Source: an uncultured Candidatus Saccharibacteria bacterium | GTDB lineage: Bacteria > Patescibacteriota > Dojkabacteria > B142 > JAFGMG01 | DNA: 64,000 nt | NCBI GenBank assembly: GCA_964444125.1 | Contig: CAYUFB010000002.1 | Location: forward strand, 9,075 to 73,074 | Direction: 5' to 3' | Part shown: positions 1 through 64,000 of the stretch, one piece after another | How positions within the stretch are numbered: the stretch's first letter is position 1 | Layout of the letters: every line of letters begins with the position of its first letter | Position numbers and translations under genes: made by a program | Notes under the pieces: model-generated | Told to the model about the DNA's origin: nothing | Database searches by the model: none | What the model saw: the letters and a program-made list of their open reading frames with translations, nothing else

Positions 1-25
1 AATTATCCCTAACTCCTTGTCAGAG

Positions 26-34
26 TTATCCACA
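26..34. promoter_or_regulatory. Perfect DnaA box TTATCCACA upstream of dnaA. Near-boxes at 3-11 and 82-90.
   Basis: Exact 9-mer consensus read directly, about 170 nt upstream of the dnaA start codon. Confidence 0.6.
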
Positions 35-206
35 AAACAAAATTGTATACAAATGCAACTACATTTGTAACTTATCTACATTTAGGATATTCTTTAGACA
101 ATTCAAACGTACGCGAACCAACAGAAAGCCCCTCAAGCCCTTGTGGCTTGAGGGATCTTCTATCACTGCTCACGCGTTTTCTTTACATGTCAAATTAATA
201 CTAAAT

Positions 207-1595
207 ATGGAAAACGTCCAAGAACTCTGGAAAGTAGTGCTTGCTCAAATCGAGGTCAAAATTGATTCCCCTGCACAGTTTAAAACTTGGTTTAAAGATA
301 CAAAGTTAGTCAAAATTGGATCTGAAAATGCAGTAATTGGAGTCAAAAACTCTTACGCTTGCGACTGGCTTAAGAAAAAACATCACAAGACAATAAAAGA
401 TACCCTAAGCTATGTCTATGGCAAAGATGTTGAACCTAAATATGAAGTAGACCCTGAGCTTTCTTCAAAACCTTTAGAAAAGGTCACACCAGAAGAATTT
501 AGTAAAGAAGTTCCTCTATTTGGACTAAACCAAGGAGTAAGCCAGGACTTGCAAACATTGATTAAAAAGTCTCAGCTCAATCCAAAATACTCATTTTCTA
601 ATTACGTTGCAGGGAACTCAAATCGAATCGCACTTGCTGCTGCAAAAGCTGTGGCAGAGAAACCAGGAGAAGTGTATATGCCTCTTTTTGTACAAGGCAA
701 AACAGGTCTTGGCAAATCTCATCTTGCTCAAGCAATTGGACGTGAAGTCCTTGAGAGATATCCAAGCAAAAAAGTTTATTACACCACTAGTGAAGGGTTT
801 TTAAATGATATGGTCAAATCAATTAGAGAGGGAACGAGTATGGAATTTAGAAAAAAATATAGATCAACAGACTTACTAATCATTGACGATATTCAGTTAA
901 TCAGTAAATGGGTTGAAACACAAAGTGAGTTTTTTAATACTTATAACGAACTACACAATTCAGGAAAACAGATTGTATTAATATCAGATAAAACCCCTGA
1001 TCAGATAAATGGACTTGAGCCAAGATTAAAATCTCGATTTCAAGGAGGTGTTGTAGTAGAAATAATGCCGCCGGATTTTGAGATGCGCCTTGCAATTATA
1101 GAAAAGAAAATGGGAGAACTTGGTGTTGATTTACCAAGCAATATAACTGAATACATCGCTAGAGAAATAAAAGACAATATAAGAGAACTAGAAGGTGCTT
1201 TGCAGAAAGTATCATTATACAATTCTATGCATGAAGCAGGACTTACGATCAATGAAGTTGCAAGAATTATTGGAAGAGATCAAAGAAGCAAAAGAGAAAA
1301 AATCAAACCCGCCTCCATATTAAAAGTTGTATCGAAAGAATTCGATATAACGCTTAAAGATCTCAAAGGACCAAGAAGAACTGCAGAACTTGCCCTTGCT
1401 AGGCAGATTTGTATGTTTATTTTAAGAGAAGAATTAGGATACAAGTTAGAAAAAATCGCCGAAATATTGGAAAGAAAAGATCATACAACAGTGATCCATG
1501 CAATAGACAAGATAGAGACGAAAAAGAAAATTGACGAAGGATTTCGTGAACAATTAGAAATAATTCTTAACAATTTAAATACTATATCAACATAG
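207..1595 (+). CDS. dnaA: Chromosomal replication initiator protein DnaA. The ORF track starts at TTG 141; ATG 207 (MENVQELW) is the likelier start.
   Basis: Walker A GKTGLGKSHLAQAIG, Walker B/sensor LLIIDDIQ, and a C-terminal DnaA box-binding HTH (TVIHAIDKIE). It is followed by dnaN. Confidence 0.92.
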   Translation: MENVQELWKVVLAQIEVKIDSPAQFKTWFKDTKLVKIGSENAVIGVKNSYACDWLKKKHHKTIKDTLSYVYGKDVEPKYEVDPELSSKPLEKVTPEEFSKEVPLFGLNQGVSQDLQTLIKKSQLNPKYSFSNYVAGNSNRIALAAAKAVAEKPGEVYMPLFVQGKTGLGKSHLAQAIGREVLERYPSKKVYYTTSEGFLNDMVKSIREGTSMEFRKKYRSTDLLIIDDIQLISKWVETQSEFFNTYNELHNSGKQIVLISDKTPDQINGLEPRLKSRFQGGVVVEIMPPDFEMRLAIIEKKMGELGVDLPSNITEYIAREIKDNIRELEGALQKVSLYNSMHEAGLTINEVARIIGRDQRSKREKIKPASILKVVSKEFDITLKDLKGPRRTAELALARQICMFILREELGYKLEKIAEILERKDHTTVIHAIDKIETKKKIDEGFREQLEIILNNLNTIST

Positions 1596-1604
1596 ATATC
1601 CACA
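1596..1604. promoter_or_regulatory. Near-consensus DnaA box ATATCCACA (8/9) in the dnaA-dnaN intergenic region, next to an AT-rich stretch at 1690-1712.
   Basis: Read directly from the sequence; consistent with a bipartite origin flanking dnaA. Confidence 0.4.
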
Positions 1605-1712
1605 CGATAATTTCGTTTTAAACTTGCTTAGGACAAGAACATCTGAGAGAATATACACAAATACACAGTTACTAATAAGCCTACTATTTTATATATAAAA
1701 ATATATTTAGAG

Positions 1713-2840
1713 ATGAAAGTATCAATTTTGCAAGAGAATTTTTCTAAAGCACTCAATCAAGCTGCAAAAGCAGTATCAAATAGACCAAATATACCTGTTC
1801 TTGCAAATGTTTTGATCAATTGTGAAAAAGGAAAAGTGAAGCTATCAGCGACAAATTTAGAAATTGGAGTAAATACCTGGATTGGCGCGGAGATTGCAGA
1901 AGAGGGAGAAGTAACAGTCAGTGCCAAACTTCTTGCAGAATTTGTAAATTCACTCCAATCAGGTAAATTGGAGCTTATTCAAGTTAATCAAACTCTTGAG
2001 GTTAAGTCTGTGGATAACCGTGCAGAATTTATGATAATTCCTGCGACAGACTTTCCTGAGGTTCCACAAGTATCAGGAGACCCAACGTTTAGTTTGAATG
2101 CCTATCTTTTTGCCGATGCAATCAATCAAACAGCTTTTGCTACAGCAACTGATGATTCAAGACCGGTACTTACTGGGCTTCTTCTTGAGACAACAGGTAG
2201 AAAAGTTTCATTAGTTGGTGTTGATGGGTTTAGATTATCCAAGAAAAACTTAAAAGTTGAAAAAGGCAGCGCGGAAGATATCAAAGAGGTTATTCCAGCA
2301 AGATCGCTAGTTGAATTAGAAAAAATTATCAAGGAATCTGTTGATGAAGATGCCCTACTCGAGGTTTACCTACAAAAAGGAAAAGGCCAGGTATTATTTA
2401 AAGTTGGAAATACGGAGTTTACGACAAGATTAGTTGATGGTGAATTTCCAGATTATACTCAAATAATTCCTGCAGAAAAAAATTACGGATTTAAGATCCT
2501 GAAGAACGAGTTTGCCACAAGTATCAAAATTGCAAGTATTTTTGCAAGAAATGTAATAGGTAACAAAGTTAGATTCAAGGTAGATCCTGAAAGTAAGAAA
2601 CTTGAATTAATCGCAAATGTTGTAGATATAGGTAATAACGAGAGCAAAGTTGATATTCTTGATATTCAAGGAGAAGGATTTGAGACTGCATATAATATCA
2701 AGTTTCTTCAGGATATGATAAATGCTATAAAAAGTGACAAAATCTTATATGAAACCCAAGGCATTACCTCTCCAGGAGTCTTTAGAGATGCAGAAGATCC
2801 AGATTTCTTACACATAATCATGCCGATGAGATTGGAATAA
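1713..2840 (+). CDS. dnaN: DNA polymerase III beta subunit (sliding clamp).
   Basis: 375 aa, typical DnaN N-terminus MKVSILQENFSKALNQ...RPNIPVLANVLI, and synteny with dnaA. Confidence 0.9.
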   Translation: MKVSILQENFSKALNQAAKAVSNRPNIPVLANVLINCEKGKVKLSATNLEIGVNTWIGAEIAEEGEVTVSAKLLAEFVNSLQSGKLELIQVNQTLEVKSVDNRAEFMIIPATDFPEVPQVSGDPTFSLNAYLFADAINQTAFATATDDSRPVLTGLLLETTGRKVSLVGVDGFRLSKKNLKVEKGSAEDIKEVIPARSLVELEKIIKESVDEDALLEVYLQKGKGQVLFKVGNTEFTTRLVDGEFPDYTQIIPAEKNYGFKILKNEFATSIKIASIFARNVIGNKVRFKVDPESKKLELIANVVDIGNNESKVDILDIQGEGFETAYNIKFLQDMINAIKSDKILYETQGITSPGVFRDAEDPDFLHIIMPMRLE

Positions 2841-3163
2841 GGCAGTAGAGAGTATCTAGTAATGAGTATTGAGTGATGAGTAAAAAGTCAAAAATAATAA
2901 AATGAAAACAAAGTACTGTAATTAACAAGTTAATTAAATAGTTTTTCTCAGAAGCAGGACTAGATTGGTTTGAAGTATGATGTATTCAGTATTGAGCTTT
3001 GAGTATTGAGTAGTAAAACAAATATTCTATACCTGATAGTAAGGTGAATAAGTCCTCGCTACTAAATAAAGGCGCATATGTTTGGATCAATAATCAATAC
3101 TCAAGTCTCACGACTCATAACTCAAAACTAGTCACTCAACACTCTCTGCTGTATACTATCTTC

Positions 3164-4291
3164 ATGAACAATACCGATTCAACCTGGAATTCTTTCGTTT
3201 CTTCTTCAAAATGGGGTGATATTTTGCAATTTTCTCAATGGGGCGAAGTCAAAAGACTTGAAGGCTGGTCGCCTCATTATGTCACAAGCAAAGATACGAA
3301 AGTTAGATCAATTGTATTAATTAAAAAAGCCGGCTTTTTGGGTAATTTAATGTATGTCCCTCATGGACCGGTTTTCCAGTCGACAAACGACCTTGCTGAA
3401 GAAATTGATTCGTGGAAAGAAGCTTTGCTTTTACTTGCTAGGGAACAAAACTGCTTTCTTATTGAAATCGATCCAAAAATTGGTCATTTAGTCGATAAGA
3501 AACAAGAAATTGACAATGTCGATGAGAGTACGAAATTAAAACATCAAATTATTAACAAAAACATCGAAGGTTTAGGGCATTTTTTTGATGAAGAAATAAT
3601 CGATATATTTATGAAGGCAGGGTTTGAAAAGACAAATAGAAATATGCAACCAGTCTTCAAACTTCTCTATTCTCTTGAATTATCTGAAGACGAATTAATG
3701 AGCTTAATGGACAAAAATACTAGATACAATATCAGGTATGCTCAAAAAAAAGGTGTTCAAATTCACGAATATCTTCCGGACGATCCAGAAATTAATGAGA
3801 AATTGAAAGTGTTCTATGGTCTTATGAAGGAAACTCAAAAAAGAACGGGAGGATATCCGATTCGACCGTATGACTCTTTTTTGAAACTTTTTGACAGTTT
3901 TAAGGGAACAAATAATCTTGCCTTGATAGAAGCAAGTTTCGAGGGTGATGTAATTGCGATGAACATATCTCAGAGAACTCAGAACTGGGCATCAAGTTTC
4001 TATGCAGGATCAAATAGGTTGCACCCAAACTTGAAGGCTCCATATCTACTTCGCTGGCATTCTGTTTGTAAGGCCAAAGAATTTGGATCCAAGGTATATG
4101 ATTTTTGGGGCATTATTCCAAATTCAAAACAACATGAGGGTTATTCTTCAAATAAGCTCAGTTTTGGGGGAACTAGAATTGACCATGTTGGTATAATGGA
4201 GATACAAATTAGTGCCTTCAAGGCCCAAATTTTTGTATATTTATTAGTCTTAAGGAAGCTTGTTTACAACTTCAAACGCAAAATATTATAA
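3164..4291 (+). CDS. FemAB-family aminoacyl-tRNA-dependent peptidoglycan cross-bridge transferase (FemX-like). The ORF track starts at 3044; ATG 3164 fits the family N-terminus better.
   Basis: Motifs WGEVKRLEGW, KNTRYNIRYAQKKGVQI and YGLMKETQKRTGGYPIRPY are typical of FemAB/FemX. Confidence 0.7.
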   Translation: MNNTDSTWNSFVSSSKWGDILQFSQWGEVKRLEGWSPHYVTSKDTKVRSIVLIKKAGFLGNLMYVPHGPVFQSTNDLAEEIDSWKEALLLLAREQNCFLIEIDPKIGHLVDKKQEIDNVDESTKLKHQIINKNIEGLGHFFDEEIIDIFMKAGFEKTNRNMQPVFKLLYSLELSEDELMSLMDKNTRYNIRYAQKKGVQIHEYLPDDPEINEKLKVFYGLMKETQKRTGGYPIRPYDSFLKLFDSFKGTNNLALIEASFEGDVIAMNISQRTQNWASSFYAGSNRLHPNLKAPYLLRWHSVCKAKEFGSKVYDFWGIIPNSKQHEGYSSNKLSFGGTRIDHVGIMEIQISAFKAQIFVYLLVLRKLVYNFKRKIL

Positions 4292-5069
4292 ACGTTTATT
4301 TGCCCTGACTTTTCTGCCAATATTAGCTATTGGTGGAGTTTATTTTGTATATAATTTGACCAGTGTTAAAGGCGTTGAGCAAATAAGTGAATTGGAACTT
4401 GAATATGATGAAGATGAAAGAATTATTATTATCTCCGATACACATCTTGGGTGTGAAAATGATCTAAACAAGTATGATTATCTAGAAAATATAATTTCTG
4501 AAGCGGACAAAATTGTTATTAATGGTGATTTTTTTGATAATTACGAATGTGGGTTTGATGATTTCATGAATTCTGATTACAGAAATTTGTTTCCCTTATT
4601 ATTAGAAAAAGACACGGTTTATATATATGGTAATCACAATCTTAAAAGGTTTAGTGATGCGGATGTATTGAATTTCTCAAAATATCAAACTGATCGATTT
4701 TTTTTAACTATTGGAGAGAAAAGGTATGTTATTGAACATGGACATTTGATAACACCTTCTTTAGAACAAGAATATCCCTATTTGTTTGCGAATCGGGCTG
4801 CTATCAAGTTTGGCAGAATGATTGATAGTGTTGGTACGTTTATTGAAAATGAAGATTACTTTGAGAGATATAAGGGCCAAAACGAAGATTTAAAAAACTG
4901 GGCAAAAACCAATTTAATGGAAAATGAGTATTTGATAACCGGACATACACATTTAGCGGAAATTGATTTTGATAATCATTTTATTAATACGGGATTGATA
5001 AGGTATGGTTATGCAAACTATTTGCAGATATTTAATGGCGAAGAAACATTAGTAAGCGAGGAGTATTAG
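4260..5069 (+). CDS. Calcineurin-like metallophosphoesterase with an N-terminal TM helix.
   Basis: Metallophosphoesterase motifs DTHLG, NGDFFD, GNHN, EHGH and GHTH. The start codon is TTG. Confidence 0.7.
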   Translation: MFTTSNAKYYKRLFALTFLPILAIGGVYFVYNLTSVKGVEQISELELEYDEDERIIIISDTHLGCENDLNKYDYLENIISEADKIVINGDFFDNYECGFDDFMNSDYRNLFPLLLEKDTVYIYGNHNLKRFSDADVLNFSKYQTDRFFLTIGEKRYVIEHGHLITPSLEQEYPYLFANRAAIKFGRMIDSVGTFIENEDYFERYKGQNEDLKNWAKTNLMENEYLITGHTHLAEIDFDNHFINTGLIRYGYANYLQIFNGEETLVSEEY

Positions 5070-5073
5070 GCTT

Positions 5074-6249
5074 TTAACTAATAGAGAAACTTGCAATGTC
5101 CGCATAGTTTTTTTGGTAATAAGCCGCACTTGTAAAAGCATCGTTTACCACAGCTTCGATGATACTTTTGGTCAAAATGTAGGGATTTTTTATTGAATCC
5201 AAGAAGTTTTTAAAACTCTCAATTGTAAAAAAATGATCAGGCTTCATATCCATGAAGTCCAATGAAATGGCAAAGTCATGTAATCTTCCGAGATTCCCAA
5301 TGTCTTTCTGGTCAAACCAGGCATCAAAAGGTGTTTTCATAACTTGTGCAAAATTTCTAGAAATGACGAATAACAAAAATTTTGCATGTTCAATCATGTC
5401 ATTGGTACTTATTTTGTCTGTGGGTTTTTGGAAGTGTCTTATGTATTGTTCTGGGACATTGAATTTATCTTTGAATTTTTCATATTGATTAAATTCGAAT
5501 TCTTCTTTTAGCCAAAGGTAGCTTGATACCATTTGATCGAATGATTCGGGGAGGAGTTTTCCGTCTTCGTCAAAAAAGGCGAAGTATTCACAATCTATTC
5601 TAGTAGGGTCGGTCAATCTTACACTTGCACATACCAAGTCGTCATCAATTAGATGTTTTGCACTCATCACGTTACTTAATATTTCTGCATATCTTTGACC
5701 CAAAACTCCTTGTGAGGAATACATTTGTTTTAAATCTCTAAATGAGATTTTGAGGGTTGCTATAGTTATCCCTATATGAGCTCCCATATCTTCAAGTGTG
5801 TCTCCAATATATGTCTCAAGAAACATTTCATCAAAGAGCGTCAATCCTGGTATGATAGGATTTGGGTCTTTTGTTTTTGCCTTAAAATATTGAGCATCCA
5901 ACAACCATCTAAGCGACAAGCCTTTGGTGAGAAGACACCCTACATGTCCATAACCTGACTTGTCAGATAATATTACAGCTTTGTCCGTCCTTCCAGTTTC
6001 TCGACCTCTACTTAAAATTGTTTTGGGAAGAGAATATAATTGTGTGGTTTCCGGGTTGCCAGCAATAAATAAGTAATCAAGCAGATCTTCTTGAGTTATT
6101 GTATAACCAGGATTGATATTTATTTCAATGGCGGATGTGTCTAGTCCAGCTTGTGTTAACGCATCAACCAAGCCTATTTGATGACATCCCCATGTATTTA
6201 TTGAGGTGTATATACTGTCTGGTGGTTGTATTTCTAAGAGAAAACTCAC
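5074..6249 (-). CDS. Hypothetical protein, 391 aa, no recognisable domain.
   Basis: Long ORF with coding-like composition, divergent from the DegT gene. Confidence 0.5.
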   Translation of the reverse strand: MSFLLEIQPPDSIYTSINTWGCHQIGLVDALTQAGLDTSAIEININPGYTITQEDLLDYLFIAGNPETTQLYSLPKTILSRGRETGRTDKAVILSDKSGYGHVGCLLTKGLSLRWLLDAQYFKAKTKDPNPIIPGLTLFDEMFLETYIGDTLEDMGAHIGITIATLKISFRDLKQMYSSQGVLGQRYAEILSNVMSAKHLIDDDLVCASVRLTDPTRIDCEYFAFFDEDGKLLPESFDQMVSSYLWLKEEFEFNQYEKFKDKFNVPEQYIRHFQKPTDKISTNDMIEHAKFLLFVISRNFAQVMKTPFDAWFDQKDIGNLGRLHDFAISLDFMDMKPDHFFTIESFKNFLDSIKNPYILTKSIIEAVVNDAFTSAAYYQKNYADIASFSIS

Positions 6250-6340
6250 TTAAACCTATTGATATATATATATTATATCTTAAGTGGGCATTACAGTTCA
6301 ATTTGTTTTCTCTTTTATACAATTTAAGCTAAAATCAAGT

Positions 6341-7570
6341 ATGAAAAACTTATTTATAGGCACTTCTCCAAATATTCAAAAAGACGATATCAAACTGATA
6401 TTTGCAAGCCTTTTTAGACCTTGGGCTTGGAGAGAGGAAGAGGCTGTTTATAAGTTTGAAGAAGAGATTGCAAATTATGTATCAGCAGACAGCAATTCCT
6501 TTGCAATCGCATTCGATTCGGCAAGGACATCTTTTTTCAAATTGCTTGAAGCTTGGGATATTGGGAAAGGAGATGAGGTGTTAGTTCCCAGTTTCACTTG
6601 TGTAGTAATTGTCAATTCTGTGTTACAAGCAGGTGCTACTCCAGTTTATATTGACACAGACCCTGATACTTTCAATATTTCCTTAGATGATTTAAGAGCA
6701 AAGATTAGCAATAAGACTAAGGCAGTTTTAGTTCAACATACTTTTGGTGTGTTTATCGATGTTCAAAAAATTAGAGAGCTTGTCGGAGATGATATAAAAA
6801 TCGTCGAAGACCATGCACACTCTTTGCAGAGAGATGTTTGGGACGACAAAACATCTGATGCATTGGTTCTAACATTTGGTATAGAAAAAACTATGACATC
6901 ACTTCGAGGAGGTATGGCGGTTGTGAGAGATGAGGCTTTGTACAAGAGTTTGAAAGACAAGCAAAGAAACCTCAAGGAGTTTAGCTATAGAAGAATATTT
7001 GTTTGGTTAATAAATCCCCTACTCTGGGCGATTATCACGCCTTTATATTTTGTAGGATTAGGAAAATTTACTATTGGGAGGTTATTTTCTCAAGCTGGGC
7101 ATAAACTTGGCCTTATGGGAAATATGGTTGAAGGATGTGAGTATCGAGGATGTTTCCCAAATTGGATGCCAGCTAAGATGCCAGGAGTATTAGCAGAAAT
7201 TGGTCTAAATCAATTAAGAAAATTAGATAAATTCAATGAACACAGAAGGATAATTGGTCAAATTTATGACGAAGCCTTTGGTAACACTTATTCAAAAACT
7301 GCAAAATATACCCCACTTAGATATCCTCTTTTGGTAGACGAGCCAATAAGAGTTCTTGCGAAATTAAGAAAACATCATGTAATTGCTGGCAATTGGTACA
7401 ACAGGATATTATTTACAGATCCGAAATACTTGGCCGTTCTTGGTTTTGATCCAAAAAGTTGCCCGATTACGATCGAAATTACGCCAAAAGTAATTAACTT
7501 GCCAACTTTTATAAAGGTGACAGAAGAAGATGCAAAAAAAATTGTGGAGATAATTAAAAAATTTGACTAA
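6341..7570 (+). CDS. DegT/DnrJ/EryC1/StrS-family PLP-dependent sugar aminotransferase. Start is probably ATG 6341.
   Basis: GDEVLVPSFTCVVIVNSVLQAGATPVYID, HTFGVFIDVQKIRELV, and a HAHSL context. Confidence 0.8.
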   Translation: MKNLFIGTSPNIQKDDIKLIFASLFRPWAWREEEAVYKFEEEIANYVSADSNSFAIAFDSARTSFFKLLEAWDIGKGDEVLVPSFTCVVIVNSVLQAGATPVYIDTDPDTFNISLDDLRAKISNKTKAVLVQHTFGVFIDVQKIRELVGDDIKIVEDHAHSLQRDVWDDKTSDALVLTFGIEKTMTSLRGGMAVVRDEALYKSLKDKQRNLKEFSYRRIFVWLINPLLWAIITPLYFVGLGKFTIGRLFSQAGHKLGLMGNMVEGCEYRGCFPNWMPAKMPGVLAEIGLNQLRKLDKFNEHRRIIGQIYDEAFGNTYSKTAKYTPLRYPLLVDEPIRVLAKLRKHHVIAGNWYNRILFTDPKYLAVLGFDPKSCPITIEITPKVINLPTFIKVTEEDAKKIVEIIKKFD

Positions 7571-7576
7571 TTATTT

Positions 7577-8230
7577 ATGAATACAAATCCAAAAGCTAAA
7601 AGAATATTGTGTTTTGGTGACTCAAATACCTGGGGATATATTCCAGGACAAGCCAAAAGATATGGTCCTGATTTAAGGTGGACTGGGATTTTACAAAAGC
7701 TACTTGGAGAAGAATTTGAGATAATTGAAGAAGGACTAAATGGCAGGACAACAGTTATAGATGATGATCAGAAACCCGGAAGAAACGGCGAAAATTATTT
7801 ACTTCCTTGCCTACTTACACATGATCCAATTGATTATCTAATTTTATTTCTAGGTACGAATGATATGAAGGAAAGGTATAATCAGACGCCTTCGGATATT
7901 GCTTCAAATATTGAAAAGCTTATTAAATTAATTTATTCGACAGCATTCAATCAGGCAAAAAATTCGCCGAATATATTATTAATAAGTCCAACTATTATTG
8001 ATGAAAGTGTAGAAGGTGTGCAAGAAAAATATAAAGGTGCTGAGAGTAAATCAAGATCACTTGGTGTACTTTATGAAGAGATATCAAAGCAATATGATTT
8101 ACAATTCATTGATCTTGCTGAATTTGTCAAACTTAGCAAGGTTGATGGCTATCACTTTGATCGAGAAACGCATCAGCAAATTGCAAAATCATTCTATGAA
8201 AAGATAATGCAGGATTTCCAAACGAACTAA
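7577..8230 (+). CDS. SGNH/GDSL-family hydrolase (esterase or acylhydrolase).
   Basis: GDSNTWG (block I, catalytic Ser) and LGTNDM (block III). Confidence 0.75.
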   Translation: MNTNPKAKRILCFGDSNTWGYIPGQAKRYGPDLRWTGILQKLLGEEFEIIEEGLNGRTTVIDDDQKPGRNGENYLLPCLLTHDPIDYLILFLGTNDMKERYNQTPSDIASNIEKLIKLIYSTAFNQAKNSPNILLISPTIIDESVEGVQEKYKGAESKSRSLGVLYEEISKQYDLQFIDLAEFVKLSKVDGYHFDRETHQQIAKSFYEKIMQDFQTN

Positions 8231-8244
8231 AAGGGGGATATTTT

Positions 8245-10419
8245 TCAAACGAGTTCCAGTCTGGCATATTCTTTGGCTAGTTCTTTGATCCCGGAAGCGA
8301 ATTTGATTCTGATAATCTCATCGTCAATGTATATTACTTCGCCAATGCCAAAATATTCACTTCTTACACGAGAGCCTTGGCATATATCTAGAGTGTCATA
8401 ATAAGACGAGGTCTCCTCCTCTTCTTGTATATAACCAAAACTAGAACTAACTGGCTTGCAGTCTTCAATGTATTCAATTAAACCTTCTGGAATCTCGTCG
8501 ATAAATCTAGAACGAAGCATGTCTTGATAGCTTCCCATATAACTTCTACGGCTTGCGTATGATAAATATAGTTTCTTTTTGGCCCTGGTAAATGCAACAT
8601 ACGCAAGCCTTCTCTCCTCTTCCAGTTCGTCAGGGTCAGCGTAACTTCTTGAATGTGGAAAAATATTCTCTTCAAGACCACATACAAAGACATAGTCAAA
8701 CTCTAAACCTTTGGCAGCATGAATAGTCATCAAAGTCGCCTTGTTGGTTGATGTATCTTTGTCAGCTTCCTTTGCCTGTTCTTCAAGAAGTGAGATGTCT
8801 TCTAAGAACGATTCGATCACATCTGAGGCAATTTCACCTTTGTATTTGACAGAAATATTTACAAATTCCTTGATATTCTCAATCTTGGACAGACTTTCTT
8901 CACTTTTGTCGTTGTACTCTTCAAGAAGATTGCTTCTTTCTAATACTCCTTTTAGAAAATCGACTAAATCCATGGTCTTCAAATTCGCGCGAAGGGATAA
9001 AATCAGGTTTGTGAAGCCTTCGATTTTCTTTAATTGGCTTGCCGATAAAAAGAGTCGAAGAGAATCTATGTCTTTAGCTTCAAGCGCCTCGAAGATTGAT
9101 AATCCTTGTTGGGATGAATACGCAGTCAAATTCGTAAGCAAAATATTACCAATCCCACGTCTTGGTGTATTGATTATCCTTTTTAATGAAACATTATCTT
9201 TGGGATTTGCGATAAGTCTGATATAGGCAAGGATGTCTTTGATTTCTTTCCTATCATAAAATCTGACATTTCCGACAATCTTGTAAGGGATCTGATGACT
9301 GATCATTGCTTCTTCGAGAATTCTTGATTGTGCATTTGTTCTATACAAAATGGCAATATCATTTATATCTGATAATTTCTTGATCATCTGGGCAATATTT
9401 ACTGCTTCAGACCTATCGTCTGGTGCTTCGTATACAGAAATTAGATCACCATTATCATTGTCCGTCCAGAGTTTTTTCTTTTTCTGTCCTTTATTGTAAG
9501 AGATTACCTTGTTTGATGCTTCAAGTATTGTCTTAGTTGATCTGTAATTTTGCTCTAGCTTGATTGTCTTGACCTCGTCATAGTCGTTTTCAAAGTTTAG
9601 TATGTTTTTGATATCTGCTCCTCTCCACTTATAAATACTTTGTGCGTCATCGCCCACAACAAAGATATTCTTCCTTTTTGATGCAAGAAGCTTTGCGAAA
9701 GTGTATTGAGCGTAATTTGTGTCTTGATATTCGTCAATTAGGATATACTTGAATAGTTCCTGATATTTCTCCAATACTTCCGGGGTTTGCTGAAAAAGAA
9801 TAATTGTCTTCATTATCAAATCGTCAAAATCTAATGCTTGATTGGATTCTAGGGTTTTTTGATACTCAGGATAAATCTTGGAAATCATTTCTTGGAATAG
9901 TCCTGTAGCGTACATTTTGTAACCATCTGATGTGATAAGCTCGTTTTTTGCAGATGAAATTGTATTGAGCACTGCTTTTGGCGGGAACTTTTTGATATCG
10001 ACATCCAGCCTTTTTAGGATTTCTCGTATAATAGATTTCTGATCAGTTGGATCGTATATCGTGTAACTTGAGTCAATACCTATGTGATAGCCATCGATTC
10101 TTAAGATTTTGGCACAAATAGCATGAAAAGTTCCCGCCCAGAATAACGTCTTAGACGTTACAATGCCGGCATTCTGACCTGAAGACAATTCTTTTGCTAT
10201 TCTGTTTTTGATTTCTGTAGCGGCCTTGTTGGTAAATGTCACAGCAAGAATCTCTTCTGGCCTGGCAAGTCCAGAGGAGATTATATAGGCAATCCTTTGG
10301 GTTAGAACCTTTGTCTTGCCGCTACCTGCGCCAGCAATAACTAGTACTGGGCCTTGTGTTGTAGTGACCGCTTCAAGCTGTTTTTCGTTTAATTGAGTTT
10401 GAGAATTTGTATTTTGCAT
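8245..10419 (-). CDS. uvrD: ATP-dependent DNA helicase UvrD/PcrA.
   Basis: AGAGSGKTKVLTQRIAYII (motif I), a DEYQDTN-like motif, and VGDDAQSIYKWRGA, as in UvrD/PcrA; 724 aa. Confidence 0.9.
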   Translation of the reverse strand: MQNTNSQTQLNEKQLEAVTTTQGPVLVIAGAGSGKTKVLTQRIAYIISSGLARPEEILAVTFTNKAATEIKNRIAKELSSGQNAGIVTSKTLFWAGTFHAICAKILRIDGYHIGIDSSYTIYDPTDQKSIIREILKRLDVDIKKFPPKAVLNTISSAKNELITSDGYKMYATGLFQEMISKIYPEYQKTLESNQALDFDDLIMKTIILFQQTPEVLEKYQELFKYILIDEYQDTNYAQYTFAKLLASKRKNIFVVGDDAQSIYKWRGADIKNILNFENDYDEVKTIKLEQNYRSTKTILEASNKVISYNKGQKKKKLWTDNDNGDLISVYEAPDDRSEAVNIAQMIKKLSDINDIAILYRTNAQSRILEEAMISHQIPYKIVGNVRFYDRKEIKDILAYIRLIANPKDNVSLKRIINTPRRGIGNILLTNLTAYSSQQGLSIFEALEAKDIDSLRLFLSASQLKKIEGFTNLILSLRANLKTMDLVDFLKGVLERSNLLEEYNDKSEESLSKIENIKEFVNISVKYKGEIASDVIESFLEDISLLEEQAKEADKDTSTNKATLMTIHAAKGLEFDYVFVCGLEENIFPHSRSYADPDELEEERRLAYVAFTRAKKKLYLSYASRRSYMGSYQDMLRSRFIDEIPEGLIEYIEDCKPVSSSFGYIQEEEETSSYYDTLDICQGSRVRSEYFGIGEVIYIDDEIIRIKFASGIKELAKEYARLELV

Positions 10420-10485
10420 TTTGACGGTGATAGTTTAACACGAATTTTATTAAACGTTTTCTTTTATCTCTGCTAAAATGATTTC

Positions 10486-12279
10486 ATGCGAAAAAAATAT
10501 TTTGTAACAATCTTGATCGTTGCTTTCGGATTTCTTTTTTTTACCTCCCAGAAGGCTTTTGCCAAGTTTGAAACTACTATTACAAGAGAATATTATCTTC
10601 AAGACGACTTCTCCGTTATGGTCAAAGAGACAGAAGTGATCAAAAATAATACTTCTAATTTATATGTTCCAGGCGGAGCCAAAAAGGATTTTGAAATATT
10701 GGCAATTGAAACTGGTAATCTGGATAATCCCACAATATTACAAAAGGCACTAGATAGTTTATCAATAAAAGCCAATGGTCAAAACATCTCATATACTTCA
10801 AAAATACAAAAGGATATTGCTTCAATTTCTACAAATTTTCCTGCTGCTGTATCTCCAGGCGGTAGTGTGACATTTGTGATGGAATATAGACATCCTGGAA
10901 TGCTTGAGACAAATGGTGCTCTAAAGGATTTTTTCGTCAATGGGTTTGCTGTAAATAGCACTTTTGAGGATGCTTCAAACTCAACAAACTATGAAACCTT
11001 GGTGTTTGTTCCAATTAATTATCCTGATATAAATTTTATTAACCTGTCTTATCAAGAAAGGCAATCTGGAAATTACAAAGTCTACTCTTTTTCAAAAGAA
11101 GATATGCTTGGCAATTATCTTTGGATCCAGTTTGGAAGAACTCAATATTACAAATTCGAGATAATTCAAAACATCAAAAAGTCAGAAAGATTAAATACAG
11201 GTAATTTGAACCGCTATGAGATCGTAATTCCAAGAAATATTATGACTGCTGATATTGATCAAAAAATATACTATGAAGCTATCACGCCTGAACCAGAGTG
11301 GATAAAACAAGATAGTCAAGGAAATTTGATAGCAAGTTTTAAATTAAAAAGTAATTTTGATGGCAATATCACCATAAAAGGATATGCTTCGATAAACAAG
11401 GTGAATGATTTGGAAATAGCCAATTTCGGTAATTTGTCCGAGATAGGTGGCGAAATGAATAGTTATTTGGCAAAAGCTGATTATTGGGAAGTAGATCATC
11501 CAACAATTCAAAATCAGGCAAAGGTTTTGAAGTCTTCAAACACCGATATTGCTAAACTTGTGCTTGATACCTATAATTTCGTCATCGACAAGATAGATTA
11601 TTCAGATGTCAAAAGATTTGGATTAAATGAGAGACAGGGCGCAGTAGCAACTTTGCAAGGAGGGGCGGCTGTTTGTATGGAATATTCTGATTTATTTTTA
11701 ACATTGATGAGAGCGCAAGGTGTGCCTGCTAGAGCTGCTTTTGGTTATGGTTATGACCCAAAGTCTTCGTCAGATACACAAGAGAGCCACCAATGGGTAG
11801 AAATTTATGCCCCAAAAATAAAGCAATGGGTGGCTGTAGATGTAACCTGGGGTGAAAATGGGCCAGCGTTGATTGGTGGAGATATGAATCATTTCTACAC
11901 ACACGTAGCTTCAATTTCTCCAAATGAGCCACCTGCAATAGTTAGTGTTGGCTATGGAATACTTGATCTGGAAGTTGCAAACTACAATATCGAGGTAATT
12001 GAAAGCCTCCCTGAAGGGCAATATACCCTCCAAGAGGATTTACTTGTCAGATACAAATTTCAAGATGAATCTTTATCAGATAATTTATCAGGACTGTTAA
12101 GATCAAAAGTCGAAGCTACTTATTCAAATCTACTTAATCGCCAAAAGCTAAGTCTTGATCAGATACTTGCCCTGTTTTTTGTAGCCATGCTCGTTTTGAT
12201 CGCAGCTTTGATATTGTTTGCTACAATCCAGAAGATTAGAAAAAAAGTTTCTAAATCTGAGTTAGAACAATTGCAATAA
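10486..12279 (+). CDS. Transglutaminase-like cysteine protease-fold surface protein, with a signal peptide and a C-terminal TM anchor.
   Basis: GGAAVCMEYSDLFLTLMRAQGVPARAAFGYGYD with catalytic Cys, HQWVEIY (His), and a VDVTWGE-like Asp context. Confidence 0.8.
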   Translation: MRKKYFVTILIVAFGFLFFTSQKAFAKFETTITREYYLQDDFSVMVKETEVIKNNTSNLYVPGGAKKDFEILAIETGNLDNPTILQKALDSLSIKANGQNISYTSKIQKDIASISTNFPAAVSPGGSVTFVMEYRHPGMLETNGALKDFFVNGFAVNSTFEDASNSTNYETLVFVPINYPDINFINLSYQERQSGNYKVYSFSKEDMLGNYLWIQFGRTQYYKFEIIQNIKKSERLNTGNLNRYEIVIPRNIMTADIDQKIYYEAITPEPEWIKQDSQGNLIASFKLKSNFDGNITIKGYASINKVNDLEIANFGNLSEIGGEMNSYLAKADYWEVDHPTIQNQAKVLKSSNTDIAKLVLDTYNFVIDKIDYSDVKRFGLNERQGAVATLQGGAAVCMEYSDLFLTLMRAQGVPARAAFGYGYDPKSSSDTQESHQWVEIYAPKIKQWVAVDVTWGENGPALIGGDMNHFYTHVASISPNEPPAIVSVGYGILDLEVANYNIEVIESLPEGQYTLQEDLLVRYKFQDESLSDNLSGLLRSKVEATYSNLLNRQKLSLDQILALFFVAMLVLIAALILFATIQKIRKKVSKSELEQLQ

Positions 12280-13157
12280 CAATGATCAATATAGAAACTA
12301 CCTTCTGAGTGAGTATTTTTTCTGGAGATATCTTCTTTGCTTATTTTAGGCAAGAATACTGTCAAAAACACCCCAATAACAAGTACGAAAACTGGTTGGA
12401 TGCCAAGGACGATATTTACTAAAGCCATTGGGGCTATTGTTAATGCATAATTATAGGACAAAATAGCAAAGGTATTGAGTGATTGATTCACAATATTTAT
12501 TGAAAAAGCCTTCGCCTTATAAATTTGTGTGATTGATATAAACGTGTCTCTGACATTTTTGACAAACAAGATAAATCCAAGAAACACCAAAAAGTATCCA
12601 ACATTTTGCCAAAAGGAAACTACCACAAAAGGGTTGTTATTCGAGACAAGTTTGAAAATTAGAGAATTAAATGCAAGCATCAGAGAAGAAAACGTCATCA
12701 TCAAAAGCACCTCAAGTTTTATCTGTGGAATTTTTTGTGAAAGATCTAAACTTATCCCTACTACTCCAATTATTATTAATATGAAGGCAAAGATTTGCAC
12801 TAAGGTTAACGATTCGTTGAAAAAGATTTTGCCAAGTATATAGATAAATAGTGTGCTTAATTAAAACATTGGTACAATAATCGAAGGGTCCGTCTTTTTA
12901 AGAGCTAACATATAAGGCAATACGGCAAGAGGATAAAGTATGCCTCCAAAGATAACAAGAAGTATTTCGGTAATTTTTAGCTCAAAGACAGAAGTGTTGA
13001 TGAAATACAATATTGGTATTGAGAAGATACTGATCATGCACATGAAAGGAATCGTAACGACGATATTTCTCCCTTTGATATATTTATCAATGAATACTTT
13101 GTCTAAATGGTTTGTAACCGCCCAAAGAAATGGAGCGAGTAATGAAAAAAACAACAT
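12159..13157 (-). pseudogene. EamA/DMT-family transporter interrupted by an in-frame TAA (codon at 12861-12863). ORFs 12861-13157 and 12159-12800 are in the same frame.
   Basis: Reading through the stop gives PMF*LSTLFIYILGKIFFNESLTLVQIFAFILIIIGVVG, which spans the conserved EamA C-terminal motif. The two parts total about 310 aa, the normal DMT length. Confidence 0.6.
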
Positions 13158-13175
13158 AATAATTACGTTAAAAGA

Positions 13176-14897
13176 TTACATCTTCTCGACAGTTCTGATG
13201 CCCATTAAATCAAGTCCCCTCTGAAGTACGATAGAAACTGCTTCTGTAAGCATGAGCCTAGCGTCCCTGGTATTTTGGTCTTCTGCTTTGATAACTTGGA
13301 GGTTTTTGTAAAAACTATTAAACCTGGTTGAAAGCTGCAAAAGATAGGTGGCGATTATGTTTGGACTATAATCTCGACTGGCATTTTCAACGATTTCAGA
13401 AAATCTTTCCAAAGTTTTGAGTACGTTTATTTCATAATCACTTGTAAGGTATCTTTCTAAATTTACTTCATAGTTGTAGTTTCCAGCTTCTTTGAGAATT
13501 GATTTGGCTCTTGCATAGGTATATTGAACATAAGGTCCAGAATCTCCTTCGAAATTTACACTCTCGTCTAGATCAAATGCAAGATATTTGAAAGGACTGA
13601 TTTTCAAGAAAGAGTATTTCACTGCTCCAACGGCAATCGTTTCTGCAACTTCGTCAATGTTTTCAACTTTGCCCTTCTCTCTTACTATTGGCTTGATCTT
13701 GGCAACAGCTTGATTAAGTACATCATTTCCGAGAATTACTTGGCCTTTTCTTGAAGACATCTTGCCCGATTTCAGACCTACAAATTCGTAAGCATTATGA
13801 TACTGTTTATCCTTGAACTGCTCAGGCCAAAGAAGCTCTTTAACTTTGAAAGTGACCTTGAAAAAGCTAATTTGTTCGACAGCTACATTATGCACATGAA
13901 GATCCACAATGCCATATTCATTGTTTTTTATAACTGCAAGTCCAAGCTCTTTGCCTTCATATGTCGGAAGTCCTTGTGAATTAATGAAAACCCTTGTATC
14001 TAAGCCATATTTTGCACCATCAAATACAATAGCTCCTTGGCTTTTGGTTAAAATCTTTGCTTCAAGCGCTTTTGAAATGGCATCTTGCACAAATGGCAAT
14101 GTCTCTGATTCCATATACTCTCTTTCAAATGTCGTATATACTCTCTCGTATATTTCGTGAAATTTCTCCAAACTCCAGTCTTTTCCAATTCTCCAAAGTT
14201 TATTAATTTCTATGTCTTCTTGAGAATATATTTTTTCATTTATAGCTTTGATTTCAGCTTGAGCATTATCGTCTTCCTCAAAAGCCGTAGCACCTTGGGT
14301 ATAGCATTTCCCAAGAAGTGCTACTTTTTCGTCTGCGCTTTGAGGATATTGGTCTTCAGGAACTTTTATAAACGCCCAAAGACATTTTGCTATATGCATG
14401 CCTACATCTCCTTGATAATTCACACGAATAACTTCTGCTCCTTGGGCCTCAAACAATCTAACTAGAGATTCCCCCAGGATGATATTTCTCAAATGGCCAA
14501 TATGAAAAGATTTGAAAGGGTTGGGATGAGCAAATTCGACCATTATTCTTTGACCTTTGAGTCTCTTATTGTCACCAAAAGACTCCTTGTTTTCTAATAT
14601 CTTCGAGATCACCTTTACAAAGCTAGCATTATTCTGCTTGAAATTGATAAATCCCGGGCCAGCAATATGAGTATCAAGTCCTAAGTTTTGAGTGTCAAGT
14701 TTATTTACAACCATTTTGGCAATATCAGGTGGGGATTTTTTTATCTCTTTTGATAGTTTCATTGCTACATTCGTAGCCCAATCACCGTGGGATTCATTTT
14801 GGGGCCTTTCTAGGTGAATGTCTTTTGGCTCAATAGTAATATCATATATATCTTTGAGGGCTTTTGAAATTGATTTTTGAATTGTCTCTTTCATCAA
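13176..14897 (-). CDS. argS: Arginine--tRNA ligase.
   Basis: N-terminal ArgRS domain, HIGH motif (SFHIGHLRN), and a KMSSRKG (KMSKS-like) motif; 573 aa. Confidence 0.9.
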   Translation of the reverse strand: MMKETIQKSISKALKDIYDITIEPKDIHLERPQNESHGDWATNVAMKLSKEIKKSPPDIAKMVVNKLDTQNLGLDTHIAGPGFINFKQNNASFVKVISKILENKESFGDNKRLKGQRIMVEFAHPNPFKSFHIGHLRNIILGESLVRLFEAQGAEVIRVNYQGDVGMHIAKCLWAFIKVPEDQYPQSADEKVALLGKCYTQGATAFEEDDNAQAEIKAINEKIYSQEDIEINKLWRIGKDWSLEKFHEIYERVYTTFEREYMESETLPFVQDAISKALEAKILTKSQGAIVFDGAKYGLDTRVFINSQGLPTYEGKELGLAVIKNNEYGIVDLHVHNVAVEQISFFKVTFKVKELLWPEQFKDKQYHNAYEFVGLKSGKMSSRKGQVILGNDVLNQAVAKIKPIVREKGKVENIDEVAETIAVGAVKYSFLKISPFKYLAFDLDESVNFEGDSGPYVQYTYARAKSILKEAGNYNYEVNLERYLTSDYEINVLKTLERFSEIVENASRDYSPNIIATYLLQLSTRFNSFYKNLQVIKAEDQNTRDARLMLTEAVSIVLQRGLDLMGIRTVEKM

Positions 14898-14966
14898 AAG
14901 TTATTAATACGTTAAGATTGAAACTTAACCGTATCTTACAAAAAAAATGCCAAAAACGCCAGTAAA

Positions 14967-16646
14967 TTAAGCTATTTTGATATTTTCTATTGCTACTTTG
15001 ACAAACTCCACAAAAAGAGGATGAGCAGATAACGGTGTTGATTTGTACTCAGGATGTCCTTGAGTTGCGACAAAAAATGGATGAATTTTTTTTGGCAATT
15101 CGATAAATTCAACAAACATTCCATCGGGGGATTTCCCAGAAAAAATCATACCAGCTTTCTCAAGTTGCCCTTGATAATCATTATTGAACTCAAATCTATG
15201 TCTGTGTCTTTCCTCAACTATCCCCTTTTTCTTGTCTGCAAAAGCTTTGTGTTTATCATAGATACTATAGACATAGGAATCTTTATTTAAGACGCAAGGG
15301 TATGTTCCTAGTCGCATTGAGCAGCCATCGCCCTTAATTACTTGATATTTCGGATCAAAAGGAATTGAGTGAATAATTTTGTTTTTGGATTTTGGGTTGT
15401 TCTCTTCTGTATCAGCGTCTTTGATCCCAACAACGTTTCTGGCAAATTCAACTGTCGCAAGTTGCATACCATAGCATAGACCAAGATAAGGAATCTTATT
15501 TTCCCTTGCGTATTTGATAGCTTTTAGTTTGCCTGAGACTCCTCTTGAACCCCAACCAATTGGGACAATTATCCCATCAACATCAGATAGTAGAGAACTA
15601 ATATTTTTTTCTTGCTTGTCAGAATTGATGTATTTCAACTCTATCTTGGAATCATTTGCGATAGCACCGTGCTTAATGGCTTCGATTAATGCATAATATG
15701 CATCAGTTAAGCTTGAGTCTCCTGTCCCAAAGTATTTTCCGACAATTGCAATATTTACCTTTTTCTTTTTGGGTTTAAGCCTTTTTGCAACAAACTTCTC
15801 CCAGGAGGAAAGTTTGATTTCTTTAAATTTTAATTTGAAGTTGGTCAAAAGCTGTTTATCAAGTCCTTGTTTTTGAAGATGTAGTGGAACCAAGTGGATG
15901 TCCGGCAAGTTTTCATTGGAGAAAACGTTTTTTGGGTCAATGTGAAATTTCATTGCGAACTTGTACTTGCGTTGAGTGTCAATCGGAAGCTCACTTCTAA
16001 CAACGAGGTAGTCAATATTTATGCCCATGCTCATTAGTTCTCTGATACCCAATTGGGCTGGTTTCGTTTTAGGTTCACCAATATGAGCTGGTACTGGTAC
16101 GTATGTGACATGAACGTGCGCAACGGGCTGAGTCAATCCCAGGATTCTTGCCGCTTCATAATACAACCCGTTATTATTTTCGTACTCCCCTACTGTGCCG
16201 CCAAGTTCAACTACCACAAAATCAGCATTGGTCTTTTTGGCGGCACTTCTGAACCTCTCTAGTATTTCGTTTACAATGTGTGGGATTGGTTCGACGTCTT
16301 CTCCGTCATATTCCATTCTTCTTTCTTTGTTGATGACAGTTTGGTATAACTGTCCCATCGTCATGAAATTGTCGTGCCCGACTTTTTGATCCAAAAATCT
16401 TTCGTAATTCCCTAAATCTTGGTCTCCTTCTAGACCATCAAAACACAAAAACGGATCTCCGTGCTCAATAGGATTAATAGTTCCAAAATCAACATTTAAA
16501 TTATTTTCACATTTAATTGGACATACATTATAGCCATGTTTCTTAAGAAGCATTGAGATTGAAGCTGCTGTAACCCCTTTGCCAAGTGCACTTATTACTC
16601 CACCGGACACAAAAATATATTTCACCTGCTTATTTGCTTTAGGCAT
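14967..16646 (-). CDS. pyrG: CTP synthase.
   Basis: KYIFVSGGVISALGKG N-terminus and the glutamine amidotransferase motif GLCYGMQLA; 559 aa. Confidence 0.95.
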   Translation of the reverse strand: MPKANKQVKYIFVSGGVISALGKGVTAASISMLLKKHGYNVCPIKCENNLNVDFGTINPIEHGDPFLCFDGLEGDQDLGNYERFLDQKVGHDNFMTMGQLYQTVINKERRMEYDGEDVEPIPHIVNEILERFRSAAKKTNADFVVVELGGTVGEYENNNGLYYEAARILGLTQPVAHVHVTYVPVPAHIGEPKTKPAQLGIRELMSMGINIDYLVVRSELPIDTQRKYKFAMKFHIDPKNVFSNENLPDIHLVPLHLQKQGLDKQLLTNFKLKFKEIKLSSWEKFVAKRLKPKKKKVNIAIVGKYFGTGDSSLTDAYYALIEAIKHGAIANDSKIELKYINSDKQEKNISSLLSDVDGIIVPIGWGSRGVSGKLKAIKYARENKIPYLGLCYGMQLATVEFARNVVGIKDADTEENNPKSKNKIIHSIPFDPKYQVIKGDGCSMRLGTYPCVLNKDSYVYSIYDKHKAFADKKKGIVEERHRHRFEFNNDYQGQLEKAGMIFSGKSPDGMFVEFIELPKKIHPFFVATQGHPEYKSTPLSAHPLFVEFVKVAIENIKIA

Positions 16647-16793
16647 TTGGCTACAATAAAAATTAGAGGGATTTTTGGTTTAAGTGATATTAGAATAGTT
16701 AAGAATAAATGTCCAGGAAAAATTATTTTTTTGCCACTTTTTTGCACCAACTAAGTTAAGACAAGTATATATCAAGCATGTTAAAATATTTGT

Positions 16794-17273
16794 ATGCCAA
16801 AAGACGAAATCTTAAAAAATCAATTGAACAAAAAAAGACAATTAGAACTTGAAAACGAAAAAAAGGACGAAGAGAGAGAGATAGATAGGACAAAAGATAT
16901 GCTTGATGAAGCACTTGATAACCTTGAATTTAAGAAAAAAAACTCCAAGCCACAAGGCAAAATTGCCAAATTGAAACACTGGTGGTTGCAAAAAAGTTTA
17001 AAGCAAAATTTACTTATTTTAAGCGCATTTGCTTTATCCCTTCTCTTGTTATTTGTTTTCTTTATATATATTTGGTGGACAGGCAAAGATGCAATACTCT
17101 TTAAGTCAACACTAGAAGGCAAGGTCTATGATAGATACGAAAAAAACATTGAAGATGTATCAATTAGCATTGATGGGAAATATAAGACAAAAACAAACAG
17201 CAAAGGAGAGTTTGAGATAAAGGGTCTAGATAACGGAAAAGTAAAGGTCTTGTTAGAAAAAAAACGGATATGA
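16794..17273 (+). CDS. N-terminal part (coiled coil, TM anchor, start of the first carboxypeptidase-regulatory-like domain) of a surface protein split by an A8 homopolymer frameshift.
   Basis: It ends ...GKVKVLLEKKRI*. The +1 frame is open from 17257 and continues the domain (GYEPVERSIAI...). Confidence 0.6.
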   Translation: MPKDEILKNQLNKKRQLELENEKKDEEREIDRTKDMLDEALDNLEFKKKNSKPQGKIAKLKHWWLQKSLKQNLLILSAFALSLLLLFVFFIYIWWTGKDAILFKSTLEGKVYDRYEKNIEDVSISIDGKYKTKTNSKGEFEIKGLDNGKVKVLLEKKRI

Positions 17274-17370
17274 GCCAGTAGAAAGAAGTATTGCTATAGG
17301 GCGATATCGAACATATAGAGAATTCGAAATTGTTGAGCTTCCCAAAGGAAGTATCAAGGCAGTTTTAAAT

Positions 17371-18597
17371 ATGCCAGAGGGATTTGATCCTGCACTTGTA
17401 ATTATTGAAATTGGCGGAAAAGAGTACGTAATCGAAGATGAGAATATAACAATTGATAATTTGTATAAGGGTAATTATGAACTCATAATCAAGTCTCCTG
17501 AGTTTGTAGATATCAGACAAGAAGTAGAGATCAAGGCTGGTGAAAATGACTTAGGCATAATTGATCTAACCCCTGCAGCAGATATTGTAGCGGATATATA
17601 TGATTGGACAACAGATAGGACTCTTGCAGAAATCAAGTTTGAGGGGATCGATAGAGAGTATAAATTCAAAGACGAGAAATTTATTATTGAGGATTTTGAG
17701 GATATTGATAATCTTTTTGCCCTAAAGTTTGGGGCAAATGGATATATTGATAACAGAATAGAAAGAAGAATTGTATTGGGCCTAAATGATATTGGCAAGA
17801 TCTATTTATATCCGGATCAAGATTTATATACAATTAGCAAAACAGGGAGATTGGCTGGATTAAAGATGGATTTAAGTAGCACCAATATTACAGCGATAAG
17901 CGTAGACGAGATATCTGCCATTGATCCAGCGAATATCAAATTTGTTCATAACAACATCTTGTATAGATATGACAAAAAAACTAATCAGCCCCAAAAAATC
18001 AATGAATACAAAAGAGGTTTGATATACCTCAATAATACTTTTGAGACTATACTGGAAGTAGTTGATGATAGTGGAGAGTACTTAGTATATAAAAATGCAT
18101 CCGACAAAGTTTTGACAAAATTTGAAAAATTGCCAACAAATGTATTAGTCTCAGATGATGGAAGATTTGCTTATTTTTCTTTTGAGGGAGATATGATAGC
18201 GGGTCTTTATCAGGTTGCTTTAGAGTATGGAACGACAAGACAATTAATTGATCAGGAAATTGATCTGATTGCTATTGACCAAAAGGGAGAACAGATTATT
18301 TATAATCAAGCTGGCAAAATTTATAATTACAATACAAGAATTTTCAAATCTTCTGCAATAGATGCCCCCTCATCGTCAAAAGCAGTGTATGCAAATAACA
18401 AATGGTACATTCTGACAGGTGATAGTGTTGTAATAATGGAAAATAATTTCAGAGCTATTGATAGCTTGGATTTATCACATAGCATTGATTCGATAACACT
18501 TCAAGGTGACTTATTGGTATTAAAATCGACTAATCAAATATATCTGATTAACACTGCTAATCCAAATATTATACAAAGCATTTTGTTTAATATTTGA
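17371..18597 (+). CDS. C-terminal part of the same surface protein. Its frame is open from 17257. It contains a second CarboxypepD_reg-like domain and a beta-rich region.
   Basis: IIEIGGKEYVIED...GNYELIIKSPEFVDIRQEVEI resembles CarboxypepD_reg repeats, and it is contiguous with the upstream ORF across the A8 run at 17257-17264. Confidence 0.6.
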   Translation: MPEGFDPALVIIEIGGKEYVIEDENITIDNLYKGNYELIIKSPEFVDIRQEVEIKAGENDLGIIDLTPAADIVADIYDWTTDRTLAEIKFEGIDREYKFKDEKFIIEDFEDIDNLFALKFGANGYIDNRIERRIVLGLNDIGKIYLYPDQDLYTISKTGRLAGLKMDLSSTNITAISVDEISAIDPANIKFVHNNILYRYDKKTNQPQKINEYKRGLIYLNNTFETILEVVDDSGEYLVYKNASDKVLTKFEKLPTNVLVSDDGRFAYFSFEGDMIAGLYQVALEYGTTRQLIDQEIDLIAIDQKGEQIIYNQAGKIYNYNTRIFKSSAIDAPSSSKAVYANNKWYILTGDSVVIMENNFRAIDSLDLSHSIDSITLQGDLLVLKSTNQIYLINTANPNIIQSILFNI

Positions 18598-18624
18598 TAA
18601 TAAAGCTTATCTTTGTAGTATAAT

Positions 18625-20418
18625 TTGGCATTATTATCTCCTTTCAAATTGTCCAAGCGCAATCAAATAGAAGAAATCAAAGAACGATTGGATATTGTTG
18701 ATGTTGCAGGTAAATATCTAACTTCCATCAAAAGAAGTGGCGCGAACTACTTTGCATCTTGCCCTTTTCATAACGAGAAAACCCCCTCTTTTTCTATTAA
18801 TCAGGATTTGCAAATATATAAATGCTTTGGTTGTGGAGAAAGTGGTGATGTGATAACTCTTATTCAAAAACTTGAGGGCTTGACCTTTCCAGAGGCATTA
18901 GAAAAGACTGCCGAGATGGCTGGTGTCGTACTTGAAAAGAAAGCGTACACTCCTGAACAGGTCAAATATGTTGAGCAAAAAAAGAGAATAATTGATGCGA
19001 ATAATCTGGCTTGTAAATACTATAATTATTTATTGCTCAATCATAAAACCGCCAAAATTGCACAAGAATATTGTAGCAAGAGAAAAATCACAAAAGAGAT
19101 TATAGAGAAATTCCAAATAGGCTATGCACCAAAAGGATACGAATTCTTAAAAAAGTTCTTACTCAAAAAAGGGTTTACTGAAAAAGAGCTTGTCGCTTGG
19201 GGATTGCTGGTAGAAAAAAACGGCAAAATATATGACAAGTTTAGATATAGGCTTATGTTTCCAATATTTGATAATCAAGGCAATGTGATAGGCTTTAGTG
19301 GCAGGCAAATTGAAAAAAGTGATTATGGTCCAAAATATCTTAATTCTCCAGAAACGATCGTATACAAAAAGAAAAATACCCTCTATGGTCTATATCAAGC
19401 GAAAGAAGCAATAAGGAAACAAAAGTTTGTAATTTTGGTGGAAGGAAATGTAGATATTCTTTCTTCATCAAGAGTTGGGGTAGAAAATATCGTCTGCCCT
19501 CTTGGGACAGCGCTAACTGAAGAACAGTGCAAGTTGATGAAAAGATATGCCGATAGAATTTTTTTGGCCCTTGATACTGATGAAGCAGGAGAAAAGGCGA
19601 TAATTAGAGGACTAAAAATATGTCAAAAGGTTGGGTTAGAAATAAAGGCTCTTGATTTGAAAGATTTTCAAGATTCAGATGAATTGATAATGCATGATGA
19701 AAAATTATGGAAAAAGACAGTTGATAATCCTATTGAAATTATTGAACTGTTTGTTCGAAGGTTCTCCAAAAAGTACGATCTTGGCAGTCCAAATGGCAAA
19801 AGCGCTTTTGTGAAAGCGCTTTTGCCATTTATCAATGCACTTGAAGATGATGTCGAGAAACAGGCCTATATCAAAAAGATTTCTGAACAAATAGATCTTC
19901 CAGAGCAGACAGTTTTGGCAAGTATCTCCAAAAAGTCCGTCACTTTGGCGAAGGCTGATTTTGATCCTAAACCATCGAAAACAGCAGAAAGGGCAGTATA
20001 TAAGAAGGTCGATTTGAGTAATAGAAAAAACTACCTTGCTGCATTGTTATTGCAAAACCCGAAATACATCAAGGAAGAATCATGTCTTGATGTTTATGAG
20101 TCGTGGTTTGTTGATTTTCTTGTGAACTGGAAAAACAATGCAGACAAGAAGCTGTTGGATCAACTTGAAGAAAAACGGAGAATTTTTCTTGAGGATTTGT
20201 TGATGGCAAATCTGCCTGAAACTTCTGCCGATCAGATGGAGATAGAGATAAGGAAGCTATTTGCATCAATTGAGAAGTCAAAGTTAAGTCAGCAGATCAA
20301 AGAACTAAAAAAACAAATACAAAAAAAGGAACTTTCGGGTGAAGATGAGGTTAAGTTGTTGGAAAAATTAAAAATTTTGTCCAGAAAGCTTCTTGACGAA
20401 CCAGCAAAACAACTTTAA
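18625..20418 (+). CDS. dnaG: DNA primase.
   Basis: CHC2 zinc finger CPFHNEKTPSFSIN...CFGCGESGD and the TOPRIM motif ILVEGNVDILS. Confidence 0.9.
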   Translation: MALLSPFKLSKRNQIEEIKERLDIVDVAGKYLTSIKRSGANYFASCPFHNEKTPSFSINQDLQIYKCFGCGESGDVITLIQKLEGLTFPEALEKTAEMAGVVLEKKAYTPEQVKYVEQKKRIIDANNLACKYYNYLLLNHKTAKIAQEYCSKRKITKEIIEKFQIGYAPKGYEFLKKFLLKKGFTEKELVAWGLLVEKNGKIYDKFRYRLMFPIFDNQGNVIGFSGRQIEKSDYGPKYLNSPETIVYKKKNTLYGLYQAKEAIRKQKFVILVEGNVDILSSSRVGVENIVCPLGTALTEEQCKLMKRYADRIFLALDTDEAGEKAIIRGLKICQKVGLEIKALDLKDFQDSDELIMHDEKLWKKTVDNPIEIIELFVRRFSKKYDLGSPNGKSAFVKALLPFINALEDDVEKQAYIKKISEQIDLPEQTVLASISKKSVTLAKADFDPKPSKTAERAVYKKVDLSNRKNYLAALLLQNPKYIKEESCLDVYESWFVDFLVNWKNNADKKLLDQLEEKRRIFLEDLLMANLPETSADQMEIEIRKLFASIEKSKLSQQIKELKKQIQKKELSGEDEVKLLEKLKILSRKLLDEPAKQL

Positions 20419-20442
20419 ATTGTTCTAGATTAATAATACAAA

Positions 20443-20853
20443 ATGAGTAATCTAGACGATTATCAGTCTGACGCTAGTGCTTCAAGTATTGATTATGAAA
20501 AACAATTAAGGCTGGACGAGAAACTCAACGAAAGAGATATGAAAAGACATCAAGGTTTCTTTGCATCACTATCTGAAAAAGGTAAGGTCCAAAAAGCCTT
20601 TGCCAGCTTGGTCGTTGTTGCGGCCTTAGTATCAACCGGTTTTATTGCATATCAAGATCAAAGAAACCAACAGATAGAAGATTCATCTGCGTATGATTGT
20701 AATGAATTTCAGGTCAAAGTTTATGATACTGATAGTTACACATGCAAAGATTGTCCTTTCGGAGAGTTTGGCAAATTGAGTTTGTGTCAAAAAGAAAGTC
20801 CTACAGGTATCTGCGAGCAAACAGGTTCAGGATGCTTCGTTCCAGATTTATAG
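20443..20853 (+). CDS. Small single-TM protein with a Cys-rich extracytoplasmic C-terminal domain.
   Basis: TM helix LVVVAALVSTGFIAY followed by a domain with 6 Cys. Confidence 0.45.
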   Translation: MSNLDDYQSDASASSIDYEKQLRLDEKLNERDMKRHQGFFASLSEKGKVQKAFASLVVVAALVSTGFIAYQDQRNQQIEDSSAYDCNEFQVKVYDTDSYTCKDCPFGEFGKLSLCQKESPTGICEQTGSGCFVPDL

Positions 20854-22077
20854 TTATTGTCCAAGCCGCATGCCAGGATTGCGATCAAGCTTGCTATGAT
20901 CATGTGGCAGGTATTTGTCTTTAGAATTTCTCTGGCTTGATAAATAAGCAGATATTCCTATCATTGCGGCATTGTCCTGAAATAGTTTCTTTGAATACGG
21001 ATAGTATACTACTGGTTGAATATCTATTCCTTTTTTTGTTTCCCTTGCGAGTTTTCTTATAGAATATCTAACCTTCGCATTGCTGACTACTCCACCCCCA
21101 AGTAGAATTGATTTAACAGGGTGAGTTTTTAGAGCCTTTTGTACTTTATTTATGAGCGTTTCGATAGCGGCATTTTGGAAACTGGCTGCTATATCTATTA
21201 TCTGTTTTCGATTTAGATTAATTTTTTCTTCGCTCACCTCTAGGTTGGTATCTTGGGTCCAGGACTTACTTTTTTGTCTATTTTGTACTCTACTCTCCCC
21301 TGCTAGGTCTCGTGTGAGATATAGAACTGCAGTTTTTAAGCCAGAATAGCTGACGTTGAGGTCCGGGCTATTTTGCATAGCAATTGGTAATTTGTATGCA
21401 TTTTCGTCTCCTCTTTTGGCTAGTTCTTCAATAACTTTGCCACCTGGGTATCCTACTTTGAGTATTCTTGCGACCTTGTCATAAGCTTCACCAAGAGCGT
21501 CATCTAATGTTTCTCCTATTATTTCATACTTCCCGAAACCTTTTACATAAATAATTTGTGTATGTCCACCTGATATTAATATCCCTAAAGCAGGAAAGTT
21601 GATTTCTGTCAGTGGGTCTGCTTGACTATTTAAGCCTCTGGCAAATGAGCTTAGAAGATGTCCCTCCATATGATCTACCGCGATAATCGGCAAATTGTAT
21701 AAGATAGAGATTTCTTTGGCTTTTTTGATTCCTACTTCTAGCGCTATAGCAAGTCCTGGTCCTTGTGTAACAGCCACTGCATCGATTAAATTATAAATGC
21801 TCTTTATGTCTGACTTTGCAATTTCGTTAATCGCACCTTTTTGTTTTGACTTCTTGGCATTCGAAATGGCTTGCCTGAGTGCGGTTTCAATCACTTTGTC
21901 AATTCTGTTTTCATGTTCCAGACGAGCTATGCCAGGAACTGTACCACCCCATTTTCTATGCATCTCAATCTGGCTAGAGACGACGTTTGATAGGACCATG
22001 TTTTTGTGAGTGACCGCCACACTCGTATCATCGCAAGACGTATCAATGCTCAAAATTGTATTTATTTCTTTTTTCAT
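20854..22077 (-). CDS. tsaD: tRNA N6-adenosine threonylcarbamoyltransferase TsaD (Kae1/Gcp family).
   Basis: N-terminal ILSIDTSCDDTSVAV, HMEGHL metal site, and C-terminal GGGVVSN. Confidence 0.9.
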   Translation of the reverse strand: MKKEINTILSIDTSCDDTSVAVTHKNMVLSNVVSSQIEMHRKWGGTVPGIARLEHENRIDKVIETALRQAISNAKKSKQKGAINEIAKSDIKSIYNLIDAVAVTQGPGLAIALEVGIKKAKEISILYNLPIIAVDHMEGHLLSSFARGLNSQADPLTEINFPALGILISGGHTQIIYVKGFGKYEIIGETLDDALGEAYDKVARILKVGYPGGKVIEELAKRGDENAYKLPIAMQNSPDLNVSYSGLKTAVLYLTRDLAGESRVQNRQKSKSWTQDTNLEVSEEKINLNRKQIIDIAASFQNAAIETLINKVQKALKTHPVKSILLGGGVVSNAKVRYSIRKLARETKKGIDIQPVVYYPYSKKLFQDNAAMIGISAYLSSQRNSKDKYLPHDHSKLDRNPGMRLGQ

Positions 22078-23273
22078 GATCTTTTTAAATTTATATATTT
22101 ATTTAAAGCAAATATTGCAATTAGTATGGCCACTAGGATGAAATAAAATGTTTGCAATTTGTTTATCTCAGCTAGATATCCACCGATGATACCAAAGATT
22201 ATATACGGGGTTTGAGTTAGCATTGCAAGGGTTGAAATAGTGCTTGCCCTATATTTTGATTCAAGATTCTCATTTACCACAACTGAGGCCCAAGGCACCA
22301 CAAATCGACCTAATAGAGTTATAAATAGCATGATAAAGAAGCCAATATAATAATTTGTAGTAATGAAGAGCAAGGATAGAATCAATATCTGTCCAATATA
22401 GAGAATATTAATTCCTCTGACATCCTTGAAGTAATTTCTAATTGATGTGAAAAAGTATAGAGATATGAGTGAGATTGCATTGATAATTGCATAGGTATAA
22501 CTAAGAGTCTCCCCAGTGTAGCCAAAACTTTCACCAACGTACTGTCTGATAAATCCCTGTCCCCATAGTCTATATACACCCCATGAAGCAATGATAAGCA
22601 AAATTACTGGTTTCAAATTTATGCTAAATAAATTCTTAAACCCAATAATTGTGTGTTTCTTAAATTGCGAAAAGGAAAACTTATCAGTATCAACTGAAGG
22701 CTCGGTTAGAAACAGACTAATAATTAGCGCAATTCCAACGAATATTGCCCATCCAAACCAAGGATACTGAGGGTCAATTCTATAAAGCATGCCACCTACT
22801 AGAGATACGATCACAAAAACCAATCCTGTGAGTGCGTAATAGCTTGAGGTGATTTTTGAGAAAAGAGACTCTTTTTTTGTTTCAACTAAACTGTCATATG
22901 ACAATGCCTCCATGCTACCCGATATAAAGGCGAGTCCTGCAAAAGCTAGTGAGTTGCCGAGACCGAGAAGGGAAATTGTTTGTCCAAAAGCCATGATTGC
23001 TGTACCGATAAGTTCGATTGCAAGTCCAAGAATAATCGTTTTTTTCTTCCCCAAAAGATCTGCAATGGCACCTGACGGGATTTCTAAAATAAATCCGATC
23101 ATAAAAGCAAACGTATCTAGGATACTTAGTTCGAATTTGTTCATGTAATTGAGCCAATAGAAGGTCCAATTGCCCATCACAAACCAGCCGTTTGTGAATA
23201 CTCCTAGTAGATAATAGATTTTTATGTTTCTTAGCCCCCCTGTTGGGAAGATATAGTCAAACAATTTCGCCAT
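22074..23273 (-). CDS. MFS transporter.
   Basis: About 12 predicted TM helices with MFS-like loop motifs; 399 aa. Confidence 0.75.
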   Translation of the reverse strand: MAKLFDYIFPTGGLRNIKIYYLLGVFTNGWFVMGNWTFYWLNYMNKFELSILDTFAFMIGFILEIPSGAIADLLGKKKTIILGLAIELIGTAIMAFGQTISLLGLGNSLAFAGLAFISGSMEALSYDSLVETKKESLFSKITSSYYALTGLVFVIVSLVGGMLYRIDPQYPWFGWAIFVGIALIISLFLTEPSVDTDKFSFSQFKKHTIIGFKNLFSINLKPVILLIIASWGVYRLWGQGFIRQYVGESFGYTGETLSYTYAIINAISLISLYFFTSIRNYFKDVRGINILYIGQILILSLLFITTNYYIGFFIMLFITLLGRFVVPWASVVVNENLESKYRASTISTLAMLTQTPYIIFGIIGGYLAEINKLQTFYFILVAILIAIFALNKYINLKRS

Positions 23274-23359
23274 ATATAAATAATTGCCTTAAAAGCTCTA
23301 ATCGATTGTAGATTTTATCAAATTTGGTAGAATAGTTGTAAATATTACTTATTTCAAAT

Positions 23360-23764
23360 ATGGATGATTGTGTTTTCTGTAAAATTGTAAATGGCGAAAT
23401 TCCTTGTTATAAGATTTATGAAGATAGTCAATTTTTGGGATTTCTTGATATTTATCCCGCCAATAAGGGTCAAGCGTTAATCATCCCAAAAGCTCACACA
23501 AGTGCTCAATTCTCGCAGGTACCCGATGATGTTTTAACAGGCGCAATACTTGCTGCAAAATCTCTTGCAGCCAAGATTGAATCTAGTGTTGATAATGTAG
23601 CAAGGTGTATAGTTGCTGTTGAAGGATTTGATGTGGATCATTTTCATATAAAAATATATCCGACATATCTTCCGAATCCAACTGACGAAGCATTTGGCAG
23701 GGGTGGTCAAAAAGCTAATGAGAAAGATCTAAAAGATTTGCAGGAATTGATAAATCAAGATTAG
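23360..23764 (+). CDS. HIT-family (histidine triad) nucleotide hydrolase.
   Basis: CVFCKI N-terminus and the HIT motif DHFHIKIYP. Confidence 0.85.
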   Translation: MDDCVFCKIVNGEIPCYKIYEDSQFLGFLDIYPANKGQALIIPKAHTSAQFSQVPDDVLTGAILAAKSLAAKIESSVDNVARCIVAVEGFDVDHFHIKIYPTYLPNPTDEAFGRGGQKANEKDLKDLQELINQD

Positions 23765-24876
23765 TTCTTATACTGATATATCGAGATTTCTCTCCCAGTC
23801 TCTGAAGTCTGGCTTATCGAAATAATATACATCTCTTGGGTCAATTTGTTTATATAGTTAATTATCCCCTCTACTCTTTCGGGCCATTCGATAGATATAA
23901 TTGATGCATTATCACGTAGCGCATTTTCGAGTCCAATGTCTTTAAGGATTGTTTCGTTTTCGCTCTCAATTTCATTAAGTCTCCAAAAATCATAATGATA
24001 AAGTGTCTTTCTTGTTTTAGGATTCTTATATTGCCTTTCAAAAACATAGGTAGGAGATAAAATTGGTTCATTAATTTCTAAATATTGCGCGATAGCTTTT
24101 GTTGCGTGGGTCTTCCCTGCCCCAAGATCTCCCGAAAATAGTATAACTTTCAAGTCTGGTTTGTTAGTTAGAAATTCTTTAATAATGTCGATCGTTTCTT
24201 GTTCTGAGTTTGATATCTTCTTGCCTGTCCTGTGAAAAGATTTAAGTATCTGCTCGTGAAATTTTGTTCCTCTTAGAACGCTAGGTACACTTGTTGTAGT
24301 ATCAATAACTGTAGAAGATGGCCTTCTAGGCAACCTGCCATAATCAATAATTAGGTCAATTAATTCTTTTTTCCCTTCTGGCAAGCTCTCTAGCAGACTA
24401 TCAATGCTATATGGTGTACTACCTCCAGAAAGGTTTGCACTTGTTGCGGTGATCCCTTCATCTAATTTTGATACTATCTGGATTGGAATTATGTGATCAG
24501 GAATTCTAATTCCTAGTGTCCCTGTTTCACTTTCAAGTCTTCTGTCTGTATTCTCCTTTGATTTACTAATGACTGTATATGGGCCGGGTAAAAAGTTTTT
24601 GTAAATATTCTCGGCAGTTTCATTGAGTAAGACGTATTTTTCTGCCATTTTTCGATCTCTAAGGGCCACAGAAATAGCCTTGCCTTCAGGTCTGCGTTTG
24701 TAGCGTATCAGTTTACTCACGCCCTTTTTGTGGCTTGCTAACGAGCCAATCCCATAACAGGTTTCGGTGGGATAAACAACTATTCCACCATCTCGTAGTA
24801 CATTTACTACTTTTTCCAGATCTAAATCAGTTAATTTATCTTTTGCCTTAATTATTTCCATTGCTAATTTTATCAT
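23761..24876 (-). CDS. Fusion of L-threonylcarbamoyladenylate synthase TsaC/YrdC (N-terminal) with the TsaE/YjeE P-loop protein (C-terminal).
   Basis: N-terminal YPTETCYGIGSLASHKKGVSKLIRYKRRPEGKAISV (YrdC). C-terminal GDLGAGKTHATKAIAQYL and YHYDFWRL (TsaE). Confidence 0.8.
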   Translation of the reverse strand: MIKLAMEIIKAKDKLTDLDLEKVVNVLRDGGIVVYPTETCYGIGSLASHKKGVSKLIRYKRRPEGKAISVALRDRKMAEKYVLLNETAENIYKNFLPGPYTVISKSKENTDRRLESETGTLGIRIPDHIIPIQIVSKLDEGITATSANLSGGSTPYSIDSLLESLPEGKKELIDLIIDYGRLPRRPSSTVIDTTTSVPSVLRGTKFHEQILKSFHRTGKKISNSEQETIDIIKEFLTNKPDLKVILFSGDLGAGKTHATKAIAQYLEINEPILSPTYVFERQYKNPKTRKTLYHYDFWRLNEIESENETILKDIGLENALRDNASIISIEWPERVEGIINYINKLTQEMYIISISQTSETGREISIYQYKN

Positions 24877-24881
24877 AAGAC

Positions 24882-24910
24882 AAAAAAAGGGGTAGATATA
24901 TCTACCCCTT
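24882..24910 (-). terminator. Rho-independent terminator of hup: GGGGTAGATA|TATCTACCCC palindrome flanked by an A7/T7 run.
   Basis: Perfect 10-bp inverted repeat immediately downstream of hup on the minus strand, followed by T7. Confidence 0.6.
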
Positions 24911-24951
24911 TGTAATTAACCAAGCTATACATTTAAGCTATTAGCTCAAAT

Positions 24952-25224
24952 TTATTTGACCATTTCCTTGAAAGCTTTACCAGCTTTAAATACAGGAACT
25001 GTTCTTGCAGGAATCTTGATTGAAGCACCTGTTTGTGGGTTTCTTCCAGATCTTGCTTGTCTTTTGCTTGGTTTGAATGTACCGAAGCCAGTAAAGGTAA
25101 CTGTGTCACCTTTTTTAACTGTTGACATGACTGATCCCATGAAAGCTTCTAGTACATCACCGACTGCTTTTTTTGTTAAGCCAGTCTTTGATGCGATTGT
25201 GTCGACCATTTGTGTTTTGTTCAT
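24952..25224 (-). CDS. hup: DNA-binding protein HU.
   Basis: 90 aa with GFGTF and the RNPQTG arm; strong AGGAGG ribosome-binding site upstream. Confidence 0.92.
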   Translation of the reverse strand: MNKTQMVDTIASKTGLTKKAVGDVLEAFMGSVMSTVKKGDTVTFTGFGTFKPSKRQARSGRNPQTGASIKIPARTVPVFKAGKAFKEMVK

Positions 25225-25498
25225 TTGTAGTAGCCTCCTTTCTTATTGCCCCTGAACTAAAGGGGGTTTATTTGTTGATAACAAAATCAACACCCATAGT
25301 CTATTATGTAATTCGCTTTGTGTCAAGCATTTCTCTTGTCTGGTAATGGATTTGCGTAGTTCATTTAAAATAGAGACAAGATGAACTGCCAAAAGCGCAA
25401 TCTAATTCGACGCTCTCGGCACTATGTCCGGTAGTTATGCTTTTTGGAGATTGCTGGACAGGCTATTATGTCATAGAAAATTCAACGAAAAGTGTGAA

Positions 25499-26338
25499 TT
25501 ACTCCATCTCCTTATCGATTCTTGTAATTTTTTTCGCAGAAAAATTTTCGATTTCTACTAAAACTGAGTTAAAGATTTTTGGTCCTTTTGTCTCTTCTTT
25601 GAATTTTTGCTTGTATGGATATTTGAAATTAGGTATCACGGAATCAAATGAAACCCAAAGCGAAGCTTCTTTAGTTCCGCACATCCCTACATCGCTCACA
25701 AAAGCGCAGTTGCCTTCTTTTGTTGATCTTTTTAATAATTTGGCATCAATAGTACCAACATGAGTATGTGTTCCTAGAACTGCTGCTGTGTCATTTCTGA
25801 CATACCATCCGAAGCTAGCTTTTTCTGATGTGGCCTCAGCATGGAAGTCGATAAGTATTGGAATATTACTATTCTCCCCTACTCTTTTCTTTATTTCTTC
25901 TTGAAATTCGTCGTATGCCCAAAATGGATTTCTAACTTTTTGTCTCATAAATTCTTGTCCCAAAAAAGCTGCAATTATGATTTGCCCTTTCTCTCCCAAA
26001 TCGATGATATCCCAACCTTTTCCTGGAAGATATTCTCTCCCCTCGTAGTTGTATGGTCTAACTATTGGAAGGCTTTGATCTTCTATCTCAATTTTGAATT
26101 CTGGTATATCCCAAACGTGTTCTCCTGTCGTGAAATAATCAATACCATATGATTGCAGTTCGGAAAGAATTTCACGTGTAACTCCCCTACCCCCAGCGGC
26201 GTTTTCTGCGTTAGCGATTACAAAATCGACTTGATACTTTCTACGAATATCTGGCAAAGCACTTTTCACCGCCTCTCTTCCAGGTCTTGCAGAGATATCG
26301 CCAATGAAAAGAATTTTTAAATTGTTATTATCGTTCAT
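25499..26338 (-). CDS. ymdB: YmdB-family metallophosphoesterase (2',3'-cyclic-nucleotide phosphodiesterase, TIGR00282-like).
   Basis: KILFIGDISARPGREAV and ANAENAAGGRGVT, as in YmdB. Confidence 0.85.
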   Translation of the reverse strand: MNDNNNLKILFIGDISARPGREAVKSALPDIRRKYQVDFVIANAENAAGGRGVTREILSELQSYGIDYFTTGEHVWDIPEFKIEIEDQSLPIVRPYNYEGREYLPGKGWDIIDLGEKGQIIIAAFLGQEFMRQKVRNPFWAYDEFQEEIKKRVGENSNIPILIDFHAEATSEKASFGWYVRNDTAAVLGTHTHVGTIDAKLLKRSTKEGNCAFVSDVGMCGTKEASLWVSFDSVIPNFKYPYKQKFKEETKGPKIFNSVLVEIENFSAKKITRIDKEME

Positions 26339-26554
26339 GTGTTAATTATAGTTTACTTTGCAAAATATTGCTATTGAGCCGTATTCTTGTATTCTTGTTT
26401 GATTGATAGACTGCCTAGATATAGCAGTGTGATGTTATAAAATATAAGTTAGTAATTTGGAATTTTTTGAAAATTGTTTGGAAATACTATGAATTGAAGA
26501 AGTATTTGTTTGATAATATTAGTCATGGACAAGTCTTTGTTGCTATAATCTAGT

Positions 26555-27109
26555 ATGAAATTAAAGATTATTCAGATAGGTGATCCTGTCTTAGAACAAA
26601 AAGCCAAACCAGTTAAGGACATAAATGATCCGGCTCTGCAAACATTGATCGATAATATTCTTGATACTTGCAATTTCGATCTTGATAAAACAGCTGGTTT
26701 ATCTGCCCCTCAAGTAGGGGAGTCACTTGCTGTATCTGTTTGCAGACGCTTTGATATTTCTGATGATTCAGTCGAATGGGAGGTTATGATTAATCCGAAA
26801 ATTATAGCTAATTCTTCAGAAAAGAGTACTATGTGGGAAGGATGTTTAAGTATTGGAGAAGGGGATAAGACTTTGTATGGTCCGGTTACTAGGCCCAAAA
26901 GAGTCACAGTCGAATATTTAGATAGAGCAGGGGAGAAAAAAAGGTTGACGGGGGAAGACTTCTTTAGTCATGTGATACAGCATGAAGTAGATCATGTAAA
27001 CGGGATTCTGTTTATCAAATATGTCCAAAATCCAGATCAAAACCTATGGTTATCAAAGGAAATTGATAATTATTTAGAAATTCACGATACTTTTCCTCCA
27101 ATTGTGTAG
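26555..27109 (+). CDS. def: Peptide deformylase.
   Basis: GLSAPQVG, EGCLS and HEVDHVNG motifs. Confidence 0.9.
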   Translation: MKLKIIQIGDPVLEQKAKPVKDINDPALQTLIDNILDTCNFDLDKTAGLSAPQVGESLAVSVCRRFDISDDSVEWEVMINPKIIANSSEKSTMWEGCLSIGEGDKTLYGPVTRPKRVTVEYLDRAGEKKRLTGEDFFSHVIQHEVDHVNGILFIKYVQNPDQNLWLSKEIDNYLEIHDTFPPIV

Positions 27110-27113
27110 TTTT

Positions 27114-28640
27114 TCACGTGAAATATTGAGGAGCTCTGAAACTTAAGGCTTCTGCTATTTCTTGTTTCTCAACATTATCTTTTTGTTTAAGATCTGCAAT
27201 TGTCCTTGCTACTTTGAGAATTTTAAAATATCCTCTTGCCGAGAGATTGTATTTGGCAATCGCCTGTTTGAGAATTAATAGAGATGATTTATCTAGTTTG
27301 ATATAAGTATATATTTCATTGTTTGACATTTGGGCATTACAATTTATGTTTCTTGATTTGAACCTCGAATTTTGCATATTTCGTGCACGATTGATACGAT
27401 CTTTAACTTTACTAGATGACTCCTGTTTTGTGTCCGACTTTTTAAGCTCTGTATACTTGACTTGATTGACCTGTACTATCAAATCAAATCTATCATATAT
27501 TGGGCCACTGATTTTCTGTAAATACCTTTTGCGCTCGTAGGGTGAACAAATACACGGTTTTTTGTCGCTTCCAAAATAACCGCACTTGCATGGATTCATA
27601 GATGCAATAAGCTGGAAATTGGCAGGGTAGGTGACTTTGTATGAAGCTCTGGAGATATGGACGTTTTTATCTTCTAGTGGCTGCCTCAGTGCTTCAAGCG
27701 ATTTTTGCTCAAACTCAGGAAACTCATCAAGGAAGAGTACCCCATTGTGCGCTAATGATATCTCTCCTGGCATTGGATTTGATCCACCTCCAACAAGAGA
27801 TACTTGAGAAGATGTATGATGAGGTGATCTAAAAGGTCTGGATGTGATAAGCGGATAATTTGGATCAATTGATCTGGTTATGCTATGTATTCTTGTAACC
27901 TCTAGGCTTTCTGCAAAGGTCATATCTGGCAGTATTGAAGGCAATGTCCTTGCTAGATAAGTTTTGCCTGATCCGGGTATGCCTGAAAGTAGCAGGTTGT
28001 GTCCGCCCGCAGCCGCAATTTCAAGAGCGCGCTTTGCCTGGATTTGTCCTTTGATTTCGGAGATATCATGTATGTTCGGATCGTTTTTTATTACTTTTGT
28101 CTTAGAATTTCTGATTGGTTTAAGTATTGTTGTATTGTTTAGGTGGGTGACTATTTCTTTGAGTGATGTGACACCGTAGATATTTACGTTTTTGACAAGT
28201 GCTGCTTCAGAGGCATTTTCGTACGGAAGAAATATCTCCTTAAAACCTTTTTTTTGTAATGAATCGATAAGAGGTAGTACTCCACTTATTGAGCGTAAAC
28301 TTCCATCAAGTGCCACTTCTCCTAGGAAAGCAAATGTTTTGAAGTCGAATTCTTTGATTATCTTTTTGGCCAAGAGTATTCCAACCGACATAGCTAGATC
28401 AAATATTGGTCCTGATTTGGGTATATTGGCTGGGGCAAGATTAATAATTTTGTGTCCTGTGCCTATATCAATATCGCTATTTCTAAATGCTGACATCATT
28501 CTTTCTCTTGATTCTTGTACTGCTTTATCAGGAAGTCCAACTATACTAATCTTCCTTTCGCCTCTAGTTATATCGGTTTCAACCTCAATGATCTGTGCAT
28601 CTAAGCCCATTAAAGTTGCTGTATATACTTTTGAGAGCAT
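27114..28640 (-). CDS. comM: YifB/ComM-family Mg-chelatase-like AAA+ protein.
   Basis: N-terminal Lon-like domain, Walker A GIPGSGKT, and the C-terminal ComM domain. Confidence 0.88.
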   Translation of the reverse strand: MLSKVYTATLMGLDAQIIEVETDITRGERKISIVGLPDKAVQESRERMMSAFRNSDIDIGTGHKIINLAPANIPKSGPIFDLAMSVGILLAKKIIKEFDFKTFAFLGEVALDGSLRSISGVLPLIDSLQKKGFKEIFLPYENASEAALVKNVNIYGVTSLKEIVTHLNNTTILKPIRNSKTKVIKNDPNIHDISEIKGQIQAKRALEIAAAGGHNLLLSGIPGSGKTYLARTLPSILPDMTFAESLEVTRIHSITRSIDPNYPLITSRPFRSPHHTSSQVSLVGGGSNPMPGEISLAHNGVLFLDEFPEFEQKSLEALRQPLEDKNVHISRASYKVTYPANFQLIASMNPCKCGYFGSDKKPCICSPYERKRYLQKISGPIYDRFDLIVQVNQVKYTELKKSDTKQESSSKVKDRINRARNMQNSRFKSRNINCNAQMSNNEIYTYIKLDKSSLLILKQAIAKYNLSARGYFKILKVARTIADLKQKDNVEKQEIAEALSFRAPQYFT

Positions 28641-28737
28641 TGTTTATAGATAAATATATTGCTTGATTAATAGTGTGTATAATATTCCTATAAGATTAAA
28701 AAAGTATGAATTTTGTATTAAATATTAATTAAAATAT

Positions 28738-29292
28738 ATGTTGTACTTTAAAAAATTCAAATACTGTCCAGTTTGTGGTAGCGAATATTTAACTGGCGAC
28801 TTTGATGAGGATTCGACGATGTTTTTATGTAAGCAATGTGGGTATAGGTACTATCAAAATATGGATCCAACTGTTGCCTTGATAATTCCAAATGGATCAA
28901 ACCCAAATGAGGTTCTTTTGACTAAACGGAACATGAATCCTGGTCTTGGTCTATGGGATACGCCTGGAGGGTTCTTGAAATATGGAGAAGATCCTGAAAA
29001 TGCATGTGTCAGGGAGATAAAGGAAGAATTGGGTATGACAATTGAGATTGATAGAGTATTTGATGTATTAATTAATATATATGGCTATCAAGGGGTGGAG
29101 TACAATCATACAACTTTGTATTATCTTGCAAAACCTATTTTCGCTCTTCCTGAGATTGCCGATAAACAAGAAAATTCGAGTGTGAAGTTTTTTGATATAA
29201 GGAGGGTAGGGGAGGAAGAAAAAACTTTTGCTTTCAAGGCTGATATTAAGGCATTAAAGGAGTATCGCAAATTCCTTGCAAAAAATTCTTGA
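28738..29292 (+). CDS. NUDIX hydrolase with an N-terminal zinc ribbon.
   Basis: CPVCGSEY...CKQCGY ribbon and the Nudix box GGFLKYGEDPENACVREIKEELG. Confidence 0.8.
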   Translation: MLYFKKFKYCPVCGSEYLTGDFDEDSTMFLCKQCGYRYYQNMDPTVALIIPNGSNPNEVLLTKRNMNPGLGLWDTPGGFLKYGEDPENACVREIKEELGMTIEIDRVFDVLINIYGYQGVEYNHTTLYYLAKPIFALPEIADKQENSSVKFFDIRRVGEEEKTFAFKADIKALKEYRKFLAKNS

Positions 29293-29318
29293 CAAAAATT
29301 TCCAATATTTGGTATATT
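29289..29318 (+). promoter_or_regulatory. Sigma-70 type promoter of hsp20: TTGACA (29289-29294), 18-nt spacer, TATATT (29313-29318).
   Basis: Consensus -35 plus a near-consensus -10, about 65 nt upstream of the hsp20 ATG. Confidence 0.55.
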
Positions 29319-29345
29319 TTAGCAGACAGGGGGTGCGGGTGCTAA
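29319..29345 (+). promoter_or_regulatory. CIRCE-like inverted repeat TTAGCAGAC-N9-GGGTGCTAA (putative HrcA operator), just downstream of the -10.
   Basis: Compared with the CIRCE consensus TTAGCACTC-N9-GAGTGCTAA. The TTAGCA/TGCTAA arms are exact and the 9-nt spacer matches. Confidence 0.5.
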
Positions 29346-29383
29346 AGCTCTTTGTCGTATTTTTACTTTTTATCAAATATATT

Positions 29384-29797
29384 ATGAGAATGACTGTTTG
29401 GGATCCATTTGCTGTAGCAAGACGAATGAGAGATATCGATGATTGGAATGATATGTTTGAGTACGATGAGACAGAACTGGATATGTATGAAGAAGAGGAT
29501 AAAGTGGTTGTGAAATTGAAGGCTCCAGGATTTGACGATAAGAATGTGAACATCACAGTTGAAGACAATACTGTAACTATTACAGGTAGCGCGGAAACTA
29601 AGGAGGAAGAGGAGGATAAGGCAAAGAAATATTATAAAAAAGAGATAACTCAAAGATCATTTACTAGAACAGTATCGTTGCCATCAAAAGTTTTGGTTGA
29701 TAAAGCGAATGCTGAGTTTAAAAATGGTATTTTGCAACTAACTCTTCCAAAAGCTGAGGAATCAAAACCAAAGAAGGTTGAGATCAAGGTTAACTAA
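29384..29797 (+). CDS. Hsp20/alpha-crystallin small heat shock protein. ATG 29384 is the likely start; the ORF track starts at 29276.
   Basis: Alpha-crystallin domain VKLKAPGFDDKNVNITVEDNTVTITG...AEFKNGILQLTLPK. Confidence 0.85.
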   Translation: MRMTVWDPFAVARRMRDIDDWNDMFEYDETELDMYEEEDKVVVKLKAPGFDDKNVNITVEDNTVTITGSAETKEEEEDKAKKYYKKEITQRSFTRTVSLPSKVLVDKANAEFKNGILQLTLPKAEESKPKKVEIKVN

Positions 29798-29824
29798 GAT
29801 TCGAATTATTAGAGTAGAGGAGAA

Positions 29825-29850
29825 AGGGAGGCACAAGTGTCTCCCTTTTG
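29825..29850 (+). terminator. Possible terminator hairpin after hsp20: AGGGAG, 10-nt loop, CTCCCT, then TTTTGG.
   Basis: 6-bp stem followed by a short T-run. Confidence 0.35.
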
Positions 29851-29916
29851 GTTATACTATCGTATGGTATTCAAACAAATTACTTTTTACTATAATAATA
29901 TTTTTATTTAGATCGT

Positions 29917-30192
29917 ATGAGTTATCAATATACATATTTGATGTGGACATTGATTTTTGGATTTGTCTGGTTAATGCTGTATTGTTTCAGAAAGGATGTA
30001 CGAAAGGAAATGTTGTTGATAAGTAGTATGTTTGGGATAGGTGGGATTACATCTCAAGTAACAAATATTGCAGATTATTGGGATCCAATCATACTGTTGA
30101 AAGAATGGTATATGGTAAGGAAATTATCTATGATTATGCAAGTACTTTATACTCGGATCTTGATAAACTGGTTGATATACAAAAGCGTGTAA
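29917..30192 (+). CDS. Possible small membrane protein (91 aa), or the frameshifted N-terminus of the next gene.
   Basis: Two hydrophobic helices. It overlaps the start of ORF 30078 in another frame. Confidence 0.25.
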   Translation: MSYQYTYLMWTLIFGFVWLMLYCFRKDVRKEMLLISSMFGIGGITSQVTNIADYWDPIILLKEWYMVRKLSMIMQVLYTRILINWLIYKSV

Positions 30193-30911
30193 AAGCTCTG
30201 TCTGGGCTTGGGTTGACTGCGCCGCTTCTGTCTATTGCATTACGAACGACGTTGTTTACTGAATTTGAGAAATCGCGACTAAAAGATAGTAGGATTAACC
30301 TACGTGATTTTTTTACTTATGAGTGGATTACGGAGTTTCTTGATGATATGATTAGAGCCAAGACAAATGTTGATGTTGGCACTAATTTGGATGAGCTGTA
30401 CGATATGGCTGTGTTGAAATCAAAAATTAGAAAAGTTGCTCTTTCCGCTATTGTTGCAGAGGCTGCGATAGAGAGTATGGAAATCGAAGTTGGTGATTCT
30501 CTTTGTGAGATCCATCGAGACGATGTTTTTGAGGCTAAGGAATTTAATGCGCATGTAAGGATAAATGATTACGCTTTCTTTAACGAAGAAACAATAAGTA
30601 AAGATCATGGATTTTTTCGGGTTAAGATTCTGAAAGTAGATGATCTTAAAAGTCATGATAATGGATTAGTTCAGATTGAATTAATAGCAGAAGGTGGTAA
30701 TTCACAAAAAATTGAGAACTTAGATAAAGTAAAATTGCATAAAGTTGGGACTAAGATTGGAGAGGCATTGTTAAGTAGAGGGATTATTACTAACACATCA
30801 AATATTCAAAATTTGCCTAGTAGTGTATCGGAAACTAGTATGATTTTATGGAATGCCATGAAGAATGAAGTACTTAAATCATCTGATGGGGTTATTACTT
30901 CTGCAGAATAA
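30078..30911 (+). CDS. Hypothetical protein. The start is TTG 30078 or ATG 30105.
   Basis: 277-aa ORF with no recognisable motif. Confidence 0.5.
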   Translation: MGSNHTVERMVYGKEIIYDYASTLYSDLDKLVDIQKRVKALSGLGLTAPLLSIALRTTLFTEFEKSRLKDSRINLRDFFTYEWITEFLDDMIRAKTNVDVGTNLDELYDMAVLKSKIRKVALSAIVAEAAIESMEIEVGDSLCEIHRDDVFEAKEFNAHVRINDYAFFNEETISKDHGFFRVKILKVDDLKSHDNGLVQIELIAEGGNSQKIENLDKVKLHKVGTKIGEALLSRGIITNTSNIQNLPSSVSETSMILWNAMKNEVLKSSDGVITSAE

Positions 30912-30958
30912 AAAATAAAATTTAAGTGTCAATTTTCAATCCTATCAAAGGAGTTTGT

Positions 30959-31618
30959 TTACCTCACTTCCACTAAATCCCACCAAAGAATTAGGCGTTC
31001 TTTGAGGCCATTATTACATGTCTGCATAGTAAGTGTTGGGGTATCAGATTGGCTTGTATAAACACTTGTTTCGCTTGGTTCAACAATTTTTGAAGTTCTA
31101 AACGAATATGTGTAAGTTATTCCGTTGTAATAAATATAGGCAATATCCCCTGGTTTGATCTTATCAAGATTTGCAAAGAAGCCGTTTTGTTTGCCATCAT
31201 AGTTTGACCTGTGTGCAAACAAATACACATTACCGTCTTTTGTTGCCTCATCAGGAAGAAGTGTGAACTTACCATGTGCAATATATTGATCTAGGACAGG
31301 TATATATTCTTCTTTGTATCTTGGGTCCGTATTTGCCCAGATATCGTGTTTGAGATTAATTGAGGGGATTTCTAGAGCGAAATTCGCATAAGTTTCTTCA
31401 GTCAGATTAGTTTCATTATTGGCAGTCGTTTCTGCAAGAACAGGCACTGAAAGGCTATCATTAAGTAAAAAACTATTATTTGCTGTTTTAGATTCTTCAG
31501 TGTGTTCTTCATCAACAGTACTTTCTACTTGTTGATTAATACCAGTAACTAAATTTAGCAAAATATTGCCAAATAATACTATTAGTATTAAATTTGAAAG
31601 AATAATTAATTTTCGCAT
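30959..31618 (-). CDS. Sortase-family transpeptidase with an N-terminal TM anchor.
   Basis: Catalytic signatures LFAHRS (His), LTMQTCNNG (TLxTC Cys) and a following Arg (KERL). Confidence 0.8.
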   Translation of the reverse strand: MRKLIILSNLILIVLFGNILLNLVTGINQQVESTVDEEHTEESKTANNSFLLNDSLSVPVLAETTANNETNLTEETYANFALEIPSINLKHDIWANTDPRYKEEYIPVLDQYIAHGKFTLLPDEATKDGNVYLFAHRSNYDGKQNGFFANLDKIKPGDIAYIYYNGITYTYSFRTSKIVEPSETSVYTSQSDTPTLTMQTCNNGLKERLILWWDLVEVR

Positions 31619-31753
31619 ATCACTATTATATATCTACCTCAATTATATCATTATTAAGTCATTTTCTTGAAATTTAAACAGTACTTCTGTTATCATTAAG
31701 CATTGCCCCAGATGTTATTTGTATGGGGCTTTTTTATTTCATTTTTCTTTCTC

Positions 31754-32509
31754 ATGGAAAATTCACAGCAAAATGGTTCAGAAAAGAAGGTTTTAGTTGT
31801 TGCAAACCCAGAGCTCAAATCTCAAGATATACTTGCTTTAGGTGCATTATTGCATATCCTGAAAGAGGGAAAAGAAAAGGTGGAAATACTAACTCTAGGC
31901 AAGGTCAATGAAAAAAAGGCTGAATTGCTTCCTGAAGGTGTCGATGCAGTCAATGAGCTTGCAGGCCAGAAATTTTTGATACAGTTTGTTTCGCAAGAAG
32001 ATTCAGTCGAGAATGTCCAATGGAATCAAGATAACAAAGATCTAAATCTATATATCACAATGAAGCAAGGAGATTTCAAGCCAGAGAAGATGAAATTTGA
32101 AGCCTTAGGTGGAAACTATGAGAAAATTTATGCTCTAGGCATTACGTCAATTGACCAGTTAGCACCTGCAATAAACGATGGTGTTAGATATATTTTCAAA
32201 GATACTGAAATTGTAAGTTTTGGTGCTACATTAAAAGCTGATGGCGCCAAGATCAAGGCACAAGAAAATGAGAAATTTGTCTCGACAGGGGAAGAAGTTT
32301 ATAAATATGCAAAAAATACTGGCAAAAAAATTAGTACTGATGCAGCGAATTACATTTTATCTTCAATCCTATCTTCAACTGACGGATTTAAGTTGTCGAT
32401 TAATGATGCCCAGACATTTATAACTTGTGCCGAACTAACTAAAATTGGTGCAGATATTAAACAAGCAAATTCATTAGTAACGAAATTTAGCGAAAAAACA
32501 ACTAAATGA
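31754..32509 (+). CDS. NrnA-like DHH-domain protein with degenerate catalytic motifs. ATG 31754 is the likely start.
   Basis: KKVLVVANP...ILALGALLHIL and AANYILSSILSSTDGFKLSINDAQTFITCAELTKIGAD match the DHH fold, but the DxD and DHH motifs are absent. Confidence 0.55.
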   Translation: MENSQQNGSEKKVLVVANPELKSQDILALGALLHILKEGKEKVEILTLGKVNEKKAELLPEGVDAVNELAGQKFLIQFVSQEDSVENVQWNQDNKDLNLYITMKQGDFKPEKMKFEALGGNYEKIYALGITSIDQLAPAINDGVRYIFKDTEIVSFGATLKADGAKIKAQENEKFVSTGEEVYKYAKNTGKKISTDAANYILSSILSSTDGFKLSINDAQTFITCAELTKIGADIKQANSLVTKFSEKTTK

Positions 32510-33786
32510 TCAAAGAATTTTTAGAAATATCTAAAAAGGTTATTATTGTTACCGATCCAAACGCAGATTTTGATCAATTTGCCGGATTTATAGCACTTGC
32601 CAAATTTCTACGTGACGAGCAAAAGGAAGTGTCTCTTTTGTTCCCCAAAAACACCAAAACGAATTTGTTCCTTAAGTTGTTTCCAACTGAGGATATAAAA
32701 GTGATGGACAAAACAGCTTGTGATAGTTTTATTGTCAGTCTTAGAAAAAATGGTGCAGTTGTTAAAGAAGTTAAGTGGCAGGAAGATCAAGGAAAAATAA
32801 ATATATACGTAACAACACAAAAGGGAGATATCGACTCTGAAAATGTAAATATCAAGCCAAATATGAACGTATTCGACGCAATTATATTATTTGGAATAGA
32901 GGATCTGGAGAAAGCTAAGAATTATTTTGCATTAGAAGATTCGTTTTTTAATAAAGGCAAGACTATTCAAATAGGCAATCTTCACAAGGACCAAGGGGCG
33001 TATAAATTCAACGAGGTAAGTGATATATATTCAGTTTTAGTTTATAAATTGGCGCATGATCTTGGTATAAAAATATCTGGGATGATCCAAACAGACCTAC
33101 TTTCTGGAATCCTTTGGAAGACTAAGGGGTTGTTTAGAGTATCAGATAAATCAGTAGTTGAGGTTATCTGTGAACTATCCAAGTCACAAGCAAATATCAA
33201 AGCAGCCCAAGATAAGGCCTTTAGACAAAATACAATGCAAGATATGCAAATACTTGATTTGGTTATAAAGAATTTGAATATTAATTCAGATAACGTTGCT
33301 TACAGTGTCATTCATAACGCTCAGACAAAAGGCGTCAATCTTGATTTCATTATCTCTTCAAATTGGCACCAGCTAGATAAATTAAAAAATGTAGACTATG
33401 GATTTGTATTATTTGAGTATGCTGATCATGTAAAGGGGCTGGTATTTAGTTCCGGAATAATCGATTTAAATGAAATTCTGACTGAGTTTAAAAGTCATGG
33501 CGATGAGTATGAGAGGTATTTCCAGACAGACAAGAAGATTGAAGAAGTTAAGGAACTATTACTAAAGGCGAAGAAGGACAATAAATCAGCACCTGTAGAA
33601 ATTATTAAAGGTGAAAAAAAGCAAGAGGAGAAGAAAGCTACAAAAGAGGAGGGTGAAACAAAAACAAACTACGATCCATTAGCCCCGGCAAATGTACTGC
33701 CGGACCCACTCGCTTTGGAGAAGCTTGAAGATAATGACCAGAAATCTGGTTATAATCCACCCCCTCCAATTAATCCAGTAAATTAA
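32506..33786 (+). CDS. Second NrnA-like DHH/DHHA1-like protein. The DHH motif is lost and the C-terminal tail is proline-rich.
   Basis: VIIVTDPNADFDQFAGFIAL (motif I retained), QTDLLSGILWKTKGLFRV; tail YNPPPPINPVN. Confidence 0.55.
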   Translation: MIKEFLEISKKVIIVTDPNADFDQFAGFIALAKFLRDEQKEVSLLFPKNTKTNLFLKLFPTEDIKVMDKTACDSFIVSLRKNGAVVKEVKWQEDQGKINIYVTTQKGDIDSENVNIKPNMNVFDAIILFGIEDLEKAKNYFALEDSFFNKGKTIQIGNLHKDQGAYKFNEVSDIYSVLVYKLAHDLGIKISGMIQTDLLSGILWKTKGLFRVSDKSVVEVICELSKSQANIKAAQDKAFRQNTMQDMQILDLVIKNLNINSDNVAYSVIHNAQTKGVNLDFIISSNWHQLDKLKNVDYGFVLFEYADHVKGLVFSSGIIDLNEILTEFKSHGDEYERYFQTDKKIEEVKELLLKAKKDNKSAPVEIIKGEKKQEEKKATKEEGETKTNYDPLAPANVLPDPLALEKLEDNDQKSGYNPPPPINPVN

Positions 33787-33868
33787 TAATTGTATTAATA
33801 AAAATTTATCAATAATTCATGAATTTAGTTATTATGTATGTTATAAACTTCTAGTTTAATACTAATTT

Positions 33869-34546
33869 ATGAAACCACATATTTGTGTCATAGAAGACGA
33901 CATATCACTTGCAAACTCAATAAAAAAGTTTCTCGAACTGGAAGGATTCAACGTTACCAATTTGCATAATGGCAAAGAAGGTTATTTATACCTTCTGGAT
34001 AATTATAGATTTGTGGATGCTGTTATTCTTGATATCAATTTGCCAGGCATGAATGGACTAGATATATGTCACGACATCAGGCAGAAGGCTATAGATATAC
34101 CTATATTGATGCTAACCAATGAACTTCGTACCGCCACGGTTGTTGACGCTTTTGATATCGGTGCTGATGATTATATAAAAAAGCCATTTGAAATTAAGGA
34201 ACTCAAAGCAAGAATTGATTTACGACTTCGAAAAAATTATCAAAGAGGGGAGAGGATTATCAAACATCGTGATTTGGAGATAAATATCTCTCGAAGAGAG
34301 GCTAAATACAAAGGAAGATTGCTCAATCTTAGACGCAAGGAATTCGATTTGTTGATATTTTTGCTTAGAAACAGGGGGCAGGCAATAGCTAGAGATGAAA
34401 TAATATCGTGTGTATGGAATTTTGATCAGATGCCATACCCAAACACGATTGATGCACATATAAGTGTCATTCGAAAGGAAATTGATGACAAAGATCAAAA
34501 CATCATCAAAACAATACACGGGATTGGATACAAATTCGTTGATTGA
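33869..34546 (+). CDS. OmpR/PhoB-family two-component response regulator. No histidine kinase is adjacent.
   Basis: Receiver domain with IEDD, a phospho-acceptor Asp context (VILDINLPGMNG), and a winged-helix C-terminal domain. Confidence 0.85.
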   Translation: MKPHICVIEDDISLANSIKKFLELEGFNVTNLHNGKEGYLYLLDNYRFVDAVILDINLPGMNGLDICHDIRQKAIDIPILMLTNELRTATVVDAFDIGADDYIKKPFEIKELKARIDLRLRKNYQRGERIIKHRDLEINISRREAKYKGRLLNLRRKEFDLLIFLLRNRGQAIARDEIISCVWNFDQMPYPNTIDAHISVIRKEIDDKDQNIIKTIHGIGYKFVD

Positions 34547-34551
34547 TTGAA

Positions 34552-36714
34552 TTAGTCCTGACCCTGATTGCCTTGCAAGAATGATTCAATATCATTGACC
34601 AATATGTCTCTTGGCTTACTTCCCTTCGCTGGACCCACCACGCCGTACTTTTGCAATTCATCAAGAAGTCTTGCAGCTCTGTTGTACCCGACACTTAGTT
34701 TTCTTTGAATCAAGGAAGAAGATCCTTTGCCAGCAGCGACAACCACTCTTGCAGCATCAGCAAAAAGCTCATCATCAGAGAATTTGGCACTTGCTCTAGC
34801 TCCTGCAGGAAGATTTGGATCAGCCTGTCTTTCTATTATTTCGTCATTGTATTCAACCTCATCAACTTGACCTTTAAGGAATTTGACTACTCTTTGCACC
34901 TCATCTTGGGTGATAAGTACACCTTGAAGTCTATAAGGTTTGTTCTTGTCTGGTTCCTTAAATAACAAATCTCCCATACCAAGAAGGGACTCTGATCCGA
35001 TTTGATCTAAGATAACTCTTGAATCAATCTGTGTAGTAACGCTCATTCCGATTCTACCTGGGATGTTTGCTTTGATCAGACCTGTAATGACATCAACTGA
35101 AGGTCTTTGTGTAGCCAAGATCAAATGAATACCCGTAGCTCTAGCTTTTTGAGCAAGTCTGACGATTGAAGATTCAATTTCTGCTCCTCCGGTCATCATC
35201 ATATCGGCCATCTCGTCAATTACTATTACAATATAAGGCAATGCTGCAAACCCCTTTTTTCCATTATATCCTTCAATATTTCTAACCATCGATTCTCTAA
35301 AGAGTGTATAACGCTGTTCCATTTCTGCTAATGCCCATTTCAATGCGTTATTTACCTTTTCCATTTCAGTGATAACAGGTGTTAATAGGTGAGGAATTCC
35401 GTTATAGTCCGATAATTCCACTTGTTTTGGATCGACCATGATGAATCTAATCTCATCTGGTGATTTGTACATCAAAAGACTCATGATAAAGGAGTTGGTC
35501 AATACTGATTTGCCTGATCCTGTTGCTCCAGCAATAAGTAAGTGGGGCATTTTCTGAATATCAGCGATTATATTGTCTCCTGCGATGTTTTTGCCAACGG
35601 TAACAGGTAATTTCCTCTTTGGATTTTGCATCTCATCATCTGTAGCAAGCTCTTTGAAGAAGACAGCTTCTCTGCTTGTATTTGGGACTTCAATACCTAT
35701 ATAACTAGTGCCTGGAATAGGTGCTTCTATTCTAACGGCATTTGATGCTACTGCTAATGCTAGAGCGATGTCATTTTTTAGATTTGCGATTTTTGATACC
35801 TTTGTCCCAAGTGGTATGTCTATGGCATATTGAGTCACAGTTGGCCCAATAGCGACATTTACTACTTTTGCATTGATCGCAAAGCTTCTAAGGGTTTGCT
35901 CAATGATCTCAGATTTGCCCTTGATATCTTCTCTCGTTTGTTTTTTTGTTGGTGGATTATTAAGCAAATCCATTGGTGGTAATTGCCAGTTCGGGTATTG
36001 CAACTCTTCATTAGCAAGAGTCTCTTGGTCTCTATTTTGTTGATTATTGATAGTTTTAAGTTCTACTGGTTTGTTTTGTTCGGGTAATTTATCTACATTA
36101 GAAAAATTGTCCAGCCTTTTATTGAAATCGCCGAAAGTCTCTGCTGGTTGAGGATTTGTATCTTCCTCTTTGACTTCTTTAGAAGCAATTGCAACGAATA
36201 ATGCTTTGATATTGGTAAATATTTTGCTGAAAAACTCAGTAATTGTCATAACAAATATTAATGGGATCGAGATGATGAATAGAATAATTGCAAAAAGCAT
36301 AGTGAATTGAGCAAATATCTGTCTTTCGAAAAATCTTGAAATATGATATCCAGCAAGTCCTCCAATGCCTCCATCTTGTGCTGTCTCAAATAATAGCTCT
36401 TTGTCCGCAACGAGAGTGAAAATGATTAGCAAAGAAAAAATAAACAGAAACTGTCCGAATAAACTTCGTGCAGAATTGAGAGTATATTTCACATTGAACA
36501 AGCTTAGCGAGGTATTCAAAAAGAAAATCCCTGCTAATATGGTGACATTTCCAAAAATTGATTTAGTGAATTTGAGTACTGCCGATTCTGAATTTATAAG
36601 GGTGATTGTGCAAAGTATAAACAGCACCAAGAAAACTAAACCCAAGAAAGTTTGAGTCTCTTTGCTGTTGTATGTCACAGATGTTCTTTTTTTTGGTCTT
36701 CCTCTTCTTCCCAT
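34552..36714 (-). CDS. ftsK: DNA translocase FtsK/SpoIIIE.
   Basis: N-terminal TM helices, Walker A GATGSGKS, and a C-terminal gamma domain. Confidence 0.9.
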   Translation of the reverse strand: MGRRGRPKKRTSVTYNSKETQTFLGLVFLVLFILCTITLINSESAVLKFTKSIFGNVTILAGIFFLNTSLSLFNVKYTLNSARSLFGQFLFIFSLLIIFTLVADKELLFETAQDGGIGGLAGYHISRFFERQIFAQFTMLFAIILFIISIPLIFVMTITEFFSKIFTNIKALFVAIASKEVKEEDTNPQPAETFGDFNKRLDNFSNVDKLPEQNKPVELKTINNQQNRDQETLANEELQYPNWQLPPMDLLNNPPTKKQTREDIKGKSEIIEQTLRSFAINAKVVNVAIGPTVTQYAIDIPLGTKVSKIANLKNDIALALAVASNAVRIEAPIPGTSYIGIEVPNTSREAVFFKELATDDEMQNPKRKLPVTVGKNIAGDNIIADIQKMPHLLIAGATGSGKSVLTNSFIMSLLMYKSPDEIRFIMVDPKQVELSDYNGIPHLLTPVITEMEKVNNALKWALAEMEQRYTLFRESMVRNIEGYNGKKGFAALPYIVIVIDEMADMMMTGGAEIESSIVRLAQKARATGIHLILATQRPSVDVITGLIKANIPGRIGMSVTTQIDSRVILDQIGSESLLGMGDLLFKEPDKNKPYRLQGVLITQDEVQRVVKFLKGQVDEVEYNDEIIERQADPNLPAGARASAKFSDDELFADAARVVVAAGKGSSSLIQRKLSVGYNRAARLLDELQKYGVVGPAKGSKPRDILVNDIESFLQGNQGQD

Positions 36715-36769
36715 CGTAAATAGTGTACAGTTTATATATAGAAGGGGTCAAGGCGGGTCGGGGCAAAAT

Positions 36770-37906
36770 TTATTTAATTATCGAGTAATCAAATTGCAAA
36801 TCACCACCGAGTCGCCAAAAACTTATCCCAGCGAGATTGCTTTTCTTAGCCTTTTGATAGCGTTTTTGGACATCGCTTTCGTCTATATATACCAAGATTC
36901 TGTCATTTCCATCTCTTTTGTAGGATGCATATCGTTCGCCCCAAAGCGGAATCTCTTCAATTGTTGCATTATATTTTTCGGTTATCTCCTTGATTTGATC
37001 GTAGGTATAAGCGTCAGCTTGCAGTTTCTCTTCGGGAGCTTGAGGCATCAAGTTGGTTACTATGTTGATCTCGCTTGCTGCCCAGTTGTAGCCATAATTA
37101 TGTACCCCAAGGTGAATCTTTTTCTTTGGAATTTTCTTTATTGCCTCGTTGATCACCAGGTCAACCCAAAGAATTGGAGCTATTGGTCCGGGTGTCTTTT
37201 GGGCCTGACTGGAATAATCATAAGCCATAATTCTTATTTCATCTGCATGTTTAGACAGAAATGCCCAATCTTGAACTTGTCTAGTTTCTTTCAGGGTCGG
37301 ATATATTGTATTTTCGCCCCATTTGGCAAGTACTGTAATCGAAAAGGTGAGATTACTACCCTTTTCCTTTTCGATTTCTCTTATTCCTTTGTTAAGTTTG
37401 ATTACAAATTCTTGATATTTTTCTTTATCGCTTAATTTCGTGGATTCATAATCTAGGTCGATACCATCAAAGTTATTCTTATCGATCTCATCAAGTATCT
37501 GTTTTAAATGCCTATCAAAACTTTCTTGATTCTGTAGTACCTTTGTAAAAATCTCATGATCAAACATTGCAATTGATGGTACAAATGCAATTTCATTGTC
37601 CTGGGCGTATTTTTGTAAAGATGTAAATTTTGTATTTTTCTTCAATAAGCTTCCATCTTCGTTTACTTCATATAGAACTGGCATAACTAGATAAAAAGTA
37701 TCTGGGTTTTGCTCGAGAGTCTTAAGGCCTCTTTCTATATCCCAGTAGGGGATCCAAGCGGAGATTTTGGTCTCTTCTGAAGTTGTTTCTGTTTTGTCTT
37801 GTTTTGGTGTTTTGATTATCTCTTGTGTATCGGTTTTATTTAGAAACAAATATACCCCAAGAAATACAAATAGTATGAAAATTATAAAGAGTATTATCCT
37901 TCTCAT
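36770..37906 (-). CDS. Glycoside hydrolase family 18-like protein with an N-terminal TM anchor.
   Basis: GH18 catalytic motif DGIDLDYE. Confidence 0.7.
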   Translation of the reverse strand: MRRIILFIIFILFVFLGVYLFLNKTDTQEIIKTPKQDKTETTSEETKISAWIPYWDIERGLKTLEQNPDTFYLVMPVLYEVNEDGSLLKKNTKFTSLQKYAQDNEIAFVPSIAMFDHEIFTKVLQNQESFDRHLKQILDEIDKNNFDGIDLDYESTKLSDKEKYQEFVIKLNKGIREIEKEKGSNLTFSITVLAKWGENTIYPTLKETRQVQDWAFLSKHADEIRIMAYDYSSQAQKTPGPIAPILWVDLVINEAIKKIPKKKIHLGVHNYGYNWAASEINIVTNLMPQAPEEKLQADAYTYDQIKEITEKYNATIEEIPLWGERYASYKRDGNDRILVYIDESDVQKRYQKAKKSNLAGISFWRLGGDLQFDYSIIK

Positions 37907-37912
37907 TATTGT

Positions 37913-38755
37913 TTATGTAATTTGTACTAAAATTGCACCAATTATTGCGAGTATCACGGCTATAATCTTTTTAAGAGCCAGGTCTTTTTCTTTCAGATAT
38001 AGGTATTCTGCAAAAAATGTAATAACTAAAAATGATTCCGTGGTCACAATTATTGTGCTTTGTTCACCAGTATTTAGTGCATTATTTAGAAATAGATAGC
38101 CAAATGCAGCAAATACTGAGGAAGAAATAATTAGTTTGTAATCTTTTGTAAATATTTTTTTCGATCTATTCTTCCAGTCTGGCATCATAATTACATTGAT
38201 TATTGCCCCAAAAGCTAATACTAAAAAGGTAAGTTGCATGACGCTAAAATGTTTAAAAAAGTAACTGTAGGAGGTAATTATGAAAGCATAAATAATTGTT
38301 GCAGCAAGTTCTAGATATATTCCTCTTGCGGATTTTGTGTTCTTTAGGTTCTGGTATAAAAGTAAGCCTGCAGATACTGCAAAAAACAGACCAATTAATT
38401 TGATCGCACTAAATGATTCTCCTAGCACCAATACGTCTAGAAAAAATATCCAGACCATGCGTAATCTACCGACTGCACCTTGGATAGAGGGGGATATGAA
38501 ATTAACTGCCTTGTTTTTTAGATAATTATGAAGTACGACAAACGAAATCATTAGGATTATCATTGTCCATGCAGTAGGGTTGTTTGTGAAATTCTTTTCA
38601 GATAATAGAAAAGGAGATACTATAATCGCTCCAATAAAGCTGAACCAAAATGAATAGGCCCATGCGTCTTTGTTACCCTTAAGTAGCTTTCTAGTTAGAA
38701 TGCCCGCTATTGTATAAAACAGCGCTGAAAGTAAGGCATATATAAACCAGTTCAT
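37913..38755 (-). CDS. EamA/DMT-family transporter.
   Basis: Ten predicted TM helices and duplicated EamA-like halves; 280 aa. Confidence 0.75.
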   Translation of the reverse strand: MNWFIYALLSALFYTIAGILTRKLLKGNKDAWAYSFWFSFIGAIIVSPFLLSEKNFTNNPTAWTMIILMISFVVLHNYLKNKAVNFISPSIQGAVGRLRMVWIFFLDVLVLGESFSAIKLIGLFFAVSAGLLLYQNLKNTKSARGIYLELAATIIYAFIITSYSYFFKHFSVMQLTFLVLAFGAIINVIMMPDWKNRSKKIFTKDYKLIISSSVFAAFGYLFLNNALNTGEQSTIIVTTESFLVITFFAEYLYLKEKDLALKKIIAVILAIIGAILVQIT

Positions 38756-38761
38756 TTATTA

Positions 38762-39424
38762 TTATCTAATAAGTTTTTTCATTTTTTCCTTCCAAAGAGT
38801 GATTTTCTCATGATTGCCTGATAGAAGTACCTCAGGAACTTTCAATTCTTTTCCGTTCAAGTTGTATACGGCTGGTTTGGTATATATAGGATATTGGATG
38901 GTGGAGTCATCATCATAAAACGAATCGGTCTTGGGGGTTGATTCATTGCCTACAACATTGGGGATCAGCCTCGAGACACTGTCTACAACAACCATTGCTG
39001 GTATTTCGCCTCCAGTTAGGACATAATTTCCTATTGATATTTGCATATCGCAAACTTCGTCTAATATCCTTTGATCGAAGCCTTCGTAGTGTCCTGCAAG
39101 TATGATGACGTGATCAAAGTCTTTTGCAATTCTTTTGGCTGTTGATTGCTTGTAGGTTTCACCTTTGGCAGTCATCGCTATTACTAATGAGTTTTCTTTT
39201 TTCAGTTCATCAACTGCTTTGGCCACAGGTTCAATCATAATAATCATTCCTCCTCCGCCACCATATGGAGTATCGTCAACTTGTTTATATCTGCTTTTTG
39301 ACCAGTTTCGTAAGTCGTGAATGTTGATTTTTATTATTCCTTTCTCTTGTGCTCTTTTAAGAATGCTTTCTGAAAATGGTCCTTCAAACATTTTTGGAAA
39401 AAGCGTGAGTATATCTATTTGCAT
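38762..39424 (-). CDS. trmD: tRNA (guanine37-N1)-methyltransferase.
   Basis: MQIDILTLFPKMFEG, TPYGGGGGM and GHYEGFDQR motifs. Confidence 0.92.
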   Translation of the reverse strand: MQIDILTLFPKMFEGPFSESILKRAQEKGIIKINIHDLRNWSKSRYKQVDDTPYGGGGGMIIMIEPVAKAVDELKKENSLVIAMTAKGETYKQSTAKRIAKDFDHVIILAGHYEGFDQRILDEVCDMQISIGNYVLTGGEIPAMVVVDSVSRLIPNVVGNESTPKTDSFYDDDSTIQYPIYTKPAVYNLNGKELKVPEVLLSGNHEKITLWKEKMKKLIR

Positions 39425-39509
39425 TGTTGATTATTAATTTAATTGATTATACAGTATTTAAATACTATTGGTTTGGTTATTTCTATTATGAAAATGATAT
39501 AATATTTTT

Positions 39510-39773
39510 ATGGAAAAAGAACTAAAAAAATTAATGAAAGCAAATAAAACATTGTTTTGGGATATATCAGAAGAGGCTCTAAATGGGCTTTCTCAAAATG
39601 CTGTGGTAACAAGGATTGTTGAATATGGAGATATGGGCTCTTTCAAGAAATTAGTTGACCTAAATGCAGATTTATTGAAGGATCTTGCAAATTCCCAAAT
39701 GCATAAAGGTAGAGTGAACTTGTCCAAAAGAATCATAAATTTTATAAACACATATTTTGAGTACAATTCATAA
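39510..39773 (+). CDS. Small hypothetical protein; putative partner or antitoxin of the downstream nucleotidyltransferase.
   Basis: 87-aa ORF overlapping the next gene by 17 nt. Confidence 0.4.
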   Translation: MEKELKKLMKANKTLFWDISEEALNGLSQNAVVTRIVEYGDMGSFKKLVDLNADLLKDLANSQMHKGRVNLSKRIINFINTYFEYNS

Positions 39774-40368
39774 GCAAGTTTTAAATGATAAACAACTTGA
39801 GCTACTTCCTCTACTACATAAGTTTTATAAATTTTATTTAGCAGGAGGTACTGCTTTGGCTCTCCAAATTGGGCATAGGAAATCTATTGATTTTGATTTG
39901 TTTTCAAAAGAAGAAATAGACAAAAATGCAATATTAAAAGTACTTGACCAACGAAAGGTTAATCAGATTATTGTTGATAGTATTGACGAATTCACGTTTG
40001 TTTACGATGGGGTAAAATTGACATTTTTAAATTTTCCGTTCCGGATAGAGGAGTTTGTTGATTTAGAATTTGTAAAAGCTGTTGATTTTCTTACGATTGC
40101 TGCTATGAAAGCATATGCCCTGGGTAGACGTGCTAAGTGGAAAGATTATGTTGATATTTATTTTATTATTCAAAAGGAATCCATTAATTCTATTATTCAC
40201 AAAGCAGAGGAACTTTTTGGAAATTTATTCTCAGAGAAGCTTTTTCGTTCTCAGCTTTGTTATTTTGAGGACATTGATTATTCAGAGAAGGTTGACTTCG
40301 TAGCAGATCACGAAGTTAACGATGAACAGGTCAAGGAAACATTGAAGCGGATTGCTGTGACTTTCTAA
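39757..40368 (+). CDS. Nucleotidyltransferase-fold protein of the AbiEii/AbiGii toxin type.
   Basis: YLAGGTALALQIGHRKSIDFDLF matches the GGTAL...hR.S.DhD signature of AbiEii-family nucleotidyltransferases. Confidence 0.5.
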   Translation: MSTIHKQVLNDKQLELLPLLHKFYKFYLAGGTALALQIGHRKSIDFDLFSKEEIDKNAILKVLDQRKVNQIIVDSIDEFTFVYDGVKLTFLNFPFRIEEFVDLEFVKAVDFLTIAAMKAYALGRRAKWKDYVDIYFIIQKESINSIIHKAEELFGNLFSEKLFRSQLCYFEDIDYSEKVDFVADHEVNDEQVKETLKRIAVTF

Positions 40369-40373
40369 ATTTT

Positions 40374-41420
40374 TTAGTTAGACTTTCCTTTTAGCTTCCT
40401 TTTCCAATTTTCAAACTTCTCATAATAATGAGTGAAGTTGTATTTGAAGCTTACCGGTATGTCTCTAGCATGGATCCACTTTTCTGCACGTCCTCCAAAT
40501 CCCACCTTAAATAGTCCAAGTCCAGCCCATGGGTCTTCCATGTCAAGTTCGTTTTTTTCATTTAATGGTAGTCCCCAGAAATTGTGTTTCTCTAAACCAC
40601 GTTTCTTTGCTTCTTTAATTGCTTCCCACTGCATCAGATAGCTGGCAGGGATTTTTTGATACTCGCTTAAACTTCCTGAGTGATGATAAACACTTTGATT
40701 ATTGTAGAAATTAAATATGGCAGAAGCTATGTATTTGCCTTCATATTTTGCAAGAAATAGAACATTTTGATCGTCTTCTAAAAAAGCTTCAAATTCATGC
40801 TTTATATAATCAAATGAATATGCTGTCCATTTGTGCCTTTGTACAGTATCTTGGAATATCTCCCAAAAAATTTCCAGTTTGCCTAGATCTTTCGTTTGTT
40901 CAATAGTCACACCCATTTTTGTCGCTTTGCGAATTAAGTATCTGGTGTTTTTGCGCATACTTTGCAGTAGGCTTTCCTCTGTGTCGTTTAGATCAAGAAC
41001 CCATGTTTCTTCCGCATCAATCCCATGCATTTGGGATTTTTTTGTTTCGGTTTCTAATATTTTTGAATTTTCGATTAATGGGCTGATTCTTACAAACCAT
41101 GCACCTTCATTTTTTGCCACTTGTTTTAGCTCGCCTATTACAAACTCTACCAATCTAGTATCCTGCCAGTTTATAACTGGGCCATGTCTAAAATGGAGAT
41201 ACTTGCCTCTTCTTGCTTCAACCTTCGTTCCAAGTGCAACCCCAATTAAATTGTCGTTCTCATAAATACCTAAGCGAAAAATTTTTTGTTTTTGGCTTAT
41301 TAGAAAATTTCCCCAATTCCATGATTGAATAAATGAGGTAGGGGAGGTCGTTTTTCCTGCATTGTTTGTTATAAATTCTTCCCAATTCTTTTTGTCTTCA
41401 ATTTCTTTAATTAAATACAT
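40374..41420 (-). CDS. FemAB-family peptidoglycan cross-bridge aminoacyltransferase, second copy.
   Basis: MRKNTRYLIRKATKMGVTIE plus the overall FemX architecture; 348 aa. Confidence 0.75.
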   Translation of the reverse strand: MYLIKEIEDKKNWEEFITNNAGKTTSPTSFIQSWNWGNFLISQKQKIFRLGIYENDNLIGVALGTKVEARRGKYLHFRHGPVINWQDTRLVEFVIGELKQVAKNEGAWFVRISPLIENSKILETETKKSQMHGIDAEETWVLDLNDTEESLLQSMRKNTRYLIRKATKMGVTIEQTKDLGKLEIFWEIFQDTVQRHKWTAYSFDYIKHEFEAFLEDDQNVLFLAKYEGKYIASAIFNFYNNQSVYHHSGSLSEYQKIPASYLMQWEAIKEAKKRGLEKHNFWGLPLNEKNELDMEDPWAGLGLFKVGFGGRAEKWIHARDIPVSFKYNFTHYYEKFENWKRKLKGKSN

Positions 41421-41423
41421 TTA

Positions 41424-43223
41424 TTAATTTGTGATAATTAGTTTAATTAATTGTGGAGAAAATCGACCTTCAATTAGTATATTGTCACCTTCTTTAACTA
41501 TGTTGTTTAGGAGTTTAACAATATCTAATTCTTGAGTTATGTGATATGTTTCAAAGTCCGCACTAGTATTTTTTATCTCTTCTATTAGTTCGATATCTGT
41601 AGAAATCAACACATCCGAATCTTTGATGATATTTTGCGCAAGTTCTTTGTAGGCTGTTTTTTTGAAACTACCAAGTTCAATTATACCTTTTGTGATAACA
41701 AGTCTCTTTCCTTTGGTTTTGCTAAGAAGTTTTAGTGCTGATTTGAAGCCTTCTGGGTTTGTGTTATAACTATCGTCTAATACATCGGATTTGTTTATTC
41801 CGATTTTCCAAGTTAAGTGTAATTTCTCAAAATTGATTGTCTTGAGTTTGTTTGCGATCTCTTTTGTATCCATGCCCAGTTCGATTGCGACTCCAACAGC
41901 TGCTAGGGCATTTGAGATGTTGTGTCTGATTGATGTTTTGACTTCGGTTGGGTATTCAACATCTTTGTAGCGAATAACAAAGCTAAAGCCATCATCCTTT
42001 GGCGTTATGTTTTTTGCATAAAGCATGCCTTTTGCTGGATCAGGAAACTCAGTTTTTGACTCAGGTTCAAATGAATGCGCTATTTCAGTTTCCTCGTCGA
42101 TAGTATAGTACATCAATTTGCGTTTTGTAGTTTTGGTTGCCATCTGTAGACAATGTTGGTTGTTTGCATTAAATATCGCCAATCCTTCTTGTTTTAAGTT
42201 CTCAACTATTTCGTTTTTTGCCTTGACCAGATTTGACATGGATCCAAAAAGAGAGAGATGTTGAGGAGTGATACCAGTTACAATTGATATGTCCGGAACC
42301 AACAAATTTGTTGATTGAGCAATTTCACCTTTCTTGTATGCACCCATTTCTGCAATAAATACCTCGGTCTCTGCTTTCAGATTTCGAATAATTGACTCTG
42401 CTACACCGACTGTGGAGTTAAAGTTCTCGTCGGTTTTGGCTGTTTTGAAGCTATCCTTGATAAGTTCGTATACAATTTCTTTTGTGCTTGATTTGCCATA
42501 GCTCCCAGTGATAGCAATCACCTTAAATCCTTTGTGTGCAGTTACTTTTGCTTTTGCACTTTTGATAGTTTTTTTCCTTTTGTATTGCGCAAGAGGTTCG
42601 GTCATCACTGCCCAAAATGCAACTGGAAAAGGGGAGGCTAGATCCATACCCAAGACCAAAATATTTGTGAGCATAAGGATGGCAATTGCTAGTGGGATTC
42701 TTTGAATATCATAGTCGTCATCAGTTTGGATCAAAATATCATCGAATCCAACAATTTGGTAGTCTAGTTTTTCTTCAACTTTCTCGATCTCTGGTCTTTG
42801 ATATATTTCATAAATTGTTTTGATTGGTATGAAAAGAGGCAACACCAGAGTTATAAATGCAAGTAGGGTAATCAATAGATTTCTGATGCTTTTTTTGGGG
42901 CGAACTAGTTTGCTGGAAAGAATATCTTGTAATCTATCAAGGCCTTCGAAAATGTAGGTCGCAAATGTAAGGACAGGAATGATCAATAAATAGTTTGACG
43001 GGACAAAAAAGAATGCCAGAGAAAAGCTAAAGAGAATTAGTTGAACAAAGTTAATTAGTACTGATCTATAGCTTTTGGCCTCGTGATATTTGAGGTATGA
43101 CACAATCCGATCTACTCTATATTCCTTGATCTGCCAAATATAGGTGTCATGGAAGATATTTCTAATGACAACCAGTATTGCCGGCAAGGAAAAAAATATT
43201 ACTAGTAGTATAAGTCCAGTCAT
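41424..43223 (-). CDS. murF: MurF-like Mur ligase (UDP-MurNAc-tripeptide--D-Ala-D-Ala ligase family). The usual N-terminal domain is replaced by a polytopic membrane domain of about 210 aa.
   Basis: P-loop VIAITGSYGKSSTKE and the C-terminal LDDSYNTNPEGFKSAL signature (MurF DDSYNANP). There are at least 6 hydrophobic helices in residues 1-210. Confidence 0.75.
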   Translation of the reverse strand: MTGLILLVIFFSLPAILVVIRNIFHDTYIWQIKEYRVDRIVSYLKYHEAKSYRSVLINFVQLILFSFSLAFFFVPSNYLLIIPVLTFATYIFEGLDRLQDILSSKLVRPKKSIRNLLITLLAFITLVLPLFIPIKTIYEIYQRPEIEKVEEKLDYQIVGFDDILIQTDDDYDIQRIPLAIAILMLTNILVLGMDLASPFPVAFWAVMTEPLAQYKRKKTIKSAKAKVTAHKGFKVIAITGSYGKSSTKEIVYELIKDSFKTAKTDENFNSTVGVAESIIRNLKAETEVFIAEMGAYKKGEIAQSTNLLVPDISIVTGITPQHLSLFGSMSNLVKAKNEIVENLKQEGLAIFNANNQHCLQMATKTTKRKLMYYTIDEETEIAHSFEPESKTEFPDPAKGMLYAKNITPKDDGFSFVIRYKDVEYPTEVKTSIRHNISNALAAVGVAIELGMDTKEIANKLKTINFEKLHLTWKIGINKSDVLDDSYNTNPEGFKSALKLLSKTKGKRLVITKGIIELGSFKKTAYKELAQNIIKDSDVLISTDIELIEEIKNTSADFETYHITQELDIVKLLNNIVKEGDNILIEGRFSPQLIKLIITN

Positions 43224-43389
43224 TATTTTTTATAAAATTATATGCTAAGTATAGCAGTAAGTAATTTGTTCGACTAGACAGATTTATTAGTAACATTATC
43301 TTTTTATTTTGCTGCTTGTCGTTAGCGTATGGTAATTAGTTTTGCTCTGTGCTAGTATTCATGTATTATTTAATTATTAAATTAGTGTT

Positions 43390-43698
43390 ATGGTAGAAGT
43401 AGTAGCGGCTGAAAAAGTCGAAGCAAAAGTAGTAAATGAAAGTTCCAATGGGACAGCGGATTTGATGGCACTTGGTTCTCTTATTCTAGGTATAATCAAT
43501 CTTTGTTCATGGTGTATTCCTTTCTGTGGATGCCCAATGTCAATAATTGGACTAGTATTAGGATTTCTTGGATTGAAGTCAAAAAAGAATGCAATGTTTG
43601 CAAAGGTTGGTATCGTATTGTCAGGTTTGGGACTTCTAGCATCAATAGTAAATGGAATTGCTGGAGTTGTACTAAATACATCAACTTTTTCATTCTAA
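43390..43698 (+). CDS. Small two-TM membrane protein.
   Basis: 102 aa with two hydrophobic helices around a KSKKNAMFAK loop. Confidence 0.5.
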   Translation: MVEVVAAEKVEAKVVNESSNGTADLMALGSLILGIINLCSWCIPFCGCPMSIIGLVLGFLGLKSKKNAMFAKVGIVLSGLGLLASIVNGIAGVVLNTSTFSF

Positions 43699-43726
43699 AA
43701 TTTGATAATTAAATCAACTTAAATAA

Positions 43727-43758
43727 AGCAGCCCAGGAAACTCGGTTGCTTTTTTTTA
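43727..43758 (+). terminator. Rho-independent terminator: AGCAGCC stem, loop, GGTTGCT, followed by T8.
   Basis: 7-bp stem with one G-U pair plus a T-run, immediately after the 43390-43698 gene. Confidence 0.55.
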
Positions 43759-43777
43759 TATATAATTTGTTAATCAT

Positions 43778-44344
43778 ATGATGGACCCAGATAAGCCAGT
43801 TAGAATAGATGAACATTCCAGAAATATTTGGAGTCCGGAAAAAACGACTCCACAAGACTTTGTTAATTCTTTTATTGGTGCCTTGAATGCTAGACAGGAG
43901 CATATATTCTACAAGAACTATCCGCAAAATGAGCAGGTTGGATTGGTAGATGCACAGATATTATCGAAAATAATTAATCAGTATGTCTTGCTTCGGTATC
44001 CAGATGTGTCTTTTAATGAAGTGGAAAGGGAAGATATTGGGGAAATAGTCCAAGAGGCTAATCGACTTCTCCCGATGGAATTTAATGACTGGGTCGATGG
44101 TTGTTTGATGCCTTTTGGGAACAAGAGATCTAGAGGAAAGAAATATTTTGCAAATATAGTTTCAGGTTGTATGGTTGATGGATCGCATGAACCTTTTTCT
44201 GATGAAGACAAAGCCCTAGCATTAAGATCATGGCTTATTGAAGTAGATAGATTTGTAGAAGATCATATTGGTGAGTTTGATAAACAGATGAGGATATTTA
44301 ATCAACAAACTCCTTTATTAGTTGCGCAATCTTTTTTGGATTAG
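43778..44344 (+). CDS. Hypothetical protein.
   Basis: 188-aa ORF with no recognised domain. Confidence 0.5.
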   Translation: MMDPDKPVRIDEHSRNIWSPEKTTPQDFVNSFIGALNARQEHIFYKNYPQNEQVGLVDAQILSKIINQYVLLRYPDVSFNEVEREDIGEIVQEANRLLPMEFNDWVDGCLMPFGNKRSRGKKYFANIVSGCMVDGSHEPFSDEDKALALRSWLIEVDRFVEDHIGEFDKQMRIFNQQTPLLVAQSFLD

Positions 44345-45038
44345 TCAAAGGGATGCCATGGCTTCCTTCGATAATTTCTAATTTTGAGTTTAGAATTAGT
44401 TTATGTAGTTTCTGACCCATGGCAAGTGGGGTTACTTTATCATCTTTGCCCCAGATTATAAGTGTTGGAATTTGGATTCTTTTGAAATTTTCTTCCAAAT
44501 CTTCGTTTGTAACTCTTCTGAACTGTTCTTGAGTCTTGGAAGAATCTACATAATCTCTTTCTCTAATTATATAGTAATAAATGAATTTTCGAAGTTTTGA
44601 TTCAAGATTTGTAGGTAAAACGGACAAAATGAACTTGAAAATTTTTGAAAAAGGTAATAATGTTTTTGCTTTTAGAGTTTTGTATCTTAACCCAGAAGAA
44701 GAGCAGAGTATAATCTTCTCTACACTAATTTCATCGTTACTTGCAATAAATCCAACCAAGCTACCACCAAAGGAATGGCCAAATAATATGAATTCTTTTT
44801 CTTTCACATACTCTTTGATGAAGTCTTCTACAAATTCTGCATAATCTTTGACGCCCCAGTAACTAGGTGGAGCAGGGGATACTCCAAATCCTGGTAATTC
44901 TAGGTTGTATACTTTGAATCTAAGCTTGGCTAACTCGTTTTGGAGTGCGCTCAAGCTTTTTATGCTGGCATTCTTGGCCCACCCATGAATGAGAATTATC
45001 GCTTTGCCAGTTCCTTTTATTGTGTAGTTTGTCTGCAT
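44298..45038 (-). CDS. Alpha/beta-fold hydrolase.
   Basis: IILIHGW (oxyanion) and GHSFGG (nucleophile elbow GxSxG). Confidence 0.75.
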   Translation of the reverse strand: MQTNYTIKGTGKAIILIHGWAKNASIKSLSALQNELAKLRFKVYNLELPGFGVSPAPPSYWGVKDYAEFVEDFIKEYVKEKEFILFGHSFGGSLVGFIASNDEISVEKIILCSSSGLRYKTLKAKTLLPFSKIFKFILSVLPTNLESKLRKFIYYYIIRERDYVDSSKTQEQFRRVTNEDLEENFKRIQIPTLIIWGKDDKVTPLAMGQKLHKLILNSKLEIIEGSHGIPLTNPKKIAQLIKEFVD

Positions 45039-45079
45039 AGTGCCTTAAGTATACAGTTTGTACAAACGCATGTACAAGA

Positions 45080-45137
45080 AATTGTGTGCATTTGATAGGT
45101 GCACACAATTGACAAAATGTACAAAATACCTTATCAT
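45080..45137 (+). promoter_or_regulatory. rpsO promoter region. An 11-bp perfect palindrome AATTGTGTGCA-N9-TGCACACAATT (45080-45110) overlaps the -35 TTGACA (45109-45114). The -10 TATCAT lies at 45132-45137.
   Basis: Read directly from the sequence. There is a 17-nt spacer between the -35 and -10, and TGTACAA recurs three times nearby. Confidence 0.5.
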
Positions 45138-45213
45138 TATTTTGACTTTTACTTTGGTAGGTATGCAGCCAGCATCTTACTGAGGTTTTAGATTAATTGT
45201 TACAAAAAATATT

Positions 45214-45486
45214 ATGGCAGTAGATAACACAAAGAAAGCTGAGATAATCAAGAAATATCAGCAATCAGATAGTGATACAGGATCCCCTCAAGTTCAGATT
45301 GCTTTATTGACACAAAAAATCAATGATTTGGCTAGTCACTTGAAGACTCACAAAAAAGATAAGCATTCTAGAAGAGGTTTGATTGTCATGGTTGGAAAAA
45401 GAAGAAAATTAATCAAGTATCTTGAGAGAAAAGAAGGATCAGTTGTCGTTTCTAAGCTTCTTAGAGATTTGGGATTAGAAAAATAA
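45214..45486 (+). CDS. rpsO: 30S ribosomal protein S15.
   Basis: 90 aa; [25 protein letters not shown] is a typical S15 sequence. Confidence 0.95.
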
Positions 45487-45509
45487 TCAATAGTTAGTAG
45501 AAATTATCA

Positions 45510-45540
45510 AGACCCGGCGAATCGCTGGGTCTTTTTTGTT
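45510..45540 (+). terminator. Rho-independent terminator of rpsO: GACCCGGCG aatc GCTGGGTC then TTTTTTGTTTG.
   Basis: 9-bp GC-rich stem followed by a T-run. Confidence 0.7.
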
Positions 45541-45588
45541 TGAAATTTGATTTTGATATAGACTGTAGTTGATATTATTTTCAAATAA

Positions 45589-46704
45589 TTGAAAGTTCTT
45601 TGGAAAACAACACAATCTAATAAACCAATAGTTAGGCACAGGCCAAAACGTTTCTCATTTAGGCCGAATATCAAGCCAAGGATCAAAATTGACAAAAGAA
45701 GCGCGGGTAGATTTAGAAGAAAGCTTACAATTTTTACTCCACTTTTGCGTATTATCAAGTCCAATTTTCAATATGTTTTGATTGTTTTTTCTTTGCTTAT
45801 TATCGGGTTGTTTTTTTATGGGATCTTTCAGACAAATGTATTTGATGTCAAAAAGATTAGAATAGAGGGGGTTGAAAATGTGGATAGGGAAAGATTGGCT
45901 GAAGTTGTCGGTAAGTATAAGGATAGAAACATCTATTCAATAAATCTATCGGATATTGAGGACGAGGTTTTGAATTCCTCTGTTTATATAAAAAATGTCT
46001 ATGCTAGAAAACAATTGCCTTCCACAATTATCATTGAAATTAAAGAAAGGTATCCAACTCTTGTTATTCTAAATTTTGATGGTGTGTATCTTATCGATGC
46101 AGAAAACATTGTAACTTCAAACCCTATAAATCAATCGATAGATTTTAGTGAGGACGAATGGTACGTCTATCATACAAATTCACTTGATAATTTGATTATC
46201 AAAAATAGGATAATGGCTAATTTGAAAGAGGGAGATCCGGAATTTGACGAAGAGTCGTTTGATTATGAAAATTATGATGTTACCATCAAGCAACGGATCA
46301 AAAACGAAATAAAGCAGGAGATGGATCAGGCTATTGCTGCGCATTTCTCATCTCTTGAACAGGTAGTCAATGAAAGTGAGTATGCAGGACTTCCAAGAGT
46401 CTATTTTTATGATGGTGGTAGCTACAATCAAGAAGATAGGTTAGTGCTTGATCAGATCACTGATGTAGAAAAAGTGGTCAAATATTTTGAGAGGCTTGAT
46501 AGGTATTCAATCACAAAAATTGCCTGGGTGACCAAATTTAGCTTGAAAGTAGAAACCTTAGAAGGTAAGATATTTATGTTTGGAGATAATAGAGATATTG
46601 ATAAGCAGATAGACGACCTTGATGTGATACTTGTCGAACTGTCCTTAAGTGGCAAAGATTTCACAACAATCAATCTCCAAAGTGAAATCATTGGGGTTAA
46701 ATAA
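45589..46704 (+). CDS. ftsQ: Cell division protein FtsQ/DivIB (POTRA domain).
   Basis: Basic N-terminus, single TM helix, the POTRA segment VKKIRIEGVENV...NIYSINL, and synteny with ftsA-ftsZ. Confidence 0.72.
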   Translation: MKVLWKTTQSNKPIVRHRPKRFSFRPNIKPRIKIDKRSAGRFRRKLTIFTPLLRIIKSNFQYVLIVFSLLIIGLFFYGIFQTNVFDVKKIRIEGVENVDRERLAEVVGKYKDRNIYSINLSDIEDEVLNSSVYIKNVYARKQLPSTIIIEIKERYPTLVILNFDGVYLIDAENIVTSNPINQSIDFSEDEWYVYHTNSLDNLIIKNRIMANLKEGDPEFDEESFDYENYDVTIKQRIKNEIKQEMDQAIAAHFSSLEQVVNESEYAGLPRVYFYDGGSYNQEDRLVLDQITDVEKVVKYFERLDRYSITKIAWVTKFSLKVETLEGKIFMFGDNRDIDKQIDDLDVILVELSLSGKDFTTINLQSEIIGVK

Positions 46705-46721
46705 TATACAATTTTTTTATT

Positions 46722-47663
46722 TTGAGTATGAAAAAATATTTGTGTTTATTGTTGATATTGATAGTGGTTGGGTTCGGATCATTTGCAAATATGGTTTTGG
46801 CACAGGAGGCGTCTGATATAATACGGCTAACTTGTACTGAAATCTATGGGAAAAACTTAGAAAGACTTGAATGTAGCGATGATTCAATCTGTAATAGTGA
46901 AAAAAGTTACTACTTGGATAATCATGATGGCAAGTGCGAGATCGCTGCTGGTGATTGTAGGCCAGGCTAACTTGTATGTAAAAATGCTGAATCTATACAA
47001 GGTTTTTTCGAATATTGTTGTGATACAAATCCATCATCTCTGTTTGATCCTAATAACACGAATATTCCTATTGAGGATAGGGTATCTTGTAATGATGATA
47101 AATTGAAAAAGTCAATTAGTGCTGAAAGTAGTCTTGATCAGGGGATGAAGGTAAATAATTGTAGGTCATTGTCTAGTGCAGAAGATGTAAACAATATTAC
47201 GAAATGCGATTTTGAACATTTTTGCTCAATTGATAATTCTCCATATTGTTGTGATTATACCCCACCAGGCACGCAAGTAGTAGATTCAGTCTCAGAAGAC
47301 TCATTTAAGTGGTGTAAGGATATGGATGGAGAAGAATTGCAGAGATGTTCGGAATGTATAGGAACAAGATCAAATCCAACAGGGGCGATATGGACGGAGC
47401 TTGGATGTATTGACCCATCTCCAGCAGGGATCATAACGAGGATATTCTAGATAGGTATAGGAATTATGGGAGGAGTGATAATAATCAGGTTGATACAGAT
47501 TTCGTTGTTATACTTGAAAGAAGATGCGCAGAGTATAGAGGAGGCAAGAGATATGCTAACAAGTTTGATAATGGGATTAATATTATTGGTAGGAGGAGTA
47601 GTGTTATTACAATTTGTGGGAGTAAATATCCTAGGACTTCCTGAGGGTTATCTTGGAGGTTAA
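46722..47663 (+). pseudogene. Decayed paralog of the hairpin-protein family. One reading frame is broken by an in-frame TAA (46968-46970) and an in-frame TAG (47448-47450).
   Basis: Signal peptide, Cys-rich ectodomain, the conserved NPTGAIWTELGCIDPSPAGIITRIF segment and the two-TM hairpin are all in one frame. TAG 47448 corresponds to CAG in the intact paralog at 59148. Confidence 0.6.
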
Positions 47664-47861
47664 ATATTGATAATTGTCAACAATTCCAAATCGGTTCTTT
47701 AAATATTTTCATAATTGCTCTAATATTTATTTTGTTTTATTAAGTACAACAGGCAAATTTTGAGTGAAGAATAATTTAATACAGATAGTTGATTGTTGTT
47801 ATTAATTAAATTATACTACTTACAAGCAAAAAGTTTTTTTATAAGAATTTTTTAATCAATT

Positions 47862-49142
47862 ATGGCAAACAGAATAGTTACAGCGATAGATATTGGCTCT
47901 ACAAAGATTTGCACTACAATTGCTTCAATAGAAGAAGACAGGCAACCATCAGTAATTGGCGTTGCAAGTTATCCAAGTAATGGTATGAAGAAAGGCGTGG
48001 TGGTCAATATAGACGAAGCAATCAATGCAATAGCTTCATCTTTGGAGGCAGCAGAGAGAATGGCAGGGCTTACAGTTTCTTCAGTGTATATTTCCATAAA
48101 CGGCAAACATATTACAAGTACCAATAACAAAGGGGTTGTTGCTGTTGCGCAAGATGAGATAGTTACTGATGATGTGTTTAGGGCTATTGAGAGTGCAAGA
48201 ACGGTATCAATACCTCCTTCAAGAGAGATATTGCACGTTATCCCTAGAGAATTTATTGTTGATGCGCAAGGGGGTATCAAAGATCCAGTAGGGATGACAG
48301 GTACCAGGCTTGAGGTTGATGCTCATATAGTATCTGCAACTAGCACCTCTTTGCATAACTTGATTAAATGTGTGCAACAATTAGGTCTTAAGGTTGAAGA
48401 TGTTGTTTTTAGCGGATGGGCAGCTGCAACAAGCGTATTAACTGCAACAGAAAAAGAACTTGGAGTTACATTGCTTGATATCGGTGGTGGTACAACTTCA
48501 ATTACAACTTTTGTCGAGGATGCTATTACATATAGTGGATGCATTCCTTTTGGAGGTACTAACGTAACTAGTGATTTGGCTATTGGACTTCGGGTATCAT
48601 TAGAAGATGCAGAGAGAATCAAGTTGAACACAGAAGAACTGATGAGAAGTTCTGCAAGAAGAAGAACTGAAGATAAAGAAAAAGATGAAGAAAAATCCAA
48701 AAAGCAAAGCGATATTATCGATATTAGTTCACTAGAAGTTGAAGGAATGAAAACTATTTCAAGAAAAATGTTTGAAGATATTATTGAGGCTAGATTAAGT
48801 GAAATATTTGATCTTATTATTGATCAAGTAGAACAATCTGATAATGAGATCAAATTACCAGCAGGTATTGTTCTTACTGGTGGAGCAGCTTTGATCCCAG
48901 GCATTACAACTATTGCAAAGAAAGTTTTTGGGGTACCTGCAAGAGTGGGCTATCCGAAAGGACTTGAAGGCTTGATTGATGAAATCAATAGCCCTGCTTA
49001 TGCAGTAAGTCAAGGTCTGATTCTTTATGGATCACAGGATGAATCAGGTGGCAGAAACTTAGGTATCTCAGGAAGTGTTGGAGACAAGGGTGATGGATTT
49101 GTATCCAAGATTGGAAGTTTCTTTAAAAATTTATTGCCATAA
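47862..49142 (+). CDS. ftsA: Cell division protein FtsA.
   Basis: Actin-like ATPase with AIDIGSTKICT and DIGGGTT motifs; 426 aa. Confidence 0.9.
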   Translation: MANRIVTAIDIGSTKICTTIASIEEDRQPSVIGVASYPSNGMKKGVVVNIDEAINAIASSLEAAERMAGLTVSSVYISINGKHITSTNNKGVVAVAQDEIVTDDVFRAIESARTVSIPPSREILHVIPREFIVDAQGGIKDPVGMTGTRLEVDAHIVSATSTSLHNLIKCVQQLGLKVEDVVFSGWAAATSVLTATEKELGVTLLDIGGGTTSITTFVEDAITYSGCIPFGGTNVTSDLAIGLRVSLEDAERIKLNTEELMRSSARRRTEDKEKDEEKSKKQSDIIDISSLEVEGMKTISRKMFEDIIEARLSEIFDLIIDQVEQSDNEIKLPAGIVLTGGAALIPGITTIAKKVFGVPARVGYPKGLEGLIDEINSPAYAVSQGLILYGSQDESGGRNLGISGSVGDKGDGFVSKIGSFFKNLLP

Positions 49143-49227
49143 GCTTGAACAAAACGACGAAATTGTCTAGACTATGTGTAGTTTCGAGACAGAGAATTTA
49201 TAAATTAATGTTTAATAAATATAATCA

Positions 49228-50409
49228 ATGCTAGTCAAACCTCAAACAACAAATCTTGCCAAAATCAAAGTAGTAGGAGTAGGTGGAGGTGGTGGAAATG
49301 CGATAAATAATATGATTGCAAACTATGATATTGATGGAGTTGAATTTATTGCCGTTAATACTGATGCACAGGCTTTGGCAAATTCAAATGCAGAGGTTAA
49401 ACTTAGAATCGGGGAGGAGACAACAAGAGGACTTGGTAGTGGTGGTAACCCTGAGATAGGCAAAAAGGCTGCTGAAGAGAGCATTGATATGTTGCATGAG
49501 CATTTAGCTGGTGCTGATATGATATTTATAACTGCAGGTATGGGTGGCGGGACAGGTACAGGCGCTAGTCCAGTTGTTGCAGGTATTGCCAAAAACCTTG
49601 GTGCACTTACAGTATCAATTGTAACAAAACCCTTTGATTTTGAAGGAAAAAGGAGAATGGATACAGCCTTAAAAGGTATTGCAGATTTGAAAGATAAAGT
49701 AGATACGCTTATCGTTGTTCCAAATCAAAAACTTATTGATACGATGGAAAGAAATTTAACATTTCTGGAAGCGATGAAACAAGCGGATGATGTACTATCA
49801 CATGCTGTCAAAAGTATTTCGCAGCTTATCACTCAAGCTGGACTTATCAATGTGGATTTTGCTGATGTCAGGTCAGTTATGACAAATGCAGGTACCGCTC
49901 TTATGGGGATGGGTACTTCTAAAGGTGAGGATAGAGCACTCCAAGCTGCAAAGTCTGCTACCTCAAGTCCTTTACTTGAAGTTTCAATTGATGGAGCAAC
50001 TGGAGTATTGTTTAATGTGCTTGCTGGCAAAGATCTTGCTTTATATGAAGTTGATGAGGCAGCGAAATATATATCATCAGTTGTATCGCCTACAGCAAAC
50101 GTGATCTTTGGGGCACAAATTGATGAGAGTCTTGAAGATCAACTTCAAATTACAGTTATGGCAACAGGATTTGAGACTCATAATACAGATTCTTCTGGAG
50201 TGATCAATACTTCCAAATCAAGGTCTGGCTCTAGAGATATCTCTGTTGATATGGTAGGAGATGATGATTATAAACAGACAAAACCTAGAGTTCAATCTGG
50301 ATATGTTTTTCCTGAAGAGGAAAGTGCTTTTTCTGCCCGTGAGATCAAAGATGAGGAAGAAGAAGATTTGGATACTCCTTCATTTTTGCGAAGACGAAAG
50401 AAATATTAA
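49228..50409 (+). CDS. ftsZ: Cell division GTPase FtsZ.
   Basis: GVGGGGGNAINNM tubulin signature, GGTGTG, and a C-terminal acidic tail. Confidence 0.95.
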   Translation: MLVKPQTTNLAKIKVVGVGGGGGNAINNMIANYDIDGVEFIAVNTDAQALANSNAEVKLRIGEETTRGLGSGGNPEIGKKAAEESIDMLHEHLAGADMIFITAGMGGGTGTGASPVVAGIAKNLGALTVSIVTKPFDFEGKRRMDTALKGIADLKDKVDTLIVVPNQKLIDTMERNLTFLEAMKQADDVLSHAVKSISQLITQAGLINVDFADVRSVMTNAGTALMGMGTSKGEDRALQAAKSATSSPLLEVSIDGATGVLFNVLAGKDLALYEVDEAAKYISSVVSPTANVIFGAQIDESLEDQLQITVMATGFETHNTDSSGVINTSKSRSGSRDISVDMVGDDDYKQTKPRVQSGYVFPEEESAFSAREIKDEEEEDLDTPSFLRRRKKY

Positions 50410-50427
50410 TTAAGTTCAGGTATAAAT

Positions 50428-51510
50428 ATGAGCACTGCTGAATCAACTCCTGATCCAAGTTTGGCTATTCAAGAAGCGCCGGGATTGGATATTGTAGCGC
50501 CTCCAGAGATACCAGTATCTTCAGTAAATCCTCGAATTGAGACGCATTCAGCAACAACTCAGATTGGATCTCGGACTGCAATAAAATATATTGATAGATC
50601 AGATATGCCAGCTGCAGAAGCAGAAAGAGCCCTAAAGGTAAATTTGGCGCTAACAAAACACGCTGTGATTTCTGATCAAGATATTGCCAATGCACTTGAT
50701 AAAGAAATGGTAAAAAAAGAGTTGATGAGGCTTGACCGCGGTGCGACAATAATTGATCGAATAAAAGAGAGTGTAACAATGCCAGATTTCAAAGATAAGC
50801 TCAAAAAGCTCGCTTGGAATGGTTTGAAATATGGCTATTGGGGATTTTTTGCATATGGAGTACTTACAGGTACAAGCCCTATTGGAGTAGTTAAAGATAT
50901 TGTCAGTATACCTGGTAGAATAGGGGATTTGGTTAATACGGGTGCAGACAACTTAATTAGCTTTCTTGGTTTGGAATCTAAGCCTGCGGGAGGTCCCCAG
51001 AATACATCAGGCGACATACTTCAGTCAAAGATTCCATCTGGAAGACTATTTGATACGCCGGTATTTGATGATGATGGAGAAATGACTAATAAAGGTGGGA
51101 CATTTTTCAATCTGTTTAAGCCACTTTTGGGAAAGGATCTAGCAACTTCATTGACAAAAACAGTAGGTACACCTTTTGTCGGAATATTTGGTTCTCTTGC
51201 ACAAAATACGAAGTATCCTGTTGAAGGGAAGTGGGGACCTTTTTTGGCTTATCCAGCGGTTTATTATGGAGGTAAGAAGCTTGGTCTATGGAATGAATTA
51301 TATACAAGACTTAAAGGAGATAGTACAGGTAACTTAAATCAAATGAAGAGACAAGAAATTGAAGCATTGAAAGAAAAAGCAAGAAATGAACTACTCTCAG
51401 GAAACTGGGAAGGTTATTCAGAGATTAGACTTGCCATTGATAATATAGGTGAAAGATATAAAGGAATTGAAAATCAATTAATTCGCCAACGTAGGGCTTT
51501 AGTGGCATAA
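50428..51510 (+). CDS. Hypothetical protein downstream of ftsZ.
   Basis: 360-aa ORF, 18 nt after the ftsZ stop. Confidence 0.5.
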   Translation: MSTAESTPDPSLAIQEAPGLDIVAPPEIPVSSVNPRIETHSATTQIGSRTAIKYIDRSDMPAAEAERALKVNLALTKHAVISDQDIANALDKEMVKKELMRLDRGATIIDRIKESVTMPDFKDKLKKLAWNGLKYGYWGFFAYGVLTGTSPIGVVKDIVSIPGRIGDLVNTGADNLISFLGLESKPAGGPQNTSGDILQSKIPSGRLFDTPVFDDDGEMTNKGGTFFNLFKPLLGKDLATSLTKTVGTPFVGIFGSLAQNTKYPVEGKWGPFLAYPAVYYGGKKLGLWNELYTRLKGDSTGNLNQMKRQEIEALKEKARNELLSGNWEGYSEIRLAIDNIGERYKGIENQLIRQRRALVA

Positions 51511-51517
51511 CAAATTT

Positions 51518-51982
51518 ATGTTAAATCTAGTTGTATTAGAACAATTAATCAAATTTAGTATCCCTGATAAATCATTGCAGGATAGGTATATCAAGGGGAT
51601 CTCTGCTGCAATTCAGGATCTTTTTTTCAATTTGTTGAGTATCTTTCTAATTGGGTCTGTCAAAGACAGATTAGCGCTAGAGGGGTTTATTGACCTAGTC
51701 AATAAGTTAGAAGAAGATTTTGATCCAACAGATATGGAAAGAACCAGAGATTGGTTAGAAACAAATATAGATCTAGATACGGATGCTTTTATGGATGAAT
51801 ATATAAGTAGGGTAGATAAAATGCAGCTAGACCTTATCAAAATCTTCTCAAAGAATATAACAGAAGAGCAAAAAATAGAATTAATTAATATAATTGATAA
51901 ACAATTAATAGAATTAGAAAAGAACAGAGAAGAAGTTGATACGATGAAAGAAGCCCTAGAGGTTTTAAGATTTAATCAATAG
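51518..51982 (+). CDS. Hypothetical acidic protein.
   Basis: 154-aa ORF, co-directional with ftsZ. Confidence 0.45.
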   Translation: MLNLVVLEQLIKFSIPDKSLQDRYIKGISAAIQDLFFNLLSIFLIGSVKDRLALEGFIDLVNKLEEDFDPTDMERTRDWLETNIDLDTDAFMDEYISRVDKMQLDLIKIFSKNITEEQKIELINIIDKQLIELEKNREEVDTMKEALEVLRFNQ

Positions 51983-52844
51983 GTCTTGCAATAGCTACAA
52001 ATCTTTTTGCATTATTCCCATTTGGGTAACAGGTAAAAAGGGTCAGTGTAGATTTGTTCTTTTGTCCTGTGATGATTGATACATCTTCTGGCTTGACGAT
52101 TTTGGTTTGCACAACTCTGTATTTATGGGTTTGGCCTTCGATTTCTATGCTTACCTCATCTCCAATCTTGATTTCACTTAGTTTCGAGAAGGCGGCCGTG
52201 ATATCTTTGGTCCTAGAATAATAATCTCCTCCAGCACTGTGTCCATATATAACAATATTATTATTAATATCGGAAATAGGAAGGCTCGTACCTTTGAAGT
52301 GGGCTAGAGCACCTTTTAGGGCTTCTTGATATGCGCTTTCAACTCCACTTTCCACATTTGGTTTTACGGGTAGGGAGTTTAATTCCAATGAAGGGATTGA
52401 AATTTTGAAATTGTTTTTGTATTCAAGGCTGACAGGGTCATTTTGCAATACATGTTGAGATAGGGCGTCTTTGGTCAATTCCTTAAAATATTCAGATCCC
52501 GGGTTTGAAAGATATGTCTCTTTGGGTCGTATTGAATCTCCTTTGACAAGTTCCGGTCTACCACTTTCATAATAACCAGAAATCTCTCTTGCTCTCTGTT
52601 TCATTTCAGGAAAGATCTGCCTGGAAAGGATTATGCTGCCTGCAATGATAAACAATGAAGGGATCAAAATCCTTGCAAGCGTTGAAGTTTTTATCAAGTT
52701 ATTGAAATCATTTCGAATACCCACAAGCAGATCCCATAATGTCGTTGGTGGGATTTCTTCTTTTTCGATTTCAATTTCTCTACTATAAATCTCTCCGGGG
52801 TCACGAAATTTCACAGCTCTTTTTTTGTAACTCTTTAGAGGCAT
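51972..52844 (-). CDS. Sortase-family transpeptidase, second copy, with a TM anchor.
   Basis: IVIYGHSAGG (His), TLTLFTCYP (TLxTC Cys) and a downstream Arg. Confidence 0.8.
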   Translation of the reverse strand: MPLKSYKKRAVKFRDPGEIYSREIEIEKEEIPPTTLWDLLVGIRNDFNNLIKTSTLARILIPSLFIIAGSIILSRQIFPEMKQRAREISGYYESGRPELVKGDSIRPKETYLSNPGSEYFKELTKDALSQHVLQNDPVSLEYKNNFKISIPSLELNSLPVKPNVESGVESAYQEALKGALAHFKGTSLPISDINNNIVIYGHSAGGDYYSRTKDITAAFSKLSEIKIGDEVSIEIEGQTHKYRVVQTKIVKPEDVSIITGQKNKSTLTLFTCYPNGNNAKRFVAIARPID

Positions 52845-53034
52845 TAGCGTTTTAAGTAAATAATTTTTAATATTGTACTAGATATTGGTGTGTTACGCCA
52901 AGAAAATAAAGGGGGGTACTTATTGTCAAATTGCTTGTAAGCTCTGGGGGATAGTGTTAGAATCCATTAGATTTTTTCACTGAATGGTTTTTTCAGTGAA
53001 TTTTTTGTTATTTCTACTAAACAATTTTATCATT

Positions 53035-54132
53035 ATGGCTATTAATCCTAAGATTAAGCAAAGCGTACAGTCTCTTGTTGATATGGGACTCAGGCAGGGA
53101 TATCTTACACAAGACGATATTTTAGAAGTTTTTCCCGAAGTTGAAGAAGATATGAAATTATTGGAATACATCGTTATCCAATTGCAAGATTCTGAGGTAG
53201 AAATAATTGAGCCAACTGTTGATGAAGAAATTCCTGTTGCACCAAAGCCAAGTCAATTATCATTTGAACAGAAGATCCAAATTCTTAAAAAAATTCGCTC
53301 TCATGTGAGTACTGATCCAATTAGGGCATATTTACATGAGATAGGTAGAATTCCATTGTTAAATGCAGAAGAGGAAGTGATCTTGGCCAAGAGAATAGAA
53401 AAAGGAGATGAAGAGGCTCGAGAACTTTTAACAACAGCAAATTTGAGACTTGTTGTCTCAATTGCCAAAAAATATGCCAAAAGAGGTTTGGATTTACTTG
53501 ATTTAATTCAGGAGGGTAATATCGGACTGATGAGAGCAGTGGAGAAATTCGAATACAGAAAAGGATTTAAATTCTCAACATATGCAACCTGGTGGATCAG
53601 GCAGGCCATAACCAGAGCTATTGCTGATCAAGCTAGGACAATTCGAGTGCCAGTACATATGATCGAAACAATCAACAAATTAAGTAAGGTCAATTCTGAA
53701 CTTAGTGCCAAACTTGGGCGAAAGCCTAATCATCAAGAACTAGCAGAAGCTTTAGAAATTGATGTAGATAAAGTACATGAGATTATCCGTATTGCGCAAA
53801 GACCGGCTTCACTTGAAGCGCCTATTGGAGAGGAGAAAGATAGCAAGCTTGAGGATATTATCGCCGATGAATATAGCGCGTCTCCATCAGATATTGCGAC
53901 TTGGTCGTTTTTGCGTAATCAAATAAATGAGATACTTACAGGTCTAACTGATAGAGAAAGGAAGGTATTAGAGTTGCGATTTGGGTTGAAAGATGGAGTA
54001 TCTAGGACACTTGAAGAAGTCGGACATGAATTTAAAGTAACAAGAGAACGTATTAGACAAATAGAAGCAAAAGCTTTAAAGAGACTCAAAAGCGATGAAG
54101 TTGCTCAAGCATTGAAAGATTATCTTAAGTAG
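53035..54132 (+). CDS. rpoD: RNA polymerase primary sigma factor. ATG 53035 is the likely start.
   Basis: Region 1.2 [14 protein letters not shown], region 2 [37 protein letters not shown], and region 4 [20 protein letters not shown]. Confidence 0.9.
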
Positions 54133-54136
54133 TTTT

Positions 54137-55213
54137 TTATACGTATTTTGCTTGATAAACTTTGAGTACTGTTATAAATAGTACCACAATCAACGGTCCG
54201 TATAATAATCCCATCACTCCAAAGACTTTCAATCCGCCAAGAATAGAAAACGCAAGAAGCAATGGATTGATGCTGGATTTGGCATTAGCAAGTTGCGTTC
54301 TAAGCAATGAATCAATTCCATTCGTCATTGCAAGTCCAATTCCAAATAAAACTAGTGCTTTGATCACTTCTCCAGAAATCAAAAGGTAAATACTTGCTGG
54401 AATCCATACAATACCTGAGCCAATTGGGATTATAGAGAACAAAGCAATCATCATGCCCCAAAATACCGGAGCCTCTAGACCAAGAATCCAGAAAGCAAAT
54501 CCACCGATGATTCCTAACCCAAATGCAACAACAAAAGTCCCCTTAATTATTGCATTGGAGGTCTCAACGAAATTTTTGATAAATAGTTTATCAACATTGT
54601 CATCGAGCGGACTTAGATCCACAATTGCTTTGTACAATCTTGGGCGAAGTGAAAACAAAGAGAAAATCGATATAAGTAGAAGAGAGGCTTGTGTCACAAG
54701 GGATAAAGTCTTTGAGACACTTCCTTTTAGCCCGTTAACAATAGTATTTAGAAAACTTTCCGAAAATTTGATCGCAAATTGTTGTACTTCTTCGTTAGTT
54801 ATTTGGTTTTCGGGATTTGAACTTACTTTGGAGATTAATTCATTTACCTTTTCAAGTCCAACGCTGTATTCTCCAATCAAATCGTGTTCTTGCCAAAATC
54901 CTTCTACTTTGCCAACAAGATTATTTGCCTGAAATACTACGATTATAGAAATAACAATTATGGGGATCACAACGGTCAAAATAATACTCAGACCCGCTAT
55001 CAATGATGCAAGCTTTTGGCTTTTTAGTTTTCTGACCAAGAATTCGTACCAAGGACTAAATATCTCGACTAGTATCAATGAAAAAAATATCACTCCAAGA
55101 TAGGGGGATATGACATATGCAAATCCTACAAAGAGGATAGCTAAGACCATTAGAAAGAAAAACTCGGTTAAATTCTTTTTGTTAAACATTTTGTATAAAT
55201 TAATTATAGTCAA
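54137..55213 (-). CDS. AI-2E family (PerM/UPF0118) transporter.
   Basis: 358 aa with about 8 TM helices and the AI-2E topology. Confidence 0.7.
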   Translation of the reverse strand: MTIINLYKMFNKKNLTEFFFLMVLAILFVGFAYVISPYLGVIFFSLILVEIFSPWYEFLVRKLKSQKLASLIAGLSIILTVVIPIIVISIIVVFQANNLVGKVEGFWQEHDLIGEYSVGLEKVNELISKVSSNPENQITNEEVQQFAIKFSESFLNTIVNGLKGSVSKTLSLVTQASLLLISIFSLFSLRPRLYKAIVDLSPLDDNVDKLFIKNFVETSNAIIKGTFVVAFGLGIIGGFAFWILGLEAPVFWGMMIALFSIIPIGSGIVWIPASIYLLISGEVIKALVLFGIGLAMTNGIDSLLRTQLANAKSSINPLLLAFSILGGLKVFGVMGLLYGPLIVVLFITVLKVYQAKYV

Positions 55214-55286
55214 AGTCTACATTTTTATTATCAAATCCGCAAGTTTGTTCGAAGAAATTTGTGCTTGAAAAACTAAATACTGGTTA

Positions 55287-55670
55287 TTGAATCAAAGCTA
55301 TGTTAGCATGAGAAAAGGAAAACTTATGAACATGATTTTGGATTTTTTTAAAAAATATATTTTTGGATTTTTTGCGTGGTGGTATTTAGTCAAAGGCCGT
55401 GAGGTGGTTGATTATTTTTCTCGAACGATTCTGAAATATTTCGTTAGATTGAATATTGGGCCAATGCTTGGGAACCTCTTTGCTCCAATGTTCCAAGACA
55501 AATCACTTACGGGTAGGTTTATTGCATTTCCAATAAGATTGATTTGGGGTCTTGGGGGATTGATTATTGAATTAATAATAATCGCTATTGGTTTAGTCTT
55601 TCTGCATATATATTTCCTTTTGCCAATAGCAGTCATTTATCAGATAGTTACATTTGTAGTGCTTAAATGA
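55287..55670 (+). CDS. Small polytopic membrane protein, first gene of the operon. The start may be ATG 55326.
   Basis: Hydrophobic helices; its stop overlaps the Clp-like start by 4 nt (ATGA). Confidence 0.5.
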   Translation: MNQSYVSMRKGKLMNMILDFFKKYIFGFFAWWYLVKGREVVDYFSRTILKYFVRLNIGPMLGNLFAPMFQDKSLTGRFIAFPIRLIWGLGGLIIELIIIAIGLVFLHIYFLLPIAVIYQIVTFVVLK

Positions 55671-58243
55671 AGATAGTTAACAAAAAATTAAAAATTGGTA
55701 AATACAAGGAAATGGAGGTTTTTGTTGATTGGGCATACCTTCAAAAGGGTAGAGGACTTAGAAAAAAAGAAGATCTACTGCAACTTGCTTTTGGGCGGTT
55801 CTTGTTTGTTATTGCTGTTATAGCAATGACAATTATAACTATTGCCCAAATATCACTTGGTAATTTCATTGTTTTTGAGGCAATCAAAAACGACTCACAA
55901 ATTAGTTTGGTCTTTTGGCTTGTTTTAGCTTTGTTTCTTTATGCTTCGTATCTACTTCGTGATAGGTCCAAGTTTTTTGATACTCTGGATCTGAAGGCAT
56001 TGACTAAATTGGCAAAAGATATTGAAGATAATAATAGCCCAAAAGAAGTTGAAATTCTGGATTTCGTCGATTATGACGTATTAAATACCTTAGATAAATT
56101 GCTTGAGAATAATCAGGAAAATATTTATGAGAATTTAATGATTGATTTACTTGAATTACAAGATGTTGGTCAGTTAATCAACAGGCTTGGGATTCAAAAA
56201 GAAATATTGCTGAACGAAATTGGGCAATTAGATATGACAATAGAAGGTGATAAGGTTTATCAAATTAATAAACTGCTATATCAATCATTTGTCATGGGGC
56301 TTGATTATAAATTTAGTTTTATTGGTGAATGGATAATTTTCTTGAAATTAGCTCTCGATGAATATAACCAGGTTTTTATGAAATTAGGAATTACAAAAGG
56401 AACTTTATTATCTGTTCTGGAGTGGACAAAGGCGCAGGCAATGGGTAATAGATATAGGAAATTATGGAAATATAAAGCATCTCTAAAACCAAGAAGCACT
56501 GTCAATCGAAGCTATACATCAGCACACACACCTACTTTAAATAAATATTCTAGAGATTTGACCAGGGAAGTAATTGATGGAGAATTTAGTTATGCGTTAA
56601 GTAGAGAGACTGAAATTGCTGATGTGATTAGGTATTTGAAGCCAGAAAAAGGTGCTGTATTGTTACTTGGTGAAGCTGGTGTAGGAAAGACCACAATCCT
56701 AAAAAGTATCGCAGTGAAGATGGTGGTAGAGGATGTCCCTTCAAACCTGAAAGATAAGAGACTTGTGGAATTTGATTTTCACCGTGCCGTGACGCAAGCA
56801 CTAGATACCTCAAAGCTTAGAGCTTTAATTGAAGATATTATAGTTGAGGTTGGCAAATCCAAAAATGTTGTATTGGTTATTGACGACTTGGATGAATTGA
56901 TTGGATTGAAAGATGATATTTCAGATGAAATTGTCTCAACTTTGCATAAAGCGTTGTCTAATAATTCAATTAGTCTTGTTGCTACTTCATCAAATGAGGG
57001 GTATATAAAATCTATCAAGCCAAATACGCAGCTAGCAAATATTTTTGATGTTGTGCGTATTGATGAGCCATCACCAGAAATTGCTCTACAGATAATATTT
57101 GACGAGAGATCTAAGCTTGAGGATATGTACAATATCAAAATTCAATTTGATGCCTTGAAATCTGCTATTGAGCTTACTGATAGATATGACAAAACAAGGG
57201 TCTTCCCATTTAAGGCAATTGACACATTAGAAGATGCTTGTGTCTTGGCTCTTGAAGAGGGACTAGGTTTTGTTTCAGCTTCTCAAGTTGAGGCTGTGGT
57301 TAGCAAAGATGCAGGCATCAAGGTCGGGAGACTTGATGAGACTGAGGGGCAGAAACTACTGCAACTTGAAGATAGGATGAAACGCAGAGTGATCGGGCAG
57401 GATAACGCTATAAAAGCAGTAGTTTCTGCCCTGAAAAGAGCTAGGGCAGGTCTAGTATCAAAAAATAAACCTCTTTCGTCATTCCTGTTTTTTGGCCCAA
57501 CCGGTGTGGGCAAAACTGAAGTGGCGAGAACTTTGGCTGCTGTTTATTTTGGTGATGAGAAATTGATTACTAGAATTGATATGTCTGAATTTCAAGAAGA
57601 GAAAAATGTCTCAAGGTTGATTGGTTCGTCTGATGAAGATGGTTTTGTGGGAGGGCAATTGACTGAAAAGGTGAGAGAGCATCCGTTTTCTCTAATTCTC
57701 CTGGATGAGATTGAGAAAGCAAACCCCAAAGTCTTAGATTTATTCTTGCAGGTTTTAGATGAAGGTCATATCAAGGATGGTCTAGGAAGGGTCGTGGATT
57801 TCAAAAATACTATTATTATTGCGACGTCAAATATTGGATCTAAATCTATTGCTGATAGTTTCTCAAAAGAAATTTCATATGAAAAAACTGAAAGAATGGC
57901 GAAGGAAGAATTGAAAAAGTATTTAAGGATTGAATTTATTAACAGATTTGATAAAGTGATAATGTTTAAACCATTATCCAAAATTGAGATAGAAAAAATT
58001 GCTGGATTGATGATGAACCAGGTCGTAGATAGATTGAAAGAGCAAGGGATAGGTTTGAAATTTGAAGCTCAATTATTAAGCCAGCTTGCACAAAAAGGTT
58101 ATAGTCTAATGTATGGAGCAAGAGAAATGCGAAGGGTTATTCAAGATGAGGTCGAGACGAGAATTGCTGATATGATAGTGGCAGGCAAGCTTAAATCAGG
58201 GGATACTTTAACTATTAAGTCCTTGGAGGAATTTGAAGTATGA
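55667..58243 (+). CDS. Membrane-anchored ClpC/ClpB-like double AAA+ ATPase: two N-terminal TM helices, Clp_N-like repeats, then D1 and D2.
   Basis: D1 LLLGEAGVGKTTI with VVLVIDDLDE. D2 FLFFGPTGVGKTE, IDMSEF, ILLDEIEKANPKV, sensor GAREMRRVIQ, and PTLNKYSRDLT. Hydrophobic helices lie at about residues 45-95. Confidence 0.8.
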   Translation: MKIVNKKLKIGKYKEMEVFVDWAYLQKGRGLRKKEDLLQLAFGRFLFVIAVIAMTIITIAQISLGNFIVFEAIKNDSQISLVFWLVLALFLYASYLLRDRSKFFDTLDLKALTKLAKDIEDNNSPKEVEILDFVDYDVLNTLDKLLENNQENIYENLMIDLLELQDVGQLINRLGIQKEILLNEIGQLDMTIEGDKVYQINKLLYQSFVMGLDYKFSFIGEWIIFLKLALDEYNQVFMKLGITKGTLLSVLEWTKAQAMGNRYRKLWKYKASLKPRSTVNRSYTSAHTPTLNKYSRDLTREVIDGEFSYALSRETEIADVIRYLKPEKGAVLLLGEAGVGKTTILKSIAVKMVVEDVPSNLKDKRLVEFDFHRAVTQALDTSKLRALIEDIIVEVGKSKNVVLVIDDLDELIGLKDDISDEIVSTLHKALSNNSISLVATSSNEGYIKSIKPNTQLANIFDVVRIDEPSPEIALQIIFDERSKLEDMYNIKIQFDALKSAIELTDRYDKTRVFPFKAIDTLEDACVLALEEGLGFVSASQVEAVVSKDAGIKVGRLDETEGQKLLQLEDRMKRRVIGQDNAIKAVVSALKRARAGLVSKNKPLSSFLFFGPTGVGKTEVARTLAAVYFGDEKLITRIDMSEFQEEKNVSRLIGSSDEDGFVGGQLTEKVREHPFSLILLDEIEKANPKVLDLFLQVLDEGHIKDGLGRVVDFKNTIIIATSNIGSKSIADSFSKEISYEKTERMAKEELKKYLRIEFINRFDKVIMFKPLSKIEIEKIAGLMMNQVVDRLKEQGIGLKFEAQLLSQLAQKGYSLMYGAREMRRVIQDEVETRIADMIVAGKLKSGDTLTIKSLEEFEV

Positions 58244-59358
58244 GAAAGGTTTTTATTTTTGTTGCATTGCTTTTACTCATATCCTTCACTGGATTAATAA
58301 AGATTAAGGCTCAAAACAGCATATTTAACAGGAATTCTACACATGCTTCTTATGCGACATATGTTTTTGATTGTGCGGGAAGCGAGATTGAATTAGCGGT
58401 GCCAAATGTTGTGCCTTCTTCTTATGATAGTTTTGAATATTATGTTGAAAGGAGTGCAGGAGATGAAATAGTTGTCTTAATATATAAGCAATTAAATAGT
58501 TCTCCTCAGTTGGATGCGATAAGATCTTTTTCGACTTCTGGTACCGGAACTATTCCGTTAGACATATTGGATTACCAAACCGGTAGTATTCAATATAGAG
58601 TTGGTATGGCTATGAATGAGGTCTGTACTCTTCAAGGTAGCACGGATACAACCGTTTCTATTACTATTACAGACAATATAAAAACCACTTCGGACTGTCC
58701 TAATGGTGAATTTCTCCAGATTTCTAATGGAAGAGTTGAAAATAGTAGGGTAATTGTTGATATAAATGCTTGTGTTGATAGTTCGTCAAGGTATTCATTT
58801 ATAGATTTAACAGATAATCCTACCTCAATCATGGATGAAATAGGCACTGGAGAAATTGCAAGAGAATTGACAATAAGGAAATACGATAGTCCTATACGAG
58901 TAATTGTTGAAGGATATATAAATGGTTCTATGATTAAAAGATATGCAATTGACTTAAACGTTACAACAGAAATAATTGAATCGGTCTCGGAAGACTCATT
59001 TAAAGGATGTGGAGAGATGGGGGAGGATGAGAAGGCAGCGTGTATAAGATGTGTAGGTACTAAATCAAATCCAACAGGGGCGATATGGACGGAGCTTGGA
59101 TGTATTGACCCATCTCCAGCAGGGATCATAACGAGGATATTCCAGATAGGTATAGGAATTATGGGAGGAGTGATAATAATAAGGTTGATACAGATATCAT
59201 TATTGTATTTAAAAGATGATGCACAGAGTTTGGAAGAAGCGAGAGATATGTTGACAAGTTTGGTAATGGGATTGATATTGTTGGTAGGAGGGGTAGTGTT
59301 GTTACAATTTGTAGGAGTCAATATCTTGGGCCTACCTGAAGGATATCTTGGAGGTTAA
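58240..59358 (+). CDS. Array member A (372 aa): signal peptide, ectodomain, conserved Cys-containing juxtamembrane segment, and a C-terminal two-helix hairpin.
   Basis: The start overlaps the Clp-like stop (ATGA). C-terminus is IFQIGIGIMGGVIIIRLIQISLLYL-KDDAQSLEEARDMLTS-LVMGLILLVGGVVLLQFVGV. Confidence 0.6.
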   Translation: MRKVFIFVALLLLISFTGLIKIKAQNSIFNRNSTHASYATYVFDCAGSEIELAVPNVVPSSYDSFEYYVERSAGDEIVVLIYKQLNSSPQLDAIRSFSTSGTGTIPLDILDYQTGSIQYRVGMAMNEVCTLQGSTDTTVSITITDNIKTTSDCPNGEFLQISNGRVENSRVIVDINACVDSSSRYSFIDLTDNPTSIMDEIGTGEIARELTIRKYDSPIRVIVEGYINGSMIKRYAIDLNVTTEIIESVSEDSFKGCGEMGEDEKAACIRCVGTKSNPTGAIWTELGCIDPSPAGIITRIFQIGIGIMGGVIIIRLIQISLLYLKDDAQSLEEARDMLTSLVMGLILLVGGVVLLQFVGVNILGLPEGYLGG

Positions 59359-59421
59359 TGCTATTAGCTTGACCCCGAGTACTTGTAACTGTAGACTGAT
59401 AATTAAATATTAAATTGATCA

Positions 59422-59790
59422 ATGATGTCATTTCAAAGATTGGTTGTTTTCATGCTAATTTCATTAAGTTATCTAGCTCCTATGGCTGTTATGGCAGAGA
59501 CATTGGACACTTCAATAGGTACTATCCAAAGTCCATTGGGAGATACTGATATGTTTGGGCTCATTGAGAGACTTGTAGGATATGTTAGGCCAATTATTGC
59601 AATCACATTCCTTTTTGTAATTATTTATGGAGGTTATACCAGGATGACCGCAGCAGGGGATCCGGAAAAAGAGAAGAAGAGCAATTCAATTCTTACAGCA
59701 GGGGTAATTGGTTTTGCTATTATTGTCCTCGCTCCTGCGGTAGTTAGATTAGTTAGCTCACTTATAGGAATACAAGGAGATGTTGTCTAA
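59422..59790 (+). CDS. Array member B: a bare 122-aa VirB2/TrbC-like pilin-type subunit (signal peptide plus two-helix hairpin).
   Basis: Signal peptide ...APMAVMA; TM1 IIAITFLFVIIYGGY, loop TRMTAAGDPEKEKKSN, TM2 AGVIGFAIIVLAPAVV. Confidence 0.6.
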   Translation: MMSFQRLVVFMLISLSYLAPMAVMAETLDTSIGTIQSPLGDTDMFGLIERLVGYVRPIIAITFLFVIIYGGYTRMTAAGDPEKEKKSNSILTAGVIGFAIIVLAPAVVRLVSSLIGIQGDVV

Positions 59791-60535
59791 ATATACAAAA
59801 ATATTAAGCTTTATCACCGTACTAGTTGCGGGTTATTTTTTGTTTGTTACTGGCGTTCAGGCACAGAATTTTTCTGAATGTATTAGGGATAAAACAGTTA
59901 ATCAAACTGGTTATGTCTGCAGTTTGTGTGGTGATTCTGCCATAGATGCCGAAAGGGAATCAAATTGTGATAAACGTGTAATTGAAGGATATAAATGGGA
60001 TGCAAGTACCTGTAGTTGTATAAACACAAAGAGTAGTTGTTCTGGGATTTCTGAAAATGTTCAAAAGAGTCGCAAAGTTCAATGTTTTGCCAATGGGAAT
60101 ATGTGGAATTATTCAAGTTGTGAATGTATAAATAGTCAAACAGCAATGCCAATTGTTATGTCGCCTACCGTTGATAATGGATTAGGTAATGGATTGGACG
60201 ATACTACTAATAGTATCATCGGTATTTTTGATCGGGTCTTTTTCAAGACTAATTTCGATGGATCTGTCGACAACGTCTCTGAACTTATCAGAATGGCGTT
60301 TATTATTATTTTCATGATTATTGCTATTGTGGCATTTTTCTTAGGTATTTATGGAATGTATCTCTATAGTACAGCATTTGATGATGACGAGAAGGTTTCC
60401 AAAGCACAGAAGATTTTCAAAGATGCTTTGATTGGACTATTTATTGCTATTGCAGGTATTGTGCTTGTGCAGGTAGTCGCGATATTTTTGGGAGTAGATA
60501 GTGCTGATCTTTTTACTTTTAATGTAAGCAATTAA
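59780..60535 (+). CDS. Array member C (251 aa): signal peptide, Cys-rich ectodomain (12 Cys), and a C-terminal two-helix hairpin.
   Basis: AAGGAG ribosome-binding site inside the end of B. Hairpin IIFMIIAIVAFFLGIYGMYLYS-TAFDDDEKVSKAQKIFKD-ALIGLFIAIAGIVLVQVVAIF. Confidence 0.6.
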   Translation: MLSKYTKILSFITVLVAGYFLFVTGVQAQNFSECIRDKTVNQTGYVCSLCGDSAIDAERESNCDKRVIEGYKWDASTCSCINTKSSCSGISENVQKSRKVQCFANGNMWNYSSCECINSQTAMPIVMSPTVDNGLGNGLDDTTNSIIGIFDRVFFKTNFDGSVDNVSELIRMAFIIIFMIIAIVAFFLGIYGMYLYSTAFDDDEKVSKAQKIFKDALIGLFIAIAGIVLVQVVAIFLGVDSADLFTFNVSN

Positions 60536-60545
60536 AATAGAATTT

Positions 60546-61127
60546 ATGAAGAAAATTTTTTTCATTTTCGCAATAATTTTTATTTCTCTTGGCTCGTTGG
60601 GGCAGGTATTTGCACAGACTCAAGAGGAGGTTCAAGAAAATGGGGTTAATATTCAAGTTGGAGAGAATACCTTAAATCTAGATATCTTTGACCCAACGGG
60701 AGGTTGGGGGAATGTAGGAATTCTTGCACTATTGGGTTTGATTGGACAATTAATTTTTGGTTTACTTGTAGTCGTTTGGATATTTATAGCTTTGCTATCT
60801 GGTTTGAAAATAGTAAGAAGTCAGGGCAAAGCAGAAGATATTGAATCTGGCACTGGAGCTATAGGCAATATGCTTAAAGGTATTACGTTTGGTCTCCTGT
60901 TTTTTGTAGCAGTGTCTGTTATTGGTATGATCACGGGTGCCGGCACTGTCTTTGAATGGTCTGATAATTTGCAGGAATGCTCATGTGAAGCATCAGTTGA
61001 AGGAACTCCTTGTTATACATATAAATTCCAGGCTGAGGCCAGTGTGGAAGAAGAAACTGTTTGGGCATGTGAGAGAGATCAGCATGGCTCAAAATTCGGC
61101 AAAGGATGGTTTTCTAGTTTGGATTGA
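60546..61127 (+). CDS. Array member D (193 aa): signal peptide, two-helix hairpin, and a C-terminal Cys-containing domain.
   Basis: GILALLGLIGQLIFGLLVVVWIFIALL-SGLKIVRSQGKAEDIESGTGAIGNMLKG-ITFGLLFFVAVSVIGMI. Confidence 0.6.
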   Translation: MKKIFFIFAIIFISLGSLGQVFAQTQEEVQENGVNIQVGENTLNLDIFDPTGGWGNVGILALLGLIGQLIFGLLVVVWIFIALLSGLKIVRSQGKAEDIESGTGAIGNMLKGITFGLLFFVAVSVIGMITGAGTVFEWSDNLQECSCEASVEGTPCYTYKFQAEASVEEETVWACERDQHGSKFGKGWFSSLD

Positions 61128-61179
61128 CTTTTGTTTGTTAAATCGTTATCCTGATTTTATATATTAATTTAAATTCAAA

Positions 61180-61731
61180 ATGAAAAAGTACCTTACAAAA
61201 GGAGCTTTGGTGTTAGTAGTTTCGTATTCGTTCGCTAATGTGGCATATGCACAAAGTCTTCTACCTGCATTTATGGATGAGTTTTTAAATGATTGGAATA
61301 ATACAAATTCTGTCGATAAGATTAGTGGATTTATCAGGCTTGCTTTGACACTTGCATTTGGTGTTGTAATCCTTGCTGCTGTAGCATATTCTATTATGGC
61401 TGCTATCAAATACATCAAGAGTCAAGGAGATGCTGGTCAAGTGGAAGAAGCGAACAAAGCTATCAAAGCAATATTTCAAGGAGTTGTAGCTATGTTTGTA
61501 GGTATTATTGGGGTTGTTTTGGTATTCTTCATATTCAATGTCGCTCTTCCAGATCCAAGTATACCTTCTATTTGTGTGAAATGTCCAGAAAGTAATACTT
61601 GTAGGGTTTGTAGTGAAGGTAAACAAGAAAAGGGTGGAACGGATTATGTTTTGTCGGGTAATCCAAAATCGCCAGCAACAGAAGATGAGTGTAATCCAAA
61701 AACAGATACTATAGATTGTGAAGATTATTAA
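61180..61731 (+). CDS. Array member E (183 aa): signal peptide, two-helix hairpin, and a C-terminal Cys-rich domain (10 Cys).
   Basis: LALTLAFGVVILAAVAYSIMAAI-KYIKSQGDAGQVEEANKAIKAI-FQGVVAMFVGIIGVVLVFFIF, then CVKCPESNTCRVCSEG. Confidence 0.6.
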   Translation: MKKYLTKGALVLVVSYSFANVAYAQSLLPAFMDEFLNDWNNTNSVDKISGFIRLALTLAFGVVILAAVAYSIMAAIKYIKSQGDAGQVEEANKAIKAIFQGVVAMFVGIIGVVLVFFIFNVALPDPSIPSICVKCPESNTCRVCSEGKQEKGGTDYVLSGNPKSPATEDECNPKTDTIDCEDY

Positions 61732-61761
61732 TTGTTTTGCTGGGTTAATTAAAGATAATAG

Positions 61762-62805
61762 GTGAAAGCAATTTTATCGGTTCGTTTTATAATCATATTT
61801 TTGTTAATTGCCTTCTTGCTGGTAGGTTCGGTTTTTGCTCAATTTGGCTCTGGCGATGAACCTGCCAGGCTTCGTGACCTTGAGCCTCTTTTGGTGCAAC
61901 TGATTTATGTGATATGGGCACTTGGTGGGATAATATTTACAGCTGCGTTGATGTTTATAGGGTTTCTCTACATGACAAGTGCTGGAGATCCTCAAAAACA
62001 AGAGGCTTTGAAGAAACGCGCGACAAATTGGCTTTTTGGACTGATTCTGTTTTTCGCGGGATACCCATTGGTGTTGACTGCGTACAATGTTTTAGATATA
62101 GGTCAATCAAATCCGGATTGTTATAAATCAGTTTCAACTCCTGGGTTTCATTTTTTCTTCCCCGATGTATGTACTGATCCACTAGAGGGAACAGAGTTTC
62201 TTGTTGGTCAAACGGTTCAGAAAGCAAATTTAACTGAAGAAGAATTTATACAGAAACTTATAGATGGAAAAAGATGTGTCTTAAATGATAAATATGCTCC
62301 CGTAGAAAGCTATATATTTTCAAAAGATGATTATAAATTGTATAAGTACAAAATGGAAAGCAATGGGAATTGCTTGAAATATGATATTGTAGTACGTAAT
62401 TCAGTAGATATGAGGAATAGAGAGTATTTATATGTTTTCAGAGATGGTAAAATATTTGAGGAAGATGGGACATTCTATGTTTACGGAGGCAACTGTAGTA
62501 ATGATGGTATAAAAAACACGGGCAGGCAAGATATGTGTTGTTTGGGTGATCAGGGAAAACATTTCGTTGTTCCTTCCAGGACAGCTTCTGAAAATGATGA
62601 GCAGGGAGGATCCAAACGTCAGTATGTCAGAATGCTTGATGGGACAATAACATATTTTTGGTATGATGCAAAAGGAAATGATATTGGTGCGTGTGATTGT
62701 GAAAGGGATGGAAATACAACTGGGAGTGGTACTACTTGTAAATCTTTTTCAGGTGTAAGAGTATCTTTAGATTTATCTAATATCAGTGGGGTCCAAGTCC
62801 CATAG
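61762..62805 (+). CDS. Array member F (347 aa): signal peptide, two-helix hairpin with a TSAGDPQKQE loop, and a large C-terminal Cys-rich ectodomain.
   Basis: LIYVIWALGGIIFTAALMFIGFLYM-TSAGDPQKQEALKKRATNW-LFGLILFFAGYPLVLTAY. At least 12 Cys lie downstream. Confidence 0.6.
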   Translation: MKAILSVRFIIIFLLIAFLLVGSVFAQFGSGDEPARLRDLEPLLVQLIYVIWALGGIIFTAALMFIGFLYMTSAGDPQKQEALKKRATNWLFGLILFFAGYPLVLTAYNVLDIGQSNPDCYKSVSTPGFHFFFPDVCTDPLEGTEFLVGQTVQKANLTEEEFIQKLIDGKRCVLNDKYAPVESYIFSKDDYKLYKYKMESNGNCLKYDIVVRNSVDMRNREYLYVFRDGKIFEEDGTFYVYGGNCSNDGIKNTGRQDMCCLGDQGKHFVVPSRTASENDEQGGSKRQYVRMLDGTITYFWYDAKGNDIGACDCERDGNTTGSGTTCKSFSGVRVSLDLSNISGVQVP

Positions 62806-62828
62806 TATCGTATATATGATTAAACATT

Positions 62829-63950
62829 ATGCTCAAACTACTACACATCTCAGACATACATCTTGAAGCGAAGTTTGGTTTCCTTGGTGACAAAGCTAGT
62901 CAGGCAAGGGGTGCAATAGTGAAAGCTTTTGAGAGATCTATTGATGAAGCAATTTCTAATAATGTACATTTTCTGATAATTTCTGGAGATCTATTTGACA
63001 CTCCGTATCCATCTCAGACAGCAATCGATATTGTCAAAAAAGGTATCAAGAAACTTGAAGAGAAGGGCATTTATACAGTAATTATCCCAGGCAATCATGA
63101 TTATCTTGCAGCAGGATCTGTATATTTATCTCCTGAATTTTCAGAGGGATTGAATAAATTGATATTGTTTAACAATCCGAAAGAAATTAGAAGAGATATC
63201 GTAGATTTAAATTTAAGTCTATATGCAAAGCCAAACGATACTTCCAAAAGTCTTAAATCTCCTATTGTATCAAATGATGAAGTAGAGCAGAGTAAGAATG
63301 AATTTGATGCCCAATACAAAATTTGCATTGCGCATGGATCTTATGAAATGGGAAATGGAGAGATGAATTATCCTATAAAGAAAGAAGATATTGCAAATTC
63401 AAAGTTTGACTATATAGCACTTGGTGATTGGCATGGGACTAAGGATGTAAGCCATCAAGATCACAAAGCTTTTTATCCTGGATCACTTGAGCCACTTGCC
63501 ATAGATCAAAAATCGAGCGGTAAAGCATTATTGGTGACAGTTGAGAAGACAACTACTGTAGAAGAAATACAAATTGGCAAAATTAATTGTGAAAAACTTG
63601 AGATTGACATAACTCAGGCAGAAAATATTATTTCAATAATAGAAAAGAACTTAGATAATTTGATTGACCACAATAAAAATTATATGATCCAGGTCGATTT
63701 GATAGGCGATAGAGATCTTCAGACAAGATTTGAATTCGAAAAAATAATTGAATATTTCGAAGAAAAGTATTTCTTCATTAAATTTAATGATAAGACAAAA
63801 CTGAAATTAACAGATTTGGATCTTGCAAATTATCCTGACTATACAATAATTGGCAAGTTTATTCAGAATTTGCGCAAAAGGGATGATGTAGACTCTGGTC
63901 TAATAGACCAGGCGATTCACAAGGGAGTCAATCTGCTTGATAGAGAGTAG
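62829..63950 (+). CDS. sbcD: SbcD/Mre11-family DNA repair exonuclease (metallophosphoesterase).
   Basis: HISDIHLE, SGDLFD, GNHD and a GDWHG-type His motif. Confidence 0.8.
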   Translation: MLKLLHISDIHLEAKFGFLGDKASQARGAIVKAFERSIDEAISNNVHFLIISGDLFDTPYPSQTAIDIVKKGIKKLEEKGIYTVIIPGNHDYLAAGSVYLSPEFSEGLNKLILFNNPKEIRRDIVDLNLSLYAKPNDTSKSLKSPIVSNDEVEQSKNEFDAQYKICIAHGSYEMGNGEMNYPIKKEDIANSKFDYIALGDWHGTKDVSHQDHKAFYPGSLEPLAIDQKSSGKALLVTVEKTTTVEEIQIGKINCEKLEIDITQAENIISIIEKNLDNLIDHNKNYMIQVDLIGDRDLQTRFEFEKIIEYFEEKYFFIKFNDKTKLKLTDLDLANYPDYTIIGKFIQNLRKRDDVDSGLIDQAIHKGVNLLDRE

Positions 63951-64000
63951 TTTCCCTTGCTACTAAATAAATCTCCAATTTGCTAAAATGAATCCATGAA

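Follow-up and report, generated by a model that had tools for sequence, protein, structure and literature searches.

A MurF-type ligase with a predicted membrane domain in place of the UDP-binding domain in Patescibacteria and other bacteria

Introduction

Mur ligases are known from textbooks as soluble enzymes of the cytoplasm and serve as antibiotic targets. The locus described here raises the question of whether one of them, MurF, can be built into the membrane and, if so, whether it acts on a UDP-linked or on a lipid-linked precursor. The window (the whole stretch of 64,000 nucleotides that was analysed) encodes on its minus strand a Mur ligase with a long hydrophobic N-terminal region, hereafter TM-MurF for membrane-anchored MurF-type ligase (41424..43223; 599 aa), and a FemX-type transferase of the FemAB family (40374..41420; 348 aa). 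The open reading frames confirm both genes at the positions given by the initial annotation, co-directional and adjoining.

Results and discussion

Domain layout and MurF identity of the ligase

TM-MurF is a single open reading frame without an internal stop, and was characterized using Pfam, NCBIfam, PDB and Foldseek searches and an AlphaFold2 model of the whole chain (mean pLDDT 91.9, pTM 0.86). Residues 1-229 form a membrane domain (42537..43223, minus strand) and residues 230-599 the central ATP-binding and C-terminal MurF-type domains, which are predicted to be cytoplasmic (41427..42536, minus strand). Pfam assigns Mur_ligase_M (PF08245) to residues 238-446 (3.7e-34, 118.9 bits) and Mur_ligase_C (PF02875) to residues 477-587 (9.1e-09, 36.7 bits), while no Pfam match falls on residues 1-230. 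Both MurF hallmarks named in the initial annotation could be located on the minus strand: the P-loop ITGSYGKSSTKE at residues 238-249 (42477-42512), in which GSYGKSS (residues 240-246) satisfies the Mur-ligase pattern GxxGK[ST], and LDDSYNTNP at residues 482-490 (41754-41780), corresponding to the MurF-type DDxYNANP motif. A lysine aligned with E. coli K202 lies within KAKNE (42210-42224, minus strand), and residues G240, S241, K244, K248, T264, N269, E292, G294, H322, E338 and N352 are invariant in the family. TM-MurF has the central and C-terminal domains of canonical MurF (E. coli 1GG4, A. baumannii 4QF5, P. aeruginosa 4CVM). Its P-loop and DDSYNxNP motif are also those of MurF, as are the Glu and His that bind Mg and the lysine that aligns to the carbamylated Lys. 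It differs in the C-domain loop (IIELG, 41670-41684, minus strand), where the canonical GDMxELG is absent and T.G..ELG is found instead (TKGIIELG in TM-MurF, TPGMVELG in members outside the candidate phyla radiation, CPR, to which the organism studied here belongs); conservation within this loop is limited to E516, L517 and G518.

TM-MurF matches the NCBIfam murF model TIGR01143 best (207.8 bits); the murC, murD, murE and cyanophycin synthetase models reach 76 bits at most. The murF score lies below the curated cut-off of 288.6 bits, as do those of the Poribacterial (254 bits) and Tissierellia (248 bits) relatives. The first seven matches in a PDB sequence search are all MurF (1gg4, 2.7e-28), and Foldseek with the full model also places MurF first (4qf5, 1.3e-23), the MurF structures ranging from 1e-23 to 2e-20 and other Mur ligases lying near 1e-16. 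MurT matches only weakly (E of 2e-05 for the PDB sequence, about 1e-16 with Foldseek). In a neighbour-joining tree, TM-MurF, E. coli MurF and the soluble MurF2 described below are united in a single clade in all 60 bootstraps (100%), and MurC, MurD and MurE fall outside it. Clustering with CapB or poly-gamma-glutamate synthases, which the initial annotation had named as a point to check, is therefore not what NCBIfam, PDB, Foldseek and the tree show; all four group TM-MurF with MurF. By sequence and fold, TM-MurF is a Mur ligase of the MurF branch whose catalytic domains are MurF-like and intact.

The N-terminal part is where the two architectures diverge. Canonical MurF has a domain 1 of about 80 aa that binds UDP, whereas TM-MurF has a five-helix membrane domain of 229 aa with invariant motifs of its own. 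The alignment of TIGR01143 to TM-MurF begins only at profile position 66, and the canonical UDP-binding N-domain is therefore absent; E. coli MurF aligns to TM-MurF only from its own residue 100 on, and the structural alignment spans about 390 columns. The profile alignment, the AlphaFold2 model and Foldseek agree with the earlier proposal that the membrane domain stands in place of the UDP-binding domain 1.

Such a layout could in principle reflect an annotation or assembly artefact, with an upstream membrane gene fused to the ligase, or the protein could be a CapB/PgsB-like ligase making poly-gamma-glutamate or a cyanophycin-type polymer. CapB/PgsB, the ligase of the PgsBCA poly-gamma-glutamate synthase, is likewise a membrane-associated member of the Mur family, and one MurF2 homologue adjoins a PGA_cap gene. 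PgsB/CapB differs from TM-MurF, however, in belonging to a different clade, in having another membrane partner system and in showing no detectable specific similarity; the NCBIfam PgsB model gave no match to TM-MurF at E <= 0.01, cyanophycin synthetase reached 70 bits against 208 for murF, and the tree groups TM-MurF with MurF. The reading frame is uninterrupted and the AlphaFold2 model is confident over the full chain. A fusion artefact is ruled out because the membrane-domain-plus-ligase layout is present in all 120 of the best database homologues and an identical protein is found on 7 independent contigs. We thus regard the artefact and the CapB or cyanophycin-synthetase readings as refuted by reading frame, homologues, model, NCBIfam scores and tree, and extremely improbable. 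One homologue, P0088 (738 aa), is a fusion of hydrolase and membrane MurF encoded on a single 3.4-kb contig; its hydrolase part lacks the catalytic His region and is followed by a truncated first membrane helix. We regarded it as an artefact of a frameshift or a deletion and left it out of the topology.

The membrane domain

Hydropathy peaks at about residues 2-20, 55-74, 77-93, 114-134 and 175-206, and the AlphaFold2 model has long helices at 2-32, 55-73, 77-102, 113-141 and 178-195 with a short one at 198-207. The hydrophobic segments are thus real membrane segments by both approaches, but their number and extent differ from the initial description of at least six helices within about 210 aa: there are five membrane helices (about 2-22, 55-73, 77-97, 113-135 and 178-195) and one short interfacial helix (198-207) in a domain of about 229 aa, together with an acidic outer loop (136-177) and a basic linker helix (209-229). 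The net charge of the predicted inner loops is +1.7, +3.8 and +5.5, against -2.2 for the outer loop. Because of this charge bias and the structural model, the catalytic domains are placed in the cytoplasm, and the modelled topology has the N-terminus outside and both conserved motifs of the membrane domain facing the cytoplasm.

These motifs are basic and aromatic. WQIKEYRVDR (residues 30-39; 43107..43136, minus strand) directly follows membrane helix 1, and alignments A1 and A2 show its W30, Q31, K33, E34, Y35, R36, D38 and R39 to be invariant or conserved to at least 90%; the family form is WQ[ILV]KEYRxDR followed by RPK, and the counterpart outside the CPR is LQL[DE]GY[KR]. The second motif, VRPKKSIRN (residues 107-115; 42879..42905, minus strand), is also conserved, with P109 invariant across 103 sequences, and corresponds to KKPLV[FY]T.RAKR in Poribacteria, Nitrospirota and Tissierellia. 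A profile-profile comparison matches the CPR and non-CPR N-domains with a probability of 81% (E of 1.2e-05), and the two versions are homologous. Neither a Pfam family nor a solved fold matches the domain, and fold comparison revealed no likeness to any solved fold that binds polyprenyl-phosphate or another lipid carrier. In database searches it occurs solely fused to a MurF-type ligase.

The FemX-like neighbour and other wall-related genes

Only 3 nt separate the ligase stop from the ATG of the FemAB gene (TAA-TAA-ATG), and the two genes therefore form a single transcription and translation unit. This agrees with the operon proposed initially, and the pairing is conserved in Patescibacteria, with a FemAB gene near the membrane ligase in 52 of 70 loci. 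A promoter and terminator scan of 39400-45300 gave counts no better than those of shuffled sequence and was set aside. The encoded protein is clearly a member of the family (Pfam FemAB, PF02388, 1.1e-43; 150.1 bits against a cut-off of 24) and has PDB sequence matches to S. aureus FmhB (6snr, 1.3e-12), FemA (1lrz) and FemX of Weissella viridescens (4e-06). Like FemX and FmhB, it is short and lacks the coiled-coil arm of FemA, but similarity to the FemX equivalog NF047883 (UDP-MurNAc-pentapeptide-lysine N6-alanyltransferase) is low, with 61.1 bits against a cut-off of 500. A neighbour-joining tree places it in the main clade with the FemAB proteins that follow DegT in other Patescibacteria.

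The second FemX-like gene noted earlier, a FemAB paralogue of 375 aa (3164..4291, plus strand; Pfam FemAB 2e-33), groups instead with a paralogue situated between hydrolase and ligase in some Parcubacteria. Two sortase genes are also present as noted (51972-52844, and 30959-31618, where Pfam Sortase matches the gene call). The Gram-positive-type wall suggested for this organism, a monoderm-type wall with sortases, is in line with the published view of CPR envelopes (PMC6744442).

Hydrolase and aminotransferase partners

A further feature that distinguishes the membrane-MurF family from canonical MurF is a conserved alpha/beta-hydrolase partner. Its gene lies in the window at 44298..45038 (minus strand; Pfam Abhydrolase_1 3.5e-24), separated here from TM-MurF by two small plus-strand genes, and a homologue occurs less than 400 bp upstream of the membrane ligase in 65 of 76 assessable loci. 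Among 71 such neighbours from four phyla, Ser89, Asp200 and His227 are 100% conserved and the residues of the HGW, PGFG and DY motifs 93-100% conserved. The family is hence nearly always preceded by an alpha/beta-hydrolase whose catalytic triad, by sequence comparison, is intact. NCBIfam and PDB searches assigned no specific function to it: the top match is the EstV lipase model, for which 119 bits fall short of the cut-off of 300, and the structures matched in the PDB are generic esterases.

A PLP-dependent aminotransferase of the DegT/DnrJ/EryC1 type directly follows the membrane ligase in 47 of 70 loci. In the genome studied here, such a gene (6284..7570, plus strand; Pfam 1e-49) sits about 34 kb from TM-MurF. 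Of the 54 ligase-following DegT reading frames in the fetched loci, 53 match it with 130-248 bits and the last is a 102-aa fragment (37 bits); it is 30% identical over the full length to the copies in loci L013, L088 and L005.

Distribution and genomic context

The membrane-MurF design is present in Patescibacteria, Poribacteria, Nitrospirota and cultured Tissierellia (Tissierella, Tepidimicrobium and Anaerosalibacter), where databases, including NCBI, name it MurF; it is an old and widespread family and not an oddity. In Poribacteria and Nitrospirota the gene order is murE, hydrolase, membrane murF, ddl, mraY, murD, ftsW, murG and murC, and no other murF is found in the cluster. A Tissierellia locus reads hydrolase, membrane murF and ddl, and in many Microgenomates the membrane-MurF cassette lies directly before mraY, a place that is taken by a short MurF in locus L122. 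These relatives thus have the ligase gene in the murE-to-mraY slot or beside ddl; the window with 10 kb on each side (about 84 kb) has no other mur gene, Mur ligase, MurF2 or ddl. In the CPR, the DegT-like aminotransferase and the FemX-like gene are found where the other phyla have ddl after the membrane murF, and about 75 CPR loci examined around the ligase gave no ddl. An idea that two MurF-like enzymes each add single residues since ddl is missing was dropped because Ddl/Van-type ligases are recorded for CPR genomes in published surveys (PMC8651080).

A second MurF-like ligase, MurF2, is found in Patescibacteria, including close Dojkabacteria relatives. Like TM-MurF, it belongs to the MurF super-clade, lacks domain 1 and often lies just after the same cassette (e.g. 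L013, 14811-16163). Unlike TM-MurF, it is soluble and has no membrane domain, retains the GDMRELG loop, and carries two insertions and a CRRGxYW tail; its match to the ligase part of TM-MurF reaches only 29-44 bits.

Proposed role and alternatives

With modest confidence, we favour as the most likely reading a membrane-anchored MurF with a predicted cytoplasmic active site. The enzyme would perform the MurF step on the inner side of the membrane, using ATP to join a D-Ala-D-Ala-type dipeptide to the MurNAc-tripeptide precursor, and its substrate would probably still be UDP-MurNAc-tripeptide. Loops of the membrane domain on the cytoplasmic side may have assumed the role of domain 1 and would set the product beside MraY, and the co-translated FemX-like enzyme would then use aminoacyl-tRNA to place a branch amino acid on the finished stem peptide. 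The substrate of Weissella FemX is UDP-MurNAc-pentapeptide, the direct product of MurF. FemX-type addition being the next step of the pathway would explain the operon of ligase and FemX-like gene. Outside the CPR the same ligase occurs in an ordinary murE-murF-mraY or murF-ddl context, and an anchored but otherwise ordinary MurF step is therefore the simplest proposal. Points that weigh against it are the TIGR01143 score under the curated threshold, the altered C-domain loop, the presence of MurF2 in Patescibacteria, and the lack of a ddl near the ligase in the CPR loci and in the roughly 84 kb covered here.

In the CPR, labour could be divided differently, with MurF2 or the short MurF adding D-Ala-D-Ala and the membrane ligase, hydrolase, DegT-like and FemX-like proteins adding or building a different residue or a branch. 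DegT and FemAB occupy the place of ddl in other phyla, MurF2 keeps the canonical loop, follows the cassette in L013, L088 and L094 and co-occurs with it in L046, and it is the sole MurF-like gene of the dcw cluster in L098 and adjoins ddl in L101; the D-Ala-D-Ala step of the CPR could therefore belong to MurF2. However, E. coli MurF clearly matches the membrane form better (105-150 bits) than it matches MurF2 (45-67 bits), relatives of the membrane form outside the CPR are housekeeping MurF enzymes by context, and the cassette immediately precedes mraY in many Microgenomates. The contexts of MurF2 are varied and unlike core wall synthesis, e.g. peptidase S51 and PGA_cap, and there is no MurF2 in the roughly 84 kb around TM-MurF. 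We consider this division of labour unlikely, though deserving of attention.

Less probable still is a lipid-linked substrate, as the initial annotation suggested: the ligase would work after MraY on undecaprenyl-pyrophosphoryl-MurNAc-tripeptide (lipid I or II without the dipeptide), its membrane domain binding the lipid carrier and its basic motifs the pyrophosphate. The UDP-binding domain of Mur ligases is gone, an integral membrane domain stands in its stead, and invariant Lys and Arg lie at the predicted cytoplasmic membrane surface. There are also Mur-family and Fem precedents that act on lipid II, namely MurT/GatD, the lipid II isoglutaminyl synthase, and S. aureus FmhB, one of the structures that the FemX-like protein matched in the PDB. 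MurT likewise combines a Mur-ligase fold without domain 1 with a lipid-linked precursor at the membrane, but unlike TM-MurF it is soluble, has a DUF1727 C-domain and is paired with a glutaminase. Loss of domain 1 is, moreover, not specific to the membrane form: the soluble MurE, MurF2 and short MurF of Patescibacteria also lack it, and its loss therefore does not point to a lipid substrate. In Poribacteria and Nitrospirota the gene lies upstream of mraY in classical order, beside full-length MurE, MurD and MurC. The Trp, Tyr, Gln, Glu and Asp of the motifs would suit the binding of a nucleotide as well as that of pyrophosphate, and the membrane domain is unlike any known polyprenyl-phosphate-binding fold. 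A fuller version, in which the five-helix domain binds undecaprenyl-pyrophosphate, D-Ala-D-Ala or another unit is joined to the lipid-linked MurNAc-tripeptide after MraY, and the hydrolase acts on the same intermediate, seems to us more doubtful again.

Implications

No description of the membrane-MurF architecture was found in full-text literature on MurF, CPR peptidoglycan and Patescibacteria FemAB, nor any biochemical work on a family member in the literature searched. Though databases label these proteins MurF, the field would gain something new in a large MurF family that is built into the membrane and lacks the UDP-binding domain. The family is tied to a serine hydrolase and, in the CPR, also to an aminotransferase and a FemX-like enzyme. 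Since cultured Tissierellia carry the same enzyme, the question of its substrate is open to direct laboratory testing. Lipid-linked addition of D-Ala-D-Ala after MraY, if true, would change the textbook order of peptidoglycan precursor synthesis in four phyla. The family bears on the coupling of wall synthesis in the cytoplasm to its stages at the membrane, on the nature of the CPR wall precursor, and on whether MurF substrates are invariably carried by UDP.

A MurF-type ligase joined to a membrane domain

The region has a GC content of ~35% and is a chromosome segment beginning at dnaA and dnaN, which further carries ftsK, trmD, ftsQ, ftsA, ftsZ, two sortases and type IV secretion pilins. Within it, an ORF of 599 aa (window 41424-43223, minus strand) encodes the ligase studied here, hereafter the membrane MurF, and is separated by a spacer of 3 nt from an ORF of 348 aa for a FemX-like protein (40374-41420, minus strand). 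Both genes of this pair, as proposed in the initial annotation, are real, with the correction that they lie on the minus strand, and the MurF motifs quoted there were found at residues 238-249 and 482-490. The membrane MurF has its best homologues in Candidatus Dojkabacteria (WS6), which belong to Patescibacteria (the candidate phyla radiation, CPR), and identical copies of the protein are present on 7 metagenome contigs with sizes of up to ~98 kb.

Pfam detects Mur_ligase_M (residues 238-446) and Mur_ligase_C (residues 477-587) and no other domain in the membrane MurF. The murF model ranks highest in NCBIfam with 207.8 bits, aligning residues 225-586 to profile positions 66-405, followed by murD, murC and cyanophycin synthetase at 70-76 bits and murE at 55 bits; a match to PgsB/CapB was absent from this search. 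Every top match of a PDB sequence search is likewise a MurF, and the E. coli enzyme (PDB identifier 1GG4; E-value 2.7e-28) could be aligned only from its residue 100 onwards. The AlphaFold2 model, obtained with 103 homologues, has a pLDDT of 91.9 and a pTM of 0.86. MurF structures are its closest folds (PDB identifier 4QF5; E-value 1.3e-23), and the structural alignment extends over only ~390 columns, which correspond to the two catalytic domains.

A neighbour-joining tree (60 bootstraps) of the catalytic parts of membrane ligases, the soluble Mur ligase family MurF2, E. coli MurF, and the ligases MurC, MurD and MurE places the membrane ligases, MurF2 and E. coli MurF in one clade in 100% of bootstraps, with MurC, MurD and MurE outside it; the membrane ligases form a separate clade, also with 100% bootstrap support. 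The membrane form is much more similar to E. coli MurF (105-150 bits) than MurF2 is (45-67 bits), whereas it is MurF2 that keeps the canonical GDMRELG loop, which reads T/P.G..ELG in all of the membrane family. We conclude that the membrane ligase is the nearest sequence equivalent of MurF and likely its positional one.

The membrane domain

Residues 1-229 contain five strong hydrophobic segments by hydropathy, and the AlphaFold2 model has long helices at residues 2-32, 55-73, 77-102, 113-141 and 178-195, followed by a short helix (198-207) and a basic helix (209-229) that passes into the first ligase strand. Net loop charges over the 103 homologues are +1.7 for residues 23-54, +3.8 for 98-113, +5.5 for 208-232 and -2.2 for 136-177, and the predicted topology therefore places the N-terminus outside the cell and the ligase in the cytoplasm. 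This topology and the helices of the model give five transmembrane helices and one short interfacial helix, rather than the six or more counted initially.

Conservation is complete or nearly complete at W30, Q31, K33, E34, Y35, R36, D38 and R39 (WQIKEYRxDR) and at P109 (RPK), and the two motifs are predicted to face the cytoplasm. Outside CPR, their equivalents are LQL[DE]GY[KR] and KKPLV[FY]T.RAKR, and the motifs align when the N-domains from CPR and from other phyla are compared profile to profile (probability 81%, E-value 1.2e-05, 177 columns). A HMMER search with the membrane domain alone against 1.84 billion representative proteins gave 97 matches, about three quarters of which are ligase fusions of 500-625 aa, the remainder being fragment-like (61-444 aa); no other partner domain was seen among these matches. 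The membrane domain is more than an anchor.

Distribution and conserved gene neighbourhood

The best 120 homologues all share the membrane-domain-plus-ligase layout (120/120). Scanning one genome per GTDB species revealed at least 590 confirmed relatives among the 600 stretches listed. Among these listed matches, the patescibacterial relatives include Dojka-, Levy-, Gottesman-, Staskawicz-, Nealson-, Wildermuth-, Magasanik- and Peribacteria and Paceibacterota, and those outside Patescibacteria include Poribacteria, Nitrospirota and Clostridia of the class Tissierellia. Cultured carriers include Tissierella, Tepidimicrobium, Anaerosalibacter, Caloranaerobacter and Caldisalinibacter, where NCBI labels the protein as MurF. 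Further carriers are the complete MAG chromosomes OZ246399.1 and OZ246411.1, the poribacterial chromosome OZ242310.1, and the species Tissierella pigra and T. praeacuta.

Comparison of gene order in 83 loci of other organisms (L-numbers below) revealed an alpha/beta-hydrolase gene <400 bp upstream of the ligase in 65 of 76 assessable loci, a DegT-type aminotransferase gene directly downstream in 47 of 70, and a FemAB gene within 7 kb in 52 of 70, which directly adjoins the ligase, as in the window, in 6 of 70. The hydrolase retains Ser89, Asp200 and His227 in 71 of 71 aligned neighbouring copies, of which 93-100% also have the residues of its HGW, PGFG and DY motifs; NCBIfam and PDB searches found no specific functional match for it. 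A 738-aa protein (P0088) on one 3.4-kb contig looks like this hydrolase fused to a membrane MurF. Since the hydrolase part has no catalytic His segment and membrane helix 1 is incomplete, the fusion is probably artefactual, caused by a frameshift or a deletion.

Poribacteria and Nitrospirota share the order murE, hydrolase, membrane murF, ddl, mraY, murD, ftsW, murG, murC, and their murE and murD score well over the curated cut-offs. The order in a Tissierellia genome (hydrolase, membrane murF, ddl) is similar to that in Bacillus, where ddl and murF form an operon of their own. In Microgenomates, the hydrolase, membrane murF, DegT and FemAB genes (hereafter the cassette) are directly 5' of mraY, ftsW and murG; compared with the non-CPR order, the ddl slot is therefore filled by DegT and FemAB inside CPR.

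The cassette is partly dispersed in the window, with the hydrolase (44298-45038) and the DegT homologue (6284-7570) apart from the ligase. Two small plus-strand genes lie between hydrolase and ligase, one for a DUF4190-like membrane protein (43390-43698) and one for a 188-aa protein without a family (43778-44344), which shares 47 nt with the hydrolase gene at the 3' end of the latter. The DegT homologue is part of a five-gene group directly 3' of dnaA and dnaN (3164-8230), comprising a second FemAB paralogue (3164-4291), a metallophosphoesterase (4260-5069), a 391-aa protein without a family (5074-6249, minus strand), the DegT-like aminotransferase and a GDSL hydrolase (7577-8230), which may be a second wall-modification module. 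Several small ORFs are present in the ftsQ-ftsA interval (46722-47663, plus strand), among which those of 82 and 115 aa are rich in cysteine and that of 65 aa is hydrophobic; a JGI contig has matching gene calls of 80, 101 and 65 aa.

MurF2 and other ligases without domain 1

In the closest GTDB relative (locus L013), a 450-aa soluble Mur ligase, MurF2 (14811-16163), is encoded ~0.8 kb 3' of the cassette FemAB gene, right behind a peptidase S51 gene. With the P-loop at residue 42, this protein too is without domain 1, the canonical N-terminal UDP-binding domain of Mur ligases that is missing from the membrane MurF. The membrane MurF of L013 (9944-11679) is broken at the P-loop into ORFs of 231 and 327 aa, for which either pseudogene formation or an error in sequencing would account; the MurF2 in the same locus is intact.

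The MurF2 family (~440-460 aa, P-loop near residue 42, GDMRELG loop, CRRGxYW tail) is widespread among Patescibacteria, including Dojkabacteria. It is downstream of the cassette in L013, L088 (10001-11386) and L094 (10001-11371), upstream of murE in the dcw clusters of L098 (10001-11335), L046 and L090 (10001-11365), and adjoins ddl in L101; it is also found beside peptidase S51 or PGA_cap, and is mostly alone. MurF2 is absent from the window and 10 kb past each of its ends (~84 kb searched). Where L013 and L088 carry MurF2 and peptidase S51, the interval from the FemX-like gene to trmD in the window contains a small ORF of 87 aa (39510-39773, plus strand) followed by an AbiEii toxin-family gene (39757-40368, plus strand; Pfam PF08843, 3.6e-13). 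A replacement or an insertion seems to have taken place here (39510-40368).

A short canonical-like MurF of 392 aa, with GEMKELG and LDDTYNSSP and without domain 1, is encoded in a CPR-like dcw cluster (L122, 1666-2844) directly 5' of mraY, which is the place of the membrane cassette in other lineages. It appears to be a third MurF design in the CPR group. MurE of Patescibacteria is also short, at 385-418 aa (for example L005, 689-1873, with equivalents in L029, L034, L045-L047, L069, L079, L081 and L098), and lacks the UDP-binding N-terminal domain, since its alignment to the murE model begins at about profile position 89. A poribacterial MurE from the same cluster type is full length (504 aa).

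The FemX-like partner and the likely substrate

The FemX-like protein matches Pfam FemAB (1.1e-43); among proteins of solved structure, it is closest to FmhB and FemA of S. aureus, followed by Weissella FemX. It is of the short type and, unlike FemA, lacks the coiled-coil arm; its score of 61 bits against the FemX equivalog is far under the cut-off of 500. In a FemAB tree, it falls in the main clade with the DegT-following FemAB proteins of other Patescibacteria, and the distant copy in the window (3164-4291) groups with the second paralogue.

Our results support part of the interpretation in the initial annotation, but not its proposal that the ligase acts on lipid-linked precursors. In favour of such a substrate, the UDP-binding domain has given way to a membrane domain whose predicted cytoplasmic face carries a basic patch. 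Against it, the patescibacterial MurE, MurF2 and short MurF are soluble and yet also without domain 1, and phyla outside CPR have the classical gene order. We consider a lipid-linked substrate improbable. Weissella FemX acts on UDP-MurNAc-pentapeptide, the product of MurF, and the membrane MurF followed by the FemX-like enzyme would thus represent two consecutive steps, which would account for the operon with no need for lipid-linked chemistry.

The membrane ligase is a member of a large membrane-integral MurF subfamily, undescribed as far as we found; a hydrolase is the conserved partner of this subfamily, joined in CPR by a DegT/FemX extension. The D-Ala-D-Ala step in CPR may be shared with MurF2 or taken over by it.

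Follow-up and report, generated by a model that had tools for sequence, protein, structure and literature searches.

The stretch of DNA analysed in this study (64 kb, in the following referred to as the window) falls within a 96-kb contig of JGI (3300021843, Ga0226657_10000294). Between ftsQ and ftsA it carries a single continuous reading frame of about 313–314 codons on the forward strand, which contains exactly two internal stop codons (Table 1). The translated frame consists of a signal peptide, a Cys-rich ectodomain, a conserved juxtamembrane block and a two-helix hairpin, and this order as well as the coordinates of both stops agree with what an earlier note on this DNA had described. The start codon is likely ATG 46728. 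Two YCCD motifs are present in the ectodomain, the conserved block has the sequence SNPTGAIWTELGCIDPSPAG, and the product ends with the C-terminal tail LGLPEGYLGG. The TAA is located one residue ahead of a conserved hydrophobic-[YFV]-Cys motif. Read separately, the interrupted frame yields sub-ORFs of 82 aa (TTG 46722), 115 aa (TTG 47103; 101 aa if read from ATG 47145) and 65 aa (ATG 47466). Inspection of these sub-ORFs for ribosome-binding sites, which had been proposed as a check, was uninformative, because a Shine-Dalgarno-like motif of at least 4 nt was present at the starts of only 14 of 54 genes in the window. Most of the starts are preceded by A/T-rich sequence, and it follows that translation initiation is largely Shine-Dalgarno-independent.

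Table 1. Features of the interrupted ORF, its surroundings and the pilin array (positions in the window).
Feature	Position	Strand	Basis or remark
ftsQ (POTRA_1)	45589..46704	+	Pfam PF08478, E = 2e-12; stop codon 17-23 nt before interrupted ORF
Interrupted ORF, ectodomain + VirB2-like hairpin protein	46722..47663	+	Single frame, two stops; intact homologs P0002, P0004, P0003
Signal peptide MKKYLCLLLILIVVGFGSFANMVLAQEA	46728..46811	+	Translation; N-terminal pattern common to all homologs
12-nt direct repeat GGCTAACTTGTA, first copy	46825..46836	+	Exact match
12-nt direct repeat GGCTAACTTGTA, second copy, spans TAA	46965..46976	+	Different reading frame from first copy
In-frame TAA in Cys-rich ectodomain	46968..46970	+	Translation; in JGI, Logan and NCBI contigs
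C-terminal module: juxtamembrane Cys block, TM1 (~47430-47516), loop, TM2 (~47556-47639), PEGYLGG tail	47275..47663	+	DNA homology to gene A
114-nt tract identical to gene A except the T of TAG	47370..47483	+	Read as recent gene-conversion tract
In-frame TAG replacing invariant Gln codon	47448..47450	+	Gene A has CAG at 59143-59145
ftsA	47862..49142	+	Pfam families; promoter-like site ahead at 47789-47817 (promoter scan)
ClpB-like double AAA+ gene	55667..58243	+	Overlaps start of gene A by 4 nt
Gene A (P0001), intact array-head paralog, probable partner in gene conversion	58240..59358	+	Different, non-Cys-rich ectodomain
Five further VirB2-like pilin genes of the array	59422..62805	+	PF18895 matches at 59422, 59780 and 61762; gene order same in relatives

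Intact homologs of the interrupted ORF exist with lengths from 279 to 335 aa. P0002 (318 aa) showed 39% identity over 99% of the query, and like P0004 (319 aa) and P0003 (335 aa) it possesses the same architecture together with an ectodomain of the Cys-rich type. Every intact homolog has a sense codon at the sites of both stops, and the Gln in the alignment column of the TAG is invariant in all of them. The TAG had been interpreted as a single C-to-T nonsense change, and this is borne out by the CAG of gene A and by the invariant Gln; the CAG was indeed found in the aligned position of gene A, only its coordinate, given as 59148, had to be corrected. No frameshift was detected, and the two stops are the only damage to the frame. 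In the ectodomain, the reading frame and all Cys positions common to P0002, P0003 and P0004 are retained.

The sole DNA homology of this region elsewhere in the window is that to gene A. Positions 47275–47663 aligned with 58970–59358 of gene A over 390 nt without gaps and with 84% identity (blastn), and the homology ends exactly at the stop codon. A single difference to gene A occurs within the 114-nt tract, in comparison to 29 differences in the next 177 nt (Fisher p = 4.6e-6). Because the equivalent block shows many synonymous differences between the contigs L006 and L041 of relatives, the identity of the 114 nt is not due to constraint at the nucleotide level, but most probably to a recent conversion, and positions 47370–47483 appear to be the tract of this event. 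The TAG most probably arose after the latest conversion from gene A.

For the part behind the TAG, to which the selection figures are confined because the nearest homologs of the ectodomain are only 33–44% identical, the comparison of 70 codons with gene A revealed 22 synonymous and three conservative differences (E/D, I/L and I/V), corresponding to a dS of 0.9 and a dN of 0.022. Since synonymous changes prevail to this extent, selection at the protein level is likely to have acted on this part during almost the whole of its divergence from gene A; neutral drift over a large part of the divergence would be expected to give tens of non-synonymous changes. The designation as a decayed copy in the earlier note does not fit an otherwise intact frame with strong purifying selection on the part behind both stops, and the copy appears to be a young pseudogene rather than a decayed one.

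The 12-nt direct repeat is exact and does not extend beyond 12 nt. It is real and spans the TAA, as had been claimed, whereas the positions 46823 and 46963 given for it were incorrect. When the ORF was simulated with a Markov model, 7.9% of the cases contained some 12-mer repeat, and in 0.2% an exact one covered a given 3-nt site. As a covering repeat is this rare in the simulations, the TAA may have been created by a short templated copy of the 12-nt sequence. A second exact repeat of 13 nt (ATATTGTTGTGAT) at 47012 and 47243 encodes the duplicated YCCD motif. Furthermore, the 3' end of ftsQ (46676–46703) and the 3' end of the pseudogene (47639–47666), which are 963 nt apart, share 71% similarity over 28 nt including nine identical bases (GGTTAAATA) across both stop codons. 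This similarity could be a microhomology trace left by the original insertion. A footprint of a mobile element was also considered and rejected, since no convincing flanking repeats were found and the 28-nt similarity, being absent in the relatives L037 and L041, is probably due to chance.

The same position is occupied in these two relatives. In L037, an abhydrolase gene (minus strand), rpsO and ftsQ (376 aa) are followed after 46 nt by an intact family member of 279 aa, and in L041 a Mur ligase gene, an abhydrolase gene (minus strand), rpsO and ftsQ (391 aa) are followed after 5 nt by the intact P0003; both contigs end 39–91 nt past the gene and before ftsA, so that they show the position directly after ftsQ and nothing beyond. 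The FtsQ proteins of these relatives are 43% and 46% identical to that of the window. As two relatives diverged to this degree share the position with intact copies, it appears to be an old, conserved second locus of the family in a sub-lineage and not a recent insertion. The earlier note had asked whether the copy is intact elsewhere, which these two genes answer, and had regarded the locus as an unusual insertion or a relic of the mobility of the array, a view which they do not support. Separate conservation of the sub-ORFs in relatives, which was named there as evidence against an interrupted gene, was not seen, as L037 and L041 each carry one intact ORF.

In the more distant relatives L014, L015 and L016 (FtsQ of L014 25% identical to that of the window), the order rpsO-ftsQ-ftsA is kept with a gap of only about 145 nt between ftsQ and ftsA and no family member in between. 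The closest FtsA proteins in species-representative genomes showed 86, 73, 71 and 68% identity and belong to MAGs labelled as Ca. Saccharibacteria or Ca. Dojkabacteria; the contig of the closest one (L013, 86%) starts 169 nt upstream of ftsA and gives nothing on the ftsQ-ftsA interval. A metagenome scan with the family alignment yielded only four loci. Most often, members of the family stand at the array head and immediately follow the ClpB-like AAA+ gene (P0002, P0004, P0015, P0018 and gene A in the window). Additional members were observed elsewhere in the same neighbourhood, namely P0006 (L042, 1548–2642) after rpoD and P0005 (L043, 6001–7365) between an AI-2E permease gene and the ClpB-like gene. 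From these other positions in other lineages it follows that the second copy was probably moved or re-created more than once.

Two C-terminal anchors from one genome appear to resemble each other more than anchors from different genomes do. The pseudogene product shares 86% of the amino acids with gene A in its last 125 residues and at most 60% with any other genome. P0002, encoded at an array head (L006, 5001–5957), and the ftsQ-linked P0003 (L041, 6001–7008) are identical in all of their last 96 residues, where these two proteins originate from one sample and from different contigs and are assumed to belong to the same genome. About 59 of these 96 codons differ synonymously, and dS is saturated. 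Such identity represents an unusually extreme constraint for a module which differs by about 40% between genomes. In a third case, from a single metagenome, the final 123 nt of the L037 gene recur unchanged as the first 123 nt of L040, which runs on into an array. Recent conversion would explain the pair of the window and the L037/L040 pair, whereas the P0002/P0003 pair would need very strong selection that keeps both anchors alike. At one end of this concerted evolution are DNA tracts without a difference, at the other 96 of 96 residues conserved despite synonymous saturation; the pattern suggests a common partner that both proteins have to fit.

The whole proteins, i.e. the repaired pseudogene product and the product of gene A, gave no Pfam match at E ≤ 0.01. 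When the C-terminal modules were isolated, six of seven family members matched PF18895 weakly (best E = 6.9e-5). A profile of this module aligned with the PF18895-positive pilins of the same arrays over 81 columns with 93% probability (E = 3.3e-7; hhalign). The translation also exhibits the features of a T4SS_pilin protein, which are an N-terminal signal peptide and two hydrophobic helices separated by a short polar loop. The hairpin is, at the level of remote homology, most probably a divergent VirB2-like T4SS_pilin (PF18895) domain. In an AF2 model of P0002, helices were predicted at residues 239–270 and 274–304 with a pLDDT of about 75; the rest of the model, which was calculated from an alignment of six sequences, is poor, and with an overall pLDDT of 46 it is too poor for a fold search. 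A search of 1.84 billion representatives with the family profile identified 5146 proteins at E ≤ 1e-3 and 1788 at E ≤ 1e-10. Since most of the matches have 250–730 aa and match through their C-terminal ~120 residues only, proteins with a variable ectodomain and a VirB2-like anchor form a large family. The ectodomains are hypervariable across the family.

All six genes of the array (58240–62805) encode proteins with signal peptide and hairpin, three of which match PF18895 directly, and this is in accordance with the designation of the ftsQ-linked gene as a seventh copy. The ClpB-like gene directly upstream of the array-head gene recurs in relatives (L006, L007, L046 and L047), which suggests that this ATPase is functionally linked to the pilin array. 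The genes virB4, virB6 and VirD4 of the T4SS core were not detected among the 30 large ORFs of the window scanned with Pfam; they may be located outside of the 64 kb. In a relative from Rifle groundwater (L007), toxin-antitoxin genes are inserted in two places, those of BrnT/CopG inside the pilin array (6013–6568) and DUF6922/AbiEii-like ones at its end (9754–10615).

Besides ftsQ, ftsA and the ClpB-like gene, the neighbourhood in the window comprises a sortase gene and rpoD. Directly after ftsZ, two ORFs of 360 and 154 aa (50428–51510 and 51518–51982) gave no Pfam match; they are followed by the sortase gene on the opposite strand, and in the relative L043 they are absent between ftsZ and the sortase gene. 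The genes dnaA and dnaN are located at the start of the window (141–2840), and therefore the division block and the pilin array are about 45–60 kb away from the probable replication origin. According to a recent preprint, T4SS genes are close to dnaA in some CPR bacteria.

Taken together, these observations indicate that the locus is probably a recently inactivated pseudogene of a conserved ftsQ-linked paralog, whose anchor evolves in concert with the array-head gene. The product of the parent gene would have been secreted and anchored in the membrane; behind the signal peptide it would have carried a variable ectodomain rich in Cys, then a conserved juxtamembrane block containing Cys and finally a two-helix hairpin similar to VirB2/T4SS_pilin. 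In a sub-lineage of the Patescibacteria (CPR), two copies of the family are presumably maintained, of which one heads the pilin array after the ClpB-like AAA+ gene and the other one lies directly downstream of ftsQ, with which it is probably co-transcribed. Gene conversion and very strong purifying selection would keep the C-terminal anchors alike in each genome, and the ectodomains would diverge freely. In the population represented by the window, the ftsQ-linked copy probably gained two independent nonsense mutations: the TAA in the ectodomain, possibly by copying the 12-nt sequence from 140 nt upstream, and the transition from CAG to TAG, which in the assumed order of mutations took place after the latest conversion from gene A. 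Loss of function of the ftsQ-linked copy is the probable consequence. The presence of two stops without other damage could also fit a selected inactivation or some tolerated expression.

Whether the stops are genuine was judged from several assemblies. In a cluster look-up, the exact 80-aa product ending at the TAA was found on six contigs and the exact 101-aa product ending at the TAG on five contigs from JGI, NCBI and Logan, in agreement with the two in-frame stops reported before; contigs sharing both stops may represent one population sampled repeatedly, and this recurrence does not equal fixation across strains. That one or both stops are artefacts of assembly or sequencing, for example due to mis-phasing inside the repeat shared with gene A, is hardly credible. 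The TAG does lie inside the 114-nt two-copy repeat, and Logan k=31 contigs of SRR8165485, which carry the TAA, break at 47398 and 47456, the expected edges of a collapsed two-copy repeat. However, the TAA is located in unique sequence, and since the T of the TAG is only 38 nt away from the first downstream pseudogene-specific base (47486), it should be phased by k-mers of at least 41 and by single reads. The 950-nt NCBI contig L045 (JASEYN010220011.1; GCA_030154545.1), from which the protein P0014 (186 aa) is derived, carries a CAG instead of the TAG. Its 5' part corresponds to positions 46916–47447 of the pseudogene with one mismatch and includes the TAA, its 3' part is 100% identical to the 3' end of gene A and the next pilin gene (59065–59560), and the junction lies inside the 114-nt identical tract. 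P0014 was considered as an intact allele and rejected, as the contig joins parts of two genes with the TAA still upstream; as the contig matches gene A at 100% everywhere beyond the C, this base has to be assigned to gene A. Most likely L045 is an assembly chimera through the shared repeat; less likely it represents the junction of a deletion between two direct repeats, by which ftsA through the ClpB-like gene would have been removed. An alternative genetic code was rejected as well, because all three stop codons serve as regular ends of the window's 55 long ORFs (34 TAA, 11 TGA and 10 TAG). Since, in addition, no tRNA of any kind is present in the window and no Rfam family matched at 46500–48000, the organism fits the standard bacterial code and the stops can be regarded as genuine. 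These same results make it very unlikely that the full-length protein is still produced by stop-codon readthrough or suppression, or that the copy is a phase-variable ON/OFF gene, as had been suggested previously. The undamaged frame and the purifying selection behind the stops would be expected in this case, and a conversion from gene A could turn the TAG, given its location inside the tract, back into CAG. On the other hand, genes of this genome regularly terminate with TAA and TAG, the regions mentioned yielded neither a suppressor tRNA nor an RNA element, and the in-frame stops are not conserved in the homologs, all of which have sense codons at both sites and the invariant Gln at the site of the TAG. 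Moreover, no homopolymer, simple repeat, invertible element or inverted-repeat switch occurs at either stop, and since the window contains no homologous donor for the TAA, this stop could not be restored by conversion.

Gene conversion between both loci, the hypervariable ectodomains and a proposed role of the VirB2 paralog arrays of CPR in host-range or antigenic variation (bioRxiv 10.1101/2025.01.22.634366) would be in line with a copy which is kept as a silent DNA reservoir and exchanges sequence with the expressed array-head gene in order to vary the surface protein. This is nevertheless quite unlikely. The homology to gene A is one-sided and comprises the conserved 3' module only, no shared 5' segment brackets the ectodomain, and conversion homogenises the conserved part here instead of shuffling the variable one; furthermore, the copy possesses its own start codon and signal peptide, and the gene is intact in relatives. 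A gene split into working small products, i.e. a secreted Cys-rich peptide of 52 aa and a leaderless mini-pilin of 65 aa, is highly improbable. The 80-aa ORF retains the signal peptide, yet its product has five Cys in the mature part and the likely partner Cys is located just past the TAA. Likewise, the 65-aa ORF retains most of the hairpin, is under purifying selection and starts with an ATG with AGGA 7 nt upstream, but it begins in the middle of TM1 without a signal peptide, AGGA and ATG are identical in gene A and give no evidence of a new start, and the selection signature is older than the TAG. Relatives L037 and L041, in contrast, carry one continuous gene. A further explanation, which we regard as unlikely, is a two-locus system with different ectodomains on a shared, co-evolving VirB2-like anchor, of which one is expressed with the division genes and the ftsQ-linked one was switched off after the array-head gene had gained a new ectodomain. 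If this were true, the match between the anchors would be maintained by conversion together with exceptionally strong selection, the window would capture a single stage of a turnover cycle, and a conversion from gene A could in principle undo the TAG.

Read as a recently inactivated pseudogene, the locus represents no new mechanism but a known kind of gene in a copy that was disabled only lately, and it matters little by itself. The by-products are useful for work on the cell surface of CPR/Patescibacteria. Within a family of thousands of representatives with a VirB2-like hairpin and a hypervariable ectodomain, one sub-lineage apparently has a conserved second locus directly after ftsQ in the division-gene block. 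An annotation should treat the locus as a single interrupted gene and not as three small ORFs, and the shared repeat has to be considered as a source of chimeric contigs, of which the 186-aa 'protein' is an example.

Arrays of VirB2-like pilins are known in CPR, where 441 arrays of 2–11 pilin genes with low identity between paralogs were described (bioRxiv 10.1101/2025.01.22.634366). The genes of the window resemble these VirB2-like/T4SS_pilin arrays (PF18895, PF04956) in the combination of signal peptide and two-helix hairpin and in the tandem array of six highly divergent paralogs. In contrast to the known pilins, the protein studied here possesses a variable ectodomain of 200 aa and a conserved Cys block before the hairpin, it scores only at the level of remote homology to clear members of PF18895, and its gene lies outside of the array directly after ftsQ, with no virB4 among the ORFs scanned in the window. 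Like ordinary young bacterial pseudogenes, the copy has intact homologs and point nonsense changes without other damage, and selection predates the inactivation; unlike these, one of its stops lies inside a probable recent gene-conversion tract common to a functional paralog.

In Neisseria, a non-expressed pilin-related copy (pilS) and the expressed copy (pilE) exchange sequence by gene conversion. The likeness to this system consists in pilin-related copies that exchange sequence by conversion. A pilS-type cassette has no start and no 5' coding part of its own and shares conserved segments with the expression locus on either side of the variable region. These features are absent here, as the copy possesses an ATG and a signal peptide and is homologous to gene A only at 47275–47663. 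In contrast to pilE/pilS, the homology is one-sided, and the exchanged segment is the conserved anchor and not the variable part of the protein.

Follow-up and report, generated by a model that had tools for sequence, protein, structure and literature searches.

Evidence for recent gene conversion between the C-terminal anchor modules of two old paralogs in a Saccharibacteria genome

Introduction

Duplicated bacterial genes can be homogenized by RecA-dependent gene conversion, as is known for tufA/tufB in Salmonella and E. coli and for the rRNA operons. Antigenic variation from pseudogene cassettes is described for Neisseria pilE/pilS, Anaplasma msp2/p44, and Borrelia vlsE. In the R64 shufflon, the Rci recombinase rearranges the C-terminal segments of PilV at sfx repeats. 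In Patescibacteria, VirB2-like genes form arrays whose members share 25% identity on average and 54% at most (PMC12102498 = bioRxiv 10.1101/2025.01.22.634366), and multiple VirB2 paralogs are present in Anaplasma and Bartonella (cited in PMC12102498). Epibiotic growth of Ca. Southlakia epibionticum requires the pilin series of its T4SS cluster (PMC10633639).

Here, we analyze a 64-kb stretch of DNA from a Saccharibacteria genome (the window), in which an ftsQ-adjacent pseudogene and an intact ClpB-adjacent gene (gene A) share a C-terminal module. As in the concerted evolution of tuf and rRNA genes, these are two dispersed chromosomal paralogs that are closer to each other within a genome than orthologs are between genomes, with identity tracts bounded by older divergence and a non-reciprocal outcome. 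In contrast to tuf and rRNA genes, only the C-terminal module is homogenized here and the ectodomain is unrelated or replaced; moreover, one partner is now a pseudogene, and the host is a reduced-genome CPR epibiont. The cassette systems are similar in that surface or pilin-type paralogs, one of them a pseudogene, appear to exchange sequence by gene conversion. However, those systems move a variable region that is flanked by conserved sequence on both sides and supplied by many donors, whereas here a conserved region is moved, the homology is one-sided, and there are two copies. The shufflon likewise places alternative variable parts on a constant part of a pilus-associated adhesin, but it works with short inverted repeats and its own site-specific recombinase. 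In the window, direct repeats 11.7 kb apart span essential genes, and there is no recombinase nearby. The likeness to the VirB2 arrays of Patescibacteria lies in the position of gene A at the head of a PF18895 array and in its signal peptide, two-helix hairpin, and ‘GD..K’ loop. Unlike the members of those arrays, the modules described here are 87% identical (100% in the core) and 100% identical in two sister lineages, and they combine a sub-threshold match to the pilin family with a four-Cys knob and a long N-terminal ectodomain.

Gene conversion and concerted evolution of paralogs are already well known, and the patch reported here is a clean, ordinary case of them. A full-text literature search found no paper linking gene conversion with Saccharibacteria or Patescibacteria.

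Results

Two paralogs on either side of the ftsA–clpB region

The window has dnaA at its start. The following features were used in the analysis:

45589–46704, + strand: ftsQ (POTRA_1), directly upstream of the pseudogene
46728–47663, + strand: ftsQ-adjacent paralog, a pseudogene with a signal peptide, a Cys-rich ectodomain, and the C-terminal module
46968–46970, + strand: first in-frame stop of the pseudogene (TAA), in the ectodomain and outside the repeat
47448–47450, + strand: second in-frame stop of the pseudogene (TAG), where gene A has CAG (59143–59145)
within 47862–58243, mixed strands: ftsA, ftsZ, two unknown genes, a sortase gene (− strand), and an rpoD-type sigma factor gene (from Pfam matches and ORFs)
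within 47862–58243: genes for an AI-2E permease (− strand), a small membrane protein, and a membrane-anchored ClpB-like AAA+ ATPase (from Pfam matches and ORFs)
58240–59358, + strand: gene A, the intact ClpB-adjacent paralog, 372 aa, with an orphan beta-rich ectodomain and the module
59422–62805, + strand: five small or extended VirB2-like hairpin genes, the array that follows gene A

The pseudogene is located between ftsQ and the ftsA/ftsZ pair (47862–50409). Its reading frame is intact across 312 codons, without a frameshift, and is interrupted by two nonsense codons. The first of these, the TAA at 46968–46970, comes in addition to the nonsense change of which the earlier note on this DNA spoke. 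Stop codon reassignment or read-through was rejected: both ftsQ and gene A end in TAA, which is thus a normal stop here, and the gene is therefore a pseudogene and not a case of recoding. On at least five independent contigs, its pieces appear in the annotation as three separate ORFs (80, 101, and 65 aa). The fragment ending in ‘...CRPG’ (P0011) is found on five JGI/Logan contigs and its shorter form (P0012) on one NCBI contig, and the fragment ending in ‘...ITRIF’ (P0014) on five contigs. Annotators thus divide the pseudogene into three spurious ORFs. The positional counterparts of the pseudogene in sister lineages (P0003 and P0004) are intact. Intact or closer orthologs of the pseudogene ectodomain gave no match, which is weak evidence because the word-based search also missed the known fragments. 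A role of the pseudogene region as a promoter or terminator ahead of ftsA was also considered and rejected, as consensus matches were no commoner than in shuffled sequences.

The start codon of gene A overlaps the stop codon of the ClpB-like gene (55667–58243) in an ATGA. Gene A has an N-terminal hydrophobic leader, as judged by reading its sequence. Only the last 30–35% of gene A is covered by homologs, and homology searches detected no homolog of its ectodomain. In a full-length model built without an alignment, the ectodomain had a pLDDT of <50 and was not usable. Three of the five genes in the array that follows pass the threshold of the Pfam family T4SS_pilin (PF18895). No VirB4-like ATPase was present among the scanned large ORFs of the window, which are a subset of its ORFs, and no recombinase or integrase family was present among the neighbors of the two paralogs within ~10 kb.

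A nearly identical core within a diverged repeat

The two modules form a gapless, codon-for-codon alignment in which the offset is 11,695 nt throughout; they are direct repeats on the same strand and in the same reading frame, 11.7 kb apart:

47283–47663, + strand: module copy 1 (Cys-rich linker and helical hairpin, 126 codons plus stop)
58978–59358, + strand: module copy 2, in gene A
47369–47485, + strand: probable recent conversion tract in copy 1 (minimum 117 nt; maximum 47369–47500)
59064–59180, + strand: probable recent conversion tract in copy 2, partner of 47369–47485 (59195 at the longer end)

A repeat search identified this pair of modules, in two copies, as the only long direct repeat in the 64-kb window, and tblastn with the encoded module against the window also returned two copies. 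The earlier note had described a segment of ~380 nt that is duplicated between the pseudogene and gene A, and the in-frame, ungapped alignment of two copies agrees with this. Its partner for position 47283 had to be shifted, as the in-frame start of the second copy is 58978 and not 58980. The 2-nt gap at the 5′ end of the MAFFT alignment is an artefact of the coordinates given there.

Identity between the copies changes in sharp steps. Upstream of the repeat (47200–47282), the sequences are unrelated (30% identity). Identity is 62% over 47283–47368, rises to 99.1% (116/117) over 47369–47485, and drops to 84% over 47486–47663; past the common TAA stop it is 31%. Within the core, T47448 and its counterpart C59143 are the only break between two exact runs (79 and 37 nt), whereas no exact run in the present flanks exceeds 15 nt. 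If the silent C/A difference at 47486 is allowed, the tract can be extended to position 47500, which gives 132 nt with two differences; this maximum tract of 47369–47500 requires the silent change to be younger than the tract. The nearly identical core with its single T/C difference was thus found much as first described, and the divergence is not uniform across the repeat, but the core is 117 nt long instead of ~105 nt, and its range in gene A had been placed ~5 nt off the correct position.

Silent sites of the core

Synonymous divergence differs strongly between the inside and the outside of the core. Inside, 35 of 35 degenerate codons are unchanged and dS is 0 (Nei-Gojobori). In the 3′ flank, dS is 1.39–1.56 and dN is 0.026–0.029 by the same method (dN/dS of ~0.02); approximately half of the 59 codons 3′ of the core carry silent changes and three or four carry replacements. 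The low dN/dS of the flank points to strong purifying selection, and hence to an ftsQ-adjacent copy that still worked through most of its past. In the entire repeat, 29 of the 103 degenerate codons that encode the same amino acid in both copies differ, and the longest unchanged run comprises 35 codons. Such a run was obtained in 1 of 100,000 codon permutations (P ~1e-5), in none of 30,000 permutations at the nucleotide level, and in none of 100,000 permutations of third positions. Independent draws on the codon usage of the genome would give ~13 identical core codons, compared to the 35 observed. The near-identity of the core is therefore beyond chance, and the silent-site divergence of the tract is significantly below that of its 3′ flank (dS of 0 versus 1.39–1.56, P ~1e-5).

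Related lineages and concerted evolution of the modules

The layout with one ftsQ-adjacent and one ClpB-adjacent paralog is common to three lineages. In the SRR28093593 lineage, both genes are intact: P0003 follows ftsQ (contig L006), and P0002 follows the ClpB-like gene (contig L005) and stands ahead of a pilin array. The last 97 residues of P0002 and P0003 are identical in protein. Within the module, 34 of 93 degenerate codons are identical between the two genes, compared to 33 expected by chance, and over the same 38 codons that form the core in the window, 23 of 28.7 silent sites differ. We also considered whether codon dissimilarity had been selected in this lineage, as recoding against recombination, but the identical codons are not depleted (34 versus 33 expected). 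An apparent excess of amino acid conservation between P0002 and P0003 was likewise set aside, since after calibration with the divergence of RpoD and FtsZ it agrees with ordinary strong purifying selection.

In the third lineage, the ftsQ-adjacent P0004 and the ClpB-adjacent P0005 have unrelated ectodomains, which are followed by 375 nt of 100% identity. The first identical base coincides with the module border, which is also where a Saccharibacteria MAG contig starts. A distant lineage (contig L010) carries tandem paralogs with different ectodomains that are ~98% identical from the Cys motif on, and a fifth pair (contig L008) has ~75% DNA identity. The P0004/P0005 pair and the L010 paralogs can be read as further stages of the process seen in the window. 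In a single-copy lineage (contig L014), ftsQ directly adjoins ftsA.

A neighbor-joining tree of the modules and the identity matrices paired the two copies of each genome with each other and did not group them by locus. The identity of the C-terminal part is 97%, 100%, and 100% within genomes and 62%–72% between genomes. Between the window and L005, RpoD is 92%, FtsZ 82%, and FtsQ 46% identical, and silent sites are saturated. The shared layout, the clustering by genome, and the saturated housekeeping genes argue for one ancestral duplication followed by repeated homogenization of the modules; the alternative to an ancestral duplication would be three independent insertions into the same ftsQ–ftsA gap. 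Judged from these comparisons, the modules of both loci appear to be under concerted evolution, with one recent short patch in the genome of the window. The view that the repeat does not reflect an ancient duplication thus holds for the core only, as the duplication itself is old, being shared in the same layout with two sister lineages whose housekeeping genes are saturated.

Probable history and mechanism of the exchange

Taken together, the sharp borders, the contrast at silent sites, the reproducibility of the mosaic, and the concerted evolution of the modules agree with the proposal of recent gene conversion or recombination between the copies. We consider it very probable that the module is homogenized by gene conversion and that a very recent short patch was copied between old paralogs. 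These paralogs each combine a signal peptide and a rapidly evolving ectodomain with a conserved anchor module at the C-terminus (four-Cys knob and hairpin), and non-reciprocal homologous recombination would repeatedly homogenize the modules of both loci. Well after the split of the lineages, one or more older events would have rendered the entire module similar in both copies, and the flank would then have drifted to a dS of ~1.5. In the most recent event, a patch of 117–132 nt (47369–47485/47500 = 59064–59180/59195) would have been copied from one copy onto the other. This patch coincides with the best-conserved stretch of the module (SNPTGAIWTELGCIDPSPAGIITRIFQIGIGIMGGVIII), where the remaining nucleotide identity would be most favorable to strand pairing. 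A crossover between the direct repeats would delete ftsA, ftsZ, and the genes for the sortase, the rpoD-type sigma factor, and the ClpB-like ATPase; because essential genes would be lost, only conversion outcomes would be expected to persist.

After the patch, a C-to-T change at 47448 would have created the TAG in the ftsQ-adjacent copy, which also carries the TAA at 46968. Since the sole difference inside the tract is this C-to-T change, the TAG is most likely younger than the patch, a reading that presumes a single continuous tract; the earlier note had taken the nonsense change to be recent or conversion to be ongoing.

No genome at 85%–98% ANI was found that could act as a close outgroup, and the transfer may have run from either copy onto the other. 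The recombination may have been of the RecA type and may have taken place within the chromosome, between sister chromosomes, or via transformation with sibling DNA. A counterpoint is that the flanks before the event were only ~83% identical and thus a poor substrate for RecA pairing; the conversion event was therefore rare, or the initiating homology lay inside the present tract.

Among these routes, transformation would involve the uptake of DNA from a sibling or nearly identical strain and its ectopic integration at the paralogous locus. Short patches are typical of transformation-mediated replacement. Intrachromosomal exchange leaves the same identical tract. Saccharibacteria are naturally transformable via the com system and integrate the incoming DNA by homologous recombination (PMC10633639), which makes ectopic repair with sibling DNA as plausible as an intrachromosomal event, if less likely than the other routes taken together.

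Ectodomains and crossed junctions

The earlier note had further suggested that the exchange could shuffle ectodomains among hairpin paralogs, as a form of antigenic or adhesin variation. The tract does not bear this out: it lies wholly inside the invariant anchor module and leaves the amino acids unchanged except for the stop. In a repeat search of the window, no shared DNA was found 5′ of the ectodomains, and the only shared elements were the 3′ module (D1) and its 5′ edge (D2). Since only the invariant anchor moved and 5′ homology is lacking, the tract is not evidence of shuffling.

The ectodomains themselves differ in their relationships. A single Cys-rich pattern recurs with detectable similarity in those of the pseudogene, P0002, P0003, and P0005, and the pseudogene matches the ectodomain of the ftsQ-adjacent P0003 with an E-value of 0.002–0.004 in a lenient BLAST search. 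In P0006 and P0009, the Cys-rich pattern was seen on the MAFFT alignment only, with no significant BLAST matches. The ectodomains of gene A and P0004 are unrelated. The idea that the pseudogene ectodomain matches only ClpB-adjacent ectodomains elsewhere was weakened by the occurrence of the same Cys-rich pattern in the ftsQ-adjacent P0003. These relationships show that ectodomains have been replaced on a retained module across the clade, and the simpler history is duplication of the whole gene, followed by ectodomain replacement in gene A and P0004.

Three short contigs carry crossed junctions. Contig L021 (950 bp, from an NCBI metagenome assembly) follows the pseudogene, including the TAA at 46968, up to position 47368, and follows gene A from the equivalent of 47448 on, into the first pilin gene; its gene A part is 100% identical over 497 nt. 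Contig L019 joins the P0004 ectodomain to the pilin array, and in contig L020, ClpB and the P0005 ectodomain run into the sequence downstream of P0004. The structure of these contigs is that of deletion- or duplication-type crossover junctions, and it is equally that of de Bruijn assembly products at a repeat.

These contigs bear on the question of whether the pseudogene could be a silent donor that feeds the expressed gene A in a programmed cassette system and thereby varies an adhesin. Besides the crossed junctions, such a system would account for a pseudogene and an expressed paralog that share a recombining segment, and for ectodomain types that are not tied to a locus across lineages. However, there are just two copies, with homology only 3′ of the variable region and none 5′ of it, and the tract moves the invariant anchor and no variable sequence. 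A single crossover in the module would delete or duplicate the ftsA–clpB region without swapping an ectodomain. Moreover, the ftsQ-adjacent copy is intact in sister lineages, so that the pseudogene reflects gene decay and does not represent a dedicated cassette. Cassette variation is thus very unlikely as an explanation, and recent conversion of the anchor module is retained.

Nucleotide-level constraint and assembly artefacts

The identity of the core could also result from selection on the nucleotide sequence itself instead of copying, if the core contained, for example, a structured RNA element, a site with a regulatory or protein-binding function, or the target of a recombinase. Some extra similarity is to be expected in the tract, as it coincides with the most conserved amino acid stretch of the module, but amino acid constraint cannot fix silent sites. 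The same codons are silent-randomized in the sister genome of the SRR28093593 lineage despite an identical protein, and thus the DNA or RNA of the core need not be conserved. Between lineages (window versus L007 and L005 versus L007), the core region is only 69%–73% identical in DNA. The RNA fold z-score of the core is +1.1, no Rfam family matched the core or the 45–64 kb part of the window in the scan, and there is no recombinase within ~10 kb. A nucleotide-level element in the core was ruled out on the basis of the fold z-score, the Rfam scan, and the randomized silent sites of the sister genome. The core is without nucleotide-level constraint, and selection of this kind is a hardly credible substitute for copying.

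The mosaic was reproduced in at least five independent assemblies, which have the same sequence with both in-frame stops. Gene A is present on contigs of 74–98 kb from two JGI metagenomes and one NCBI assembly; three contigs (L001, L003, and L004) match the window base for base, and a fourth (L002) deviates by 1 nt in 15 kb. Each of the three stop-bounded fragments of the pseudogene is present on five or six contigs (JGI, NCBI, and Logan). An independent Logan contig starts at window position 47456, inside the core, and such a break is expected of a small-k assembler at a true repeat. An artefact of assembly, binning, or consensus polishing, by which gene A reads built the pseudogene consensus over the core, is most improbable: short-read metagenome assemblies do mishandle repeats, and the three crossed-junction contigs (L021, L019, and L020) exist, but an assembler that jumps between copies continues on the other copy, as in L021, without going back to the first one 117 nt later; the same mosaic recurs on the 74–98 kb contigs across samples and pipelines, and T47448 is specific to the pseudogene copy and recurs on five contigs.

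The anchor module and its family

The module comprises ~126 aa with three invariant Cys residues, a fourth that is nearly so, a WTE.GC.DPSP motif, and two hydrophobic helices. An AF2 model of the module, based on a 34-sequence alignment, had a pLDDT of 86 and placed the helices at residues 47–78 and 82–112. The module is thus predicted to form a small Cys-rich knob followed by a long two-helix membrane hairpin, which carries a ‘GD..K’ loop.

The relationship of the module to T4SS pilins was assessed by profile and fold comparisons. The gene A module matches PF18895 with 14.8 bits, which is below the Pfam cut-off of 26.6. All 10 of 10 relatives match this family at E ≤1, with a best E-value of 7.7e-5 among members, and more distant family members score 20–23 bits, which is below the cut-off, or give no match. 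Alignment of the module to the first array pilin with hhalign was weak (probability 35%), and fold searches with the module model returned generic hairpins only. In every lineage examined, a gene of the gene A type directly precedes PF18895 genes. Owing to the sub-threshold PF18895 scores, the weak hhalign result, and the generic fold matches, the module is labeled only as T4SS_pilin-like, a weak assignment that does not place it as a member of that family.

In an exhaustive profile search, 6,636 representative proteins (50% identity clusters) carried the module at their C-terminus, 3,576 of them at E ≤1e-10. These proteins are mostly 250–770 aa long. This large family lies outside the capture of Pfam. 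Where members were seen in their genomic surroundings, they belonged to Saccharibacteria or to unclassified metagenome contigs, and further genome and metagenome scans with the module added just four loci. At module loci, the repeat breaks or mis-joins short-read assemblies.

Discussion

The patch exposes a large unannotated family (~6,600 clusters at 50% identity) in which a conserved pilin-like anchor carries a variable ectodomain. Within the genomes of at least four lineages, the anchors of paralogs have been kept alike while the ectodomains were replaced.

Matching modules may confer a selective advantage. In one interpretation, which we regard as speculative and unlikely, the module would act as a shared handle, and all paralogs of one cell would need matching versions of it, for instance because they co-assemble or use the same T4SS-like machinery. 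Changes in the handle would spread by recurrent conversion, and it would also provide a recombination anchor for the grafting of ectodomains, including those from transformed DNA. Since the pilin series is essential for epibiotic growth (PMC10633639), compatibility between the surface proteins and their machinery would bear on host attachment and host range. If this interpretation of the module as a handle is true, it would mean a CPR-specific diversification of host-binding adhesins in thousands of unannotated proteins.

Hybrid contigs joining the two paralogs

Contigs that cross from one paralog to the other were found in other assemblies. The 950-bp contig L021 (NCBI GCA_030154545.1, JASEYN010220011.1) fuses window positions 46916-47368 to 59143-59560. 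It is an exact hybrid, which runs from the 5' part of the pseudogene into the 3' part of gene A and on to the first pilin gene, with the crossover point within a 79-nt identical run. Its product (P0015) is annotated as an intact 186-aa protein. The junction of L021 could be the product of deleting the 11.7 kb that carry ftsA-clpB, or L021 could be an assembly chimera.

Crossed junctions were also observed in a third lineage, that of P0004 (ftsQ-adjacent copy) and P0005 (ClpB-adjacent copy), where L019:14-1264 and L020:1-1668 were compared with L016 and L007. In these short contigs, which come from different samples, the ftsQ-side ectodomain continues into the pilin array, and the ClpB-side ectodomain continues into the sequence 3' of the ftsQ-side gene. 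The crossed junctions fall at a 375-nt exact repeat, and several further contigs of this lineage start or end precisely at the border of the repeat.

Conservation of the module in other gene pairs

In the lineage from sample SRR28093593, the last 97 residues of the ClpB-adjacent P0002 and the ftsQ-adjacent P0003 are identical (L005:10667-10957 compared with L006:8013-8303), but the silent sites are fully randomised, with 34 identical codons compared to 33 expected. The shared anchor of P0002 and P0003 is a case of very strong protein-level conservation across two loci; any excess over ordinary purifying selection would hinge on a rough calibration. Two tandem pairs of the same family were found in distant lineages:

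L010 (Ga0123339_10007987), 2830-5151 and 5203-6759: tandem pair
L008, 3785-5044 and 5055-6233: tandem pair

The ectodomains of the L010 pair differ, and its modules share ~98% DNA identity that begins abruptly at the SCRSC codons. The DNA identity of the L008 pair is ~75%.

The module family and the ectodomains

The family of the module (window 58978-59358; proteins P0016-P0155) is very large, with 6,636 representatives at E<=1e-3. The module is C-terminal throughout, and the ectodomains that precede it span about 100-650 aa. Matches of Pfam T4SS_pilin to the family stay below threshold, and none of the solved structures has a sequence relationship to the module. The C-terminal motif GLPEGFLGG (window 59329-59355), placed after the second helix, is conserved in homologs and contains a near-invariant Pro; it does not match the canonical LPXTG signal. 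The minus strand between the two paralogs carries a sortase gene (51972-52844).

The ectodomain of gene A (window 58240-58977, residues 1-246) had no detectable homolog in a search of 5.8 billion proteins and is predicted, with low confidence, to be beta-rich. The pseudogene (window 46728-47663) was divided by gene callers into three ORFs of 80, 101, and 65 aa, which now stand in public collections as separate hypothetical proteins.

Surroundings of the pilin array

The relevant genes of the window are:

141-1595: dnaA, at the start of the window
55287-55670: small membrane protein gene, 5' of the ClpB-type gene
55667-58243, plus strand: ClpB-type double AAA+ protein, 858 aa, with N-terminal membrane segments

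Because dnaA opens the window, the likely origin is ~58-63 kb away from the pilin array. In all lineages, the array is followed on its 3' side by SbcD-like (Metallophos) and SbcC-like genes (window 62829-63950 onward). The start of gene A overlaps the stop of the ClpB-type gene, and all lineages examined have a ClpB-type gene next to the pilin array. The ClpB-type AAA+ protein is a candidate partner ATPase of the pilin-like proteins.

Follow-up and report, generated by a model that had tools for sequence, protein, structure and literature searches.

Background

Arrays of 2–11 genes coding for PF18895/VirB2-like pilins have been published for Patescibacteria (PMC12102498, PMC10633639, PMC12857230). 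In Southlakia epibionticum, six such pilins, SEML1_0014-0019 (Wang et al. 2023, PMC10633639; Quinonero-Coronel et al. 2025, PMC12102498), form an essential array that operates alongside a VirB4 cluster, with no Clp gene next to it; in Tn-seq these pilins are scored GD/ES/ES. Canonical systems depend on cytoplasmic ATPases to pull VirB2 out of the membrane (PMC9259494). About 80% of Patescibacteria assemblies carry VirB4, among them the Dojkabacteria assemblies in the accessible portion of the published table. Of the 1,948 VirB4-positive assemblies with a pilin gene, roughly 800 have that gene at a distance from virB4.

Here we analyse an operon located in a 64,000-nt stretch of DNA, referred to as the window, from a 96-kb contig, in which an array of this kind follows the genes for a small membrane protein, g1, and for a membrane-anchored Hsp100-type AAA+ protein, TM-Clp. 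An earlier note had presented the operon as an undescribed system. Since 2–11-gene PF18895 arrays, that of S. epibionticum included, are already on record in Patescibacteria, this does not apply to the array type; the new element is the linkage of the g1 and TM-Clp pair to the pilin array.

Operon organization

The ORF check of the window agrees with the gene layout first described. Eight ORFs lie on one strand (+), in the order small membrane protein, 858-aa double-AAA+ Clp-like protein and six signal-peptide hairpin proteins, g3 to g8. Distances between successive genes, from g1 to g8, are -4, -4, +63, -11, +10, +52 and +30 nt. Both 4-nt overlaps have the sequence ATGA: at 55667 the stop of g1 overlaps the start of TM-Clp, and at 58240 the start of g3 overlaps the TM-Clp stop. 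RpoD/AI-2E flank the operon in the window, and DnaA is found at 141-1595.

The g1 ORF opens at TTG 55287 (127 aa), but ATG 55326, which gives 114 aa and coincides with the public gene call, is probably the true start, placing the gene at 55326..55670 (+). The protein matches no Pfam or NCBIfam family and features two conserved motifs, WWY and LPM..NLFVPL.QD.S..GR. A g1 HMM identifies a homolog directly upstream of every examined TM-Clp gene, pilin-less lineages included.

The TM-Clp ATPase

TM-Clp (55667..58243, +) contains domains matching AAA, AAA_lid_9, AAA_2 and ClpB_D2-small. Its two strongly hydrophobic segments (residues 46-64 and 79-97) fall on long helices of the AlphaFold2 model (29-64 and 78-96), and the hydrophobic N-terminal helices are conserved across the family. 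Domains, hydropathy and model all bear out the original description of a double-AAA+ Clp/Hsp100 protein with two N-terminal TM helices; to the extent that hydropathy and modelling allow a judgement, the protein is membrane-anchored. In the model, the helices are preceded by a beta-hairpin (7-21) and followed, at about 112-271, by a divergent Clp-N fold, recognisable by structure.

The two ATPase rings differ. D1 is degenerate: Walker A is kept, while the DE Walker B, the KYRG pore loop and the Arg fingers are missing, and from these motif states D1 is judged catalytically dead. D2 is intact, with GPTGVGKT, LLDEIEKA, a GFVGG pore loop, NRFD and GAR, and its aromatic pore loop is retained in the array-linked clade.

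D2 can be aligned from end to end with ClpB, ClpC and ClpA, at E-values down to 1e-113, and TM-Clp scores far under all NCBIfam equivalog cut-offs. In a rough NJ tree the TM-Clp family stands apart from ordinary Clp proteins, its array-linked members forming one subclade, and in one locus (L056) an ordinary Clp_N-bearing ClpB/C adjoins TM-Clp; because of these two observations we classify TM-Clp as a distinct paralog and not the housekeeping Clp. Neither an M-domain nor a ClpP-binding loop is present: lack of the former rules out ClpB and ClpC, and lack of the latter ClpA, ClpC and ClpX. An ordinary FtsH is encoded on the same contig.

The hairpin proteins

All six proteins carry an N-terminal hydrophobic leader and two more hydrophobic helices flanking a charged loop, and the alignment of the six modules holds throughout, g6 included, in line with the idea of one shared helix-loop-helix module. 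The A-Q-type leader end, originally attributed to all six, is present in five of them, while the 122-aa g4 features VMA-ET.

Two members have their ectodomain on the N-terminal side: g3 (58240..59358, +; 372 aa) joins a Cys-containing domain of about 260 aa to a hairpin at 296-355, and g5 (59780..60535, +; 251 aa) a 10-Cys domain to a hairpin at 172-235. In g6 (60546..61127, +; 193 aa), g7 (61180..61731, +; 183 aa) and g8 (61762..62805, +; 347 aa) the hairpin comes first, at 69-130, 58-119 and 48-108, respectively, and the C-terminal ectodomains, about 240 aa long in g8, contain 4, 6 and 10 Cys. As the earlier note had recognized, g4 (59422..59790, +) is essentially the module only, a minimal VirB2-like pilin precursor made up of leader and hairpin with the loop AAGDPEKEKK, and the ectodomains of the others are mostly Cys-rich (8, 0, 10, 4, 6 and 10 Cys from g3 to g8).

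PF18895 (T4SS_pilin), whose gathering cut-off is 26.6 bits, matches g4 (40.5 bits), g5 (28.4) and g8 (34.9) above that value and g3 (12.4) and g7 (14.5) below it. Only g6 has no Pfam match; it was placed by alignment with the other five modules, and its orthologs and cross-type BLAST matches tie it to g7-type proteins. The scores of g4 against NF045849 (Mbov_0395 pilin-like; 37.8 bits, cut-off 40) and of g8 against PF04956 TrbC/VirB2 (21.5 bits, cut-off 27.9) are sub-threshold. Among 56 array ORFs, orthologs or paralogs from 10 loci, 40 match PF18895, and five of these also TrbC/VirB2; no other family recurs. These profiles identify the hairpin common to the six proteins as a pilin module of the VirB2/TrbC type, as first suggested, and the family as PF18895. 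The AlphaFold2 model of g4 features a helix (44-76), a loop and a second helix (81-115), with moderate confidence (pLDDT 66); Foldseek found no significant match for this model, an archaeal conjugation pilus ranking 7th (E = 6.8). Both points count against the reading preferred below.

Array genes are orthologous one-to-one by position across loci. Orthologs of g4, with the conserved loop consensus TAAGDAEKEKK, are present in every array, positional orthologs of g3 in L002-L006, L012, L026 and L049, and those of g5, g7 and g8 in related loci. The six are distinct subunit types kept by position, one minimal pilin and five with ectodomains.

A search for further paralogs, using an HMM derived from the six modules of the window, translations and frame analysis, produced one more hairpin gene, between ftsQ and ftsA (46728..47663, +). 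The last 65 aa of its ORF score 64.5 bits, and over the final 390 nt it shares 84% identity with g3; this g3 paralog is interrupted by two in-frame stops, TAA at about 46971 and TAG at 47451, and is a probable pseudogene.

Linkage of the pair to pilin arrays

In 11 independent related loci, the hairpin HMM identified 3–8 hairpin ORFs directly 3' of the orthologous TM-Clp; in L012, cut by a contig end, one ORF of g3 type and a single clear hairpin ORF are seen. No matches were found in 37 loci with ordinary Clp genes or with TM-Clp outside the array clade. The association is beyond chance. In a Dojkabacteria-centred clade, 14 assessable loci, the window included, have g1 and TM-Clp immediately ahead of the array, and the order g1, TM-Clp, array is shared by L002-L007, L012, L026, L049, L050, L055 and the P0195 locus, as expected for the single conserved unit initially proposed. 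In 10 of the 14 loci, again counting the window, the TM-Clp stop and the next start overlap by 4 nt. Flanking genes vary, being GroES-GroEL or RecA in other loci versus RpoD/AI-2E in the window.

The two-gene module is more widespread in Patescibacteria than the array-linked clade, and the earlier question whether the Clp-like gene always stands beside hairpin arrays has a divided answer: it does in the 14 loci, but sister lineages carry the pair without pilins (L008-L010, L056, L058, L059). There it is followed by a Glycos_transf_4 membrane enzyme gene (L056 and L059, the latter with a 4-nt overlap), by other secreted proteins (L008, L010) or by a convergent gene (L058). Since the pair also heads pilin-less operons, its substrate range may be general. 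It could then be a tethered chaperone or extractase found across Patescibacteria, serving broad clients alongside FtsH in membrane proteostasis; it would have no role specific to pilins and would stand near them solely through shared regulation with abundant envelope proteins. GroES-GroEL immediately upstream in L049, L050, L055 and L057 looks like a chaperone neighbourhood, and points the same way. So does SEML1_0701/0700, the apparent S. epibionticum equivalent of the pair, an equivalence drawn solely from the sizes of the genes, their overlap and their Pfam layout and not from sequence: it lies far from the pilin genes and, scored NE/NE/GD in Tn-seq, is dispensable early, with a growth defect only late. 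Broad proteostasis fits poorly, however, with the array-linked subclade, where linkage is kept down to about 24-36% identity and through several flank changes, with one loss (L058) among assessable loci, and with the tight overlap with the first pilin-type gene in most loci; we regard it as rather unlikely.

ATPases and the motor

No T4SS core gene, VirB4, VirB6 and VirD4 included, is detectable in the window, as already noticed, and the 96-kb source contig yielded neither VirB4 nor VirB6. TM-Clp is the sole ATPase in the operon, its linkage to the array is conserved and its aromatic D2 pore loop is kept, all features that would suit an autonomous surface-filament or membrane-insertion system energised by TM-Clp instead of VirB4/VirB11, as the earlier note proposed. 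The proposal is not supported, because the pair exists without pilins, its apparent S. epibionticum counterpart is unlinked and non-essential, the source contig encodes a T4CP/VirD4-like ATPase (P0028) 9.2 kb downstream, shortly beyond the end of the window, and the Dojkabacteria in the accessible portion of the published table have VirB4. The wider distribution of VirB4 and of pilin genes distant from it, the S. epibionticum array, served by a VirB4 cluster, and the dead D1 also weigh against it. Moreover, Hsp100 rings thread their substrate to the cytoplasmic side, opposite to filament growth. We consider such a filament very improbable; a canonical T4SS elsewhere in this genome likely accounts for the pilins.

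By analogy with ClpV and the T6SS sheath, TM-Clp might instead serve disassembly, depolymerising a VirB2-like structure from its base via the pilin loops and returning subunits to membrane or cytoplasm. The one active ring under the membrane, with its aromatic pore loop, and the conserved cytoplasmic pilin loop are consistent with such a retraction motor. Its purely analogical basis, the pilin-less lineages and the apparent, unlinked S. epibionticum pair count against it, and we consider it improbable.

Discussion

Taken together, the data are best read, with a probability of about 0.55, as a Patescibacteria-type VirB2-like pilin array joined to a g1/TM-Clp pair for pilin handling or quality control, which would not be the sole motor, with a VirB4-type T4SS encoded elsewhere; this is a better reading than a Clp-powered filament replacing VirB4. 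The array would be co-transcribed, and often translationally coupled, with g1 and TM-Clp in the Dojkabacteria-centred clade. Pilins would be exported by Sec, their leader cleaved, and inserted as helical hairpins, the short conserved charged loop being the sole cytoplasmic part and the fused, mostly Cys-rich domains lying outside the cell, whether N- or C-terminal. The six subunits presumably build a pilus or a channel-associated structure for host-cell contact. In TM-Clp, Clp-N may serve as substrate or adaptor domain, next to a non-catalytic D1 ring and an active pore-loop D2 ring under the membrane. Working close to the membrane as an unfoldase or extractase, TM-Clp would act on the pilins pooled there: seizing them by their cytoplasmic loop, or taking hold of precursors not yet assembled, it would clear subunits away, recycle them or pass them on. 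Polymerisation would most likely be powered by the VirB4-type T4SS of the lineage.

Among known systems, Hsp100/Clp proteins (ClpB, ClpA, ClpC, ClpV/TssH, Plasmodium HSP101) have the Clp-N fold, D1, D2 and D2-small in common with TM-Clp, which, like ClpV and HSP101, is genomically linked to a secretion-type apparatus. TM-Clp alone has the N-terminal beta-hairpin and two TM helices, a D1 without Walker B Glu, pore-loop Tyr and Arg fingers, and a dedicated small membrane partner, g1, and it differs from them also in the missing M-domain and ClpP loop. FtsH and Msp1/ATAD1 are likewise tethered by an N-terminal TM anchor, which keeps their one active AAA+ ring at the membrane, and the ring pulls membrane proteins out via its central pore. 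These are, however, classical-clade single-ring AAA proteins, FtsH with a protease domain, whereas TM-Clp descends from the Hsp100 proteins, has a dead D1 and lacks a protease.

VirB4, with VirB11, is also a cytoplasmic hexameric ATPase sited at the membrane; as a dislocase it has been proposed to pull hairpin pilins out of their membrane pool (Mace et al. 2022, PMC9259494), and by analogy such extraction would be the most plausible job for TM-Clp. The two are unrelated: VirB4 is an FtsK/HerA-type P-loop ATPase, with no homology to TM-Clp, and acts via VirB3 and VirB6. Finally, the S. epibionticum array resembles that of the window: both consist of six tandem PF18895 hairpin proteins that diverge in sequence and carry signal peptides, both lie on the origin-proximal side of the chromosome, and both belong to a small-genome patescibacterium. 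In contrast to the S. epibionticum pilins of 103-185 aa, five of the six window pilins, which are up to 372 aa long, have sizeable ectodomains, and the window array, outside any VirB4/VirB6 cluster, lies behind g1 and TM-Clp in one operon.

Gene block and genomic setting

All eight open reading frames of the block at 55287-62805 (+ strand) were found with the positions and lengths that the earlier note had assigned to them: a small membrane protein (g1), an 858-aa Clp-like ATPase (55667..58243, +), hereafter TM-Clp, and six hairpin proteins of 372, 122, 251, 193, 183 and 347 aa (g3 to g8). From g1 to g8, successive genes are spaced by -4, -4, +63, -11, +10, +52 and +30 nt, and both 4-nt overlaps read ATGA, as described; the start of g1 is probably the ATG at 55326, as in the public gene call. 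Leaders ending in A-Q, claimed for all six hairpin proteins, stand except in the 122-aa g4, where the leader ends in A-E. Consensus scans for promoters and terminators returned counts equal to the shuffled expectation, and are uninformative on co-transcription.

The window opens with dnaA and dnaN and otherwise contains housekeeping genes. A seventh hairpin gene, a g3 paralog with hairpin, signal peptide and Cys-rich ectodomain, lies between ftsQ and ftsA (46728-47663, +). Over the last 390 nt it shares 84% identity with g3. Two in-frame stops (TAA and TAG) break it up, so that in the public gene call it appears as ORFs of 80, 101 and 65 aa; the gene is probably a pseudogene or an assembly polymorphism.

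Each of two sortase genes (30959-31618 and 51972-52844, both -) is adjoined by proteins of 154-426 aa with no family match (regions 30078-33786 and 50428-52844), possibly surface proteins that depend on sortase. At 39757-40368 (+), amid cell-wall genes, there is an AbiEii-type nucleotidyltransferase toxin domain (type IV toxin-antitoxin), and at 29276-29797 (+) a Hsp20/alpha-crystallin gene. In Southlakia epibionticum, the pilin array has an essential Hsp20 gene as its immediate neighbor (Table S1, PMC10633639), a resemblance that may be a coincidence.

The hairpin proteins as T4SS pilins

The VirB2/TrbC-like module had been recognized correctly, but the family is a curated one, known as PF18895 (T4SS_pilin), which covers VirB2-like pilins of Patescibacteria and monoderm elements. 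Three of the six proteins, g4, g8 and g5, score 40.5, 34.9 and 28.4 bits, above the gathering cut-off of 26.6 bits; g3 (12.4) and g7 (14.5) fall below it, and g6 has no match in the HMM search. Module alignment and cross-type BLAST matches tie these last three to the other pilins. The six modules can be aligned over their entire length, and hydropathy and the module alignment reveal in all of them a leader and two hydrophobic helices separated by a short polar loop; in g4 orthologs the loop consensus is TAAGDAEKEKK. Built from only the six window paralogs, the AF2 model of g4 agrees, being a helix-loop-helix with pLDDT 66. In 10 loci, PF18895 matches 40 of the 56 array ORFs at E<=0.01, and beyond PF18895 and PF04956 no family recurs among them. 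By BLAST, g3 to g8 are each one-to-one positional orthologs across loci, indicating that the six are distinct, old subunit types and not the product of recent tandem expansion.

Profile comparison, favorable for PF18895, gave a different outcome for PF04956 (TrbC/VirB2), where all six proteins remain below the gathering cut-off of 27.9 bits, the best being g8 with 21.5 bits (E 2.7e-4), while g4 reaches 11.2; 5 of the 56 array ORFs match at E<=0.01. As judged from these profiles, the array pilins are related to PF04956, but are not members at curated stringency. The NCBIfam Mbov_0395 pilin-like model gave a sub-threshold match. A Foldseek search of the PDB with the g4 model, a weak test for a small helical hairpin of modest pLDDT with the leader included, returned no match at E<=0.001; ranked seventh was the Aeropyrum pernix conjugation pilus 8dfu (TM-score 0.69, target-normalized; E 6.8).

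Such arrays are not new: 441 arrays of 2-11 VirB2/PF18895 genes have been published from 383 Patescibacteria assemblies (Quinonero-Coronel et al. 2025, PMC12102498), and by Tn-seq S. epibionticum cannot do without the pilins encoded in its T4SS cluster (Wang et al. 2023, PMC10633639). The terms Clp and AAA are absent from both papers, supplement search included, and nothing relevant was found in the literature either on a membrane-anchored bacterial Hsp100 or on a link of an AAA+ protein to these pilins.

As the earlier note had stated for VirB4, VirB6 and VirD4, no T4SS core gene was detected in the window; neither were VirB4, VirB3 or VirB6 found on the 96-kb source contig. Of 3,035 Patescibacteria assemblies, 2,417 reportedly encode VirB4, and in roughly 800 of the 1,948 VirB4-positive assemblies having a pilin gene, this lies away from virB4 (PMC12102498). 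Both Dojkabacteria entries in the visible part of Table S1 of the same paper are VirB4-positive, and its preprint version counts Dojkabacteria among the T4SS-bearing groups.

A solitary gene for an 835-aa T4CP/VirD4-like ATPase is located just outside the window, about 9.2 kb beyond position 62805 (L052:19164-21122 / L053:10001-12508, on the source contig). The protein features DUF8128, TrwB_AAD_bind and DUF87 domains; in close relatives, which go by the names of T4SS coupling protein or DNA-binding protein, TraG/VirD4 domains are present as well. Its family is very large in Patescibacteria (3,384 matches at E<=1e-20), where T4CP homologs are reported to lie usually far from virB4, and not to be essential in S. 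epibionticum. The gene is followed by a XerC-like integrase, EF-P, FtsH and PolA. Residence of the array on a mobile element was considered and rejected: housekeeping genes (RpoD, SbcCD, FtsQAZ) lie on either side, GC content is uniform, about 35%, across the window, and the integrase sits beyond the T4CP gene.

TM-Clp, a membrane-anchored Hsp100

TM-Clp has the general make-up of Hsp100/Clp proteins, with two AAA+ modules (D1 and D2) and matches to PF07724 AAA_2 (180 bits), PF10431 ClpB_D2-small (77), PF00004 AAA (66.6) and PF17871 AAA_lid_9 (36.8); PDB matches to ClpB, ClpC and ClpA range from E 1e-84 to 1e-113. By hydropathy, residues 46-64 and 79-97 form two strongly hydrophobic stretches, which coincide with two long helices in the AF2 model of residues 1-342 (pLDDT 74); the model also features a beta-hairpin. 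An N-terminal Clp-N (double repeat) domain is identified by structural match, which supersedes a hhalign profile test with a probability of 0.3.

Motifs were read from alignments to solved ClpB, ClpC and ClpA, and from the family alignment. D1 retains an intact Walker A, but the canonical DE of Walker B is replaced by IDD, LED, FEE or IDN, the pore loop is without KYRG, and LANIFD is found where the arginine finger sequence LERRFQ is expected; a D1 motif table shows that this degeneracy is common to the whole TM-Clp family. D2 is complete, with GPTGVGKT, LLDEIEKA, the aromatic pore loop GFVGG, NRFD and GAR. On these motifs, TM-Clp is best described as a complete Hsp100, comprising a membrane anchor, a substrate/adaptor domain, a predicted non-catalytic D1 and a predicted active D2. 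The charged N-terminus and a RDR motif after TM2 would fit a location of the entire ATPase in the cytoplasm.

These features set TM-Clp apart from the named Hsp100 groups. ClpB has a M-domain inserted in an active D1, whereas the alignment of TM-Clp with ClpB skips the M-domain region (ClpB residues from about 396 to 455, or as far as about 530 with other ClpB chains), and its D1 is without DE, KYRG and the RR fingers. ClpA and ClpC carry in D2 a ClpP-docking loop of the IGF/VGF type, in place of which TM-Clp has a gap in the alignment with ClpC. ClpV/TssH is defined by a T6SS gene neighborhood and an equivalog score, neither of which is found here: T6SS genes are absent from the window, and the score against ClpV TIGR03345 is 396 bits (cut-off 885), while those against ClpB TIGR03346 and ClpA TIGR02639 are 471.7 (cut-off 1232) and 409 (cut-off 993). 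The reading of TM-Clp as the ordinary ClpB/ClpC of the organism was rejected on the missing M-domain and ClpP loop and the inactive D1, and also because an ordinary Clp, bearing Clp_N, is divergently adjacent to a g1+TM-Clp pair in the related locus L056.

A protein identical to TM-Clp is encoded on a JGI metagenome contig of 95,990 bp, and its closest named relatives are found in Candidatus Dojkabacteria (WS6), a Patescibacteria/CPR lineage; a cluster look-up for taxonomy contributed a single further Dojkabacteria label. A search with the N-terminal 298 aa over 1.84 billion representatives retrieved only 52 clusters at 50% identity; the family is small. A third homolog search, with the N-terminal alignment, produced no matches, its candidate list being apparently swamped. 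In a rough NJ tree all TM-Clp sequences separate from ordinary Clps, and the array-linked ones form one subclade, with one apparent loss.

Conserved linkage of TM-Clp to the array

With a HMM built from the six window modules, 3-8 hairpin ORFs were detected directly behind the ortholog of TM-Clp in related loci L002-L007, L026, L049 and L050. L012, cut by the contig end, has a weak g3-type match and one clear hairpin ORF, L001 stops within the first array gene, and gene calls show the same order in L055 and in the P0195 locus; with the window and L001 counted, 14 array-linked loci are assessable. None of the 37 loci with an ordinary Clp, or with a TM-Clp outside the array clade, was matched by the hairpin HMM. 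A metagenome-wide synteny scan with the N-terminal/D1 alignment, run on generic Walker-A patterns, yielded ordinary Clp loci only, used solely as negative controls.

The linked block is kept down to about 24% N-terminal identity, within flanks which vary: RpoD and an AI-2E transporter in the window, GroES-GroEL in L049, L050, L055 and L057, RecA in the P0195 locus. In 10 of the 14 loci the Clp stop and the next start overlap by 4 nt, which argues for one transcription unit with translational coupling. The array and the Clp-like gene are truly linked, and the linkage is conserved; the novelty is a conserved, clade-specific operon in which a pilin array of known kind is joined to a membrane-anchored Hsp100 module that is apparently undescribed.

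The g1+TM-Clp pair beyond pilins

A g1 homolog was found by HMM directly upstream of every TM-Clp examined. The module is delimited by a g1-type gene lying immediately upstream of, or overlapping with, a Clp that has two TM helices at its N-terminus and a degenerate D1; g1+TM-Clp looks like a Clp branch that is specific to Patescibacteria and has not been described before. Whether the Clp-like gene always accompanies hairpin arrays had been raised as a check: it precedes the array in the 14 array-linked loci, but no pilins lie downstream of the pair in L008-L010, L056, L058 and L059. L008-L010 include Woykebacteria and MAGs with dubious labels. The L008, L009 and L014 MAGs are labeled "uncultured Gammaproteobacteria" and several MAGs "Candidatus Saccharibacteria", yet they have Patescibacteria-type genes and chromosomes of 0.76-0.9 Mb; such labels were judged unreliable, and were not used for taxonomic breadth.

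In a sister clade the pair is followed by a Glycos_transf_4 membrane enzyme, of the polyprenyl-phosphate sugar transferase type, in L056 (8043-12313) and L059 (1843-5483); in L059 there is a 4-nt overlap between the Clp stop and this gene. In L049, L050, L055 and L057, which stand further off within the array-linked clade, GroES-GroEL is immediately upstream of the pair, preceded by a PilM/FtsA-like gene and an unknown protein of 617-701 aa, making a chaperone-rich neighborhood. The glycosyltransferase-coupled relatives and the GroESL neighborhood both support the main rival to a pilin-related function, namely a general role of TM-Clp in membrane proteostasis, its expression alongside abundant envelope proteins being no more than that.

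S. epibionticum has a 384-nt gene, SEML1_0701, that overlaps with the 2583-nt SEML1_0700; the latter is listed as "AAA family ATPase", and its product matches AAA_2 and D2-small but not Clp_N. By gene size, overlap and domain layout, the two look like the same pair as g1+TM-Clp; they are located far from the pilins, and are scored NE/NE/GD in Tn-seq, versus GD/ES/ES for the pilins.

Possible role of TM-Clp

The observation that started this analysis is confirmed overall, and its pilin interpretation was right. The function proposed for the ATPase, as sole assembly motor of a new Clp-powered filament system, is not supported. Hsp100 proteins thread their substrates toward the cytoplasm, D1 is predicted to be inactive, TM-Clp has pilin-free relatives, and the S. 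epibionticum data likewise speak against such a motor.

A cleaved leader and two TM helices would place both pilin ends outside the cytoplasm, so that Cys-rich domains fused on either side would fit. The only pilin part facing the cytoplasm would be the short conserved loop, where the D2 ring of TM-Clp is expected to sit. In canonical systems, cytoplasmic ATPases must extract VirB2 from the membrane (PMC9259494). Taken together, loop position and canonical extraction suggest, as the most likely task of TM-Clp, the handling of pilins pooled in the membrane: it would extract, clear or recycle subunits, and possibly hand them on, with g1 perhaps acting as adaptor or anchor, while a VirB4-type machine encoded elsewhere would polymerize them. 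A stronger version, in which TM-Clp and g1 are a dedicated component of a VirB2-type pilus, namely a pilin dislocase or a retraction/recycling motor gripping the conserved hairpin loop on the cytoplasmic side, is doubtful, and we give it roughly one chance in five. As a motor of disassembly or retraction, TM-Clp would resemble ClpV.

VirB2-like pilin arrays are essential for epibiotic life in the one Patescibacterium tested, and a deeply conserved operon combining such an array with a membrane-anchored, single-active-ring Hsp100 provides a concrete, testable handle on them. It raises the questions of whether the unfoldase manages, extracts or recycles the pilin pool, of the nature of the g1+TM-Clp module, and of the energy source for turnover or retraction of VirB2-type pili, F pili included. 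Should the linkage reflect co-regulation only, the finding would reduce to one more member of a known pilin-array class and an unusual chaperone. Should TM-Clp instead be a dedicated pilus component, it would be the first Clp-family ATPase in a type IV secretion or conjugative-type pilus apparatus, with parallels in ClpV of the T6SS and HSP101 of PTEX.
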